Below the pieces are notes generated by a model, which was given only the letters and a program-made list of their open reading frames with translations, was not told where the DNA came from and did no database searches. Shown here piece by piece: positions 1 to 64,000 of a DNA stretch of 64,000 bases. Positions within the stretch are counted from its first letter, which is position 1. Each line of letters begins with the position of its first letter. Origin of the DNA: Torpedo marmorata (taxonomy: Eukaryota); the NCBI GenBank assembly GCA_977017645.1, contig OZ360232.1, forward strand, positions 32,674,001 through 32,738,000. Reading direction: 5' to 3'. Position numbers and translations under genes: made by a program.

Positions 1-589
1 TCCTCCGCGATGTTTAAGTGTGCTGAGTGCCTGCTGTCTGCGACTCCCGCGAAGTTTAAATGGCCCATTCTCTGGCTGTTTAAAACTCCCGCGGTGTTGT
101 ACTTGATGAGCCGTTTAAAGGTCCCGCGGCCCGACGGAGACTGCCGATTCCAAGGTCTGCCAGCGATCTTTGTACATCCATGTTGTCGGGTAAGTTTGAT
201 TTTATGTTTCTCGTTTTTTGTTTGATTTTTAGAAGTTCTGAATGGGAATATTTGATTATTCCCTTCAGAGCTGCTCGCAAAGAGTCTTTCAAAAATGACA
301 TTTGGAGACAGAAGAGGGAAAATATCAATTTGGTATAGCCACAATGTGAAGAGGTAATATAAGGCGGTTACTTTAAGGTTTTAAATTTAATATGTCTGTA
401 GGGCTGCAGATTGCCAAATGGAAGATGAAGCTTACAGTGTAGGTCAAAATGAAGGTGGAGAATTAAAGCGATAGCTGACTGGAAAATCAGGCATGCCTTT
501 GAGAACTGTTCTGCAAAGTAGTCACCAATCTGCATTTGATTTACTGAGGAGAGAGAGCACACAGCGAGAACTGAACTTGGTCTGGTTAT

Positions 590-1745
590 AATTGGCTTGG
601 TGATGGGCAGAGAGTGGGTGCTTTTCTGACCAGAAATCTGTAGCAAATGGTGGACTTTCAAGGAGTAATTGTGAGACCTATGTTGTTTGTAATAAATACA
701 AATGACTTGGTTGAGAATGTAAGTGGTCTGATTGGAAGATTTGCAAATAACATGAAAATTGGTAGAGTCGTAGCTGGGCCAAAAAACATGTGTCAATGAC
801 TGACATAGATGAACTGAAAAGATGGGTGGAGCGTTGGTAGGTGGAACTTAATGCAGTCAAGTGTGAGATCATGCATTTTGGGAAGTCAAATTCTGGTAGA
901 ACATACAGAGTATATTGCAGGGACCTTAGGAGCATTGATGTACAGAGGAAATGAAAGTCCACAGCTCCCTAAAAGTGGTGACACAGTTGGATAGGGTAGT
1001 GAAGGAGGCATTTAATATGCTTGTTTCGTAGAGAGAGCACAGAAGAAATTCACCAGGGAAGCCTGGAATGTAGTTATCAGGAGAGGCCTGTCTGATAGGA
1101 AACTGCCTGATAACCTTCTATGAGGGGCATAATATAGGATAGGTGGAGTGTTTTTCCCAGTGCTGGGGAGTCTTGAATTCGACTGGGGCACAGGTTTAAG
1201 GTAAGAGGGGGAACATTTAGAGGAGATCTGAGGGGTAAGTTTTGAACACAAGAGGTCAGTGAATATCTGGAACGAGCTTCCAGAGAAGGTGGTAGAGGCA
1301 GGTGCAATTACAGCATTTAAGACCATAAGGTAAAGGAGCAGAAGTAGGCCATTCAGCCTGTTGAGTTCTCTCCACCATTCCATCATGAGCTGATCCATTC
1401 TCCCACTCAGCCCCGCTCCCCTGCCTTCTCCCCATAACCTTTGATACCCTGACTATTCAAACACCTACCAATCTCTGCCTTAAATACACCCAACGACCTG
1501 GTCTCCACAGCCGCCCGTGGTAGCAAATTTCAGAGGTTCACCACTCTCTGGCTAAAGAAATTCCTCTGCATCTCTGTTTTAAATGGGCGCCCTTCAATCC
1601 TGAAGTTGTGCCCTCTTGTCCTAGACTCCCCTACCATGGAGTAAAAGGCATTTGGACTGGGGCAAAGTCATAGAGGGATAAAGCCTAATGCAGGCAAATG
1701 GGATTAGTGTAAGTAGACATCATAGTTGACATGGATGAGATGGGC
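590..1745 (+). mobile_element. Degenerate CR1-clade (HER1-like) LINE, RT and 3' end, interrupted by an opposite-strand CR1 tail at ~1324-1640
   Basis: Decayed NDL..VSGLI.FA...KIG and KCEIMHFGKSN motifs and a typical CR1 3' UTR; many stops and frameshifts. Confidence 0.75.
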
Positions 1746-1749
1746 TACT

Positions 1750-2000
1750 CCCACTACTCTCTGTGCGAAGAAGTTCCCCCATAATGTTCCCTTTAAACTT
1801 TTCCCCTTTCACTCTTAATCCATGTCCTCTAGTTCTTGTCTCACGTACCCTCAGTGGGACTTGCATTTACTCTTTTGCATTTACCCATCATAATTTTGTA
1901 TGCCTCTATCAAATTTCCCCTCATTCTTCTGCACTCCAGGGAATAAAGACCTGACCTGTTTAACCTTTCCTAGTAACTCAGTTCTTCAAGTCCTGGTAAC
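1750..2000 (-). mobile_element. CR1 LINE 3' fragment
   Basis: Reverse complement resembles the CR1 3' end at 14046-14300 (RGHGLRVKGEKFKGNIMGEL). Confidence 0.75.
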
Positions 2001-2001
2001 C

Positions 2002-2165
2002 TTCGGGCTTGAGCCCTTCAGACCTTGATGAAGGGCTCAAGCCCGAAACGTTGGTTATGTATTTTTATCTTTGCTATATAAAGTACACTGTTTGACCTGC
2101 TGAGCTTCTCCAGCATTGTGTTTTTACTTCAACCACGGTGTCTGTAGACTTTCGTGTTTTACTTT
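2002..2165 (+). mobile_element. Penelope-like terminal repeat (pLTR) with hammerhead-like motif and fold-back 5' end
   Basis: Near-identical to the terminus attached to the GIY-YIG element at 22721-22860. 19-bp inverted repeat at 2002-2020 / 2029-2047. Confidence 0.75.
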
Positions 2166-2590
2166 TAACATCCTTGTATAGTTCCTCTGCTTAATTTTTA
2201 TGGTTTAAAGAGTGCAATGGTCATTACTCACACTGATAAGTGTGCTGCTCCTACTGAAAAGGTAGCTGTAGAAGTGGGTACAATTATGACATTTAAAAAC
2301 CATTTAGACAGGTATATGGATAGGGAAGGTTTTGAGGGATACGGGTGAAATGCTGGCAACAGTCAGCATGGATAAGTTGTGCCAAAGGGCTGGTTTTCAT
2401 GCTGTATAGCTCTATCACTCTGCAAACACTGGACTTACTTAAAAGATTGCATCTGCAGGGCACTTTCAAAATTTTTCAATATTTTATCCTGGTATGTCAA
2501 TATGTAGATTAAAACAATTTTGTTTAGAATTCCTTTTGCTAAATATAATTTATAGATGTTAACTGAATTATATTTTGTTGCATTTTACAG

Positions 2591-2673
2591 GAAACTGATC
2601 CAGAATTTGACCACTGTGCAGTCTGTATTGAGGGATACAAATCTAATGATGTGGTCAGGATCCTGCCATGCAA
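2591..2673 (+). CDS. RNF130: RNF130 coding exon, first half of RING-H2 domain
   Basis: Flanked by ttttacag| and |gtaagc. Encodes [27 protein letters not shown](K), nearly identical to vertebrate RNF130 [28 protein letters not shown]. 83 nt, ends in phase 2. Confidence 0.95.
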
Positions 2674-3554
2674 GTAAGCCCTTTTAGCTTGCGTTAATAT
2701 ATGTATATATACAGTGAATTTTATCAATACCCTTTGCCTGGGTGATTTTGTTGCATTCCAGCTACAATATCTATGTTTTAAAAAAGCAATTACTTAAATT
2801 ATTTAATGTGAAAAGTGTCCCAGAGCAATGGAAATGAAAACAAAAGAAAAATTGCAGTTAGAAGCCACCAGGAGTGTGGCTATAGTAGGTTTGGTAAGGA
2901 TTTTGTGTTGTATCACCAAGGTGGATGGAGATAAAATACATAGATTGGGTGATGATTGTTGCCAAGTGGCTGGACTTGAGAGAGAGAAGGCATTTGTACC
3001 TGTGTGTACGGCAAAATGGAATTCTTTAAAGGTTCAATGTTTTCCATTCAAAATGTTTAAAATGAGATGAATAGGCCAAAGAGGGCTCAGTGTAAGGTTA
3101 GAATTAGCCACTGAATTTTTTGACAAATTGAAGCTGAACACATAAGCATAGTAACAATGGTCAGTTTCATTATTTATGTCTCTGTGAAGCATGTTCATTT
3201 GTCATTTTTTTAATGGAAAGGAGATGTAAACAAGTGAGCTTTAGCTGATGATAATGGGGGATTTTGGAATTGTGCATTTTGATAATCAGATAATTCACAA
3301 CTAAAACCCAAGGACGCTATTTTGAACACAAAATTAGAAACTAATTCTGATTATTCTGACTATAATAGTTTTCTAGCTTTCTTAACAACAAACGCCACTT
3401 TTTTCTTGCTGTGAATTGCAGAAATCTAATAATAAGCAAGTACGAACTGCTGGTTGAAGTGCTGTAACAGAAACTGTTTAAAGTTGAAAAAAGGTTGTGC
3501 CAGTCGATTGTTTCTTGTCATTTTGTGAAATTTGCACAAGAACAGAGGGAAGGA

Positions 3555-3812
3555 AAATCAAAATTTTGCAGATGATGGAAATCTAAAATAACAAAATACG
3601 AGAAATACTTATTGGTCAATTAGCATCTGTGGGAAGAGAAAGAGAGTTACCATCTCTGATGAAGGTTCTTCCTTTGACCTGAAACAATAACTCTCTCTTT
3701 TCACATGTGCTGCGGGGCCCACTCAGCAGTTCCAGAATTTTTCTGCTATTGCGGACAAAGAGAATGCAGAAAATTGTGTGAATGCTGAAATTTGAAATAA
3801 GAAAATATTGGA
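3555..3812. mobile_element. Degenerate Penelope pLTR fragments in both orientations
   Basis: CTGATGAAGG...ACCTGAAAC at 3656-3685, preceded by the reversed gcagatg..ggaaatct.aaataa tail motif. Confidence 0.55.
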
Positions 3813-3821
3813 AATAAATAT

Positions 3822-5232
3822 TGAACATGGAACATTACAGCACAGTACAGGCCCTAAGGCCCACAATGTTTTGCCGACTTGTGTAAACCTACTCCACAAC
3901 AATCTAACCCTTCCCTCCCTCACACCCATGACCCTCTATTTTTCTTACATCCACGTGCCTGTCCAAGTCTTTTAAATGTCCCTATTGTTCCAGCCTCCAC
4001 CACCACCCCTTCCAATGCATTCCAGGCACCCTCCGCTCTCTGTGTAAAAACAAAAAAAATTGCTTCTGACATCACCTCTAAACTTTCCTCCACTCATCTA
4101 AAACAGATGCCCTCTGGTATTTGCTATTGTCACCCTGGGAAAAAGGTGCTGGCTTTACCCTATCTATGCCTCTCATAATCTTATATACCTCTGTTAAATT
4201 ACCTCTCATCCTTCGTCACTCCAAATAGAAAAGCCCTAGCTTGGTCAACCTGGTTTCATATGACATGATCTTCAATCCAGGCAACATCCTGGTAAATCTC
4301 CTCTGCACCCTCTAAAGCAGTGGTTTTCAAACTTTTTCTTTCCACTCACATACCACCTTAAGTAATCCCTATGCCATAGGTGCTCTGTGATTAGTAAGGG
4401 ATTACTTAAGGTGGTATGTGAATGGGGGAAAAAAAGGTTGAGAACCACTGCTCTGGACCCAATTGTTACTGAAATATTTTGCTTGAGACAAATTGTCATT
4501 GGACCATTTCCTTTGGAGTTATGAAACCGTGCACATAACGAGTCAATTAGATACGATTAAAACAGTGGTTTTCAAACTTTTTCTTTCCACTCACATACCA
4601 CCTTAAGTAATCCCTTATTAATCACAGAGCACCTATGGCATAGGGATTACTTAAGGTGGTATGTGAGTGGAAAGAAAAAGTTTGAAAACCACTACTCTAA
4701 AGCATCTACATCCTTCCTGTAATGAGGTGACCAGAACTGCATGCAATACTCGCTAAGGGAGGGCTAACCAGAGTTTTGTAGAGCTGCGACATTACCTCAT
4801 GGCTCTTGAACTCAATCCCCTGACTATGCGCCATGCGCCTTCTTAACTACCCTATCAACTTGCGCGGCAACCTTGAGGGATGTGTGGACCTCGACTCCAA
4901 GATCTCTCTGCTCCTCCACACTGTTAAGAATCCTGCCATTAATCACATACTCCGCCTTCAAGTTCAACCTTCCAAAATGCACCACTTCACACTTATCTGA
5001 TACGAAGTCTATCTGCCACTTCTCCGCCCAATTCTGTATCATGTCTATATCCTGTTATAACCTACAGCAACCTTCTACACAGTTCACAACACCTCTAACC
5101 TCCATATCATCTGAAACCTTAATGACCCACCCTTCACCTCTTCATCCAAATCATTTCTAAAAGTCACAAAGAGCACAGGTCCCAGAACAGATCTCAGAGG
5201 AATGCCACTAGTCACTGATCTCCAAGCAGAAT
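3822..5232 (-). mobile_element. CR1 LINE 3' portion, interrupted by a hAT MITE
   Basis: ORF 4824..5042 WAEKWQIDF..DKCEVVHFGRLN...EEQRDLGV; (agaacat)n-type tail at ~3822; sequence resumes after the MITE TSD. Confidence 0.85.
4318..4694. mobile_element. Composite hAT-Charlie-type MITE (two inverted ~132-bp units plus a spacer)
   Basis: Termini CAGTGGTTTTCAAAC...GTTTGAAAACCACTA; perfect 8-bp TSD CTCTAAAG at 4310-4317 and 4695-4702. Confidence 0.9.
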
Positions 5233-5234
5233 AC

Positions 5235-6300
5235 CAAGTTTATCATCATCTGATTATGTATTCTCACTTCCCACGGGCAGTGAGAAAGCTGAACGACGAA
5301 AGGAACTGCTCACACTAACCATCCGAGACTCTCATTTGTACAAAACAATATTTATTTATTTATTTGTATATATGAATACTTGTCCTGCATATGTATTTGT
5401 CTGTATGTGTGTTATGTCTGGTTGTGTGTCTCATGTTTTGCACCGAGGTCTGGAGAACGCTGTTTTGTTGGGTTGTATTTGTACAATCAGATGACAATAA
5501 ACTTCACTTAAATACAACCCGACAAAACAACGTTTCACTGGACCATGGTGCACACACAATACACAGCACATAGTAATCATATATATACCGGTAATTTAAA
5601 ATAAATATTTACAAATATTTTGAGATTATTTACTTAGTTACAGGATATGGTTTATCAATCTCACAGCCTGCGGGAAGAAGCTATTCCCCAGCTTGGTAGT
5701 CCTGATTTTGATGCTCCTGTATTACCCCCTTGATGGTAGTGGGTCAAAGATACTGTGTGCTTGATGGAAACGGTCCTCAATAATTCTTTGAGCCCGATTT
5801 AAGCAATGCTCCCGGTAAATGTCATTAATGGAGGAAAGGGAGACCCCAGTGATCTTCTCGGCCGTTTTGATGATCCTCTTTATTGACTTCTGTTCCAATG
5901 CTTTGCAGCAACCGTCCCACACAATGATGCAGCCAGACAGGACACTCTCAATTGTGCTCCTGTAAAATGTTGTCAAGATGGGGGCTGGTAGCCTTGCACT
6001 CCTCAATCTCCTGGGGAAGCGTAGGCGCTGCTGTTCCTTCCTGACTAATGAAGAAATGTTGTGGATCCAGGATAGGTCATCAGTAGATATGCACACGAAG
6101 GAACGTTGTGCTCTCCTCTGTATGCACGACAGAGCCATTGATGTGGAGTGGAGAGTGGTCGATCTTCATCCTCCTGAAATCCTCGATCATCTCCTTTGTC
6201 TTGTCCACGTTAAGACTCAGGTTGTTGTTCTCGCACTATTTTATGAGCCTTCCAATCTCCTTTCTGTAAGCTTACTCATCGTTGTTACCAATGAGGCCAA
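5235..6300 (-). mobile_element. Rex1/Babar-like LINE 3' fragment (DUF1891-type C-terminus), with a + strand LINE tail nested at ~5255-5510
   Basis: ORF 5722..6138 LSW..ISSLVRKEQQRLRFPRRLR...ILTTFYRSTIESVLSGCIIVW. Confidence 0.75.
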
Positions 6301-7445
6301 ATCTAAATCCAAGTAGCCAAGGTTCCATGGATCCCATGCCTCATGACTTTCCGAATGTGCCTACTCTGGGGGACCTTGTCAAATGCCTTTACTAAAATCC
6401 ATATATACCACATCCACCCCTCTTACCTTCATCAATTTCTTTTGTGTTACTTCCTTGAAAAACTCAAGCTCATGAGGCACGACCTGCCCCTTGCAAACCT
6501 ATGCTGTCTATCCTTGAGAAGACTATGCTTCTCTAAATGCTTGTAAATTCTGTCCCTAAGAATCCTCTCCAATATTTTTCCCACCACTGATGCAAGACTC
6601 TCTGGTTTATAATTCAGAGGATTCTCCCTATTACCTTTATTAAACAAAGGGAATTCATTTGCCATTCTCCAATCCCCGGTACCTCCCTTGTGGTCAGGAG
6701 GGTGCAAAGATCATTGCCAACACCCCCACAATCTCTTCCGTCGCTTCCTGTAGTAACCTGGGGTATATCCCATCCAGTCCTGGGGACTTAACTATCTGAA
6801 TATTTATCAGAAGATCCAGCACTGCCTCATTCTTAACCTTGACATGCTCCAACACATTTGCCTGTTATACACTGACCTCAAATTCATGAATGTCCCTCTT
6901 CCTGGTGAAAACTGAAATAAAGTATTCATTTAGGACCTCCCAGACCTCCTCTGCCTGCAGGCACGTCTCCCCCTTTATCCATGATCAGTCTTGCCCTCAC
7001 TCTAGTCATCCTTCTGTTCTTCACGTTCACCTTGGAGTTTTCTTAATCCTACCTGTAAAGGCCTCCTCATGCCCTCTTTGCGCTCTCCTAAGTCTTTCCT
7101 GCCTACCGTATAATTCTGATAAGTCATTCCTGACTTTTGCTTCCTTAGCGTTAGGTTTGCCTCATTCTTCCTCTTGACTAGTTGTCCCACATCTCGTCTC
7201 GCCACCGTGGCTCCTCACCCTATCATTTTTCCTTGTCTCAGTGAGACAAACCTATCCAAGACCCTGTGCAAGTTGTCCCTAAACATCCTCCACAATTCTG
7301 CTGTTCATTTCCCTCAGAACATATCTGTTTCCAATTTACTCTCCCAAGTTCCTACCTAATCCCATCGTAATTAGCCCTTGCCCAATTAAATACTTACCCA
7401 TTTTGTCTACCTCTATCCTTGTCTAGCTATGCTAAAGGTCAGGGA
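6300..7445 (-). mobile_element. CR1 ORF2 fragment (RT N-terminus)
   Basis: ORF 6447..6707 DWRMAN..PLFNKGNRENPLNYKPESLASVVGKILERILRD...QHRFARGRSCL. Confidence 0.8.
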
Positions 7446-7967
7446 AGGGACCTGGGCAGGTTAGGGTGTCTCAGTGGTATGAAGGGAAATAATATTTCAA
7501 GTTAATAGCCTTTCATCAGAATCCAATTCCCTCTCCACTGATACTCTCTGATCCACTGAGTTTTTTCAATATTGTATTTAATCTGTTGTGAAACTTTTTT
7601 TGTCATACTGCAGTTAATGCTGAGCAACAGGAAATGACTTTCACCCCTCAATTTTGAGTTATAGTTTCAGCATTGTGGAGGGAGTTTTAGTATGTATTCA
7701 GTCATGCTGCATGCAGATTTGAAGTAACAAATGTGATTTTGTGTATCCTAAGCAAGAATCCCTGACTGGATAGCTGCATCTTTATTGTTAGTAATTTCAT
7801 CAAGGAAAAAAAAAATCACTGGGGGCGAATTGAGTAGAAAGCCATTGTGTCTGAACAGGAGAATCTAATTACATCTTCCGTGATTGTTCAATAACCAGCA
7901 TTTGAACAAATCTGGCATCTTTTTCAGTCATTTACAGTTCCATCATTTGCAATAAGATTAGATTATA

Positions 7968-10030
7968 AGAGAACATAGAAATCTGCCACAGTGTTGTGCC
8001 GACCTAATTACCTACTCTAACATTTACCTAGAATTTCCCCACTGCATAACCCTCCATTTTTCTCAATTCTGTGTACCTGCCTCCACCACTGTTGCCAGCA
8101 GCGCATTCCATGCACCCACCACTCTCTGTGAAGAACTTACCTTTTACATCCCCCTGTACTTGCTCCCAAACACATTAAAATGCGTCCCTTTGTGTTAGCC
8201 ATTTCAGCCCTGGGAAAAAGCCTCTGGCCATCCACATGATTAATGCCTCTCATTATTTTATATACCTCTATCAGGACACCCCTCATCCTCCGTCACTCCA
8301 AGGAGAAAAGACCAAGCTTACTCAACCTCAGAAAACTAGAAATGAGTTTACTGGTGTGAAATATTTGAATCTGCATGTTAGTGTTCCATTCAAGGTTTTC
8401 TGGTTTATTTTATTGAGTTTATTGTACATGTGTCAGGATGTAATGTTTCATTAATGGATCTCGTTTGGAGTACAACTTCATTTTCTGACATTGCATACAC
8501 TGGATATATATTGACCTTCGAGGAAATACAATGCAGATTCACCAAAGTGATACCAGATTTAAAATACGTATTAAATTATAAATATGGATTGCAGAACTCT
8601 GGTTCCAATTTCCTTTAGTTGAGGAGGTTGAAGAATAATCTCACTGAAATGTTTAAAATAATTAAAGGCTTGAGTAGATACAAAAGGAGACAGGAGGACA
8701 GATTTATCGTCCCATTAAAGTGGCAACATAGGTAGGCAGGCTGGGAAAGAAGGCATTTGGCATGCTTGCCTTCATCAGTCAGGGTATTGAGTACAGGATC
8801 TGGGACGTCGTATTGCAACTGTACAAGATATTGGTGAGACTGAGTATTAAGAACATAAGAAATAGAAGGAGCAGGCCATTTCGCCCGTCAAGCCTGCTCC
8901 ACTTTTCAACAAGATCATGGCTGATCTAGCATTGGATGGCTTCAAATTCCCATCTTTTCCCCAAAACCCTTAATTTCTGTATTATTCAAAAATATCTATC
9001 TATGTCTTAAAGACATTGAATAAGACAGTGCTGCTTCGTTGGGCAGAGAATTCCACAGATTCATTACTGTCTGGGAGAAGTAGTTCCTCCTCGTGTCTGT
9101 CTTAAATCTACTCCCCTGAATCTTGTGCTACAGTTCTGGTCACTCAGCTATAGGAAAGATGGCATTAAGCTGGAAAGAGTGTAGAAAAGATTCACAAGAA
9201 TGTTACCGGGACTGGCAAATATGATTTATAAGGAGAAGCTGCATAGGCTGGGGCTTCTTTATCCTGGAGTGTAGAAGGCCTATAGAGGTATATAAAATTG
9301 TGAGGGGTGTAGATAAAGTAAGGTCCGCTTTCTGTGCTATAAAACTGTACGCTAAATACAGAGAAATCATTACATCTGATGAGGGAATCCAGAACAAGTG
9401 GACATCACAACATTAGAGCCTAGCCTTTTAAGTGTGAAATAAGGAAGTCCTTTTCCCAGGGTAGGGGGCATGGGTTTAAGGTGAGAGGGGAAAGATTTAA
9501 AAAGTACTTGAGGGACACCTCTTTCATACAGAGGGTGTGGGTATATGGAACAAGCTACCAGAGGAAGTGGAAGAGTATAATTGTAAAGTTAAGAGACATT
9601 TAGACAGGTGGATGGATAGAAAAGGTTCAGAGATTCATGGGCTAAATGCAGGCAAATGTGACTAACTTGGGCAGATAACTTGGTCAACATGTTAGGCTAA
9701 AAGTCCTGTTTCTGTGCTGGAAAACTCTTGACCAGATACGGAGAAATTATTACATTTGGTGAGTGAATTCAAAACAAGAGGATGTCACACCATTGGAGCC
9801 TAACCTTTTCAGAGTGAAATAAGGAAGCATTTTTTCACATAATGGGTAATCAATTCGAAAACTATCTCAAAGGGTGTGATATTTGACGACATTTAGAAAT
9901 TTTTAAGACAGAAATTGATAAATGATGTAAAAAGTATCAAGGGATATGTTACAAAGAGAGATGAATGGAGTTGCATTGATTGGCTATGATGAACAGGCTC
10001 CAGAGGTTGAATGACCTTCTCCAATTCCAA
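7968..10030. mobile_element. Cluster of nested, degenerate CR1 3' fragments on both strands
   Basis: Repeated CR1 3' ORF2/UTR motifs (agaacatagaa and aagaacataagaaatag tails, LERV.KRFTRMLPGL). Confidence 0.7.
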
Positions 10031-10544
10031 ACAAAGCTGCAGCTGATATCTAGACCAAGCATATTCCCAAACGGATGAAACGAGGGACATCCAAAACAGG
10101 AGTTCCTGGAGTGACAGAGGCAAGAGATACGAGTAAAACTGAAACGTTTATAAAAATATCGGGTACAGAATGCAATTGGAAACCAGGCAAAATGCAGCAT
10201 ACAGGGAGAAAATGAAAAAGAATACCAACACGGCAGAATTAAATGATAACAGAATGGTGAGTAATATAAAAACTTCAGAAATCTTTTATTTACAAGGATA
10301 GTTAAATAACAATAGGCCAAAGAGGGGATGTACTAAGGAACTGAATCAGTCTTCACAAAAGAACAGCATAAAGTTCGTGTTGCCGAGGAGCATGTAGTGA
10401 AGATATTGATTAGGTTTAAAGTAAACAGGAAGCAGGAAACATGTTGGAGCTGTACATTATTTCATCCTGATGGGATTCACTCCTGATTGTTTTGGAAGTG
10501 TAATGGTGACACCAATCTTTCAATCCGCCTTGGGGCTTTTGTTT

Positions 10545-11520
10545 TATTCATTCATTGGAACATGGGTAATGCTGGCAAGGCCAAAATTTATTGAACATCT
10601 CTAATTATCCTTGAGAAGCTGGTGGGAAGCTGCTGTTTATTTCAACCATTGCTATCCTGGTGAAGGTGTTGCAGAAGGAATTCGACCCAGCAACAATGAA
10701 GAGAGAGTGATTGATTTTCAGATCTGGATGGAAATGTAGAGGGGAACCTGCAAGGGATGGTGTTCCAATGTACCTGGTGTGCTTGCCCTTGGTGGTAGCA
10801 GTCATGTGTTGAAGAGGTGTTGTCAGATACTTGTTGCATCCATGGTGAACCTGTGGTTGAGGAATAAATGTTTCGGATGATGGCTGCTTTGCCCTGCTAA
10901 CTACCAAGCTCTTTGATTTTGTTGCATCTGCACTAATCCAGGCAAGTGAAGATTATACCCCAATACTCCTGACGTGCACCTTGTAGATGGTAGAAAGGTT
11001 TTGGGATGTCTGGTGGGAGACATTCATTGCAGTGTATTCATCCTTAGACCTATTGTTATTTGTGTACCTGGGCGGCACGGTTAGCGTAGCGGTTAGCGCA
11101 ACGCTGTTACAGCGCCAGTAATCGGGACGGGTTCGAATCTGGCGCTGTCTGTAAGGCGTTTGTACGTTCTCCCTGTGTCTGCGTGGGTTTCCTCCAGGTG
11201 CTTCAGTTTCCTCCCACTGTTCAAAACGTACCGGGGGTTGTCGGTCAATTGGGTGTAATTGGCGGCATGGGCTCATGGGCTGAAAGGGCCTGTTACCGTG
11301 CTGTATGTCAAAATTAAAAAAATGTGTTCAATGGCGTTTTCATCCTCTTCAGCCTTTTTCTTGCCATCTCTTCCCATCAAATGTTGTTATGGGGCAAAGT
11401 CACCAATGATAGTTAACAATGAATGAGAAGGGTAGATGGTTTGAATCTGCCTTGTTAGAGATGATCTTGGCCTGGCACTTGTATAGTATGAATACTGTCT
11501 AGGTCTTTCTGTGCGCAAGC
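10545..11520 (-). mobile_element. Old non-LTR retrotransposon relic (family unresolved)
   Basis: Begins catgggtaatgctggcaaggcc...ccttgagaag, resembling a common elasmobranch LINE 3' end; no intact ORF; interrupted by a SINE. Confidence 0.4.
11070..11322 (+). mobile_element. tRNA-derived V-type (HE1-like) SINE
   Basis: tRNA-like head with A/B boxes (tagcgtagcggttagc; gggttcgaatc), V-domain core gtctgcgtgggtttcctcc.ggtgct, CR1-like tail gggcctgttaccgtgctgta. Confidence 0.9.
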
Positions 11521-11529
11521 ATAAACTGC

Positions 11530-13841
11530 TTAATGTTTGTTGGAGTGGGCTGAGTCAGAGTGATAAGGCTTTGGCGAGAACAGGCTTTGGCGAGAACAGG
11601 TAAGAGGCGAGGGATAGTAGGAGTTGAAATAAGAAAGGGCCACCCTTTTTGAGGAATAAAAAGGATTCAGCAGGTAGGCACAGGTAAGGGCAGGTTTTGG
11701 ATATCATATATTTTGTTCCTCTAGTCATAAAAAGTGGGAATGGCAGCCAAGGCAGGGGAATGCTGCTCTTGCAGAATTTGGGTCGTCAGGGAAGCCAACA
11801 CTATTCCTGACGACTTCATCTGCGAGAAGTGCATCCAGCTTGTAGCTCCTGACTAGCCGAGTTAAGGAATTGGAGCTGGAGTTGGATGAACTCCGGATCA
11901 TTCGGGAGGCAGAGGGGGTGATAGACAGGAGTTACAGGGACACCATCACACCTTGGAGGCAGGAGGAGGATAGATAGGTGACAGTCAGGAGAGGGAAAGG
12001 GAACAGGCAGGCAGTGCAGGGCACCCCTGAGGCCGTTCCCCTCAATAACAAATATACCATTTTGGTTACTGTTGTGGGGGACGACCTACCAGGGATAAGC
12101 CACGGCGATCAGGTCTCTGGCACAGAATCTGGTCCTGTGGCTAAGAAGGGAAGGGAGAAGAAGTGGTGAGCTGTAGTGAGGGGATTCCATAGTTAGGGGG
12201 ACAGATAAGAGGTTCTGTGGAAGAGATCGAGTATCCCGGATGGTATGTTGCCTCCCTGGTGCCAGGGTCTGAGATACCTCAGATCGAGTTCACACCATTC
12301 TCAGGAGGGAGGGTGAGCAGCCAGATGTCCTGGTCCATATAGGGTCCAATGACGTGGGTAGGAAGGGTGAGGATTTCCTGCAAGGAGAGTTCAGGGAGTT
12401 AGGCGCTAGGTTGAAGGACAGGACCTTCGGGGTTGAGATCTCAGTATTGCTACCCGTGCCACGTGCTAGTAAGGTTAAAAATAGGAGGATAATGCAGCTT
12501 AACACGTGGCTAAAGACATGGTGCAGGAGGGAGGGCTTCATGTTTCTGGATCACTGGGCTCTCTTCCAGGGAAGGTGGGACCTGTTCCCATAGGATGGTT
12601 TGCATCTGAACTGGAGGGGGACTAATATCCTTGCAGAAAGGTTTGCTGGTGGTGCTCCGGTGGGTTTAAACTAGATTTGCAGGGGGATGGGAACCAGAGT
12701 GCCAGAGCAGATAGAGAAGTGGAGCAGGGAAAAGGAGATGTTAAAATTGCATGCACCGTTAGAAGTCAACGGGTTGTACGTGGTGGAAATGTTCTCAGGT
12801 GCATCTATTTCAATGCAAGGAGTATTGTAGGAAAGGCAGGCGAGCTTAGAGTGTGGATTGGCATGTGGAATTATGAGATTGTTTCCATTAGTGAAACTTG
12901 GTTGGAGGAGGGGCAGGACTGGCAGCTCAATGTTCAGGGCTTCCGTTGCTTTAGACACGATAGAACGGGGGGGGGGGGGGGGGAGGAGTGGCATTGCTCG
13001 TCAGGGAAAATATCACAGCTGTGCTCAGGCAGGTCAGACCAGAGGGAGCTGAGGAACGGGAAAGGTATGACCACACTCATGGGGTTGTATTATAGACTGC
13101 ACAATAGTCAGCGAGAATTGGAGGAGCAAATCTGTAGAGAGATAGCAGACAGCTGCAGGAAACATAAGGTTGTGATAGTAGATTTTAATTTTCCACATAT
13201 TGACTGGGTCTCCCATACTGTAAAAGGGCTGGATGTCTTGGAGTTTGTAAATTGTGTTCAGGAAAGTTTTCTAAATTAATATATAGAGGTACCAACTAGA
13301 GAGAGTGCAATACTGGATCTCCTATTTGGGAACAAGACAGGACAGGTGACAGAAGTACGTTTAGGGGAACATTTTGGGTTAAGTGATCATAATGCCATTA
13401 GTTTCAAGTTAATTATGGAGAAGGATAGGTCTGGGCCTCGGGTTGAGATTCTAAATTGGAGAAAGTCCAATTTTGAGGAAATGAGAAAGGATCGAGAATG
13501 TGTGGATTGGGATAAGTTGTTTTCGGGCAAGGATGTTCGAGGTAAGTGGAGGACCTTCAAATGTGAAATTTTGAGAGTACAGAGTTTGTATGTTCCTGTC
13601 AGGATTAAAGGCAAGGTTAGCAGGCATAGGGAACCTTGGTATTGGGGATCTGGTTCGGAAGAAGAGAGAGGTGTATAGCAAGTATAGGCAACATGGAGCA
13701 AATGAGGCACTTGAGTATAAAAAATGCAAGAAAAATCTCAAGAAAGAAATCAGGAAGGCTAAAAGAAGACATGAGGTTGCTTTGGCAGACAATGTGAAGG
13801 AAAATCCAATGATTTCTACTGGTATATTAAAAGGATAGTAA
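11530..13841 (+). mobile_element. CR1 LINE 5' half: ORF1 (Cys zinc finger plus SGNH esterase) and ORF2 APE endonuclease; pseudogenised
   Basis: ECCSC...ICEKC; DSIVRGTDKRFCGRD..RMVCCLPGARV; ORF 12677..13279 LRCIYFNARSIVGK...ISETWL; SDHN motif in ORF 13346..13678. The RT region is absent. Confidence 0.88.
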
Positions 13842-14048
13842 GATATATCAGAGAGTCTCAGAATTCAAACAATGGGGGAGGAAACTCCCCCATTGTTTGA
13901 ATTCTGAGACTTTCTGATATATCCTGCTTCTGCCTTTCTGATTTTTCCTTGAAGGGCTCAGGCCCAAAACGTCGGCAATATATCTTTGTCTCCTATAAAT
14001 GCTGAAAAGACCAGCTGAGTTCATGCAGCATTTCGGTGTTATTACTAC
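13842..14048 (+). mobile_element. Penelope pLTR preceded by a 39-bp fold-back hairpin
   Basis: Arms 13842-13880 and 13885-13923 (1 mismatch) with a GAAA loop, followed by gaagggctcaggcccaaaacgtcgg and the pLTR body. Confidence 0.75.
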
Positions 14049-14478
14049 AGAGAAAGGTTAAACAGGTTAGGACTTTATTCCCTGGAGCGTAGAAGAATGA
14101 GGGGAGATTTGATGGAAGTATTTAAAATTATGAGGGGAATAGACAGAGTAAATGTAGATAGGCTTTTTCCACTGAGGGTAGGTGAGATACAAACCAGAGG
14201 ACATGGGTTAAGAATGAAAGGGGAAAAGTTTAGGGGGAACATGAGGGAGAATTCTTCACAGAGAGTGGTGGGAGTGTGGAACGAGCTGCTAGCTGAAGTG
14301 GTGAATGCGGGCTCAATTTTAACATTTAAGAAGAATTTGGACAGGTACGTGGATGGGAGAGGTATGGAGGGCTATGGACTGGGTGCAGGTTAGTGGGACT
14401 AGGCAAAAAAAAATGGTTCGGCACAGACTAGAAGGGCCGAAGGGGCCTGTTCCTGTGCTGTAATGTTTCATGGTTCTA
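14046..14478 (+). mobile_element. CR1 LINE 3' end (relatively young)
   Basis: ORF 14097..14393 MRGDLMEVFKIMRGIDRV..LFPL...TRGH.L, then 3' UTR ending ctgtgctgtaatgtttcatggttcta. Confidence 0.9.
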
Positions 14479-14516
14479 AAGAGAATATTTATTTTTAAAT
14501 ATTAATTTAAAGATAC

Positions 14517-14763
14517 AAAGGTAAAGGTTCCATTACTGTCACGTAATACTACATTTAGAATGTAACATACATGAAATTCTTTCATTTTTGTCTACCGTAA
14601 GGCAGACAGAGGGTCGCTACTTTGTCCAGCTCCCCTCACAGAAACCTACAGCACCTGGTGTTCCTTGGTGTTCTCCCCTCCAAGTACTGACCAGTCCTGT
14701 GCCTGTTTAGCTTCCGAGATCAGACAATCCCAGTCGTATTCAGGCTATTGGTGCTGTTCAGGC
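14517..14763 (-). mobile_element. 5S rRNA-derived SINE (SINE3-like)
   Basis: Minus strand reads ...TCTGATCTCGGAAGCTAAACAGG...CTGGTCAGTACTTGGAGGGGAGA...GAACACCAGGTGCTGTAGG (5S-like, A box to C box), then a ~125-nt LINE-type tail ending in (ACCTTT)2. Confidence 0.8.
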
Positions 14764-15103
14764 TAAGCAAAACTATCTGCCAATAATATGTCATGAGATG
14801 GCAACATAACTACTGTTCATCAATGACTTACACACCTCACAGCCCTTCCACATATCCAGGTGTATCTAGGTATCTAAGTGTCACTCAGTTTTTCACAACC
14901 ATGGTCCCACTTATCCCCTCTGCAAAAGCATTAATTAAAAAAAGCAAGCTGCTGAATACATGACACTTTATTTTATTTGTTCCTTGACTGATTATCACCA
15001 TAGTGTTTGTACTTCTTAGCAAATGAAAAGAATGACAATAATAAAGCTTTTGAGATTACAAAGGGAGTCAGTGACATTCTTGGAAATGTTCTTGGTGTTG
15101 AAG

Positions 15104-15320
15104 TACAGCATGGTAACAGTCCCTTCCAGCCCACGAGTCCATGTTGCCCAAATACACCCATATGACCATTTAACCTATTAACTCGTACGTGTTTGGAATG
15201 TAGAAAGAAACCGGAGCACCTGGAGGAAACCCACTCAGTCACAGGGAGACTGTACAAACTCCTTACAGTGAGCGCTGGATTCGAACCTGCTTTGCTGGCT
15301 TTGTAATGGCATTGTGCTGA
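15104..15320 (-). mobile_element. HE1-like SINE
   Basis: Reverse-complement match to the SINE at 11070; abuts the truncated Gypsy integrase. Confidence 0.85.
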
Positions 15321-16981
15321 CCTGACTGTATTTCTTTAGGCAAACCGAACGAAGTGAAAAAATTTACTGGAGCCGCAGACGCAGTTTTTGCTTTAATAAG
15401 TGGTATTGCTTCAGGAAACCTGGAAGCTGTACACATAATAGTCAACAAATATTCATTTCCAGCTTTTGTTTTGGGCAATGGACCAACACAATCCAAAATA
15501 ACTTTAGAAAAAGGTTCTCCAAAAACAGGAATAGGGGTTAAAGGAGCAACTGGTGGACCCTGATTAGGTTTCCCCGCAACTTGACAAGTGTGACAGGTCC
15601 TACAAAATGTCTTAACATCTTTTCTTAAATTAGGCCAATAAAATTGTTTCATAATTTTATAGGTAGTTTTCTTTACCCCAAGATGCCCTCGTAAGGGTGT
15701 GCTATGGTCTAGGGTTAAAATTTCATCCCTATAATCTTTAGGAACTGCAACCTGATGAACAACTGCCCATTCTTCATTAGCAGGAATCTCAAGTGACCTC
15801 CATTTTCTCATCAATATACCTTCCTTGAAATAATATCCAACTGGCACTTTCTTAATTTCGTCAGCAGAGAGCGCTCTATCTCTGAATTTAACAAGATCAG
15901 GATCTGTCTCCTGCCTTTTTATTAATTTCTTTCAAGATAGTGACAAGTCATGACTCTTAAGTTTAAAATCAGAGTTCTGATCTAACAAAGAGAAATTTAA
16001 AGTTTTCGATGATTCATCACAGCCTGTTTGTTGCTGTATACCACAGCCTTCCTTTAAATCAATCCAGTACTTTTTTCACTGGCAAGGTTTTTAGACTTTA
16101 AATCAGTTTGCACGGCATGTTCTTTGCAGGCACTAATTTTTTTCATAGCTTTTAAATCAGTTTGCACAGCACTTTCTTCGCTGGCACTAATTCCCCATTT
16201 AGTTTCTAACTTAATTGGGTACTTTATATTACCTTCTTGAAAAGGTTGATTGGGCACAAATCTCACTTTGTGATAGTCGTCTGCAAATGTAGCAGAATTT
16301 TGTCCCTTTTTAAAAGTTTCACGGCTTTAATTTAAGCTCTGGATTTAAAGCATAATCATCTGTAAACTTAACAGAATTTTTCCAATCTTCCCTTTCTCTC
16401 TCAGACTCCCTTTGTATCTCTTGTCTCCTTTGTCTAAGCTTCTCTAACTCTAGCTCAAACTGCTTTTGTTCCCTTTCAAACTGCCTTTGCCGTTCTGCCT
16501 CCTCCAGTCTATTTCTTTCTCTCTCTCCCTCTAATTTAAGTTTTTCTATCTCCAGTGCATGTTGTCTATTGTCTTTCACACTCAATTCTAATTTTTTCTA
16601 ACTCCATCTCTCTCAGCTGTAACTGCTGCTCAAGAGATTTACTCTCAGGAAATTGTTTTAACACCTCATTCTTTTTCACCCTCCGCAAATCTGCAAAGTT
16701 TGGCGATTCTAAAAGCTTATCAAGTCTCATTTGGAAAGTTTCACTTGGCCCACACTTAGTTTTGGGGTTTAAAACATAATCATCTACAATTTTTGCAGAC
16801 TTTGACCAAGTCTCCACTTTCAAATCTACACAGATTGGCGTTGCCAAACATTTATCAAAACCCATTGCTGTTGTTTATCCACACACACAAGCATTTTAAT
16901 TTGCTTTCAAAAGAAATTTAACCAAACAAATTGCAAATTAATCGGTCAAATAAGCTCTCATTAAGCTCCAATTTTGGTCAA

Positions 16982-16999
16982 ATCCCGGACGAGCCCCCA
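16982..16999 (-). promoter_or_regulatory. Primer-binding site, tRNA-Pro
   Basis: Minus strand TGGGGGCTCGTCCGGGAT, an exact 18-nt tRNA-Pro PBS. Confidence 0.93.
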
Positions 17000-17003
17000 A
17001 TTG

Positions 17004-18032
17004 TGTTACGAACTAACAAACCTTGTTAGCACTAACAAAGGAACAACAATGGCAAATTCACCAAGCAATGATAAATTTTCAAATAACAGTTTTTATTAAA
17101 ATATTAATAACATAACATTTCTTACTTATCTTTAAACTTAACTCTAACTTAAACCCCACTATGCGCAAATGTAAATATGTATATGTGTGTGTGTTAAGAA
17201 TCCAAACCATTACAGTTTGGGCTTGATTCTGAAAAGTCCATTTTAAACTTCAACATTGTGTTGCTTGAAGATTTTTTAAATCGCAGTTCAGAATTAATTA
17301 TGGGGTGCTTTTAAACATCATGTCTTCAGATCTTTTAATCTCACAAGTCTTTTGATGAGTTGTCTTTCAGAGAGATATTCCTTCATACGAGTGATTTCAC
17401 AAACTCACTCTTATCTTGCCTAAGAGTTCCAGAGTCTGTTTTCCACAATTATTTCTTTCTTACTCAAGAGTAACATACGAGGCTGCCCTCTTTCTTCGAG
17501 GCAGTCGGAGTGGATATTTCTTTTAAAATACCACTTTTGGTGTTCCTCCTTTTATTAAGGAGAGCACAGACAGCTTTCCTTCTATAAAGGAAATATTGCT
17601 GCTTTATCAATCCTGTCTCAACAGGACAGCAAGTTCTCTTAAACTGACCCCTTTGTCTCTGATTTCGATAATATATTTCTTGCAAATCTCTCATGTCACA
17701 TGGTATGTGACATCATTTCTGTCTTTGAAGTTCATAATGTCTTCTTCACACTTACGTGCTAAAAGCATCTCTGTCCACTTAGACTCCGATCTGTCCAGTG
17801 ACCATTGAATCAAAAGGCCTGTGCTTGCAACCAGCAGTTCTTCTGGAGTCCTTTATTTTTATGACTGTGTACACAGCTTTTTCCTGAACAATGGATCCAC
17901 AGACAAATCTTCCAGCCTCTATTTCAAAGAACTCTCTGTGTGTTTAAAATGCAAATGTGTTGTCTTTGTGCCCCTGAAACCACCCAAAACTAACTTCACT
18001 AAGCCATATCTAGATGAAATATAGTTTTAACA
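17004..18032 (-). repeat. 5' LTR of the Gmr1-like element
   Basis: TGTTA...TAACA termini, directly beside the PBS; outer boundary inferred from the terminal inverted motif only. Confidence 0.65.
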
Positions 18033-18239
18033 TTAAACTAAAGATTAATCATAGCACATTTGCCACACTGTCCAATTGCCTTTTGAACATTGGAATAGTA
18101 TCTGATTCCACTATCCCTTCTGGCAGCACTTTCCAAATATTCAACACTCTCTCAGTGTGGGAAAACTTGCCCTTCACATCGCTTTTAAATTTTTCCCTTC
18201 TCACCTTGCCCTCATAGATTTAACCAGTTCCCCTTAACT

Positions 18240-18790
18240 AACAATCTCCTCCACCAGGCAGAATTTGAACCTACCCCTGTTCAACCATGCTAAACAACAG
18301 ACTCAATCAGAGACTCATTTAAAGACTTTTACTTTGCACTTTATTTATTACTGAATTTTTTTTTTGTATTGCACAGTCAGATTGTTTACATTTCTCTATT
18401 TGTTTACATTTCTCTACTCCTCAACGACAAACTCAATCAGAGACTCATTTAAGGACTCTTACTTGTGCACTTTATTGATTTTCTTTTTGTTCTCTCTGTA
18501 TTGCACAGTCAGTTTGTTTACATTCGTTATCTGTTTACAGTTCTTTGTTTGTTTAAATGTTTACGCAGATTACAGTTTATTTTTTGCACTACCAATTAGT
18601 GGTAAATCTGCCGCGCCCGCAGGAAAAAATAATCTCAGGGTTGTATGTGATGTCATGTATGTACTCTGACAATAAATCTGAAATCTGTATTTTTTCTTGA
18701 GTACAATTTACACGACCGATAAGTAGTCCTTCTGCCTGGCCTGCAGGGAAAAAATCTCATGTATGTAATCTGACAATAAATTTGAACTTG
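18240..18790 (+). mobile_element. Rex1/Babar-like LINE 3' UTR fragments with an internal tandem duplication
   Basis: Duplicated actcaatcagagactcatttaa block (~18300 and ~18430); tails ...ctgacaataaatctgaaatctg and ...gacaataaatttgaacttgaac. Confidence 0.6.
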
Positions 18791-18799
18791 AACTTGGCT

Positions 18800-19630
18800 C
18801 ACCCACCCACTCCAACCTCACCCCTTCCAAATGCACATCTCTCCACTCATTCTGCACCAATTCCAACAACATTATCAAACAGCAAACAAAGGCAGTGACT
18901 AGCATTGCGGTCTGGTGTATGACCTCTACCTTACAGAGGCTATACAGCAGCTCTTGGACATCACCTCACACCTTCTCCTGGACCACGGCCCACCAATGAC
19001 CATCAGGCCACTGTCTCTCACATTGTGACAGATCTCATCACTTCAGGACATTTCTCACCACAGCCTCAAACCCAGTACTGCTTGTTTCTATCTACAAGCT
19101 GGTCTGCCCTGGAAGACTCGTTGTTTCTGCCTGCTCTTGCCCCCTCAAACTTATTTCCTTATTGCTTAACTCTATCTTGTTCCCGCTTGACAAGTTTCTT
19201 CCTACCTACATCCGGGACACCTTGTATGCTCTTCACCATTTTAGCAACTTCCAAATTCCTTGGCTCCCACCACCTCATCTTCAACATGGATGTTCAGTCC
19301 CTATACACTTCCATTTGCCATGAGAAAGGCCTAAAGACCCTCTCTTTTTTTCTAGAAAATAGATCCATCCACTTCCCCTCTACGGACATTCTGCCCCACC
19401 TGGCAAAGTTGTTCTTACCCTGAATAACTTCTCTTTTGATTCCTCTTAGTTTCTACAAATCAAAGGTGCGGCCATGGGCCCCTACCTTTTCAGTGTTGAT
19501 GTGGAGCAGTCCTTGTTCCAAATCTGCTCTAGTACCACTCCCCAACTATTTTCACCACTGCATCGGCAACTGCTTTGGTGCTGCATGCAGAACTTATCAA
19601 TTTTATCAACTTCGTTACTAACTTCCAGCC
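18800..19630 (+). mobile_element. Penelope-like RT fragment (degenerate)
   Basis: LIFNMDVQSLYTSICHEKGLK in ORF 19025..19423 and a decayed QIKG.AMG motif. Confidence 0.8.
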
Positions 19631-19660
19631 AAGGCATAAGTTGTGGACAATGTCGAGAGA

Positions 19661-19908
19661 GGGGCGGCATGGTTGGCGTAGTGGTTAGTGCAACGCCGTT
19701 ACAGCGCCAGCGATTGGGACAAGGGTTAGAATCCCGCGCTGTCTGTAAGGAGTTTATACGTTCTCCCCGTGTCTGCGTGGGTTTCCTCCGGGGGCTCCGG
19801 TTTCCTCCCACCATTCAAAACGTACCGGGGGTTGTAGGTTAATTGGGTGTAATTGGGCAGCATGGGTTCGTGGGCCGAAATGGCCTGTTACCGTGCTGTA
19901 TGTCTAAA
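19661..19908 (+). mobile_element. HE1-like SINE
   Basis: Full-length match to the SINE at 11070. Confidence 0.9.
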
Positions 19909-19909
19909 A

Positions 19910-20382
19910 ACAACAGGATATAAATCAGTTACTGACCTGGGGTTCAGGTCCATAGCTCATTGAAAGTGGCCATGCAAATAGATAGGATGGTAAAGAAGGT
20001 ATATGGTATGTTTGACTTCATTGGGCAGGACATTGAGCACAAAAGTAAGGAGGTCATGTTGCAGCTCTATAAATTTTTGGTTAGGCTGGACTTGGAATAC
20101 TGTCTGCAATTCTGGTCGCCCCATCACAGGAATGATGTGGAGACTGGAAAGGGGACAGAAGAGGTTTACCAGGATTTTTCTTGTTTTAGAAGAGCGTATG
20201 AGTTATGGGGATTGGACAAACTTGAATTATTTTTTTCCTTGAAGAATACCTTGAGGAAGGGCTCAGGCCCGAAGCGTCGGTAATATACCTTTACCTCCTA
20301 TGGACACTGCGAGACCAGCTGAGTTCCTCCAGCACTTCTGTGTTTTTACTACAATCACGGCATCTGCAGGATTTCATGTTTC
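19910..20382 (+). mobile_element. CR1 fragment (19910-20240) followed by a Penelope pLTR (~20245-20382)
   Basis: KSKEVMLQLYKFLVR..LEYCLQFWSPH; taccttgaggaagggctcaggcccgaagcgtcggta. Confidence 0.75.
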
Positions 20383-20446
20383 ATAGGATTGGCATCATTA
20401 CTTTTGAAATTATATGTAAATTGCCTGGATTTGGGCGTGGGAAATA

Positions 20447-21448
20447 CCGTATATTTCGGCGTATAAGTCGACCCTTGAAACCCTCAAAAACGTCTCAAAA
20501 AACGGGGGTCGACTTATACGCCGAATATACTTTTGAGACCTTAAAATCAGCTCAAAATCCAGTTCACGCCGATTTGGCGTATAAGTCGACCCATGAAAAA
20601 CCGATTCGGCGTATAGGTGGACGCTGGAAGCACCTCCCCACCGCCGGCGCCGCCGCTCCCCGACACCTCCCCACCGCCGGGCGCCGCCATAAACCACCCA
20701 GACATTCTACAATTGTAGAGCACGAGGTCCCCGCTCCTGCTCGGGAGAACGAGCTCCCCGCTCCTGCTCGGGAGAACGAGCTCCCCGCTCCTGCTCGGGA
20801 GAACGAGCTCCCCGCTCCTGCTCGGGAGAACGAGCTCCCCGCTCCTGCTCGGGAGAACGAGCTCCCCGCTCCTGCTCGGGAGAACGAGCTCCCCGCTCCT
20901 GCTCGGGAAAACGAGCTCCCCGCTCCTGCTCGGGAGAACGAGCTCCCCGCTCCTGCTCGGGAGAACGAGCTCCCCGCTCCTGCTCGGGAGAACGAGCTCC
21001 CCGCTCCTGCCCGGGAGAACGAGCTCCCCGCTCCTGCCCGGGAGAACGAGCTCCTGCCCGGGAGAACGAGCTCCCCGCTCCTGCCCGGGAGAACGAGCTC
21101 CCCGCTCCTGCTCGGGAGAACGAGCTCCCCGCTCCTGCTCGGGAGAACGAGCTCCCCGCTCCTGCTCGGGAGAACGAGCTCCCCGCACCTGCTCGGGAGA
21201 AAGACGTCGCCGCACCTGCTCAGGAGAAAGACGTCGCCGCACCTGCATCTTCCCAGCCAGAACCAAAGGTTTTTTTTTACTTGCTTAACAAATTTGCTTA
21301 ACAAATTTTGGGTTGTTGCTGGGAGGCCCGGACAGCCTGAAAATTGGGGGTCGACTTATACGCCGGATATACCATAAAACCATTAAAATGAGGCTGAAAA
21401 AGGGGGGTCGACTTATCCGCGAGTCGACTTATACGCCGAAATATACGG
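20447..21448. mobile_element. Non-autonomous Tc1/mariner (Tc2/pogo-like) DNA transposon
   Basis: Perfect 26-bp TIR CCGTATATTTCGGCGTATAAGTCGAC; TA TSD at 20445-46 and 21449-50; subterminal GTCGACTTATACGCCG repeats. Confidence 0.92.
20724..21246. repeat. 27-bp minisatellite GAGCTCCCCGCTCCTGCTCGGGAGAAC, about 19 units
   Basis: Head-to-tail units, one shortened by 7 nt near 21050, diverging at the 3' end. Confidence 0.95.
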
Positions 21449-21623
21449 TAGATATTTGAAGTTTATTGACAATGCAGTTCTTGGCAATGTTGAAAATACT
21501 AAGGAGAATAGTTGCAGATCTTGGAGAACAGAGACTGGTGAAATGAACAGATATGACAGGTACAATTTCACGTCAATCATGCTGAAGTGATAGACTTTGG
21601 GAGAACTAGCTTGGCAAAGGATA

Positions 21624-22406
21624 CCGTATTTGATGGCATATAAGACCCACGGGCATATAAGACCCCCCCATTTCAGCAGGGAATATTAAGAATTTTTTTT
21701 AGTTTATTTACCGGTAAGCATTCAATGTTATTGAAATATGTAGCAATAGTATAGCAGAAAAGAAACTTGGACAAAACATGCAACTAGGACAACAGGAAAA
21801 ATCTTTTTAATAATAATACTGCTGTAATTTACAAGAGAAAGCAAAAGCAGCTTAGCTATAGCAGAAAACATTTTATAAAAACAAACTGCCGCTGTCGGTC
21901 CCCGCGCTGGTCCCGCTGCCCTGCTCTCTCGCAGTGGTGGGCTGTTAGGGGGGAGTGGGGCAGTGGGATCAGTATGGGGACTGGTGGCGGGCTGCCTTGG
22001 GGGAGCGGGGCGGTGGGATCAGTGTGGGGACTGGTGGCGGGCTGTCGGGGGGGAGCGGGGCGGTGGGATCAGAGTGGGGACTGGTGGCGGGATCAGTGTG
22101 GGGACCGACAGCGGGCCGCCGGGAAAGAGCGGGGCAGCGGGACCAGTGTGGGGACCGACAGCGGGCCGCCGGGAGGGAGCGGGGCAGCGGGACCAGTGCG
22201 GGGACCGACAGCGGGCCGCTGGGAGAGTCTCCCAACAGCCCGCCACCAGCCCCCAACGGTAGATGGCGGTGATGCTAGTGAGCCATGCAGCGACGATGAT
22301 CACTGTCGGCGTTACTCACCATTATCACCCTAATTTCAACCGCATATAAGAGCCGGGGGATATTTTTGAGGGGGAAAAAATGGGTCTTATATGCCATCAA
22401 ATACAG
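21624..22406. mobile_element. Second non-autonomous Tc2/pogo-like transposon with GC-rich ~56-bp repeats
   Basis: TIR CCGTATTTGATGGCATATAAGACCCA / TGGGTCTTATATGCCATCAAATACAG with TA on both sides; repeats at ~21950-22220. Confidence 0.88.
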
Positions 22407-22720
22407 TAATTAAAATAAATGGGCCTATTTTGTGCAGTATTTGACCAGAGGAATCTGGGGACTGATAATCAGAAGTCTTAGATGGCAAAGCAAGTGCTTG
22501 TGGCAATTAAAACATGAGGGCATTGAAAATAAAACCAAGCATTTACAAATTTGGTTGTCAGCTGGAGTAGTGTGTGCATTTCTAAATTGTACTTCAGGAA
22601 AGACGTCAATCACTGAAAATAATACATGTAAAATTATTAATAAATCATATTCATTTCACATCACGGAAGAAACAGGCCATTTGACCCATCAAGGCCATGC
22701 TGCTTCCAAGCTGAACAAGT

Positions 22721-23572
22721 AAAACACGAAAGTCTGCAGACACCGTGGTTGAAGTAAAAACACAATGCTGGAGAAACTCAGCAGGTCAAACAGTGTCCTT
22801 TATATAGCAAAGATAAAGATAAATAACCAACGTTTCGGGCTTGAGCCCTTCATCAAGGTATGGAAAAATGTTGGCAGGTGCCTGAACAAAATGGTGGGGG
22901 GAAGAGGGGCAGGGGGAGTAGCACGGTCCCAAAGGCAGGAGGTAATAGGTGGATGAGAGCACAAAAGAAAACGGGGAGGAGTGATGGCTGTGTGAATGGA
23001 GAGGGAAGGGGGTGGAGAACTAGAGGAAAGAAGACAGGGATAGGGAAGAGAGGGAGAACGGGGAGTGGTCTAGGAGAAACCAGAGAAGTCAATGATAATG
23101 CCATCCGGTTGGAGAGTGCCCAGTCGGAATATTAGGTGCTGCTCCTCCAAATTTACAGATGCCCCTGGTTTGACAGTTCATGAGGCCATGGAGTGGGGCG
23201 CAGAATTAAAATGGCCGCTAGGAGATCTCTGTCAATTATGTGGACAGAGCGAAGGTGCTCAGCGAAGCGATCTCCCAGTCTGCGTCTAGTCTCTCCGACG
23301 TAGAAAAGGCCACAATGGGAGCACCGGATGCAGTTGATGACTCCCACAGATTCACAAGTGAAGTGTTGCTTCACTTGGAAGGACTGTTTGCGGCCCTGAA
23401 TGGTGGTGAGGGAGGAGGTGTGGGCGCAAGTGGAACATCTCCTGCGGTCACAGGGGAAGGTGCCAAGAAGGCGATTAGTGAGAAGGGATGAGTGGACGAG
23501 GGAGTCACAGAGGGAGGGGTCCCTACGGAAGGCGGAGAGGGGAGGAGAGGAGAATATGTCTGTTGGTGGGAT
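22721..23572 (-). mobile_element. Penelope-like element 3' part: GIY-YIG endonuclease plus pLTR
   Basis: ORF 23153..23707 C..CSTC...FTCES.GVINCIRCSHCGLFYVGETRRRLGDRFAEHLRSV; pLTR at 22721-22860. Confidence 0.9.
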
Positions 23573-24069
23573 AATATAGTAGGTGTCTGTGACACTACCT
23601 GCTGCTGCATCTTGCTGCCTATTTGAACTTAAAAATGCAAAGAAACAGAAACTCATAGTTGACTTCATGTATATTGTTTTTTCATTACTCTGATTAAAAA
23701 TAAGCAAGTTTCCAAAATTTAATTTTGAAAATAGATTTTTAAAACTTCGATATTGAGCTATTTTTCTTCCTCTAGGGAATGAATATGTTTATGTGCATCC
23801 ATCCTGTGTTTTAGTTATTCTATCAGGATTATGACCTTTTATCAAAGCCTTATTGTATCACGGTATCAAGCATTCAGATACATTTACATTTTATTGGTGG
23901 AAGTGATCTAATTTAGAGTACATCTCTCTCCACGATCAAGTTACACAGATCTTTCAGCTGGAACTGAAAATTTGCTTTCAGTTTTGTCTGATGATGATTT
24001 ACTTCTTGAAATTCTAATTAAAGATCTAATTTGTTGCAAGTTGCTAGGTTTAAAGTGTTAAATATTGGT

Positions 24070-24610
24070 ATGTCCCCTTTTTCCTCTGTTCCTTTGTCCT
24101 ATTATGCTGCCGTATTTGGGGCAATATTTAGGAGTCTCATAACAGCAAAAAAGAAACTCCTTGAATCGGAGATTCGTGTTTTCAAGCGCGTGCATCTTCT
24201 GCCCGACTGGAGGGGCGAGAAAAGAGTGTGACTGGAGTGGTATGCTTAGTTTAACATATTGCGAGATTTCCCTCAACAGTGGGAGGTATATACGGAGTTG
24301 ATGGAGGGGAGGTTGGTTTGTGTGATGGTCTGAACTGTGTTTCTTGTGGTCTTGGGCAGAGCAGTTCATGTACTAAGCATCCAGGCAGAATACCTTCTGT
24401 GATGCATCTTTAAAAATATGGACATGCCGAATTTCCTTAGGCATCCGAGGAAGTGGAGTCGTTGGTGCGGCTCCTTGGTCATAGTGTCAACGTGGTTGGA
24501 CCAGGACATGTTGTTGGTGATAATTACTCCTCAGAGCTTGAAGCATTCCACCTCAGCAATGTGCTCCTCCCATTTCCTGGTCACCTTTATTTTGCTGATA
24601 TTGAGAGAGT
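24070..24610 (-). mobile_element. Degenerate Rex1/Babar-like LINE fragment
   Basis: Minus strand LSWSNHVD.MTKEPHQRLHFL, similar to 5722..6138. Confidence 0.6.
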
Positions 24611-24711
24611 TTGTTCAAATTACCAAGATGCAATGGGAGAGTTTGTTATGCAAGCACTCCAGCGAGACATCCCATGCATTGTTCAGCAAGTAAAACGCAG
24701 TACAGAAGTGC

Positions 24712-25358
24712 ACCCCCACCTCCTCCCCCTCCTCCTACTCCCCCCACCCCCACCCTCCCTCCCTCCCTTCCCCCTCCCCATCCCTTCCCTCCCCTTCCCC
24801 CTCCCTCCCTTTCTCCCCTTCCCCCTCCCCCTCCCTCCCACCCCTCACCTCTCCCTCCTCCTCTTCCCCGTCCCTCCCCTTCCCCGTCCCTCCCCCTCCC
24901 CCACCTCCCTCCCTCCTCTCCTCCTCCCTGCTCCCCATTCCCCACTCCCCTACCCTCCCCGCTCTACACTCTCCCCTCCCCCACTCCCCTCCACTGCTCC
25001 CCCACCCCTCCACTGCTCCCCCACCCCTTCTCCCACCCCACCTCTCCCACCCTCAAGCCTACCCTCCCCCAACCTCTGCCTCTCCGCCCCTCCCCACCCT
25101 CCCCTCCCCTTCCTCTCTCTCCCCACTTCCCCTTCCCCTGTCCCCTCCCCTCTCTCCCCTTTCCCCCCCACTCCCCTTCCCCCTCCCCTTCTCCCTTTCC
25201 CTCCCCTTCTCCCTTCCCCCTCCCCTTCTCCCTCCCCTTCTCCCTTCCCCTCTCCCTCCCTTCCCCTTCCCCCCTCCCTCCTTCCCTCCTTTCCCCCTCC
25301 CCTCCCTCTCACCCCCTCCCCCACCCCCTCCCCTCCTATTCTTCTTTCTCCCCCCCCC
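24712..25358. repeat. C/T-rich low-complexity polypyrimidine tract (~650 bp)
   Basis: Almost entirely C and T on the + strand, in irregular CCCCT/CCCTT units. Confidence 0.95.
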
Positions 25359-25439
25359 TTAGATTAATGTTGTTTTCTTTAATTACAGGCCAATTCGTTT
25401 AGCTTTAGTGCTGGTCAACCTTTTGTATCGATTCTGAGG

Positions 25440-26540
25440 AAAAGCATAGGCCATCAATTAGAGTAGTACAAATAAATTTGGGATGCTTAGGATAGATATG
25501 TTGAGGGGAACGTTCCATCTAACTAACTTAATTGCAATTTTAAGGAGATAACTAAGTGAATCAGTGAAGCCAATGCATTTGCTAGAATCTACGTGGATTT
25601 TAGCAAGTGTTTTGACAAGGTCCTTTGGCTGCTGATTAAAAAATTCTGAGCCATCATATCCAAAGGTGAGTGACAGATTGGATCCAAAATTAGCTCAGTG
25701 GCAGGAAGTGAAAGGTCATGGTTGAGGGGTATTTTTGTCACTTTTTTTGGGACAGTTTCAACTTGCAGGGAGGGGAATGGGTACGTCAGAAGAAAAGGTG
25801 GAAGTTAAGAATGAATATAGAACACAAAATATGTGGAACCTGGTGAAAGTAGATTGGGAGCAGATGCTTGTGGATAAAGTGTGAGTCTTTTAAAAGACAA
25901 TTAGTAATGTTCAGGACAGTTCCAGTCAGGGTGAAAAGCAAAGATAGCAAAATAGGGAAACTTGGATGACAAAGGATATTGAAAGTTTCATCATAGAACA
26001 TAGAGCATAGAACATGACAGCACACACAGCACAGGCCCTTCAGCCCATGATGTTGTGCTGTCTGATAGAAACCTACTCAACAAACTAAAACCTTCCCTAC
26101 CTCACACCCTCCCTTTATTTTTCTTGTATCCCTGTGCCTGTCTAAAAGTCTTTTAAAAGTCCCTATTGTACCAGCCTCCACCACCACCCCCGGCAATGCA
26201 TTCCAGGCACCCACCACTCTCTGTGTAAAAGAAAAAGGAAATATATGGCAGGTATAGGAATCTGGGATTGAGGAAGTCTCTTGAGGAATATGAAAGGTGC
26301 GGGAGCGAATTTAAGAAAGAAATTAGTGAAGCAAAAAGGAAGTGGAAATATCTTTGGGAAGGAAGATTTAAGGAGAATCATAGGAAGGAGTGACACCCCT
26401 TGGGGACCAAGGAGTCATCTGTCTGTGGAGATTTGCAAAGCATTTTTCTTGCACAGAATGTGTCAGTGCTTTGAACATGTGTGAAAGAAGTTTATGAAAT
26501 TATCAGAGGAATAGATAGGATGGATAGTCTGTCTTTTTCC
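25440..26540. mobile_element. Degenerate CR1 fragments with a nested minus-strand CR1 tail (~25990-26230)
   Basis: YVDFSK.FDKV motif near 25590; catagaacatagagcatagaacat tail. Confidence 0.6.
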
Positions 26541-27453
26541 CATGTGGGTACTGCCTGCACCACTGTGAGGCCCAATGTTTGTCCTGTCCGTTCCAGTGCT
26601 ACCACTGTAAATCCTCATACTTAATCCAATCCTTCTCTAGCCTAATATGGAGCCAAATATAGTTTTCTGCTTATCAATTCTTTTCCTCTAGAGATGGATT
26701 TGAAACATTTTAATTAAAAATAAGCACCTTGGAACATAATCCTGACATATGATCTCCTGTCTTACCTCATACATGCAAGCACTTCCTACAAAGTGTATGG
26801 AGAATAGAATTCCAGGCTTCTTGAATTGAATTTGAATTGAATTGTTTATTGTCAAGTGTACCAAGATACAATTAAAAACGTTGTTTTACATGCTACCCAG
26901 GCAAGTCAACCTATACATCGTGCAACAGGGTTGTGCAAGAATAAAATCAAAAGTCAGGAGATAATCATGTCAGTCATCACAAATTAACTGTGCATACCTT
27001 GTACAAATCCACTCATCTGGATTGATGGTTCTAATTTGGTACAGATCAGCAACTTCATTGTTGATTTGTTTTGTGAAGGGCAGCGATTAATCCGAGGAAA
27101 ACTGTACATGTATGAAAGCGTACTGGTGTATTATTCTGAAATGAAAGTAAAAGGTTTGCTGCATCAAGTAATTTCAGGTTGTAGAGGCTTTATAAATTTC
27201 ATAAACACAGGGTCACAACCGGAAGCATTGACCATGCTTTTGCTCCCACAGGTGTCGCCTGGCCTGCTGAGTTGCTCCAGCTTCCAGCATCCACAGTCAT
27301 TCTTGTATCTTCATCAATAATGTGGTTTTATGGTTGCTCAGTTAAAATATTGTTCACCTCATTGCTAACTACTGTTGAAGTGAAATTAAATTAGTTATAT
27401 AACCAGATCCTGCTACTTATTCTAATACACATCATATCATTTAAAATGATTTG

Positions 27454-30400
27454 GGACACTATGAAAGCGTATTTAAGGGGACAAATTATTTCTTATACTG
27501 CTAACATTAAGAAGAGGACTAATAAGGAAAAGTTAGATTTAATTAATCAGATTAAGCAAATTGATATTCAATTTGCTCAAAATAAAAATCAGGATTTATA
27601 CAAGAGAAGAGTAGAACTTAAAACGAAATTTGATCTTCTCTCTACCTATCCAATTGAACAACAATTGCTAAGAAGTAGAAGTCTTTTTTATATTCATGGA
27701 GAAAAATCTAGTAAGTTACTAGCTGGACAATTAAAAGGAATTTCTGCTAAAAAACAAACAAATAAAATTCAGATGAGGGATGGTAAAATGACAAAAGATT
27801 ATTTTAAAATAAATGAGTCCTTCAAGGAATTTTACTCTAACCTTTATACTTCTGAATTTGGTAATGATTATGTTTCAATGTCGGAATTTCTAGATCGGCT
27901 AAATCTTCCGGTACTTTATCAAGATAAACGTGCAAGTTTGGAGAAACCTATTTCACAGGAGGATATAGCTGTGGCTATTTCCTCATTACAGTCTGGTAAA
28001 TCTCCAGGACCAGACAGATATCCTGTAGAATTCTATAAATCTTTCTCCAAATTGCTTGTACCTCACTTGAGTGTGGTATTGGGTGACTCGTTCAATGATC
28101 AGAAGCTTCCCGCATCATTTAATGAGGCCAGTATATCCCTAATTCTTAAAAAAGGGAAAGAACCAACAGAATGTACATCTTATAGACCCATTTCATTACT
28201 TAATGTGGATATGAAGATTTTATCCAAGGTTTTAGCACACAGATTAGAAAATATTTTACCAATAATTATCGATTCTGATCAGACTTGTTTTATTAAATAT
28301 CGTTATTCCTATTATAATATACATAGATTATTGAATATTTTATATTTACCCTCTACCCCAGTGACGGAATGTGTTCTTTCATTAGATGCTGAAAAACCGT
28401 TTGATCGGGTGGAGTGGGAGTATCTATTTGCCATTTTAGAAAAATTTAATTTTGGTTCTGATTTCATTAAATGGATTAAATTATTATATTCATGCCCTAC
28501 GGCCTCAGTTCGTTCTGATTTACAGCAATCAAACATGTTTAGGCTTAATAGGGGAACTTGCCAAGGTTGCCCGTTAAGTCCTCTGCTTTTTGATATAGTA
28601 CTAGAACCTCTAGCTGTTGCTTTTCGACAGTGTAGAGAATTTAAAGGTATAACTAGATGTGGAATTGAACATAAAGTATCTCTTTATGCAGATGATTTAT
28701 TGCTTTTTATTTCAAACCCTGAGGTCTCTATACCAAATATATTAACTTTGTTTACTCAATTTAGCCAATTTTCAGGTTATAAATTAAATTTACATAAGAG
28801 TGAATTACTACCCTTAAGTTACTTACCTCTTGTTAGTTATTCTAATTTCCCGTTTCAAATATTGAAAGATCAATTCCAATATTTAGGAATTACAATTACA
28901 AAAAGTCACAAAAATTTAGTGAAAGAGAATTTCTTGGTACTACTCAATAAGATTAAACCATTATTATCGGGTTGGTCACCCTTATCTATTACAATGATGG
29001 GTCGAATCAATTCAATTAAAATGAATATTTTGCCTAAATTTCTGTATCTTTTCCAAGTTTTACCAATTTTTATTCCTAAAGTCTTTTTTAGTTCATTAGA
29101 TTCGGTCCTTTATTCTTTCATATGGCAGGGAAAGCAACCACGTATAAACAAAGCCCATCTTCAAAAGATTAAAAGGAATGGAGGGTTATCACTTCCAGAT
29201 TTTAGATTTTATTATTGGGCGATTAATATTCGTAATTTGCTTTTATTATTGCATTTTGATAAGTTAGTGAATCGCCCCTCTTGGGTGGAAATGGAACTGA
29301 AGTTTTCAAAAAAAACATCTATGCTGGCAATTTTGGCATCTTTTTTACCATTTTCCTTTTCCAAATTGACTCACAATCCGTTATTGAGAAATAGGTTGAG
29401 AATATGGGCTCAGTTTAGAAATTTTTTTTGGTTTCAATAGTTTTTCTCTGGCTAGTCCCATTATAGAAATTAACCTTTTTCAGCCGTCTGTGCTGGACGC
29501 AGGATTTAAGGAATGGTATAGATTGGGAATTTATAGCTATAACAATCTTTTTATTCGAGATAACTTTGCCTCTTTTGAACAACTGGTAGCCAAATTTAAT
29601 CTTTCTAATAGACATTTTTTTTAGATATTTACAAATTAGACATTTTGTTCAGTCCAAGCTTTCTGATTTTCCTCGAATCTCAAATAACTAATATCCTTGA
29701 TTCACTTTTTAACTTACGTTTTTTTTTTCATCATCATGCATATATAATGATTAATTGGATATAAAATCAGCCTCTATGGCTGGGATTAAGAACGATTGGG
29801 AGCATGATTTGAAAACAACATTTTCAGATGAAGATTGGTATCATACTCTTAGCTTGATTAACACCTCTTCATTCTGTGCAAGACATTGTTTATTACAATT
29901 TAAGGTGGTATATAGAATCCATATGTCCAAACTTAAATTATCTCGTTTTTATGCAGATATTGATCCACTATGTGAGAAGTGTAAAATTTTTGAAGCCTCA
30001 TTGATTCATATGTATAGGGAATGCCCAAATTTAGAGAGATTTTGGAAAGATATTTTCCAAATTTTATCAATGATTTTCAAGATTAAAATAGAACCATGTC
30101 CGATAATTGCTTTTGTTTGGTTTTTCACATGAACCAAATATACTTCTGTCTGCATCTCAGGAGAAAGTTTTAGCCTTTTCCACGTTGATAGCCAGACGAG
30201 CAATTTTATTGAAATGGAAAAATGATTCCTCACCTATCCATATACAGTGGTTACAGGATGTAATGTCTTATTTGAGCTTGGAGAAAATTAGATACAATAT
30301 TAAAGATAGAAAGTTTCAATTTCTAAAGGTGTGGGGCCCATTCATAGAATACTATCATGATTGGAAGAATTAAGAATCTTGAATGTTCCGAGGATTCTCT

Positions 30401-30747
30401 GTCCAATGTCTGGAGGTCGCTATCTGATCCATTTTTTCTTTCATTTTTTCTTACAAAGGTAACCTTGAATAGAGGGAGGGGTTAGATTAGATTTAGTTTT
30501 TAGGTTTTTTTTTGTTTGGATTTTTTTTTCATTTTATATTACTCTTTTTAGTTGAATAATTTGAAATATGGGTTTTAACATGAATTTACAGTATATTCAT
30601 AACTTGTCTCTCACGTGAACTTAGGAACTGGTCAATGCAGTTCCATTTGGTTTTTTTTCTTTTGTATTTGTATGACTTTATGTGTTCTCAAAAATTTTTT
30701 TTGTATCCATGTTTATATGTTAAACTCAATAAATATATTTTAAAAAG
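27454..30747 (+). mobile_element. 5'-truncated L1 LINE (ORF2 RT, C-terminal Cys domain, 3' UTR, A-rich tail)
   Basis: 664-aa ORF with KSPGPD, YRPISLLN.D.KILSK, SLDAEK.FDRVEW, QGCPLSPLLF, SLYADD; later frameshifts; AATAAA at 30728; 11-bp TSD AAAATGATTTG at 27443-27453 and 30748-30758 at a TT/AAAA site. Confidence 0.95.
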
Positions 30748-30776
30748 AAAATGATTTGTATTGTGAATTGTTTCAG

Positions 30777-30873
30777 GCACGTCTTCCATAAACAGTGTGT
30801 TGATCCATGGCTAAATGAACATTGTACTTGCCCTATCTGCAAACTAAACATACTGAAGGCACTGGGAATCTTG
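30777..30873 (+). CDS. RNF130: RNF130 coding exon, second half of RING-H2 domain
   Basis: tgtttcag| ... |gtaagc. Joins the previous exon as AA|G = Lys and reads [32 protein letters not shown]. 97 nt. Confidence 0.95.
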
Positions 30874-30984
30874 GTAAGCATAAAATGTGACTTTTAATAA
30901 ATCACGTGTTTATATTTGGATTGCCTTGTGTCATGCTGCTTTCAACAATTTATTCATTTAAAGCAAATTCATAAATTAAGGAGC

Positions 30985-33820
30985 TATATCGAACACGGAA
31001 CAGACCCTTCGGCCAAATTTGCCAATGCTGACCAGGTTGGCATTCTGGGCAAGTGCCTTGTTCACCACTCTGTCAACCTGAGTCACCATTTTCAAGGAAC
31101 TATCCACCAGTACTCCTTGGACTCTCTCTTCTACAACACTTTCCAGGGTTCTACCATTAACTGTACAAGACTTGCCCTGGTTGGACTTGCCAAAGTGCAT
31201 TATATTTGCCTTTCCTTGGCCCATCTTCCCAACTGATCTAGGTTCTGTTGTAAACATAGATATCCTTCCTCACTGTTAACAACATCACCAATGTTGGTGT
31301 TATTGCAAATTTACTAGTGATGTTAGTAAGTGTCACCCAAATCATTGATATAGATAATGAACAGCAGTGGACCCAGCACTGACCCCTGTTGCACACCACT
31401 GGTCACAGGCTTCCAATCAGAACACCAACCCTCCACTACTACCTTCTGACTCCTTCCACCAAGCCAGTTTTGAATTCAATGGGCCCGCTCCCCTTGGATC
31501 CCATGTGATCGAACCTTCTACACTTGCATGCCATGCAGGATCTTGTCTAAATCCTTGCTAGTTCCCACAGACAACATCGCCCACTCTGCCTTTATCAATC
31601 CTCTTGGTCTCCTCTTCAAAAAAACTCCAGCAGATTCATGACACACTATTTCCCACACACAAAGCTATGCTGACTAATCAGTCACTGCCTGTCCATTCTC
31701 TGGTAGATCCTGACCCTCAGCATCCTCTCCAGCAGCTTTCCCATAACTGACATAAGGCTCACCGGCCTTAGTCTCTTGCTTGTCTTTGCTGCCCTTTGTA
31801 AATAACGGTACAACAGTAGCCACCCTCCAGTCCTATGAAACTTCACCCTTGGCCAAAGACGATATAAATATCTCTGCAAGGGCCTGTGCCTACAAGCTTC
31901 CTACAAGATCCAAGGATGTACTTGGTCAGGGCCTGGGGATTCATCCATCTTAATGTGCTCTAAGGCCACCTGCACCATCTCCCTGGTAACTCCTGTGTGG
32001 TCCAAGACATTGCAACTCATTTGCTTCAGTTCTTTAGTTTCACAGTAAAGACTAATGAGAAATATTTATTTAAAATTTCACCCATCTCCAGTGGCTCCAC
32101 ACAAAGATGGCCATGGTAATCTTTAAGGGGACCAGTTCACTCCCTAGCCACCTTTCACTCTTCAAGATTCAATTTCAAGATTCAAGATTCAATTTATTGT
32201 CATAGTAATAAGACAGTGTCATATTCCATGAAATTTCTTTTTGCCTGCTGCAAGGCAGACAGATTCGCCACCGGCAGAAATTGCCTAAGCGCCTCTAACA
32301 TTCCTTACAGTCAGAGAAAGAGAAGCAAAAGAGAGTCCCCCCAGAGTCACCGAGTGTCCATAGATTCGCCTCCAGCGCTTCCGCAGCCTCCGCAGCCACA
32401 CAGAGTCCAGTCCAAACCATCGGCATCTCAAGCTCCAGATCCGAACCTCCAACATGGTCAGGTCGCCCTCGGCACCCCCTCGCATCCCGGTTCCAATACC
32501 TGGTACTCCTCCAGCCAGTTCGAGCCAGCCTCCAGCAGTCCGCAGCCTCTGCGGGTTCCTCGCCTCGAGTCGCCAGCAGCCCACCGCATGCACTGGTCCT
32601 TCAGTCTCAGAGCCACTCATCGGTCTGCCGCCGTGGTCACTGTCCCGTGGGTCGTCTCCTCCGCTTCTCCTTCTCGGGGGGGGGGTGGGGGGGGGTGATC
32701 TTCCTGTCCTCTGGTGCCCTGCTCCAGTCCTCCGCTTCCCTGGAATCTGCAGCCCCTCATGGCTGCTGCCGGTTAAAAGGTGCTGCCATCTTGGGCGCAG
32801 ACCCCGTGGTCGTGGGATCTTAAATAAAACCACCGTCGGCTCCTTTAACAGGCCATTCAAAGCCCGTGCGGAACCGACGGCAGTCGACTGGGCGGATGGA
32901 CCCCGCGGGAGCGCTGTATCTCCGCTCCCAGCGGGTCCACACCAGCGGCAGCGCTGCCGCTACAGCGGCTCCGGCAGCGCCGCCATTCCTCTGGTCATCT
33001 GTTGAATTAATATACCTGTTGAATCTCCTGGGATTCTGTTTTGTCCTGCCTGCTAGCTCTATCTCATGTCCTCTTTTTGCTCTCCTGTTTTCCCTCTTAA
33101 GTGTACCACCATACTTCTTATGCATGTCAAAGGATTTGCTTCATCTCTATTGTCTAAACAGGATGTGTCCTCCTTTTTCCTGACCAGAGCCTCAATATCC
33201 CTCATCAACCACGATCCCCTAAATCTGTCCTTCACCCAACCAGGAACATGCTGTCCCTGAACTCTTGCCATGTCACTTTTGAAAGCCTTCCCTTCACCTG
33301 CAAACAGCCTCTGCCAGTCAATTTCTGCAAGTTTCCACCTAATGCCTCCAGAATTGTCCTTGCCCCAATTTCAGGCCTTAACTTGTAAACCAATGCTTGT
33401 TCATCTTTAACGGGACCAATTCTTTCCGAGCACCCATTCACTCTTAATATACCTGTAGAATCTCTTGGGATTCTCTTTTATCCTGCCTGCCAGCTCCATC
33501 TCGTGTCCTCTTTTTGCCCTCCTGATTTCCTTCTTAAGCATACTCTATACTTCCTGTACTCATCAAGGAATTCACTCGATCCAGACTTTGTAAATCTGAC
33601 ATAAGCCTGCTTCTTTTTCCTGACCCGAACCTCAATCTCCCTCATCAACCAGGGTTTCGTAAACTTACCAGCCTATCCTTGCCCTTCACCCTAACAGGAG
33701 CGTGCAGAGCCTGAACTCTTGCTATCTGACCTATAAAAACATCCTACTTTCCATCCGTCCCATACTTACAAACGTTCTTTCCCAATCAGCTCCTGCATGT
33801 TCATGCCTAATTGCTCCAAA
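30985..33820 (-). mobile_element. Degenerate CR1 ORF2 segments, interrupted at 32161-32987, with two diverged copies of one segment (~33007-33430 and ~33443-33820)
   Basis: MHFGKSNQ, RPVSLMSVMGKLLE, KRGHEIELAGRTKQNPRRF motifs. Confidence 0.75.
32161..32987 (-). mobile_element. ~830-bp non-autonomous LINE-dependent element, copy 1
   Basis: GC-rich 5' end ATGGCGGCGCTGCCGGAGCC and 3' tail ...TGACAATAAATTGAATCTTGAATCTTGAA; closely similar to 58330-59175. Confidence 0.85.
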
Positions 33821-34031
33821 ATCATTTGAAGTGTGGTTATTATGAACCTCTCCATTTGTCTGAGATTATTGTCATTGGAGATACAAGCACCCAATCTGTA
33901 TTGTGTTGCTGGCTTTGGTAGTCAGAGATTTGAATTGAGGAGATGCCCACACTTCATGTTATAACATTTATTGAAGTAATTTGGTTAATGACATGCACTT
34001 ACATCGTCAATGGTTGATTGATCCTTTACAG

Positions 34032-34236
34032 CCAGACTCACAGTGTGCAGAGAATTCAACACTTGATGTGGATAGAACTGTCAGGGGATCACTTGCCAAT
34101 CACAGATCTATGCCTACTGATGTCACTAGCGATGGTTCCATCAATCTTGAACCACTACGATTCCTGGGGAGTTCGCAAATTGGTCAGGAAGAAGAATTTG
34201 TACCACGAACCAGGGAAATGAATGTCACCGTAACCA
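34032..34236 (+). CDS. RNF130: RNF130 coding exon, post-RING region
   Basis: cctttacag| ... |gtaaga. Reads PDSQCAENSTLDVDR...SINLEPLR...VPRTREMNVTVT, similar to RNF130 ...LGLEPLR...TPRTGEINIAVT. 205 nt, phases match neighbouring exons. Confidence 0.92.
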
Positions 34237-35789
34237 GTAAGATTTTCTGTAATTAGTATTGTTAAGCAAGAAATGCCTGTTTATAGAAGCAGAAAAAACA
34301 CCCATGATTTTCTTTTCCTCTTTCAAAGGAACTATCACTGGCTATACTTCATTTTATCTTTAAAATATTTTTTATTCATATGGTTTGATCAAAATAAATA
34401 ACAATATCCCATAGAGTTATATCATGGCTAATCCCGCTCTATTGTGTGCAACACTTCTTATAAATCACCAATTTACATGAATTTCATTTAATGGTGTGTT
34501 TTATAGAAAAATTACTTTTGCCACCTATTGTTTTAGGCTAACAGGTGTCATCGTGCCTAATTGGGAGGGAGCCCCATCCAACCATTCGTAGACTGCTGGT
34601 GTGAGACTGGATGCTTCCCTTTTCTAAAATGCTGATTGCTTTAGAAGATTGGTGCCACCGAGTGGCTGAAAATAATTCTTACTTCATACTTAAAGTTGCT
34701 TGGTCGTGGGAGGTCAGCCTTGGTTGTATTCCACATTCAATCGTACCTGATTTGATTTGTTTCAGTGCACCTCTACTCCTCCTGTTCCCCACCAACCACT
34801 CCCCCCACCCTTAAAAATTGTTTATTCCATAAGATTGTAATTGTGAATATTTTAAAAAAACACATTTTTATTTCTTTTAAAACATTAGAAATCACTAAGA
34901 TTTTAATAAGAACCATGGCAACTTTTAACATTTCCCAATGTCTGTTGTTTCCTTTTACATTTGTGGCTTTCATATTAAAATCTTTTCTCTTGATTTCTGT
35001 GATACTTCCTAAAATGACTGGATTAGCAGATTGAATTATGGATTGCATGCTACAGCTGTTTGCCTTGAAATACACATCTTCAATCAGACAGATGTATTGA
35101 TTTTATAATTGTGGGAAAACTTTGATGTATTATTAATCCTGGACACAATCTATTATAATATTGGCATGCTTCTGAACTGGTGCCTCGCTGCTTATTCAAC
35201 GGCCTTCTCACTGCTCTAACATAATACTGTTTTGCTGAACATCTTGCTTGCTTTCACTGATCAAACCTCAGTACTGTCGTGAGATTTTATGTGGGGACAG
35301 AATGTGAGAGATAATGGTAAAATACGTGGAACTGACAAAGTATTTCTTCTAAATAAATGAATCTCTGGCTCCTCTAAATGACAGAATTGTTTAATCTCCT
35401 TGCATATTATTATCACAGGATAGATTTAAGGTGATAGCAAAAAGAATCCTTTGGGAAATGAGTTTTTTTAATAAACTGATTTGCTGTGATCTAGAATTGA
35501 TTGTCTGAAAGGATGACAGAAGCAGACTCAATGATAAGCTACAAAAGGGATATTGCGAAATTGCAGAGGCCATGCAAGTAATTGGATAACCTTTCAAAAA
35601 GCAATACTGTAAATGTTTACAAGGTATGCAAAAGCACTTTCAATGAAGTAGTTTCAATAAGAGATGCCCATATTTACATGTGCCTTGAAATTACACTTTT
35701 CCAACTTCAATAATATCATGGGTTTTAAGTGTTTTATTGTTCCCTTTTTCTCCAAATCAGTGCTTTTCATTCGTGCATCTTATACTTAC

Positions 35790-37270
35790 AAAACAGAGGG
35801 AGGCCATTCGGCCCATTGCTTTGATGCCAACTCCCATGGAGCAATTCTATTAGTCCTATTCCCTGTCTCGTTATTTCCCTGTATTGTTGTAACTTATTCT
35901 TGCTCATACTTCTTTATCAATTCCCCTTTCATTCTTCCATAGAATTATATAGTTGTGCTGCACAGAAATGGCCCATTAGCTCAACTCATTCATCTGACTG
36001 AGATGCTTATCCACGGTAATCCCACTTGGCCTGCATTAGACCTATATCCCTCTCTACTCCTTTCTAATCCAAGTACTTGACCATATGCCTTTTGAATGTT
36101 GTAATAGTATCTGCATCTACCACCTCTTCTGGCAGCTTATTCCAAATAACCACACCCTCTGTGTGAAAAACTTGCCCCTAAGATCTCCTTTAAATTTCTC
36201 CCCTCTCATCTTAAATTTGTGAACTTTAATTTACAGTCACCTACCTTGGGAAAGAGATTCTGACTGTCTACTTGACCTATCCCCCTCACACTCTAATAAA
36301 CGTACATAAATCTCTCACCCCTCAGCCTCCCATGCTCCAGTAAGAACAAACCCAGCCTATCCAATCTCTTCTTTCTAGGCCCTCCATTCCAGACAACATC
36401 TGGATGAATCTCTTCTGCACTCTTTCTAATGCAACTACAGTACATCCTTCCGAGACCATAAGACTTAACAGCAGAATTAAGCCATTTGGCCCATCGGGTC
36501 TCCTTCACCATGCAAATCATAGCTGATGTATTTTTCCTCTTAACCCCGTTTTCCTGCTTTCTCCTCATAGCCTTTGGCGCCCTTACAGGCAGATGGGACT
36601 AGTGTGGGTGGGACACTTTGGTCGGCGTGGGCATTGGGCCAGACGGGCCTGTTTCCACGCTGAAGGACTCTGACTCGAGTGAAGAACCTATCAACCTCTG
36701 CTTTAAATCTGCCCAGTGATGGCCTCCACAGAAATCTGTGCAACACATTCTGCAGATTCACCACCCTCTTGCTGAAGACATTTCTCCTCATCTCTGTTCT
36801 AAAGGAACATCCTTTTATTCTAAGGCTGTGGTCTCTGGTCCTGGACTCTTCCCCACTACTGGAAACATCTTTTCCACATCCAGTCCTTTCAATATTTGGT
36901 ATGTTTCAATGAAGTGTGTCGTTTCCCCCCCCCCCCCCTCTGCCCCATCCTTCTAAACTCCAGCTAGTGCAGGACCAGAGCCATCAAACGCTATTCATAT
37001 TGGAGTGTTGTAACCAGAACTGTACATAATAACTTCAAGTGCGGCCAAACTAATGTCTTGTACAACTGCAATTTCTGCCATTAATCTTCGCTAAGGCATC
37101 AATTACAAGTAAATTAACTTGTCTGCATTCCTTTGGAAGGAAACTGGAGCATCCAGAGGACATGGAGGCAGTCATTGCAAGAACATGCATGCTCCCCACA
37201 GGCAGGACCTCTGGTCAGGATCAAACTCATGTCCTTGGTCTTGAGGCAGCAGCACTAACTGCTGTGCCAG
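35790..37270 (-). mobile_element. Nested CR1 3' ends and degenerate SINE fragments
   Basis: LDRLGLFLLEHGRLRG, MRRNVFSKRVVNL motifs; several tail junctions. Confidence 0.65.
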
Positions 37271-37379
37271 AGGGCCAACCTTTCAATTTTTGTTTCTTCT
37301 TTGTGCTTTATTGCGACAGAGCCCATTATTTTAAAAAGGATTTTTTGTCGAAAATGCAGATTGGTCTCCATATCCTTCA

Positions 37380-37520
37380 TGTTCTGATGATGGGTTCTGG
37401 CCTGAAACGTCAACCATTCTTTTTTTTCCTCTCACTGATGCTGCTCGACCCATTACATTCCTTCAGCAGATTATGTGTTGCTCTATATTCCATCATCTGC
37501 AGTCTCTCGTGTGCCTTTTG
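37380..37520 (+). mobile_element. Penelope pLTR
   Basis: CTGATGA-TGGGTTCTGGCCT-GAAACGTC at 37384-37411 plus the pLTR body. Confidence 0.7.
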
Positions 37521-38709
37521 AACTCCATATTTGTAGCTTTCAGCTTTCTTTTTGTTTGTGAGATGTATTTAAGTGACCCAAATACAGTTTATATCATGGT
37601 GATTTTGTGTGGTATTAAAACACACTAAGTTGTTTAATGGTTTAAAAAAAAAAGAAATGCCTCTTTTGGTGAGATGTTCCATAAAGTTGGCAAACTTTTG
37701 AGCTCTTAACCCAATCAATAAGTTATATGAAGAGGTGTGTTTTTCCTTAATTTGTTAATGAATCCAAGTCTGTATACTGAGTTTCAGTAGGAATTTTGAA
37801 CTAATGGCAAAAGACTGAAGTTTTAGTTGCAAACATTTCATGTTATCTTTTAACCATTGCAGTTTTTGACTGCTGGGAATTTAGAGATAAAACGTAACCT
37901 TGAAGTTAAAAGTAAGCGATGATGTTTAGTTCTACTTCATGCAATCTAAATTAAAATTAGTAGTCTTATTTGGTATTAATCCTAGCATTCGTTTTAATAC
38001 AATTTTATTAAAGTCAGATTAGCATCTCCCACACAAGTCTCTCTGCTGTCTGGTAAGCGGACCATGTTTGATTGAAATAATATTTTAAAATATTAGTTGT
38101 GGATTTAAATGTTTTGTTCGATGTTGGGTCTTTGTATTGGGCTTTATGTGAGTTCTTAAAAACCAAATGTGTAAAATAATTAATTTATTGTAATCTCAGA
38201 TTCACTCCCCCATTACTGGAAATACCGCCAGTGTGAATAAGTTTGCAGAGAAGTTAACCCTCTCTGCTAACAGTTCTTCCATTTAAGTTGTGTGATTTTA
38301 AATGGGTACTCTTCTGAAAATGTCCCCTTGGGCTCTGCAGGCAACCAAGAGCTCTTCTGTTTTCATTTTGGTTGGGTGACAACAGCTCTTGGGCTATGGG
38401 AGATGCAGATGCAGCAAAAGATCTATTGGATTAAAGATCTGAGAGCTTATCTGCAGGCATTAAGTGCAGTATAGTGACAGTTTGGACGTGGTTTTGCCCA
38501 GTGAAGGTTGAACGCGGTACATTTCAGGCTGGTTGTTCTTTATCAATGCAAAATAATCAGGGAAGAGGTTTCCTGGGACCCAGGAGTGATCAAATTTTGT
38601 GTGTAGAAAGAGAGATAATGCACTCTGGGAACGTAACATATTGGAAAATGGAATTTTAATTGGGGAAATAGAGTGCAGTGATGTGGCCCTTCCTGATGAC
38701 TGTTCATGA

Positions 38710-40340
38710 GTCATACAGCACTGAAACAGGCCCTTTGGCCCAACTTGTCCATGCCAACCAAGATGTCTTCCTGAGCTAGTCCTTTTTGCCTGAGTTTGGC
38801 CCATGCCTTCTCTAAACCTTTCCTATCCATGAACTTGTGTAAATGTCTTTTAAACATTAAACCCACCTCTACCACTTCCTCTGGCAGCTCATTCCACATC
38901 CCCATCATCTTCTGTGCGGATAAAACTTGCCTCTCGGGTCCCTTTTAAATCTTTCCCCTCTCCCCATACACCTATGCTCTCTAGTTCTAGATTCCCTATC
39001 CTGGGAAAAACTGTGACTATCCATCCTGCATGATTTTATAAACCTCCATGAGGTTACACCGCAGCTTCCTTCTTTCCGAGGTATAGTCCAAGCCTATTGT
39101 TTGCCTCAACCTGTTTAGCACCTTCTCATAACTCGAGCCCTCCAGTTCCAGCAGCAGATTTGAGTGGTACAGTGGATTAACCTGAATGAAAAACTGCAGT
39201 GAATGGTACGCACTGCAGGTTGTGAAGGATGTGAAGATTTAGGGTGGTTGACGAGATGCCAGTCAAACCGGCTGGTGTGTGTGGATGGTGTTGATCCTGA
39301 GTGTTGGGTCAGCAGCCATCCAGGCAAAGGATCACCCATGGAATGGAGATGTTTAAAAGGAGCAGTGTCAACTTATGCCCATTTTTGCAATGTCTTATTT
39401 GTGTAATTCAGAAAGTAAAGAAGTGAGCATGTGACCCAGAAATGCTTAAGTAAATGGGCTATAGTTACAGCTTTGAGAATAGAACTTGCAACCTCTGCCT
39501 GGTGAATACTCTCCCCAAGTGGCAGAATTTGTAGCTCCAATAAAGATATTTCAGCATGGGAAAAAATACGGTTTAATGTACATCCTGACAGTAAGTTTGG
39601 CTATACTTCCAGGACATAAGCACAACAGGTAACTTTAACCTCTTCCAACACCAGAAAATAAAACAGAAATTGTCAGAATATAGAACATTGCAGCACTAAA
39701 CAGGCCCTTCGGCCTACGGTGCTGTGCTGACCTATGTAAACCTACTCCACAATAATATAACTCTTCCCTTCCAAACACCCAAATCCTTCTATTTTTCTTA
39801 CATCCATGTACCTATTTAAAAGTCTTTTAAATTGCACCAGGCTCCACCACCGCCCCAGGCAATGCATTCCAGGCACCTACCACTCTCTGTGTTAAACACT
39901 TGTATCTGACTTCTCCCCTAAACTTCCACTCACCTTAAACAGATGTCTTCTTGTTCTTGCTATTGTCACCCTGGAAAATTTGTTACTCCAAAGAGAAAAG
40001 CCCTAGCTCAGTTAACCTTGCTTTGTAAGACTTGTTCTCCGTTCCAAGCAACATGCTAATAAATCTCCTCTGCACCCTCTCTAAATCTTCCACATCCTTC
40101 CTGTAATGAGGCGACCAGAACTGCACGCAACACTTCAAGTGTGGTCTAACTAGAGTATTATAGAGCTGAAACTTTATCTCATTGCTCTTAAACTCAGTCC
40201 CTCTACTCATGAAGGCCAGCACACCGTTCTCCTTCTTAACCACCCTATCAACCTGTGCGGCAACCTTGAGGTATCTAAGGACCTCTTTGTTCCTCTACTG
40301 TTAAGAATCCTGCCATTGCCCACATACTCCGCTCTCAACT
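38710..40340 (-). mobile_element. CR1 3' fragments (~38710-39150 and ~39680-40340)
   Basis: WNELPEEVVE; LYNTLVRPHLKCCVQFWSPHYRKDVEDLERVQRRF. Confidence 0.8.
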
Positions 40341-40726
40341 TTGACTTTCCAAAGTGCATCAGGGCTGGGTCAGCTCCCAGGTGGACTAGACCACTTGTTA
40401 TTTCATATGTATGTTTGTATTCATAATCAAAGCAGTAGCCCATGCAAAAATTGAACTTAAATTAAACTCGATGTTCTACCTCTCTGATGTCCTGGCATTT
40501 CCTCAGCCTTTTCTTAAATCCTCTTGTTGCAGAAAATTTACATGGCAAACATCTGTCTTTTGCTGCTTGAACTGTGTGGGGCCTACTGCCAATGGCCCGT
40601 GAAGGCATGGTAAATAGAATGGAAAGCACGCAGCATAGACGTGCTGTGGGACTCAGACAGATCTAAATGAACTCCTGCATTGCATTAGTAACAATTGTAT
40701 GTCTATGCTGGAGGCTCACTTTAGGG

Positions 40727-40880
40727 CAGTGGTTCCCAAACTTTTTCTGGCGGCCGTCCCCTTAGCTCCCAGGCCACATCCCTAGCACCCCCCCACACAC
40801 AAACACACACACCACACATACAACGAACACACACCTCTTTCTTCGTATTAGGTCTACTGCAAATTTAAAACAACAACTAT
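40727..40880 (+). mobile_element. Single end of a hAT-Charlie-type element
   Basis: CAGTGGTTCCCAAACTTTTT preceded by the target-like 8-mer CTTTAGGG; partner end not found. Confidence 0.6.
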
Positions 40881-41123
40881 TGTGTCTCGCCCTTGTAACT
40901 TGTAGATAGATACACATCACCTTTTTAATTGGTGTGCCGTGCCTGCTTGTTGCGATACGGGTGGTAGGTACTGATTGTATGAACCCACGAATAAACATCG
41001 ATATTGTTTCGCAAACTTGTATCAGAACATAACTGGTTTGCATGCGGGTGTATGTGTGTCTCCTGTTACGTATTGGTGTCGTGTGTAATTAAAGTTCACC
41101 GTTTCGTACTGACACATAGCGAG

Positions 41124-42092
41124 CAGGGGCGTAGCTAGGTTTTAACGTTAGGGGGAGCAAGAGCACATAAAAAAGGTGCCACGACCACAGCTGTGCACGT
41201 GCACACTTGTTTTGCAACCAGCACGCGCGCGCTCACACATACACACACACACTCTCTCTCACACACACACTCTTAAATTGGCAGCCACAGCTCTGATGTA
41301 CTGGATTTCACTTCAAACGCTGCCCACATATTTTTTACAAAACTGGCTTGACTCTAATGTGCTTTATTTCACTTCAAACACAGACCCATCCCCACCAGGT
41401 GGGATGACTGGGCCGGGAGGCTTGCTGAGCAGAGCAGGCGGGACGGTCCGGCCTCGCTGCCCAACAACATGGTCCCATCACAGGATCAATCGCGAGGACC
41501 ACAGACCCGCCGTGGATGAGCGAGTTCTGCCCCACAGCCACCAAGCACACCTACACATGCCCAAATGTCACGAGAAAATTACAATCTTTCTGCACTAGAA
41601 CATCAAAAGACATAACGTGGCTCGTTTAGTCTTGATTACAGTAAATCTTCAGCTATCGTATTTCAGCTGACCACCGAATCCAGTACTTGCCTTGACTGCA
41701 TACACCTTATTCTCAGGGTGTTTTTTCCGAGCCAGGTACACTTTACCGAATGCCCCACGGCTGATGGGTTTGATAATAACGAAGTCTTCGATGCTAGGGG
41801 CTGCCGGCACCTTGATTGCTTTCACATTCCTGTACAGGACGGCAGGACTAGCATCATCGGTGCTGGGAACCTCCATCTCCCAATCGGATCCCACAGACCA
41901 TTCCCCGCCGTTCCAATGGAACACGGGACGCTCTCCGATTGAACGCTTGCTCGCGGCTTGCCGCGCAGCTGCTCTTCAAAATGTTTTCAAAAGTTCCACT
42001 GAGGGCCGTGGGCGCTGCAGGGCTGAAAAGGCACCACTTTTGAAAAATTTGCTTAGGGGGAGCAGTCACTCCCCCCCCCAGCTACGCCCCTG
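41124..42092. mobile_element. Non-autonomous hAT (Tip100-like termini) carrying captured host DNA
   Basis: 13-bp TIR CAGGGGCGTAGCT / AGCTACGCCCCTG; 8-bp TSD ATAGCGAG (41116-41123) / GTAGCGAG (42093-42100); subterminal TTAGGGGGAGCA near both ends. Confidence 0.88.
41691..41876 (-). pseudogene. MASTL: Isolated first coding exon of MASTL (Greatwall kinase) inside the hAT element
   Basis: MEVPSTDD...AIKVPAAPSIEDFVIIKPISRGAFGKVYLARKKHPENKVYAVK. KPISRGAFGKVYL is the Greatwall/Rim15 Gly-rich loop signature. Similarity ends at the VAIK-equivalent Lys, followed by AG|GCAAGT. Confidence 0.9.
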
Positions 42093-42139
42093 GTAGCGAG
42101 GATTGTCACTATTTGAACCCTTCGAACTTGTTTTCCTAC

Positions 42140-43170
42140 CACAGATTGGCGCTACGAGAATGGTTCAAGGAAAAACAACCGGGCAATTGGGTGGGAGCGA
42201 TGTTCTGGCAAAAGGCTAAAATGAAGGGCCCCACGTGTACAGGGGACAGAGTATCGTGGTCGATCAAAGATACTGCTGGGTTCGGCAGTCTGGCCAGTGT
42301 GCTGGAGGAGCATCACAAGCCGATGGAATGGTCAGATAGTGTAGACTTGTAAGGGATGGAGATTGGCCACCATCTTGTGTCCCTCCTCAAATAATCGGAG
42401 TTCACGGGATTTAAGGGGAGCCATAGAGGGATCTTTTGGCTGCTGACAGTCTTCCTGCGGCACCGACACGAAGCCTTGCGACGAAAGGAGCACGAGATCA
42501 CCCAGTTAAAATTTGAGGTGTAAACGCTGCTGCAGCGTTGCTCCCCAATGGGGAAACCTGGGCCAGAGAGAATAAAGGCACGCAGCTAGCATGCAGGCTG
42601 GTCAATATATGGCAGTTTGAGCTGTGGCCACATGGCTGCTCCAGATCTGGGACGCGGTTGGTACCGGCGTGAACGTACCCCATCGGAAGCAGGTATCTGG
42701 GTGGGTTATCCAGTCAGGAAGCCATGAACAACGGCCTGCGGATGCCGTCTGAGGCCATGGAGGGTAACACATCCCTGTGGGTCCGGGAAGAAGCTGCTGT
42801 CCGGGTGACGGGCCCCTCCTTGCTGCAGTGGGATTTACAGTCGCGAACAGAGCCAGAGTGGCGTACGGTAGAGGATGTGATTAGGGCCCTTAGTGACTGG
42901 GCTCTAGTTACTGGACTAAATGAGGGCGCCCACGGCCGTGAGTCCCCTGAGGGCTCCGGATTACCGCCACAGTGGCGGGACACCTGGTTACCACCGTCCT
43001 TCCCTATCTGAAGGTGGTACCATTAATCAAGGGCTGTCACCAGCTAAATATAATTCAGGGACAGTGGCGGGAGAAGATTTCACGTTACCACTAAAGAGTA
43101 TTACGGTAGTTACAAGCAGTTCAGTGTGCCGATTCAAGCAGAGTGATGATCATGACACCAAATGAAAGGA
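42140..43170 (+). mobile_element. Degenerate ERV-L-like (class III) gag
   Basis: Ordered motifs AVATWLLQIWD, RYLGGLSSQEAMN, TSLW....AV and EWRTVEDVIRALSDWAL resemble ERV-L Gag blocks recalled from memory; frameshifted. Confidence 0.6.
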
Positions 43171-44221
43171 GGATTCTGTGAGCATACCAGACAGGAGAGG
43201 GATACCAGGTTCACCACCCTTGAGGACTAAGCTGTCTGAACTGAGGGAGAAATGAAAAGCCAGTGGAGGGACATGAAGGAACGTGTGCCTCTAAGGACGT
43301 TCACTCAACTAGTCAGGTAATTTTGACACTGCACTGATGTGATCCATTAAGAAATGTGGAAGACCAGCCATCTGGGTGAGTGAGCTGACAACCTAGGCCT
43401 ATTTCACTGGTGGGAAGTTTATAGCATATGATATTCTAATGATAAGCAGATCAATTCGAGTTATATTAACAGGTTTCCTTTACCCAGTAAACAACAGTTC
43501 TCAGCCATATCCCAAGGATTCTGTGAACAAATAGGCAAGGATAAGAGTGAGAAACGAGGATAACAAAGCCCCTGCCTCTGATTGGGACCATTTAGCTTGG
43601 ACCTGCACCATGGCAGTTACTGAGGGGCAGTATTCCACAACTGCACCAGAGAAATACTGTATCACAGCTACCCCGACCCGTGCCAATGCGATTAACCATT
43701 AATGTGTACAATCTGCTATCTCACCTCTTGTATTTTCCCATCAAAGGATATGTGACTAGGTAAGAGGATAATATTAAATGTTTATGCAAGAGACTAGATG
43801 GAAATTGTGGTAAACAATTCCCTCAGACAACATCTCCATTATTGTGTTGCTCGTTTTAGACATATATCTAAAGTACTGGAACACTGAGTGGAGCTGTTGG
43901 GACGCTTGAATGATTTGCCAAAGTGTTATTATGTCCCAACACAAGGGAACGAGGAGATCAAAAACAAATACCCACTTACAAGTTCATTCATATTGGAAGG
44001 ATATCGGGCTGAACACACAGATACTCGTGGTTCAGATAGTTTCTGATTCTCTCTTCACTGTCGTTCTGTTTTGCATGACATCGGCTGCATTAGTAGAGCA
44101 TGGATATTAGAGTGTGCTCAAGGACAAGGCTTGGGAAAGGACATCCTCCTTTCAATCACATCCTGGGATAATACAGAAAGGGTTAATCCAGCTGGGTGAG
44201 GAGTGCATTTTATTAGCTAAA

Positions 44222-44422
44222 CCCAGTCTGCTGGAGGAGCTCAGCAGGTCGAGCATCATTGGGAGGAAACGAAAGGTCATCATTGCGGTTGGAACCCTTC
44301 AGCAGGTCACCAGTCCACATGAAGGGTTCTAGCCTCCCACTGATACTGCTCGGCCCGCTGAGTTCCTCCAGCAGATTATGTTTAGCTTCAGATTCCAGCT
44401 TCTGCAGTCTCCTGTGTGTCTC
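44222..44422. mobile_element. Inverted pair of Penelope pLTR fragments
   Basis: tctgctggaggagctcagcaggtcgagca near 44227 versus tgctcggcccgctgagttcctccagcaga near 44347. Confidence 0.7.
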
Positions 44423-45892
44423 CAGTGCACTTTGTAGGTTCCCTGACACTCTGCGTAGTTGACATCCAAACAGAGCTGACTATGACTTGCCTGTTCGGGA
44501 GGCAACAGGGGAGCCGTCGCTTAGTGGAGTGGTGGAAATGAGAAATGTACTAACCATAAACACCAGCCTCTAAGATTCTTAAGTTAATTGTATGAGTTGT
44601 AGTTGTATAACCTAATAATTGAATATACTCCAGTATAAAAGTATACTCTGCACTGTTAAAATGCTGTGAACTAACCTGGCAAAGCTTGCTGAGATATTTG
44701 TCTAAACTCTAAAGTAAGAATTTCAGGGACCAGGAATAGGTGAGTCATTAACCCAGTACTGGCTGTTCACCAGACGGTCCAAGGGCATTTTGATAAGACA
44801 GTTTAGAAAAACAATGTTCATTTCTTTTATACATTGAGCATTGGAAAGTTAATGGTGAAGAAAGGATTAGCACAGACAGATGGGGGTCCGGTTGAAGGAT
44901 GGAGACCTCTGTTCCAGTCTACATGCAGGATGTTCAGAACAACATGGAGTGTGCTATTGCCTGTCCACTGGCTCATTTATCTATAGTTACTTCACTATCC
45001 ATCAGCCATTGTCTTTGTTTTAAATGTGCATAGAAATCGGTGCATTCTGATGATCTGGGAGACTGGCTCATCAGAGATTCTTCTCGCATGCTCATATCAT
45101 TCAAATAAAGACTTGCTATACTGGTACCTCCAGACTCTGAGTGGTGATTCATCCCCAATATTCAACAGATTTTTGAAGAATTTTTAAATTCTTTTTGAAG
45201 GCACGATTCTGGTTTTTTTTTTAAATGGTTATTTTTATTTTCTTTCTCTTCTGGGATTTTAAATATTTCTCACGTTACAAGAATCGGATGCCCTCTGATA
45301 TTTGCACCGATGAGATGAGAGTTTATTGTCATATACATACATACAACATACACCCAAATTCTTACTGGCTGCAGCCAAACAAGGACGTAAGATACACCAA
45401 CGGCAATAGTCTAAAAATGTACCACAATATGCCAAGACAGAAAAAAGGTAATAGAAATGAAAGGATAGATAAATAACTATTCACAATTACAGTTAGTGGG
45501 TTAGGGTTAGGTGTAACACATGCAACACAGCCAGTCACATGTTTGTTTTGTAGCTTCACAATCCTTAAAAGAAATGTCAGACTGAGAATAATTGAATCAT
45601 GCACAATTAAAGCACAAAAAAGGATTATTCAATCAATTGTGTCCATACCGATGAAAAGAAAAGTTATCCTCCCTGATCCCATACCCCAGTTAATTAGGAT
45701 TTTAAATTTCTGACTTCAGCATTTTTTCAGGCATCAGATTTCAACCTTGCACAACACTTCAGACGAAAAACTTCTCTTTGGCTTTCTAATAATCCTTTTA
45801 CATTTTATATTAAATCTGTGCATCAGTTATTGACCTCCCAGCTAATGTTCCACATGTGCAATACACAAAAGTGCTGGAGAAACTCAGCAGGT

Positions 45893-46531
45893 CAAGTCAA
45901 GTCACCTTTATTTGTCGTTCATTACCATATACACAGTAAGACGAGATAGCGTTTCTCCAGGACCATGGGCAGATGTACATAAATATCATAATACAATATA
46001 AAAAACTATAGCACGCTAATACACATATATATCTAGGAATTGAGGAGCCCGATGGCTTGGGGGAAAAAACTGTTGCACAGTCTGGACGTGCGAGCCCGAG
46101 TGTTTCGGTACCTCCTTCCAGGTGGCAAAGGGGAAAACAGTTTACCAAAGGGGTGTGAGAAGTCCTTCACAATGTTTTTAGCCTTCCTCATGCATCGTGT
46201 GTTGTAGATGTCTGTCATGGTGGGGAGAGAGACTCCAATAATTTTCTCCGCTGCCCTCACTCTCCTCTGCAGGGTCTTTCGGTCCGAGGTGGTACAGTTA
46301 CCAAACCAAGCGGTGATGCAATTGCTCAGAATACTCTCAATACATCCCCTGTAGAATGTAGTAAGGATAGGGGGTGGAAGATGAACTTTCCCCAGCCTTC
46401 GCAGGAAGTAAAGACACTGCTGGGCTTTCTTGACTATAGAACTGGTGTTTAGGGACCAGCTGAGACTCTCCGCCAAGTGCACTCCAAGAAACTTGGTACT
46501 CTTTACGACCTCAACGGTAATGCCGTCCATG
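45893..46531 (-). mobile_element. Rex1/Babar-like LINE 3' end inserted into a Penelope pLTR
   Basis: KFLGVHLAESLSWSLN...KKAQQCLYFLRRL...FYRGCIESILSNCITAWFG...NSFFPQAIGLLN; GGTCAA at both junctions. Confidence 0.85.
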
Positions 46532-47620
46532 GTCAAAGGACGCAGCGTATGTAGGAAGCAAAAAGATATCACCACCTTTTCGGGCCTGAGCCCTCCGTCA
46601 TGAACAAAAAGCAGACAGGCTTCTGAATAAAAAAGGTGGAGGGAGGAGGGAATGGGCTGGGGGAGGGGGGGGTGGGGTGTGAGTGGGATGTGTGGAGCAC
46701 AAGCCCACAGGCAAGAGGTCCTAGGTGGATATGGGCAGGAGGGCAGAAGAAAAAAAGCTGAGGTGGGAGGGGTAGATATTTGAATGGAGAGGGAAGGGAG
46801 TGGGAGCTGGAGGAGAGGAGACAGGGATAAGGAGAGAGAGAGACGGGGAGGGACCGAGCAAAAATAGGAGTAGTCCATGTTAATACCATCTGGTTGGAGA
46901 GTGCCCAGACAGAATATTAGGTGTTGTTCCTCTAATTTGTGGGTGGCCTCAGTTTGGTAGTGCACGAGGCCATGGACAGACATGTCAGTGTGGGAATGGG
47001 GTGTGGAATTGAAATGGTTGGTTACTGCGAGGTCCCCGTTATTGCAGCAGACAGCGAAGGTGAGCAATGAAACGATCTCCCAGTTTGTGTCCAGTCTCTC
47101 TGTTGTAGAGGAGGCCACAATGGGAGCACCGGATGAAGTAGATGACCCCTGCAGTGTTGCTTCACTTGGAAGAACTGTTTGGGGCCCCAAATGGTGGTGA
47201 GGGAGGAGGAGGTGTGGGCACGTGTAGCATTTCCTGTGGTCACAAGTGTAGGTGCCGAGGGGGCGATTAGTGGGAAGGGATGAGTGGGTGAGGGAGTTCC
47301 AGAGGGAGCAGTACCTGTAGGAAGCGGAGAGGGGAAAAAAGCAGATGATGTGTCTGGTGGTGGGATCAATTTGTAGGTGGCAAAAATTGAGGAGGATAGC
47401 TAATATGTTGGATGCGGAGGCAGGTGGGGTGGTAGGTGAAGACAAGGGAAATCCTGTCTTTGTTGCATATAGGGGCAGAGGGGGCCAGGGCAGATCTGTG
47501 AGAAATAGAGATGTTGCTGAGGGCTGCGTTGATGGCAGTTGAGGAGAGGCCATGTTTTTATGAAGGAGGACATCTAGGAATGTTCTGGAATGGAAGACCT
47601 CATCCAGGGAGCTGATGCTA
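46532..47620 (-). mobile_element. Penelope-like element 3' part (GIY-YIG region plus pLTR), frameshifted
   Basis: Similar to 22721-23572; NHFNSTPHSHTDMSVHGL...LEEQHLIFCLGTLQPDGIN. Confidence 0.85.
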
Positions 47621-47994
47621 ATTGGAGATCTCATTGTGTTTTTTCCTGTCTGCTCTGCTTAAACCTCATTATTTTATAGATTTCTCTGTGCTATGCTATG
47701 TAGAGATTGCCTTTCCTGGATAACACACAAACTGTATCTCGATTATACAACTTAAAAGTGCCTGGAACCTCAGGATGCATGTCCCCAAAGCAGTTTTTTT
47801 TTAAACTGGGAGCAGAAATGATTGAATTACTCTGTCAACTCTTTCACATTAAAACATGTTCAGAGAAACATTTGGAGAACAAATGCTTGATGTGCAGTAC
47901 AATCTCAGTGTTTATTCCAATGCTACCTCCCTAAAAATAGCCCTGGAGAGTTATGGCTTGGTTTTATGAGCTTTTGGAGAAGAGATTTTAATTT

Positions 47995-48222
47995 TTTTAA
48001 TTTAGAGATACAGCATGGTAACAGGCCCTTCCGGCCTATGAGCCTACGTTGCCCAAATACACCCAATTAACCTACTAACCCTCTATGTCTTTGGATCATG
48101 GGAGGAAACCGGAGCACTCAGAGGAAACCCACGCAGACACGGGGAGAACGTACAAACTCCTTACAGACAGCACCGGATTTGAACCCGGGTCACTGGCGCT
48201 GTAATAGCTTTGCACTAACCAA
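47995..48222 (-). mobile_element. HE1-like SINE
   Basis: Reverse-complement match to the SINE at 11070. Confidence 0.85.
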
Positions 48223-49589
48223 CTGGACAATGTTGGATGGGAAAAAAAGTGTCACCTGGAATGCAGCAAGTCCAAAGCTTGAGATTGAGTGCACAATCCA
48301 GATAGGAAAAGTGCAATTTCCTGCAAATCTCAATGATGTTCAGAACGGAAGCTATTTGTTGTGTTATTCTGCCACAGGGTTCCCAGTGCCATCACTGGTC
48401 GAAGACGTCACTCAGAGAGTGGATATTTGTATTAAATTATGACTGGCAAGCAGATGGGAAGATTATTATCTGAATCTAGATAGTCCATCGTACCAGGAGA
48501 AAAGGCCAAATATCAGTCCTCTGTAAAAGCATTAAAAGAAACAAGGATAAGAACTTGCAAACAAAAATAGGGAAAGATGTATGAGGTGCCCTGGCGACAA
48601 ACTGTACTAATAACACAGCACTGAGGGAAGAACAACTTCTGCCATTCCTTTCCAATTAGTGCAATGAAGCAGGCGTAATGTAAATGTAGGACAATATAAA
48701 CTTTGCATTTGTTTTTTTTAACCAGAGTTTGGCAATGATCGAAGATATAGATTCGTTCAGCCCTGTGGTCTCTATGAAGCTTTCATATTTTTCTTTCATT
48801 TTAAAAGAAAAACTTGACCAAGCTGTCTGGTAGCCGATATTACAGGCTGTGATAACCTTCCAATATCCTTCATTCTTCAACGTAGAAAGTGATTGTCTGC
48901 TGACTTGTGAAATGATAACTAGTCTCAAGACTATATGGACACATGCTGTGACTTTCTGCTAAGGTTCGTTAAAGATCAGCATTTATGTTCGTGTGTTTGC
49001 AATAAGACAGTCAGATCTGTGATCATATCCTTTGGCACAGGTGGAGAATTGAATGAGAGACAAAACAACAGATATAGTTACCTTCAAGCACATGCTGAAA
49101 TCCTAACTGATCTCTTTCTGAATAAACCTAATGATTGATTCATTTTATTGTAATTGAATTCATAGATATAGTACTTCAGAGGAGATAAGTGGTCGGCACA
49201 ACATCGTGGGCCAAAGGGCCTGTACTGTGCTGTAATGTTTTATGTTCTCTATCTGGCAAAGATGGATTTCCCTGTCAATCTTTTTTTTTTAAACTGTAAT
49301 GATTTGGAAATGTGCAGACTCGGGAGTAATTTCAGCCGGTGTCATATAACTATTCCCAACTGTTGTTTAGAGGTTGTAAAGTTGGACTAATGTTTCCATG
49401 TGGTGTGTGATTTCTTTTGATGCCTAATAATCTTGCTCTCTACTTCCTCACACTGCACCCTCATTGATTCTGCTTCACTGTCTGACCCTGGGTGTCTCTC
49501 TTGTGCTGCTGCCACTGCTTCTGTGTCAGGGAATCTCATCATTTTTCACTTGCTGTTCCTGGAGTGATTTACCTTTCCTTTGTTAACAG

Positions 49590-49680
49590 AGGAATGGCTT
49601 ATTATTGCAAGTTTTGGCGTGCTTAGTGCTCTCACTCTCTTCTACATGATAATCAAAGCAACAACAACCACAGCAGACAA
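49590..49680 (+). CDS. RNF130: RNF130 coding exon, C-terminal hydrophobic segment
   Basis: ttgttaacag| ... |gtaagt. Reads (K)EWLIIASFGVLSALTLFYMIIKATTTTAD, matching RNF130 [25 protein letters not shown]. 91 nt. Confidence 0.92.
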
Positions 49681-50266
49681 GTAAGTATTTAGAGTTTTAC
49701 AGTTTTGTTTCATAAATTATGCTTTGTCCAGCTGACATTTCAAACTTTAACCCATTCGAAAGTGACCTGTGTGTACTTTCCTAGTGAGAAAGAGTTTTGC
49801 TGGCTATTAAGTGCACATATTGTTGCGCACTTGGCCTAAGGTGTTTTTAAACGGCATTCAGATCTCACCAAATGAATAATAAATCATTCGAGGATGAATC
49901 ACACATTTAGCTTTTAGGATTGACCAAAATCTTCAAAATTTTCTGCAGAGTGATGATATAGTTTATCACAGGAACTTGTACCATGTGTTTCTGCTAGGCC
50001 CAGTAAGAATCAATTCAGCAGACAAGCCAAACTGATTGTGGATACAAGAAGTTAATGCGGTGCTTTCAGGTTTAATTAGACACAGATTTTCTTCATTGCA
50101 CTGTGGTATAAAATCATTAACAATTTACAAATCTGGCTTCAAATGGGTGTATAATCTGATTTGTTTGTGCTGAATGAGATTTTAGGCTCAGGTAATTCTG
50201 TCATACAAAGGTCGGTAGCAAGAGAGCAGAATAGTACAATTTTCTTTACGGCAAGGAGCCTCACTG

Positions 50267-50506
50267 TTTAGACATACATGCAGCACGGTAACATGCCCTT
50301 TCGGCCTACGAGCATGTGCCGCCCAATTGACCTACAACTCCCGGTACGTTTTGAAGGGTGGGAGGAAACCGGAGCACCCTGAGGAAACCCACGCAGACAT
50401 GGGGAGAACATACAAACTCCTTACAGACAGTGCGGGATTTGAACCCCGGTCCGATCGCTGGCGCTGTAACAGCGTGGCGCTAACCACTATGCTAATCGCG
50501 CCACCC
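50267..50506 (-). mobile_element. HE1-like SINE
   Basis: Full-length reverse-complement match to the SINE at 11070. Confidence 0.9.
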
Positions 50507-50519
50507 TGTTAAGTAAGAT

Positions 50520-53345
50520 TAACTTAAAAGCATGGTTCAGAACTTGGAATTATCCGAGCCAGCATGTTCCAGTAAGGATGAAAGGCAAAGATGGCAAGAT
50601 TAGGAAATCTTAGATGACAAAGGATATTGAGGGTTCAGGTTAAAAATCCAAACATACAGCAGTTATAGACAGCTGGGTTGATGTAAGTCTCCTGAGGAAT
50701 CTAGAGTGTGTCAGAGAAAATTTAAGAAGGCAAAAAGGGCCATGGAATATCGTTGGCTAGTAATATTAAGAAGAATCTCGAGACATTCTTTAAGTATATT
50801 AGGACCAGGAGGGCGGCCAGGGAAAGTGTGTAGCTGCTTCGGGACCGAAGGACTAATGCATATGTGGAGCCAGATATGTGGACAAGGACCTAACTGAAGG
50901 CCACATCTGTTTTCACCAAAGGGAGGACATGGACAGTGATGAGTTAGGGGGGTACGTGGATAATCTGAAACAGGTCATTATTAAGAAGGATGAGGAGGTG
51001 TTAGATGTCATAGGACTCATAAGAGTTGATTAGAACCATAGAGCACTACAGCACAGAAACATGGCCTTTGGCCCTTCTAGTCTGTGCCAAACTATTTATT
51101 CTGCCTTGTCCCCTGACCTGCACCCGGACCATATCCCTCCATACCTCTCCCATCCATGTACCTGTCCAAATTTTTCTTAAATGTCAAACTTGACCCTGCA
51201 TTTACCAATTAAGCTGGCAGTGCGTTCCACACTCCCACCACTCTGTGTGAAGAAGTGCCCCCTAATGCTCCCTTTAAACTTTTCCCCTTTCGCTCTTAAC
51301 CCATGTCCTCTGGTTTGTATCTCACCTACTCTCAGTGGAAAAAGCTTGCTTGCATTTACTCTGTCTATACCCATCATATAAATTGCAGCAATAGATTTTG
51401 TCGGCAGAAAGAGCACGTTTGAAAAATTGCAGCTGGAGCAGGTGACTTTGTGCATGCTACTCTGTTCTTCTAATGGGATCTAGCCTCTGTTGTTATGTGA
51501 AGTGGATTGTGGTGGGGGGGGGGGGTAGGGGGAGCGGAAGATAGCTGGGACCCTGACAGAAATTTTTGCACCTTCATTAGCCAAGATAAAGTTCCAAAGT
51601 CTGGAGGATGCTAATGTTGTTCCTTTATTTAAGAAGGACATCAGTGATAAGCCATGAAACCACAGGCCAGTGAATCATACCTCAATTATGGAAAAATTAT
51701 TGGTGATAATCATAAGGGATGGAAATAATGTACATTTGGAAAGTAGGGGTTGATCAGGAATATTCAGTGTGGCTTCGTGTGTAGAAAATCCTGCTTCACT
51801 AACTTGATTAACTAACTAACTCAAGGAGATAAACAAGAAGATTGATGAAGGCAAGATGGTAGGCATTGTCTATATGGATTTTAGTAAGGTATTTGACAAG
51901 GTCCATAGAGTCGGCTGGTCCAGAAGGTTAATGCACATGGGATGCCAGGCAAGCTGGCTGATTGAATCCAAAATTAGCTTGGTAGTACGAGGCAGAGGGA
52001 AGTGGTGGAAAGATCCTTTTCTGATTTGAAGTCTGACCAGTGGTGAACCACGGGTGTTGATGCTGGAACCCTTGTTGTTTGTGAAATATATTCATCACTT
52101 GGATGTAAATGTAGGAGGTATGCAGGTGACAGAGGTTGGTGGTGTGCAAAATTGTTGAAGGCCACAGCAGGATATGGATCAGACGAAAAGTTGAGCAGAG
52201 TGTTGGCAGATGGACTTTAATCCCAACAAGTGTGGTAATGCATTGAGAAGTCATAGAATCACAGGGTAACACAACATGGATACGGCTATTAAGCCCAACT
52301 CGTCCACATGGACCAGCGGGCATCCTTCATCGCCCACCAATTGGACCAAGGGCTCATTTTTAAAATGCTGTCAACAACCCATTTTAAGCCATTTTCTCAA
52401 GCAATGCATTCTGTGGCGAAGAAGGTCCCCATCGTATGCCATTTAAATCTCTCCCCATTTACCCTGAACCTTTGTCTTCTAGTTTTATCTAACTGCAATC
52501 TACCCTATCTATACCTCTCGTAATTTTATATGGATCAATCATGTTCTCTCTTAACCTCCTCCACTCCAGGGAGACCAGACCCAGCTTCCCCATAACTGAG
52601 TTGCCCCATCCCAGGGAACATCCTGGTGAATCTCCTCTCCATTCCTCTGCATTTCAATAGGGGTAGGGCGTACCCAGTAAATGGTAGGTCACTGAGGAAG
52701 CAGAGGGACCTTGGGGCTCATAGTTCCCTGAAAGCTGCAACACAGGTAGAAAGAGTGGTGAAGGCACGTAGCATGCTTGCCTTTATTGTTTGGAACATTA
52801 TGTTGCAACTTTACAAAAATGCTTGTAAGACCGCACTTGGAGCATTGTGTGCAGTTCTAGTTGCCGCACTCAAGCAAGGCTGTAGTTGTACTGGAGAGAG
52901 TGCAGAGAGATTCACCAGGTTGTTGCCTGGTTTGGAGATCTTTTGTTAAGGGGAGTGATTGGATAGGCTGGGCTTATTTTTCCTGAGGTGAAGGAGGCTG
53001 ATGGAGGTTTATAAAATGATAAGAGGCATGCTGGAGTAAAGAGTGAGAGTCTTTTTCCCATGCTAGAGATATCAAAAACAGGAGGCCATAGGTTTAAAGT
53101 GAGAAGAAGGAGATTCAGAGGGGATTTTTTTTTAACATAGACCATGGTTGATATTTGGAACATGCTGCCAGAGGAAATGTAGAATCAGATACAGTCACTA
53201 TGTTTAAGAGACATTTAGGCAGGCATTTAAATTAGAAATCAAAGAAGTATACGTACCTAATGCAAGTAAATGGGATTAGTGTAGATAGGCAAAGGTTTTC
53301 CATGGGCATTGTGGGCTGAAGGGCCCATTTCTGTGCTGTACAACT
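50520..53345 (+). mobile_element. Degenerate CR1 ORF2 and 3' UTR with nested minus-strand CR1 tails (~51030-51380, ~52250-52650)
   Basis: NVVPLFKK, YMDFSKVFDKV, KQRDLG, RFTRLLPGLE motifs. Confidence 0.75.
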
Positions 53346-56300
53346 CTGCCACGATGAGATGCATTGGATGTGAAACCCATCCAGTGCAACAGACGTTTAT
53401 ATTGGTGCTCAGTCATGGATGAGTTTTCATTGATTCTGGAGTCGGTGAACAATAGATTTTCTGATGCACACACAACTGCTCGTTAATAACTGCTTACTCT
53501 TTCACGCCCTGATATATTTAAGAAAAACTAACTGATAAGTGGCTTCTTGTTTATTCTCCCCCCATGATTGTAGTACATTATTAACAATAAAACTGTTCTG
53601 TCAAGAAATGTCTGTTAAGTGCTAGAGAAGTAGGAGAGAAGCAATTATTAGTCACTCGACCATTGAGTTTCAACTCTACGAACATGGGCTATTCCATGAA
53701 TTCATGACACGTGATTCACATCTTAACTCCACCCATGTCTTGGCTCCTTGTCACTTAATACCATTGGATAGCAAAATTCTGATTAATAATTGAGCATCTT
53801 CTGTCGTAGAGGTATAATAACTTTTGTGTGAAATGGTATTTCATAACTTCACCAAGCTATGATTTAATGATTGTAATTATTTGGCCTGAGCTCTTGCACT
53901 GTTGTTAAAAGATTATTTCTCTAAATAAACAAAAATATTTCTCACATCCTGAAAATCTTGATCAGTATTGGTAATTTAAAGTGGGATTGAGGAGGAACAT
54001 TCAGAATCACTCTTCGAGATGTAGCTAGCTTCTAATTAATTTCATTGTTAGAATAATTCAAACAAATAAATTGCTGCCACTCGACTATCGAAAGCACTTG
54101 AATACATTCTGTCCATTAGAGTTTGTAAGTGCAGAGGATTTAGGCATGTTATGGAATTTCTGAGCATTATGTACCTGAACTAATCCATAAGAGTCAGATT
54201 AATGTTCTAAGATACATTTAATGAAGTTAAAAATGCTTGTTAAACGAATAGTATGATTCCCATTTTAGAAATGAAAATCAGACAGCACAGTGGTGAAAGA
54301 ATGAAAATGAAAGAAGATAATTGTACATGTAAGTACAAGAGACTTCCAACTTGTTAATTTTAAAGGTAATTGATAAGGTTTAAAAATTGTAGATGCTGAA
54401 AACCTGAAATAAAAACAGAAAATAAAGAGGAGTTCAGTGATGTTGTTGAGGATATTGGAAGTCCAGATGCAAAGTAAAGGTCCAACACAAGAGCCAACAA
54501 CTCTTTTTCTATGGTTGAATAAATCCTTTGATTATCATTGAACTTCTTCGAGGATGGTCAATGTCCTCTTCGTTCTCATTCTGTAACAGCACCGTGCCCA
54601 CAGCTTCATCGCTGGCATCCACGGCTAAAGAAAACGGCTGTTCTAAATTAGGTGTCTTAAGCACAGGTTGGTGGCATAACATGGCTTTCAATTTGACAAA
54701 TGCTTCCTGACAACCTGTCGACCATACAAATTTTTCTCTCTTTCTAAGCAAATTTGTGAGAGGGAGCGCAAGATCAGCAAAGTTTTTACAGAACTTGCGG
54801 TAGTAGCCAATCATTCCCAGGAACCTCCTCAGAGTTTTCTTACCAGTTGGAACAGGGAACTCGGAAATAGTCACAACCTTTGCCTCTACTGGCGCCAACT
54901 GCCCCTGTCCTACTACATAACCCAGATAAATAACAGTAGCATGTCCAAACTCACTTTTACTTAAATTAACTGTGAGATTTGCTTTGGACAGTTGTTTGAA
55001 CAATTGTTTTAGCTCAAAGACATGCTCTTCCCAGGTCTCACTACTTACAATTAAATTATCAATGTAAGCACCTGTGTTTTTCAACCCTTGAATTACTGAA
55101 TTAATCATTCTCTGAAATGTTCCTGGAGTATTCTTCATACCAAAAGGCATAACATTATACTCATACAGCCCAAAAGGTGTTACGAATGCAGAAATCTCCC
55201 CAGCCTTTTTTGTCAAAGGAACACACCAGTACCCTTTCAATAAGTCAATTTTAGTAAGAAATTTGGCCTTCCCCACCTTGTCTATACAATCGTCTATTCT
55301 AGGAATAGGATAAGCATCTGTCTTTGTTACAGCATTTACTTTCCTATAATCAGTGCAAAACCTAACTGTTCCATCAGGCTTAGGCACTAAAACTCAAGGG
55401 GAACTCCAATTGGAAGTAGACTTTCGAATGATAATGTTCTTTACCATGTAGTCAATTTCCTGATCTACCAGTTTGCACTTTTCCGCATTGATTCGATAGG
55501 GATGCTGTTTTATCGGTCTTGCATCTCCTACATCCACATCATGATAAGCGATGGACATTTTCTGAGGCACATCGGAAAATAAATTTATAAATTTTAAAAA
55601 TAACTGACTCATCTCTTCCTTTTCTAAAGTTTTCAGATGAGCCAACTTTGTCTCCAGATTGCGCAAAATCATGGAATTTTCTAACCTTGGGCTTATCAAT
55701 TTCTGTGTCCCATGACCCTCTCTGAAACTGGTTTTATCTGTCTCCTCCTTACCCTGATCAATAACCAGCACCTCTGGTAAATGTTCAGTCCCTTTTTGCG
55801 GTACCTGTTCAAAATATGGCTTAATCATATTCATATGACAGACCTGTGTGTCTCGTCTGCGATTAGGTGTTTCTATGACATAAGTGACATCATTAATTTT
55901 TGACTTAACTCTATAGGGTCCTGAAAATCTAGCACTAAGAGGATTTGAATGGATGGGAAACAGAACTAATACGTTCTCACCAGGTTTAAAAGTTCTCATC
56001 TTAGCCTTTCGATCATACCAAACCTTCATTCTCTGTTGAGTGGCCTTTTAATTCTCCTTTGCCATCTCACAAGCCCTATGCAACCGATCCTTAAATTTGG
56101 AAACATAATCTTACAGATTTAAATGCACATCACGATTAATCCACTGTTCTTTTAATAATCTTAAGGACCTCTCACCTCATGTCCGAAAACTAACTCGAAT
56201 AGACTAAAACCAAGTGATTCTTGGACAGACTCCCTCGCTGCAAATAACAAGAAATGAACCCCCTCATCCCAATCCTTTTCCTTCTCACAACAATAGGTTC

Positions 56301-58329
56301 TAATTATGTTTTTCAAAGTCGAATGGAACTTCTCCAAGGCCCCTTGACTTTCTGGATGGTACGCAGAAGATACAATCTGTTTATCTCCCAGTCTATCAAC
56401 CACTTGTTGGAAAACGCCTGACATGAAATTACTGCCCTGATCTGATTGAATTTCCCTTGGCAAACCTACCAAGGTGAAAAACTTTACCATAGCCTTTACA
56501 ATTGCTTTTGCTTTAATGTTTCTCAGAGGAATGGCCTCTGGAAATCTGGTGGCTGCACACATAATTGTTAACAAATACTCATTCCCCGCTTTGGTTTTGG
56601 GCAATGGGCCAACACAGTCCACAATCACTCTCGAGAAAGGCTCACTAAAAGCAGGGATAGGTTGCAAGGGTGCCACCGGGGGACCCTGATTAGGTTTACC
56701 CACCACCTGACAAGTGTGACAGGCCCGGCAAAAGCTTACAACCTCCCTTCTCAAACTGGGCCAATAAAATTGTTTCATTATCTTCCTTATAGTTTTCTTC
56801 ACCCCAAGGTGACAACCTAAGGGTGTGCTATGAGCCAAAGTTATTATTGCATCCCTATATACTTTAGGGATCACAACCTGCTGCACTACTGCCCATTCTT
56901 CATTGACAGGAACATCACATGGTCTCCACTTTCTCATAAACACCCCATCTTTTTCATAATAACCCACTGGCACCTTTTTAATCTCCTCTTCAGTGAGAAC
57001 CTTATCCCTCACCTCAGCAAGATCAGGATCGTCCTTTTGCCTTGCTATTAACTCCTGTCGGGATAGTGACAAATCTGTGCCTTTAGGTGTCTTATCAGTA
57101 GATGGATGTAACACAGGAGATTGCTCAACCTTTTCCAGGTGTTCTTGATTATCACTGACTTTTTCTTTCACCAATTTATTTTCCACTGCCTTCTCTACAG
57201 ACATTTTTCTTAGACATGGCCCTGGTTATGGCACATGCCGGATAAATATCAGTCTTTCTCTGACTTATCAATGACTGGCTTAGTGGTCATTCGCACTGCA
57301 GGAACTACTTTACCCTTGGCCAAGTCATTGCCTAGCAACAGTGAGACTCCTTCTACTGGCAACTCTGATCTCACTCCTATTATAACAGGTCCTTCCACCA
57401 AGGTTGAGTCCAACACTATTTTGTGCAAAGGAATGGACTCAACATCACCCCCAATTCCTTTAATTAAATTCATGTCACCGGTGTCAGTAGCTTCACAAAA
57501 TTCCAAGACACTATCTAACACAAGTGACTGAGCAGCTCCAGTATCTCGCAAGATTTTCACTGGAACTTGTTTTGATCCTGCCTTAACTGAAACAAAACCA
57601 TCAGTCACAAAAGGTTTAAATACATCCCTAACTTTGTCAGTAAATTTATCTCCTTCCTGGGTGTTATGCCTCTTCTCACTCTGAATACAAGCATTAGGTG
57701 TTGCATCCTTTTCTCTCTTCTTTTTCAACACTGGACAGCTTGCTATCATATGACCAGCCTTCTTACAGTAGTGGCAAATGGGACCTGAAGGGTTTTCCCT
57801 TTTCCACTTTCCTTCATCTCTTTCCTTAACACCACTTCCAAATTTACTTTCCACTTGCTTGGGATTATCCACAGTGACCTTTTGGAAAATTCTGCCTGAC
57901 GTCCACTTAGGCTTGTGGGTTAAAGCATATTCATCTGCTAACTTAGCTGAATTTTGCCAAGTTTTCACCTCCTTTTCATCTAAGTATGCCTTAATATCCT
58001 CAGGAACACACCTTTTTATCTCCTCGATTATTATCAATTCTCTGAATTGATTGTAATCATTGTTTACTGCCTTAGATGTGCACCACCTGTCAAAACACAC
58101 AACCTTTTCATAGGCAAACTCTGTATAAGATTGGGTTGCTGATCTTTTTAAATTTCTAAACTTCTGTCTATAAGCCTCTGGAACTAACTCATAAGCCTGG
58201 AGTATAGCCTTTTTCACCGTTTCATAATCAGCAGCTTGCTCCATGGTAAGAGTAGAATAAGCTTGCTGAGCTTTTCCTTTTATTACACTTTGTAACATAA
58301 GAGACCATTGGTCTTGTGGCCATTTTAAT

Positions 58330-59175
58330 TTCAAGATTCAAGATTCAATTTATTCAAGTTCAATTTATTGTCATACCAATAAGACAGTGTCATATACCAC
58401 AAAATTTCTTTTTGCCTGCTGCAAGGCAGACAGATTCGCCACTGGCAGAAATTGCCTAAGCGCCTCTAACATTCCTTACAGTCAGAGAAAGAGAAGCAAA
58501 AGAGAGTCCCCCCAGAGTCACCGAGTGTCCATAGATTCGCCTCCAGCGCTTCCGCAGCCACACAGAGTCCAGTCCAAACGATCGGCATCCTGAGCTCCAG
58601 ATCCGAACCTCCAACACGGTCAGGTCGCCCTCGGCACCCCCTCACATCCCGGTTCTGATACCTGGTACTCCTCCAGCCAGTTCGAGCCAACCTCCAGCAG
58701 TCCGCAGCCCGGCGTGAGTCCCCCCGACAGCAGTCTCCAGCAGCCCACAGCCTCCGCGGGTTCCTCTCCTCGAGTCGCCAGCAGCCCACCGCATGCACTG
58801 GTCCTGCAGCCTCAGAGCCCCACACCGGTCCGCTGCTGTGCTCACCGTCCCGTGGGTCGTCTCCTCCGCTTCTCCTTCTCAGACGGGGGTGATCTTCCCG
58901 TCCACTGGTGCCCTGCTCCAGTCCCCCACTTCCCCGGAGTCTGCAGCCCCTCGTGGCTGCTGCCGATTAATAGGCGCTGCCATCTTGTGCGCAGACCCCG
59001 CGGTCGCGGGATCTCAAATAAAACCACCGTCGGCTCCTTCAAAGCCCGTGCGGAACCGATGGCAGTCGACTGGCGGCTGGACCCCGCGGGAGCGCTGTAT
59101 CTCCACTCCCACACTCCCCGCGGGTCTGCACCAGCGGCAGCGCTGCCGCTACAGCGGCTCCGGCAGCGCCGCCAT
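58330..59175 (-). mobile_element. ~830-bp non-autonomous LINE-dependent element, copy 2, inserted in Gypsy gag
   Basis: Closely similar to 32161-32987; removing it restores the gag frame FEKVAV-KLKWPQDQW. Confidence 0.9.
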
Positions 59176-59870
59176 CACAGCCACCTTCTCAAAATGCTGG
59201 AAGTACTTATCTATTTCTGCCTCCTCAAATGGAGGAACCAACCTAACTTCTCTACTATCCAAAAACCCCTCAGCAGGATGACGAATTTTATCTTGGTGCT
59301 CTGGTTTCCTCTCATTTTCCAACTTTATCTTTTCCAGCTCATATATCCTATTTTTCTCCTCGTTCTCTAAGTCTAATCTCTTTTGTTCCCTGGCTACCTC
59401 CAATTCTAATTTATTTTGTTCCAATTCCCTGTCTAATTTCTTTTGTCCCAATTCCCTGTCTAATTTCTTTTGTTCCAATTCCCTGTCTAATTTCTTTTGT
59501 TCCAATTCCAATTTCTTTATTTCCAACTGTATGTTTTCAAAAGGTTTACCCTTGGGAAACTGCTCTAACACGCTCTCCTCAAACCTTTTTTCTTTTATAT
59601 AGTATTTGACAAGTTTTCTCCCAATCTCTGCCTTTTTCATTGATGGTTTTACTGAAGCAATGACCAACTCTGTTGCTATAGCCACTAACTGTTCCTTTTT
59701 CGCCTTTTTTAAAGTCACAGGTTCAGGTGATTCCAAAAATTTTTCTACATCCATTGTTGCTGGTTTTTTGTTACACACACACTAGCTTTTTAATTATCTT
59801 TACAAAAGGAATGTCTTAAACCAGACTGGGATTCCTTCAATTACCAAGATGGATTTTTAATTCAATCCAA

Positions 59871-59883
59871 GGACGAGCCCCCA
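59871..59883 (-). promoter_or_regulatory. Primer-binding site, tRNA-Pro (partial match)
   Basis: Minus strand TGGGGGCTCGTCC (13 nt), 4 nt inside the LTR end. Confidence 0.85.
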
Positions 59884-59887
59884 ATTT

Positions 59888-60819
59888 TGTTACAAATTCA
59901 AACCAGCAACAACAGAAGACGCAATGCAAAAGGGGTAAAATTGAAATTTTACATTTATTAAAGACAATTAAACATATAATTTCACAACAATTAACCCCAC
60001 TATAAACACTATTAATATCTAAAAGGTGTGTATGTAAAGCCCAGACCATTACAGTCTGTGCCCAACCCTCATGTAAAAATGGAAAAACTTTCCCCCCAAA
60101 AACCCCAGGTCAGTCATAAAAAAACAAGTCAGTCCCAAAAATACAGTCCACAAAAATTCACTCTCTATGTTCAGGGTCCAAATTCAGCTCTGTGTGCTGG
60201 CAAGCAGGACTTCTTAATGAACATTGGAGAGAGACAATGACTGTTTATGCTTACGAATACTTGGCTTGCTTTTCTTCTCTGATGACTTTCCCTTCTGGTG
60301 TTTTCACAAGGATTATGAATTCAGATCCGTTCTGGATTGAGGCGTATACTTGAATCTTACAGTCTGTTCTTCATAAAAGCTGCTCTCAACTCAGGATTTT
60401 GCTGAATCATCAAGAGGCCTTGTATTTCTCCCAGCCGTTTCCCCTGGGATACACAAGCCTGGATTTTTCTGATTCAAGAGACTCTGTGCTATTCTCCCAA
60501 CTTCTTCTCTGGGATGCACAAGCCTGGATCCTGCTGAGTTCTTCTGCCTTTGCAACTCCAAAACTGCCACTGATTCAGTTTTCCACAACTGAACTTTAGG
60601 CCTTCATGTAGAGAGTTTTCTCTAGCTCCCTTTTTCAAAAGTTCCACACCCAAGTATATCTTTCCACAGTTTGTCTCCCCCTGGTGTCTCTCTCTGGTAA
60701 ATACAAGAAGTCCTGGGCAAGTTAACTCTTTCAGTACCAGGTTCCAGTGTATACTCCAAAAGACTTCATCCTTCCTGCTTACCGTCCGCAGTCCAAATTG
60801 TCAGTCATGGTCCATAACA
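59888..60819 (-). repeat. 5' LTR of the Gmr1-like element
   Basis: TGTTA...TAACA termini, bounded by the PBS on one side and L1 sequence on the other. Confidence 0.8.
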
Positions 60820-61575
60820 TATCTAATTTTCTCCAAGCTCAAATAGGACATTACATCCTGTAACCACTATATATGGGTAGGTGAAAAATCCTCTTTCCAT
60901 TTCAATAAAATTGCTCGTCTGGCTATCAACGTGGAAAAGGCTAAAACTTTCTCATGAGATGCAGACAGAAGTAAATTTGGTTCACGTGAAAAACCAAACA
61001 AAGCAATTATCGGACATGGTTCTATTTTAATCTTGAAAATAGTTGATAAAGTTTGGAAAATATCTTTCCAAAATCTCTCTAAATTTGGGCATTCCCGAAT
61101 CATATTAATCAGTGAGGCTTCAAAAATTTTACACTTCTCACATAGTGGATCAATATCTGCATAAAAACGAGATAATTTAAGTTTGGACATATGGATTCTA
61201 TGTACCATCTTAAATTGTAATAAACAATGTCTTGCACAGAATGAAGAGGCGTTAACCAAGCTAAGAGTATGATACCAATCTTCATCTGAAAATGTTGTAT
61301 TCAAATCATGCTCCCAATCATTCTTAATCCCCGCTATAGAGGCTGATCTTATATCCAATAAATCGTTATATATGCATGATGTTAATCCACGCTGAAAAAA
61401 AACCATAAGTTAAAAAGTGAATCGAGGATATTAGTATTTGAGATTCGAGGAAAATCAGAAAGCTTGGACTGAACGAAATGTCTAATTTGTAAATATCTAA
61501 AAAAATATCTATTAGAAGGATTAAATTTGGCTCCCAGTTGTTCAAAAGAGGCAAAGTTATCTCTAATAAAAAGAT
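60820..61575 (-). mobile_element. L1 fragment, same family as 27454-30747
   Basis: Reverse complement aligns by eye with 29545-30294 (AGIKNDWEHDL..FSDEDWYHTLSL...CEKCK). Confidence 0.92.
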
Positions 61576-62399
61576 CTTCCTTTTGATAGAACATGATTAA
61601 AAAAGACCAGGATCGGCATTTGTTCAGTGGAACCCCAAAAATGGGGTATTGTGCAGATAAAAACCATTAACAAAATCTATAAATGGAGCATTAACAGAAT
61701 TTGTTTCTGTTTCTGTGTGAGTTAGCACCATTTGTTAAAGGATGGACTTTATTATGTAAGCAATTTGTAAATCTTAGCACTTTATTTCTGACTTCCAAAT
61801 TATGTCAACCGCTATGATCTGAATCACAATCCATGCAGTTCCCTCAGATTAAAAGCAGCTTTTAATACCACAGGCTTAAATTGAATTTGATTTTCTGGGA
61901 TAGATCTCATCATGCCCTGGGATTTATCCTAGACATCTAAGACCTCCTCCATCTTCTCACCGAATTTCAATGTAGCCTCCCTGAATTCATTGTCATCAAA
62001 GTTCTTCTCTTTAGAGATTATGGATGAGAATTATTTAATATCTTCACCACACATTGGTTACTTCTTTGGCCTCTAACGGAACCCCCTGGCTACCTTCTTG
62101 CTCCTAACATAAAATGACTTGGGTTTCTCCTTATTCTTACTTGCTGAGGATATTTCATAGCCCCTTTTTGGCTTTGGAATTTCTTTCTCAAGTTCTCTCC
62201 TTTACAGGGGTATCATATGTTTCTTTTTTATTCTTGAACAAACCTTTAATATCCTTTGTCAACCAAGATTTTCCAAATCTTGTCATTTTTTTTCTTTTCA
62301 CTCTTATGAAACACACTGGCCTTGAACTCTTACCATGTCGTTTTTAAAAGACATCCACATGTTTTACCCCCAAGGATATGATCCCAATCTGTTGTGAGT

Positions 62400-62875
62400 G
62401 AAACACGAAAGTCTGCAGACGCTGTGATTGTGGTAAAAACACACCGAAATGCTGGAGGAACTCAGCCGGTCTTTCAGCGTCCATAAAAGTCAAAGCTATA
62501 TTGCCGACGTTTCGGGCCTGAGCCCTTCTTTTTCCTGTTGTCACCAGGTCCTCTCTTATACTATTGAAATCAGCACTTTCTCAATTTAGAACATTACAGC
62601 ACAGTACCGGCCCTTGAGCTACGATGTTGTGCCGACCCATGTACCTGTCCAAGAGTCTTTTAAATGTCCCTATTATACCAGCCTCCACCACCAACCGTGG
62701 CAATACACTCCAGGCACCCCACTACTCATGTGTAAAATAAAAACTTATCCCTGACGTCTCCCCTAAACTTTCCTCCCCTCACCTTGAACAGATGTCCTCT
62801 CGTATTTGCTACTGTCACCCTGGGAAAAGGGTGCTGGCTGTCCACTCTATCCATTCCTCTAATAATCTTGCAGAC
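62400..62875 (-). mobile_element. Penelope pLTR (~62400-62530) and CR1 3' tail (~62586-62875)
   Basis: gacgtttcgggcctgagcccttc; agaacattacagcacag tail. Confidence 0.75.
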
Positions 62876-63706
62876 CTTAAAACCTTGGGTTTCATAAAAC
62901 CAAGATGACTTTGCTTAATTCTATTATTATTTTCTTCCTTGTAGCTTCTAGCATTTTCCAGTGACAGATGTTGGACGATGTGGCTTATGATTTTCAGCTT
63001 TGTATCTCCATTCTAACCTTGCAATTGAAATGTCACTTTCCCAGAACTGATCAAGTAAATCAAAGTCCATCTGCATCTTCATCTTCTTCCTTAAGTGTAG
63101 TGACATAAACTGGACACAGAACCTGTTTGGCCCAGCAGTTTTCCATGGAGATTCAACATGACCTTCATGCTTTTGACCTCTTTGCCTCAATATAGCCCAG
63201 AATCCCATATGCTGTTCTAACTACACTCATTAACTGCTGCTTTCCACTCTTCCCTGCACATGTACAACCGGGTGACCCTGCCCCTCCACGCCATTCAGAA
63301 CCTAATCCATATTATCTCCTTCTCAATTTGTATTAAATTTCACCTGCCACTCGCGTGGCCTTTCATCCAGCCAACCCATCGTCCTCTTGCAGTCTACCAC
63401 TGTACGCGTCACCATTCATCATGATGCTACATTTTGGTGTCGACTGCAATGTTGTAACTTTATCTCACACACCTAAAATTGTTATTAGTAGGTATCCAAG
63501 CACTGACACCTGGGGAATAACGTTGTCTACCATTCTCCAGGCCAAAGCAGTTCTATTTACCATAACTCTGCTTTCTCTGCTGGAGCCAGTGTATTTATCC
63601 ATGATGTCAGTGAGCCCTTTATTCCACAGATCTTAATTTTGCTGACCAACCTTTAATGTGGGCCTTCTGAAAATTCATGCAGACAGCATCTACCATCCCA
63701 TCAATT

Positions 63707-63925
63707 ATTACAACGCTATCACAGCGCCAGCGACCTGGATTCAAATCCGGCATTGTCTGTAAGGAGTTTGTATATTCTCCCTGTGACCATGTGGGTTTCC
63801 TCTGGGTACTCCAGTTTCCTCCTACCTCCAAAAACATGCGGGGTTTGTAGATTAATTGGGGTATTTGGGCGGCATGGGCTTGTGGGCCGGAAGGGCCTGT
63901 TACTGTGCTGTATCTCTTTAAAAAA
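63707..63925 (+). mobile_element. HE1-like SINE, 5'-truncated
   Basis: Match to the SINE at 11070 from the acagcgccagcg segment onward. Confidence 0.85.
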
Positions 63926-64000
63926 TATTGAACCACTTTTCTCAAACATGGTTTGTCTGTCTCATATCTAAAGTGGGTCTCCTTTATTAATTCAAACTTC

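Follow-up and report, generated by a model that had tools for sequence, protein, structure and literature searches.

In the window, by which we mean the whole 64-kb stretch of DNA analysed here, lies a 969-bp DNA transposon that carries the first exon of the kinase gene MASTL. We believe it very probable that this element is a non-autonomous hAT holding pieces of a Rab gene and of MASTL, that it belongs to a family which has taken up pieces of at least six genes by serial break repair, that it was amplified mainly as the passenger of a second hAT and that its cargo has no function. Capture of gene pieces by transposons is a familiar habit in plants for which reports from vertebrates are rare, and here we have a prolific Pack-MULE-like hAT family in which the intermediates are preserved.

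The first-pass annotation of this DNA had described a 969-bp element with 13-bp terminal inverted repeats (TIRs) and an 8-bp target-site duplication matching at 7/8 positions, and this was borne out in the window: the TIRs are perfect and the duplication reads ATAGCGAG on the left and GTAGCGAG on the right (Table 1). The left 8-mer is common to the nested copies described below and is present once in outer elements that are empty. The assignment to a hAT family was also correct, as the same left end is found on two relatives, L115 and L116, in which a decayed hAT transposase follows (PF05699, E 8.8e-14; PF14291, E 1.3e-9). A TIR of 13 bp falls within the 5-27 bp of hATs, and a matched 8-mer, distinct as in other hATs, flanks 34 of the 58 free elements of this inner family that we read, the nested copies sharing one. 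Pack-MULEs have a 5' and GC bias and multi-locus cargo and, in the strict sense, the long TIRs and 9-11-bp duplication of Mutator elements; the inner element works like a Pack-MULE, but is not one by the length of its TIR (13 bp) and its duplication (8 bp). The label Pack-type hAT holds, with host cargo between hAT ends and a TIR-free parent elsewhere. The element is also multi-copy, as had been suspected: chance origin is excluded because there are hundreds of copies and none in reversed-pattern controls. Two features went beyond the earlier description, namely that the element is nested in a larger transposon starting at 40727 and that 41385-41527 derives from a second gene. Of 41200-41690, for which the annotation had raised MASTL intron 1 or a second captured piece, 41539-41690 only is intron 1, the remainder consisting of element arm, a 61-bp repeat and Rab-gene remnants.

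Table 1. Positions of the nested transposons and their cargo in the window.
Feature	Position	Strand	Basis or remark
Outer non-autonomous hAT, Buster/Charlie-type ends	40727..43014	+	copy without right TIR and about 590 bp
Left target-site 8-mer of outer element, CTTTAGGG, nnnTAnnn type	40719..40726	+	right copy lost with truncation
Outer left TIR, CAGTGGTTCCCAAA	40727..40740	+	right TIR TTTGGGAATCACTA in other copies
Outer-element interior, broken reading frames	42101..43014	+	
Inner Pack-hAT, 969 bp	41124..42092	+	
Left copy of inner 8-bp duplication, ATAGCGAG	41116..41123	+	most copies read GTAGCGAG
Inner left TIR, CAGGGGCGTAGCT	41124-41136	+	TIR comparison; first 65 bp 94% identical to L116
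61-bp repeat, about 1.5 units	41291..41386	+	array of same repeat in sister element L125
Intron 1 remnant of two-exon Rab GTPase gene	41385..41418	+	parent G000:C31:24.83 Mb
3'UTR remnant of same Rab gene	41416..41527	+	ends at TTC where MASTL inserted
MASTL intron 1, 5' part; GC splice donor at 41690-41685 reads GCAAGT	41539..41690	-	alignment to parent
Coding part of MASTL exon 1, an open frame of 62 codons here	41691..41876	-	protein matches
MASTL sequence upstream of ATG, 131 bp	41877..42007	-	alignment to parent
Inner right TIR, exact complement of CAGGGGCGTAGCT	42080-42092	+	
Right copy of inner duplication, GTAGCGAG	42093..42100	+	
RNF130 intron holding element	34238..49592	+	removed by splicing in run X3

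The 62-codon peptide has its best matches in elasmobranch MASTL over its full length (top 81%, Pristis) and matches human Greatwall in PDB (E 1.9e-10), which upholds the reading of 41876-41691 on the minus strand as an open MASTL N-terminus. A splice donor does follow the exon; it is a GC donor (AAG/GCAAGT), not GT, and the parent has the same. The first intron of the MASTL gene is itself GC-AG and about 14.4 kb long (G000:C5:74,269,715). No further MASTL exons were found in the 64-kb window, in agreement with the first reading; exons 2 onward lie at G000:C5:74.21-74.26 Mb, a query with MASTL residues 63-220 returned one set of near-identical exons, on C5, and these other exons and exon 1 all fall within 120 kb around that locus. 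Window positions 41539-42007 align with C5:74,269,573-74,270,039 at 89% identity over 481 columns, intron included. The parent stretch comprises 143 bp of intron 1, the donor, 186 coding bases and 138 bp upstream, is CpG-rich (observed/expected 1.05 versus a median of 0.385 in 234 background tiles) and has no TIR at either breakpoint. Judged from its sequence, the MASTL cargo is unspliced genomic DNA, and retention of the parental intron supports the earlier proposal of capture at the DNA level rather than retroposition. At 13 of the 15 listed positions that differ from the parent, 7 free and 45 nested copies have the same letter, with scattered exceptions, and they share one breakpoint; there was therefore one MASTL capture. 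Upstream of MASTL, at a distance of 11 kb, there is a short match to the left arm of the family; having neither TIR nor cargo, it was set aside as a candidate for the capturing element.

The second gene came to light through a loose end in public run X3 that traced to one locus only, on C31, where the last of the two exons of a Rab gene lies; window positions 41385-41418 and 41436-41502 derive from this gene. Its nearest PDB matches are Rab31/Rab22A only, and we take it to be RAB20-like. A search with the Rab exon yielded Rab-only free elements with their own duplications (L307, L308 and L309), which hold the intron, last exon and 3'UTR of this gene, as well as free forms with both Rab and MASTL (L313 and L151). 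In the precursors the Rab 3'UTR reads GTGTTC-GAGAAC, whereas in the MASTL-bearing forms ~780 bp of MASTL sequence lies between the two halves. Since free Rab-only precursors exist and MASTL sits inside their Rab 3'UTR, the captures were serial. The insertion site is a short palindrome, TTC stands on both sides of the insert, and the MASTL parent also has TTC at the left junction. Later forms have lost most of the Rab exon and taken other arms; one of them, L160, has its own duplication and aligns along most of its length with the element of the window.

The inner family carries pieces of at least six host genes. Its left end gave 390 exact matches, the first 30 of which comprised 14 nested and 16 free elements. 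In the 58 free elements, a set that leaves out three tandem repeats of one and in which many were chosen to avoid known junction matches, we found MASTL in nine, a kringle exon in five, an M1 aminopeptidase exon in two, an RCN1 exon in two, an FKBP4 exon in one and transposase remnants in seven, together with five cargo types lacking a matched source, one of them with CCAAT boxes. The kringle and M1 cargos were identified by Pfam (PF00051 and PF17900, respectively) with PDB matches besides, FKBP4 by a short PDB match (E 0.002), and RCN1, carried in L172 with its own duplication, by RCN1 matches. Direct genome searches gave 122 candidates for the kringle cargo, 74 for M1 and about 17 long matches for FKBP4, with own duplications at 20 of 30, 11 of 20 and 4 of 20 loci. 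Parents were verified for three cargos only: MASTL, Rab and kringle. The kringle parent has an intact exon and is neurotrypsin-like, because SRCR-like exons come after it. L214 was tried as the M1 parent and not confirmed, since it has a frameshift and the motifs of later exons did not turn up within 60 kb; no FKBP4 parent was found among 20 loci, and the RCN1 parent was likewise not located. In some elements (L115, L140 and L148) the C-terminal remnants of two distinct hAT transposases occur together, a sign that hAT families have recombined or nested with one another. At L146 (G000:C5:117.777-117.783 Mb) four inner-family copies with a CCAAT-box island stand in tandem, about 1.8 kb apart. 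The cargo types for which no parent was found, at least five in all, occur in L114, L123, L141, L148, L152, L156 and relatives, and several of them look like promoters or 5'UTRs.

What moves at this locus is a larger unit. The first search for the element in the 6.2 Gb genome scored 40 of 2285 first-look candidates, all of which, the window itself apart, were near full length at 87-94%. Both TIRs were called in 26 of the top 30 loci, and all 26 have the same flanks and 8-mer. Homology among the loci runs from 40727 to 43014 and, in other copies, further on; 17 of 20 outer copies read over 10 kb have the right TIR and 16 a duplication of 6-8/8, mostly distinct, full copies being mostly 2.8-2.9 kb. 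Given shared inner flanks and distinct outer duplications, the mobile unit here is the ~2.85-kb outer hAT and not, as first supposed, the 969-bp unit, whose nested copies do not show the distinct 8-bp duplications that the annotation had called for. T is found at position 4 in 40 and A at position 5 in 42 of 45 distinct outer 8-mers, as in the nnnTAnnn consensus given for Buster target sites (PMC3517528). Because no autonomous partner or Buster transposase with the outer ends was found in 20 further stretches, the Buster/Charlie class of the outer element rests on its ends and its 8-bp nnnTAnnn duplication. Ten frames of the outer interior gave no Pfam family and only Atlas matches below usable recognition, while a protein search yielded an unnamed protein at 89%, which probably translates this very element, and one further weak match. 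By eye, a LINE or gag source was considered as a candidate.

Exact patterns counted 151 empty outer sites with a single 8-mer, 196 filled left junctions and 249 exon matches, parent included. On six contigs, 38 junction copies include 22 that match the exon pattern as well, and from this we estimate about 430 MASTL exon copies (340-610), and 27 of 30 sampled exon copies are nested in the outer element. One nested copy was multiplied again in a block of >55 kb, 98-99% identical between two unplaced contigs. The nested element of this block, which has an open MASTL frame, is found again with its flank at all 20 such loci examined and on at least 20 contigs (L315-L334 and L335-L346; e.g. C1984 and C309); these copies come on top of the estimate, because none of the 20 matches the exon pattern. 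The block contains a 246-codon frame that we take to resemble choline dehydrogenase; rDNA was considered and rejected, with no Rfam match in 120 kb. A related, rearranged block copy lies near the end of C5 (L040, C5:283.5 Mb). L296, L298 and L352 are shorter elements (1.2-1.4 kb) with the outer element's ends and other interiors, L298 holding a further TIR-like piece, so that the outer family, too, may collect cargo. In four outer copies (L008, L015, L018 and L023) the insertion point is identical within one short interspersed repeat, with a flank that ends in GCGCTAACC or a similar sequence, which would be either a target hot spot or another ride.

We propose the following history for this family. 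There was a hAT with CAGGGGCGTAGC ends and a DUF4371 plus hAT-dimerisation transposase, as its decayed remnants show, and derivatives with their own 8-bp duplications carry the Rab intron, last exon and 3'UTR. A break in such a cargo-bearing hAT would likely have been repaired by synthesis from an open CpG-rich locus, so that the ~780-bp MASTL piece, observed at GTGTTC^GAGAAC, may be a templated insertion made by synthesis-dependent repair or template switching with 3-bp microhomology; the 3-bp junction matches on which this mechanism is based can arise by chance. Transposase supplied in trans would have moved the product. Deletions and arm swaps with sister elements, visible as structures, would afterwards have led to the short form. 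The short form occupies one site of the Buster-type element, which suggests one insertion followed by spread through the second transposase, and on the nested structure this burst would have done most of the amplification. CpG-biased, unconstrained decay of the copies is observed; they would by now be methylated and inert.

Two points in this history could be read otherwise. Nascent unspliced RNA in place of DNA as the repair template would explain a bias to transcribed 5' ends, and five of the six identified cargos are indeed first coding exons, four with donor and intron start. However, the longer free MASTL forms reach 441 bp beyond the ATG on its upstream side, the orientation of the cargos varies (MASTL, FKBP4 and RCN1 one way; Rab, kringle and M1 the other), and those cargos that were compared with a parent showed neither a spliced junction nor a poly-A tail, so we regard an RNA template as very unlikely. 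The empty outer elements, for their part, could have arisen by precise loss of the inner element. Empty and nested copies are of the same age (divergence 2.5% and 2.3%), their star tree, built from the 8 empty and 18 nested copies that were complete enough among 15 and 20, has one diagnostic column and does not fix the order of insertion and loss, and the 8-bp direct repeat could guide a deletion. Even so, precise loss seems highly improbable when L160 and L153 are free elements that carry this same short MASTL piece between duplications of their own, when empty sites hold exactly one 8-mer, and when the diagnostic letter is common to 7 of 8 empties and lacking in 17 of 18 nested copies. Gain and loss alike require one insertion of the inner element.

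The MASTL copies decay neutrally. In 52 pooled copies covering the exon, CpG sites diverge from the column majority by 13% and all other sites by 2.2%. Synonymous and non-synonymous changes outside CpG number 53 and 151, against 50.5 and 153.5 expected, counts that are non-independent through shared ancestry and drawn from samples biased to little-diverged, young copies; over all sites dN/dS is 0.81, with 123 synonymous changes versus 107 expected. Fifteen copies are frameshifted, three have stops and 33 are open with an ATG, and all 16 indels of the coding part shift the frame. The coding piece gave no sign of purifying selection in this pooled test, which is blind to single co-opted copies, and the cargo is most likely functionless.

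That some copies have been put to use, serving as mobile first exons or supplying antisense or small RNAs that regulate MASTL, is in our view distinctly unlikely. The open copies just mentioned, the donor dinucleotide kept in 51 of 52, the open-frame copy within the repeated block, and element-derived contigs over the exon in run X3, which holds spliced RNF130 RNA, would all suit such a role. Against it, substitutions fit neutrality, no coding indel spares the frame, the RNF130 mRNA skips the intron (splice joint 34236 to 49590), and X3 contig 41466-41713 crosses the GC donor unspliced in a run in which ordinary RNF130 intron was assembled too. These contigs place the element in an RNA library but do not demonstrate a promoter. 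Part of the element is present in twelve public runs from six organisms, and no run among them is on record as RNA. The promoter part of the cassette that the first-pass annotation had envisaged is not supported as stated, this form holding only the short stretch upstream of the ATG listed in Table 1, and a chimeric or antisense function has no support so far, with neutral decay and no spliced joint from the GC donor among the rows listed (unstranded contigs without start or level). A full Pack-MULE-like hAT system that samples CpG-island first exons, stacks them, swaps arms and hitch-hikes, some of its cassettes starting chimeric transcripts or small RNAs against parent genes, is unlikely, if worth stating: several hundred ready-made ATG-exon-donor cassettes would then have been seeded in the ray lineage. 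The open frame of this copy might also suggest a true nested gene, a processed pseudogene or an artefact of assembly, but the window lacks further exons, the intron is retained, and there are hundreds of dispersed copies, with nested and empty forms also found in contigs of public runs from other organisms, four runs having been compared; such an origin is scarcely conceivable.

By what route cut-and-paste transposons take up host DNA is still debated, with gap filling and template switching as the candidates (PMC8277862); one reason is that there are few animal cases and that most of these are single-copy. In the account of Tan et al., 2021 (PMC8277862), hATs are the commonest carriers of animal Pack-TIRs (208 of 370), which show short microhomology, and multicopy Pack-TIRs amount to four cases in 100 animal reference genomes, with an example of three copies and none in elephant shark; the multicopy cases favour GC-rich pieces. 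The family described here is similar in being a TIR element with a captured genomic gene piece, TIR-free parents (MASTL, Rab and kringle) and short microhomology. Its cargo is unspliced, with an intron in the MASTL and Rab pieces and a donor plus following sequence in those of M1, FKBP4 and RCN1, and transposition after capture is evident from own duplications in other cargos, in the outer carrier and in the free MASTL forms L096, L104, L151, L153, L160 and L173. In contrast to what that survey describes, hundreds of copies of one cargo, tens of others and serial captures are found here. The survey's pipeline, as described, required a unique best parent match and relied on annotated consensus TEs, and for this reason high-copy families may have been missed; our data suggest that high-copy vertebrate Pack elements are under-counted.

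Plant Pack-TYPE elements, including Pack-hAT, as presented by Gisby and Catoni, 2022 (PMC8903248), share with our family many cargos per family, several genes per element, multiplication by transposition and shuffling between members, while here the host is a vertebrate and amplification has mostly been by riding a second hAT family. FB4, by comparison, is reported with a 9-10 bp duplication and ~700-bp TIRs (PMC8277862). Bat Helitrons such as HelibatN3, which carry promoter, 5'UTR, first exon and part of intron 1, with about 1000 copies for NUBPL (Thomas et al., 2014, PMC4224331), likewise combine a vertebrate host, 5' bias and sequential capture, but they are rolling-circle elements without TIRs or 8-bp duplications, whereas ours are cut-and-paste hATs. 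The outer element resembles the Buster (Charlie) hAT MITEs described in PMC3517528 in its short TIRs, 8-bp duplication, central TA and lack of a transposase, and differs in being 2.85 kb long and carrying a second hAT. No report of the family or of a MASTL capture was found in a literature search whose scope left most subscription papers, and also Repbase and Dfam, outside. One assembly holds the cargo-free precursor, the first-cargo precursor, the doubly loaded form, deletion derivatives, empty and filled carriers and parent genes; with all of these at about 2% non-CpG divergence, breakpoints, order and CpG-island bias become measurable over many captures. On the practical side, hundreds of MASTL exon-1 copies will be a source of error in this lineage for read mapping, for primers and for gene annotation.

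The host gene was recognised from RNF130 exons on the plus strand (2588-2674, ~30775-30873, ~34029-34238 and ~49592-49681), and the MASTL exon lies on the minus strand within an intron, antisense as first described. Among the matches, the RNF130 piece is closest to Narcine (94%), as is the RCN1 piece (90%). The piece at window positions 54256-54367 matches, in two parts separated by a frameshift, the alternative C-terminal exon of an RNF130-like isoform from Narcine. Broken gag-pol frames, Gypsy-like LTR retrotransposon when judged by eye, occupy 54509-59781 and 15263-16874 (minus strand).
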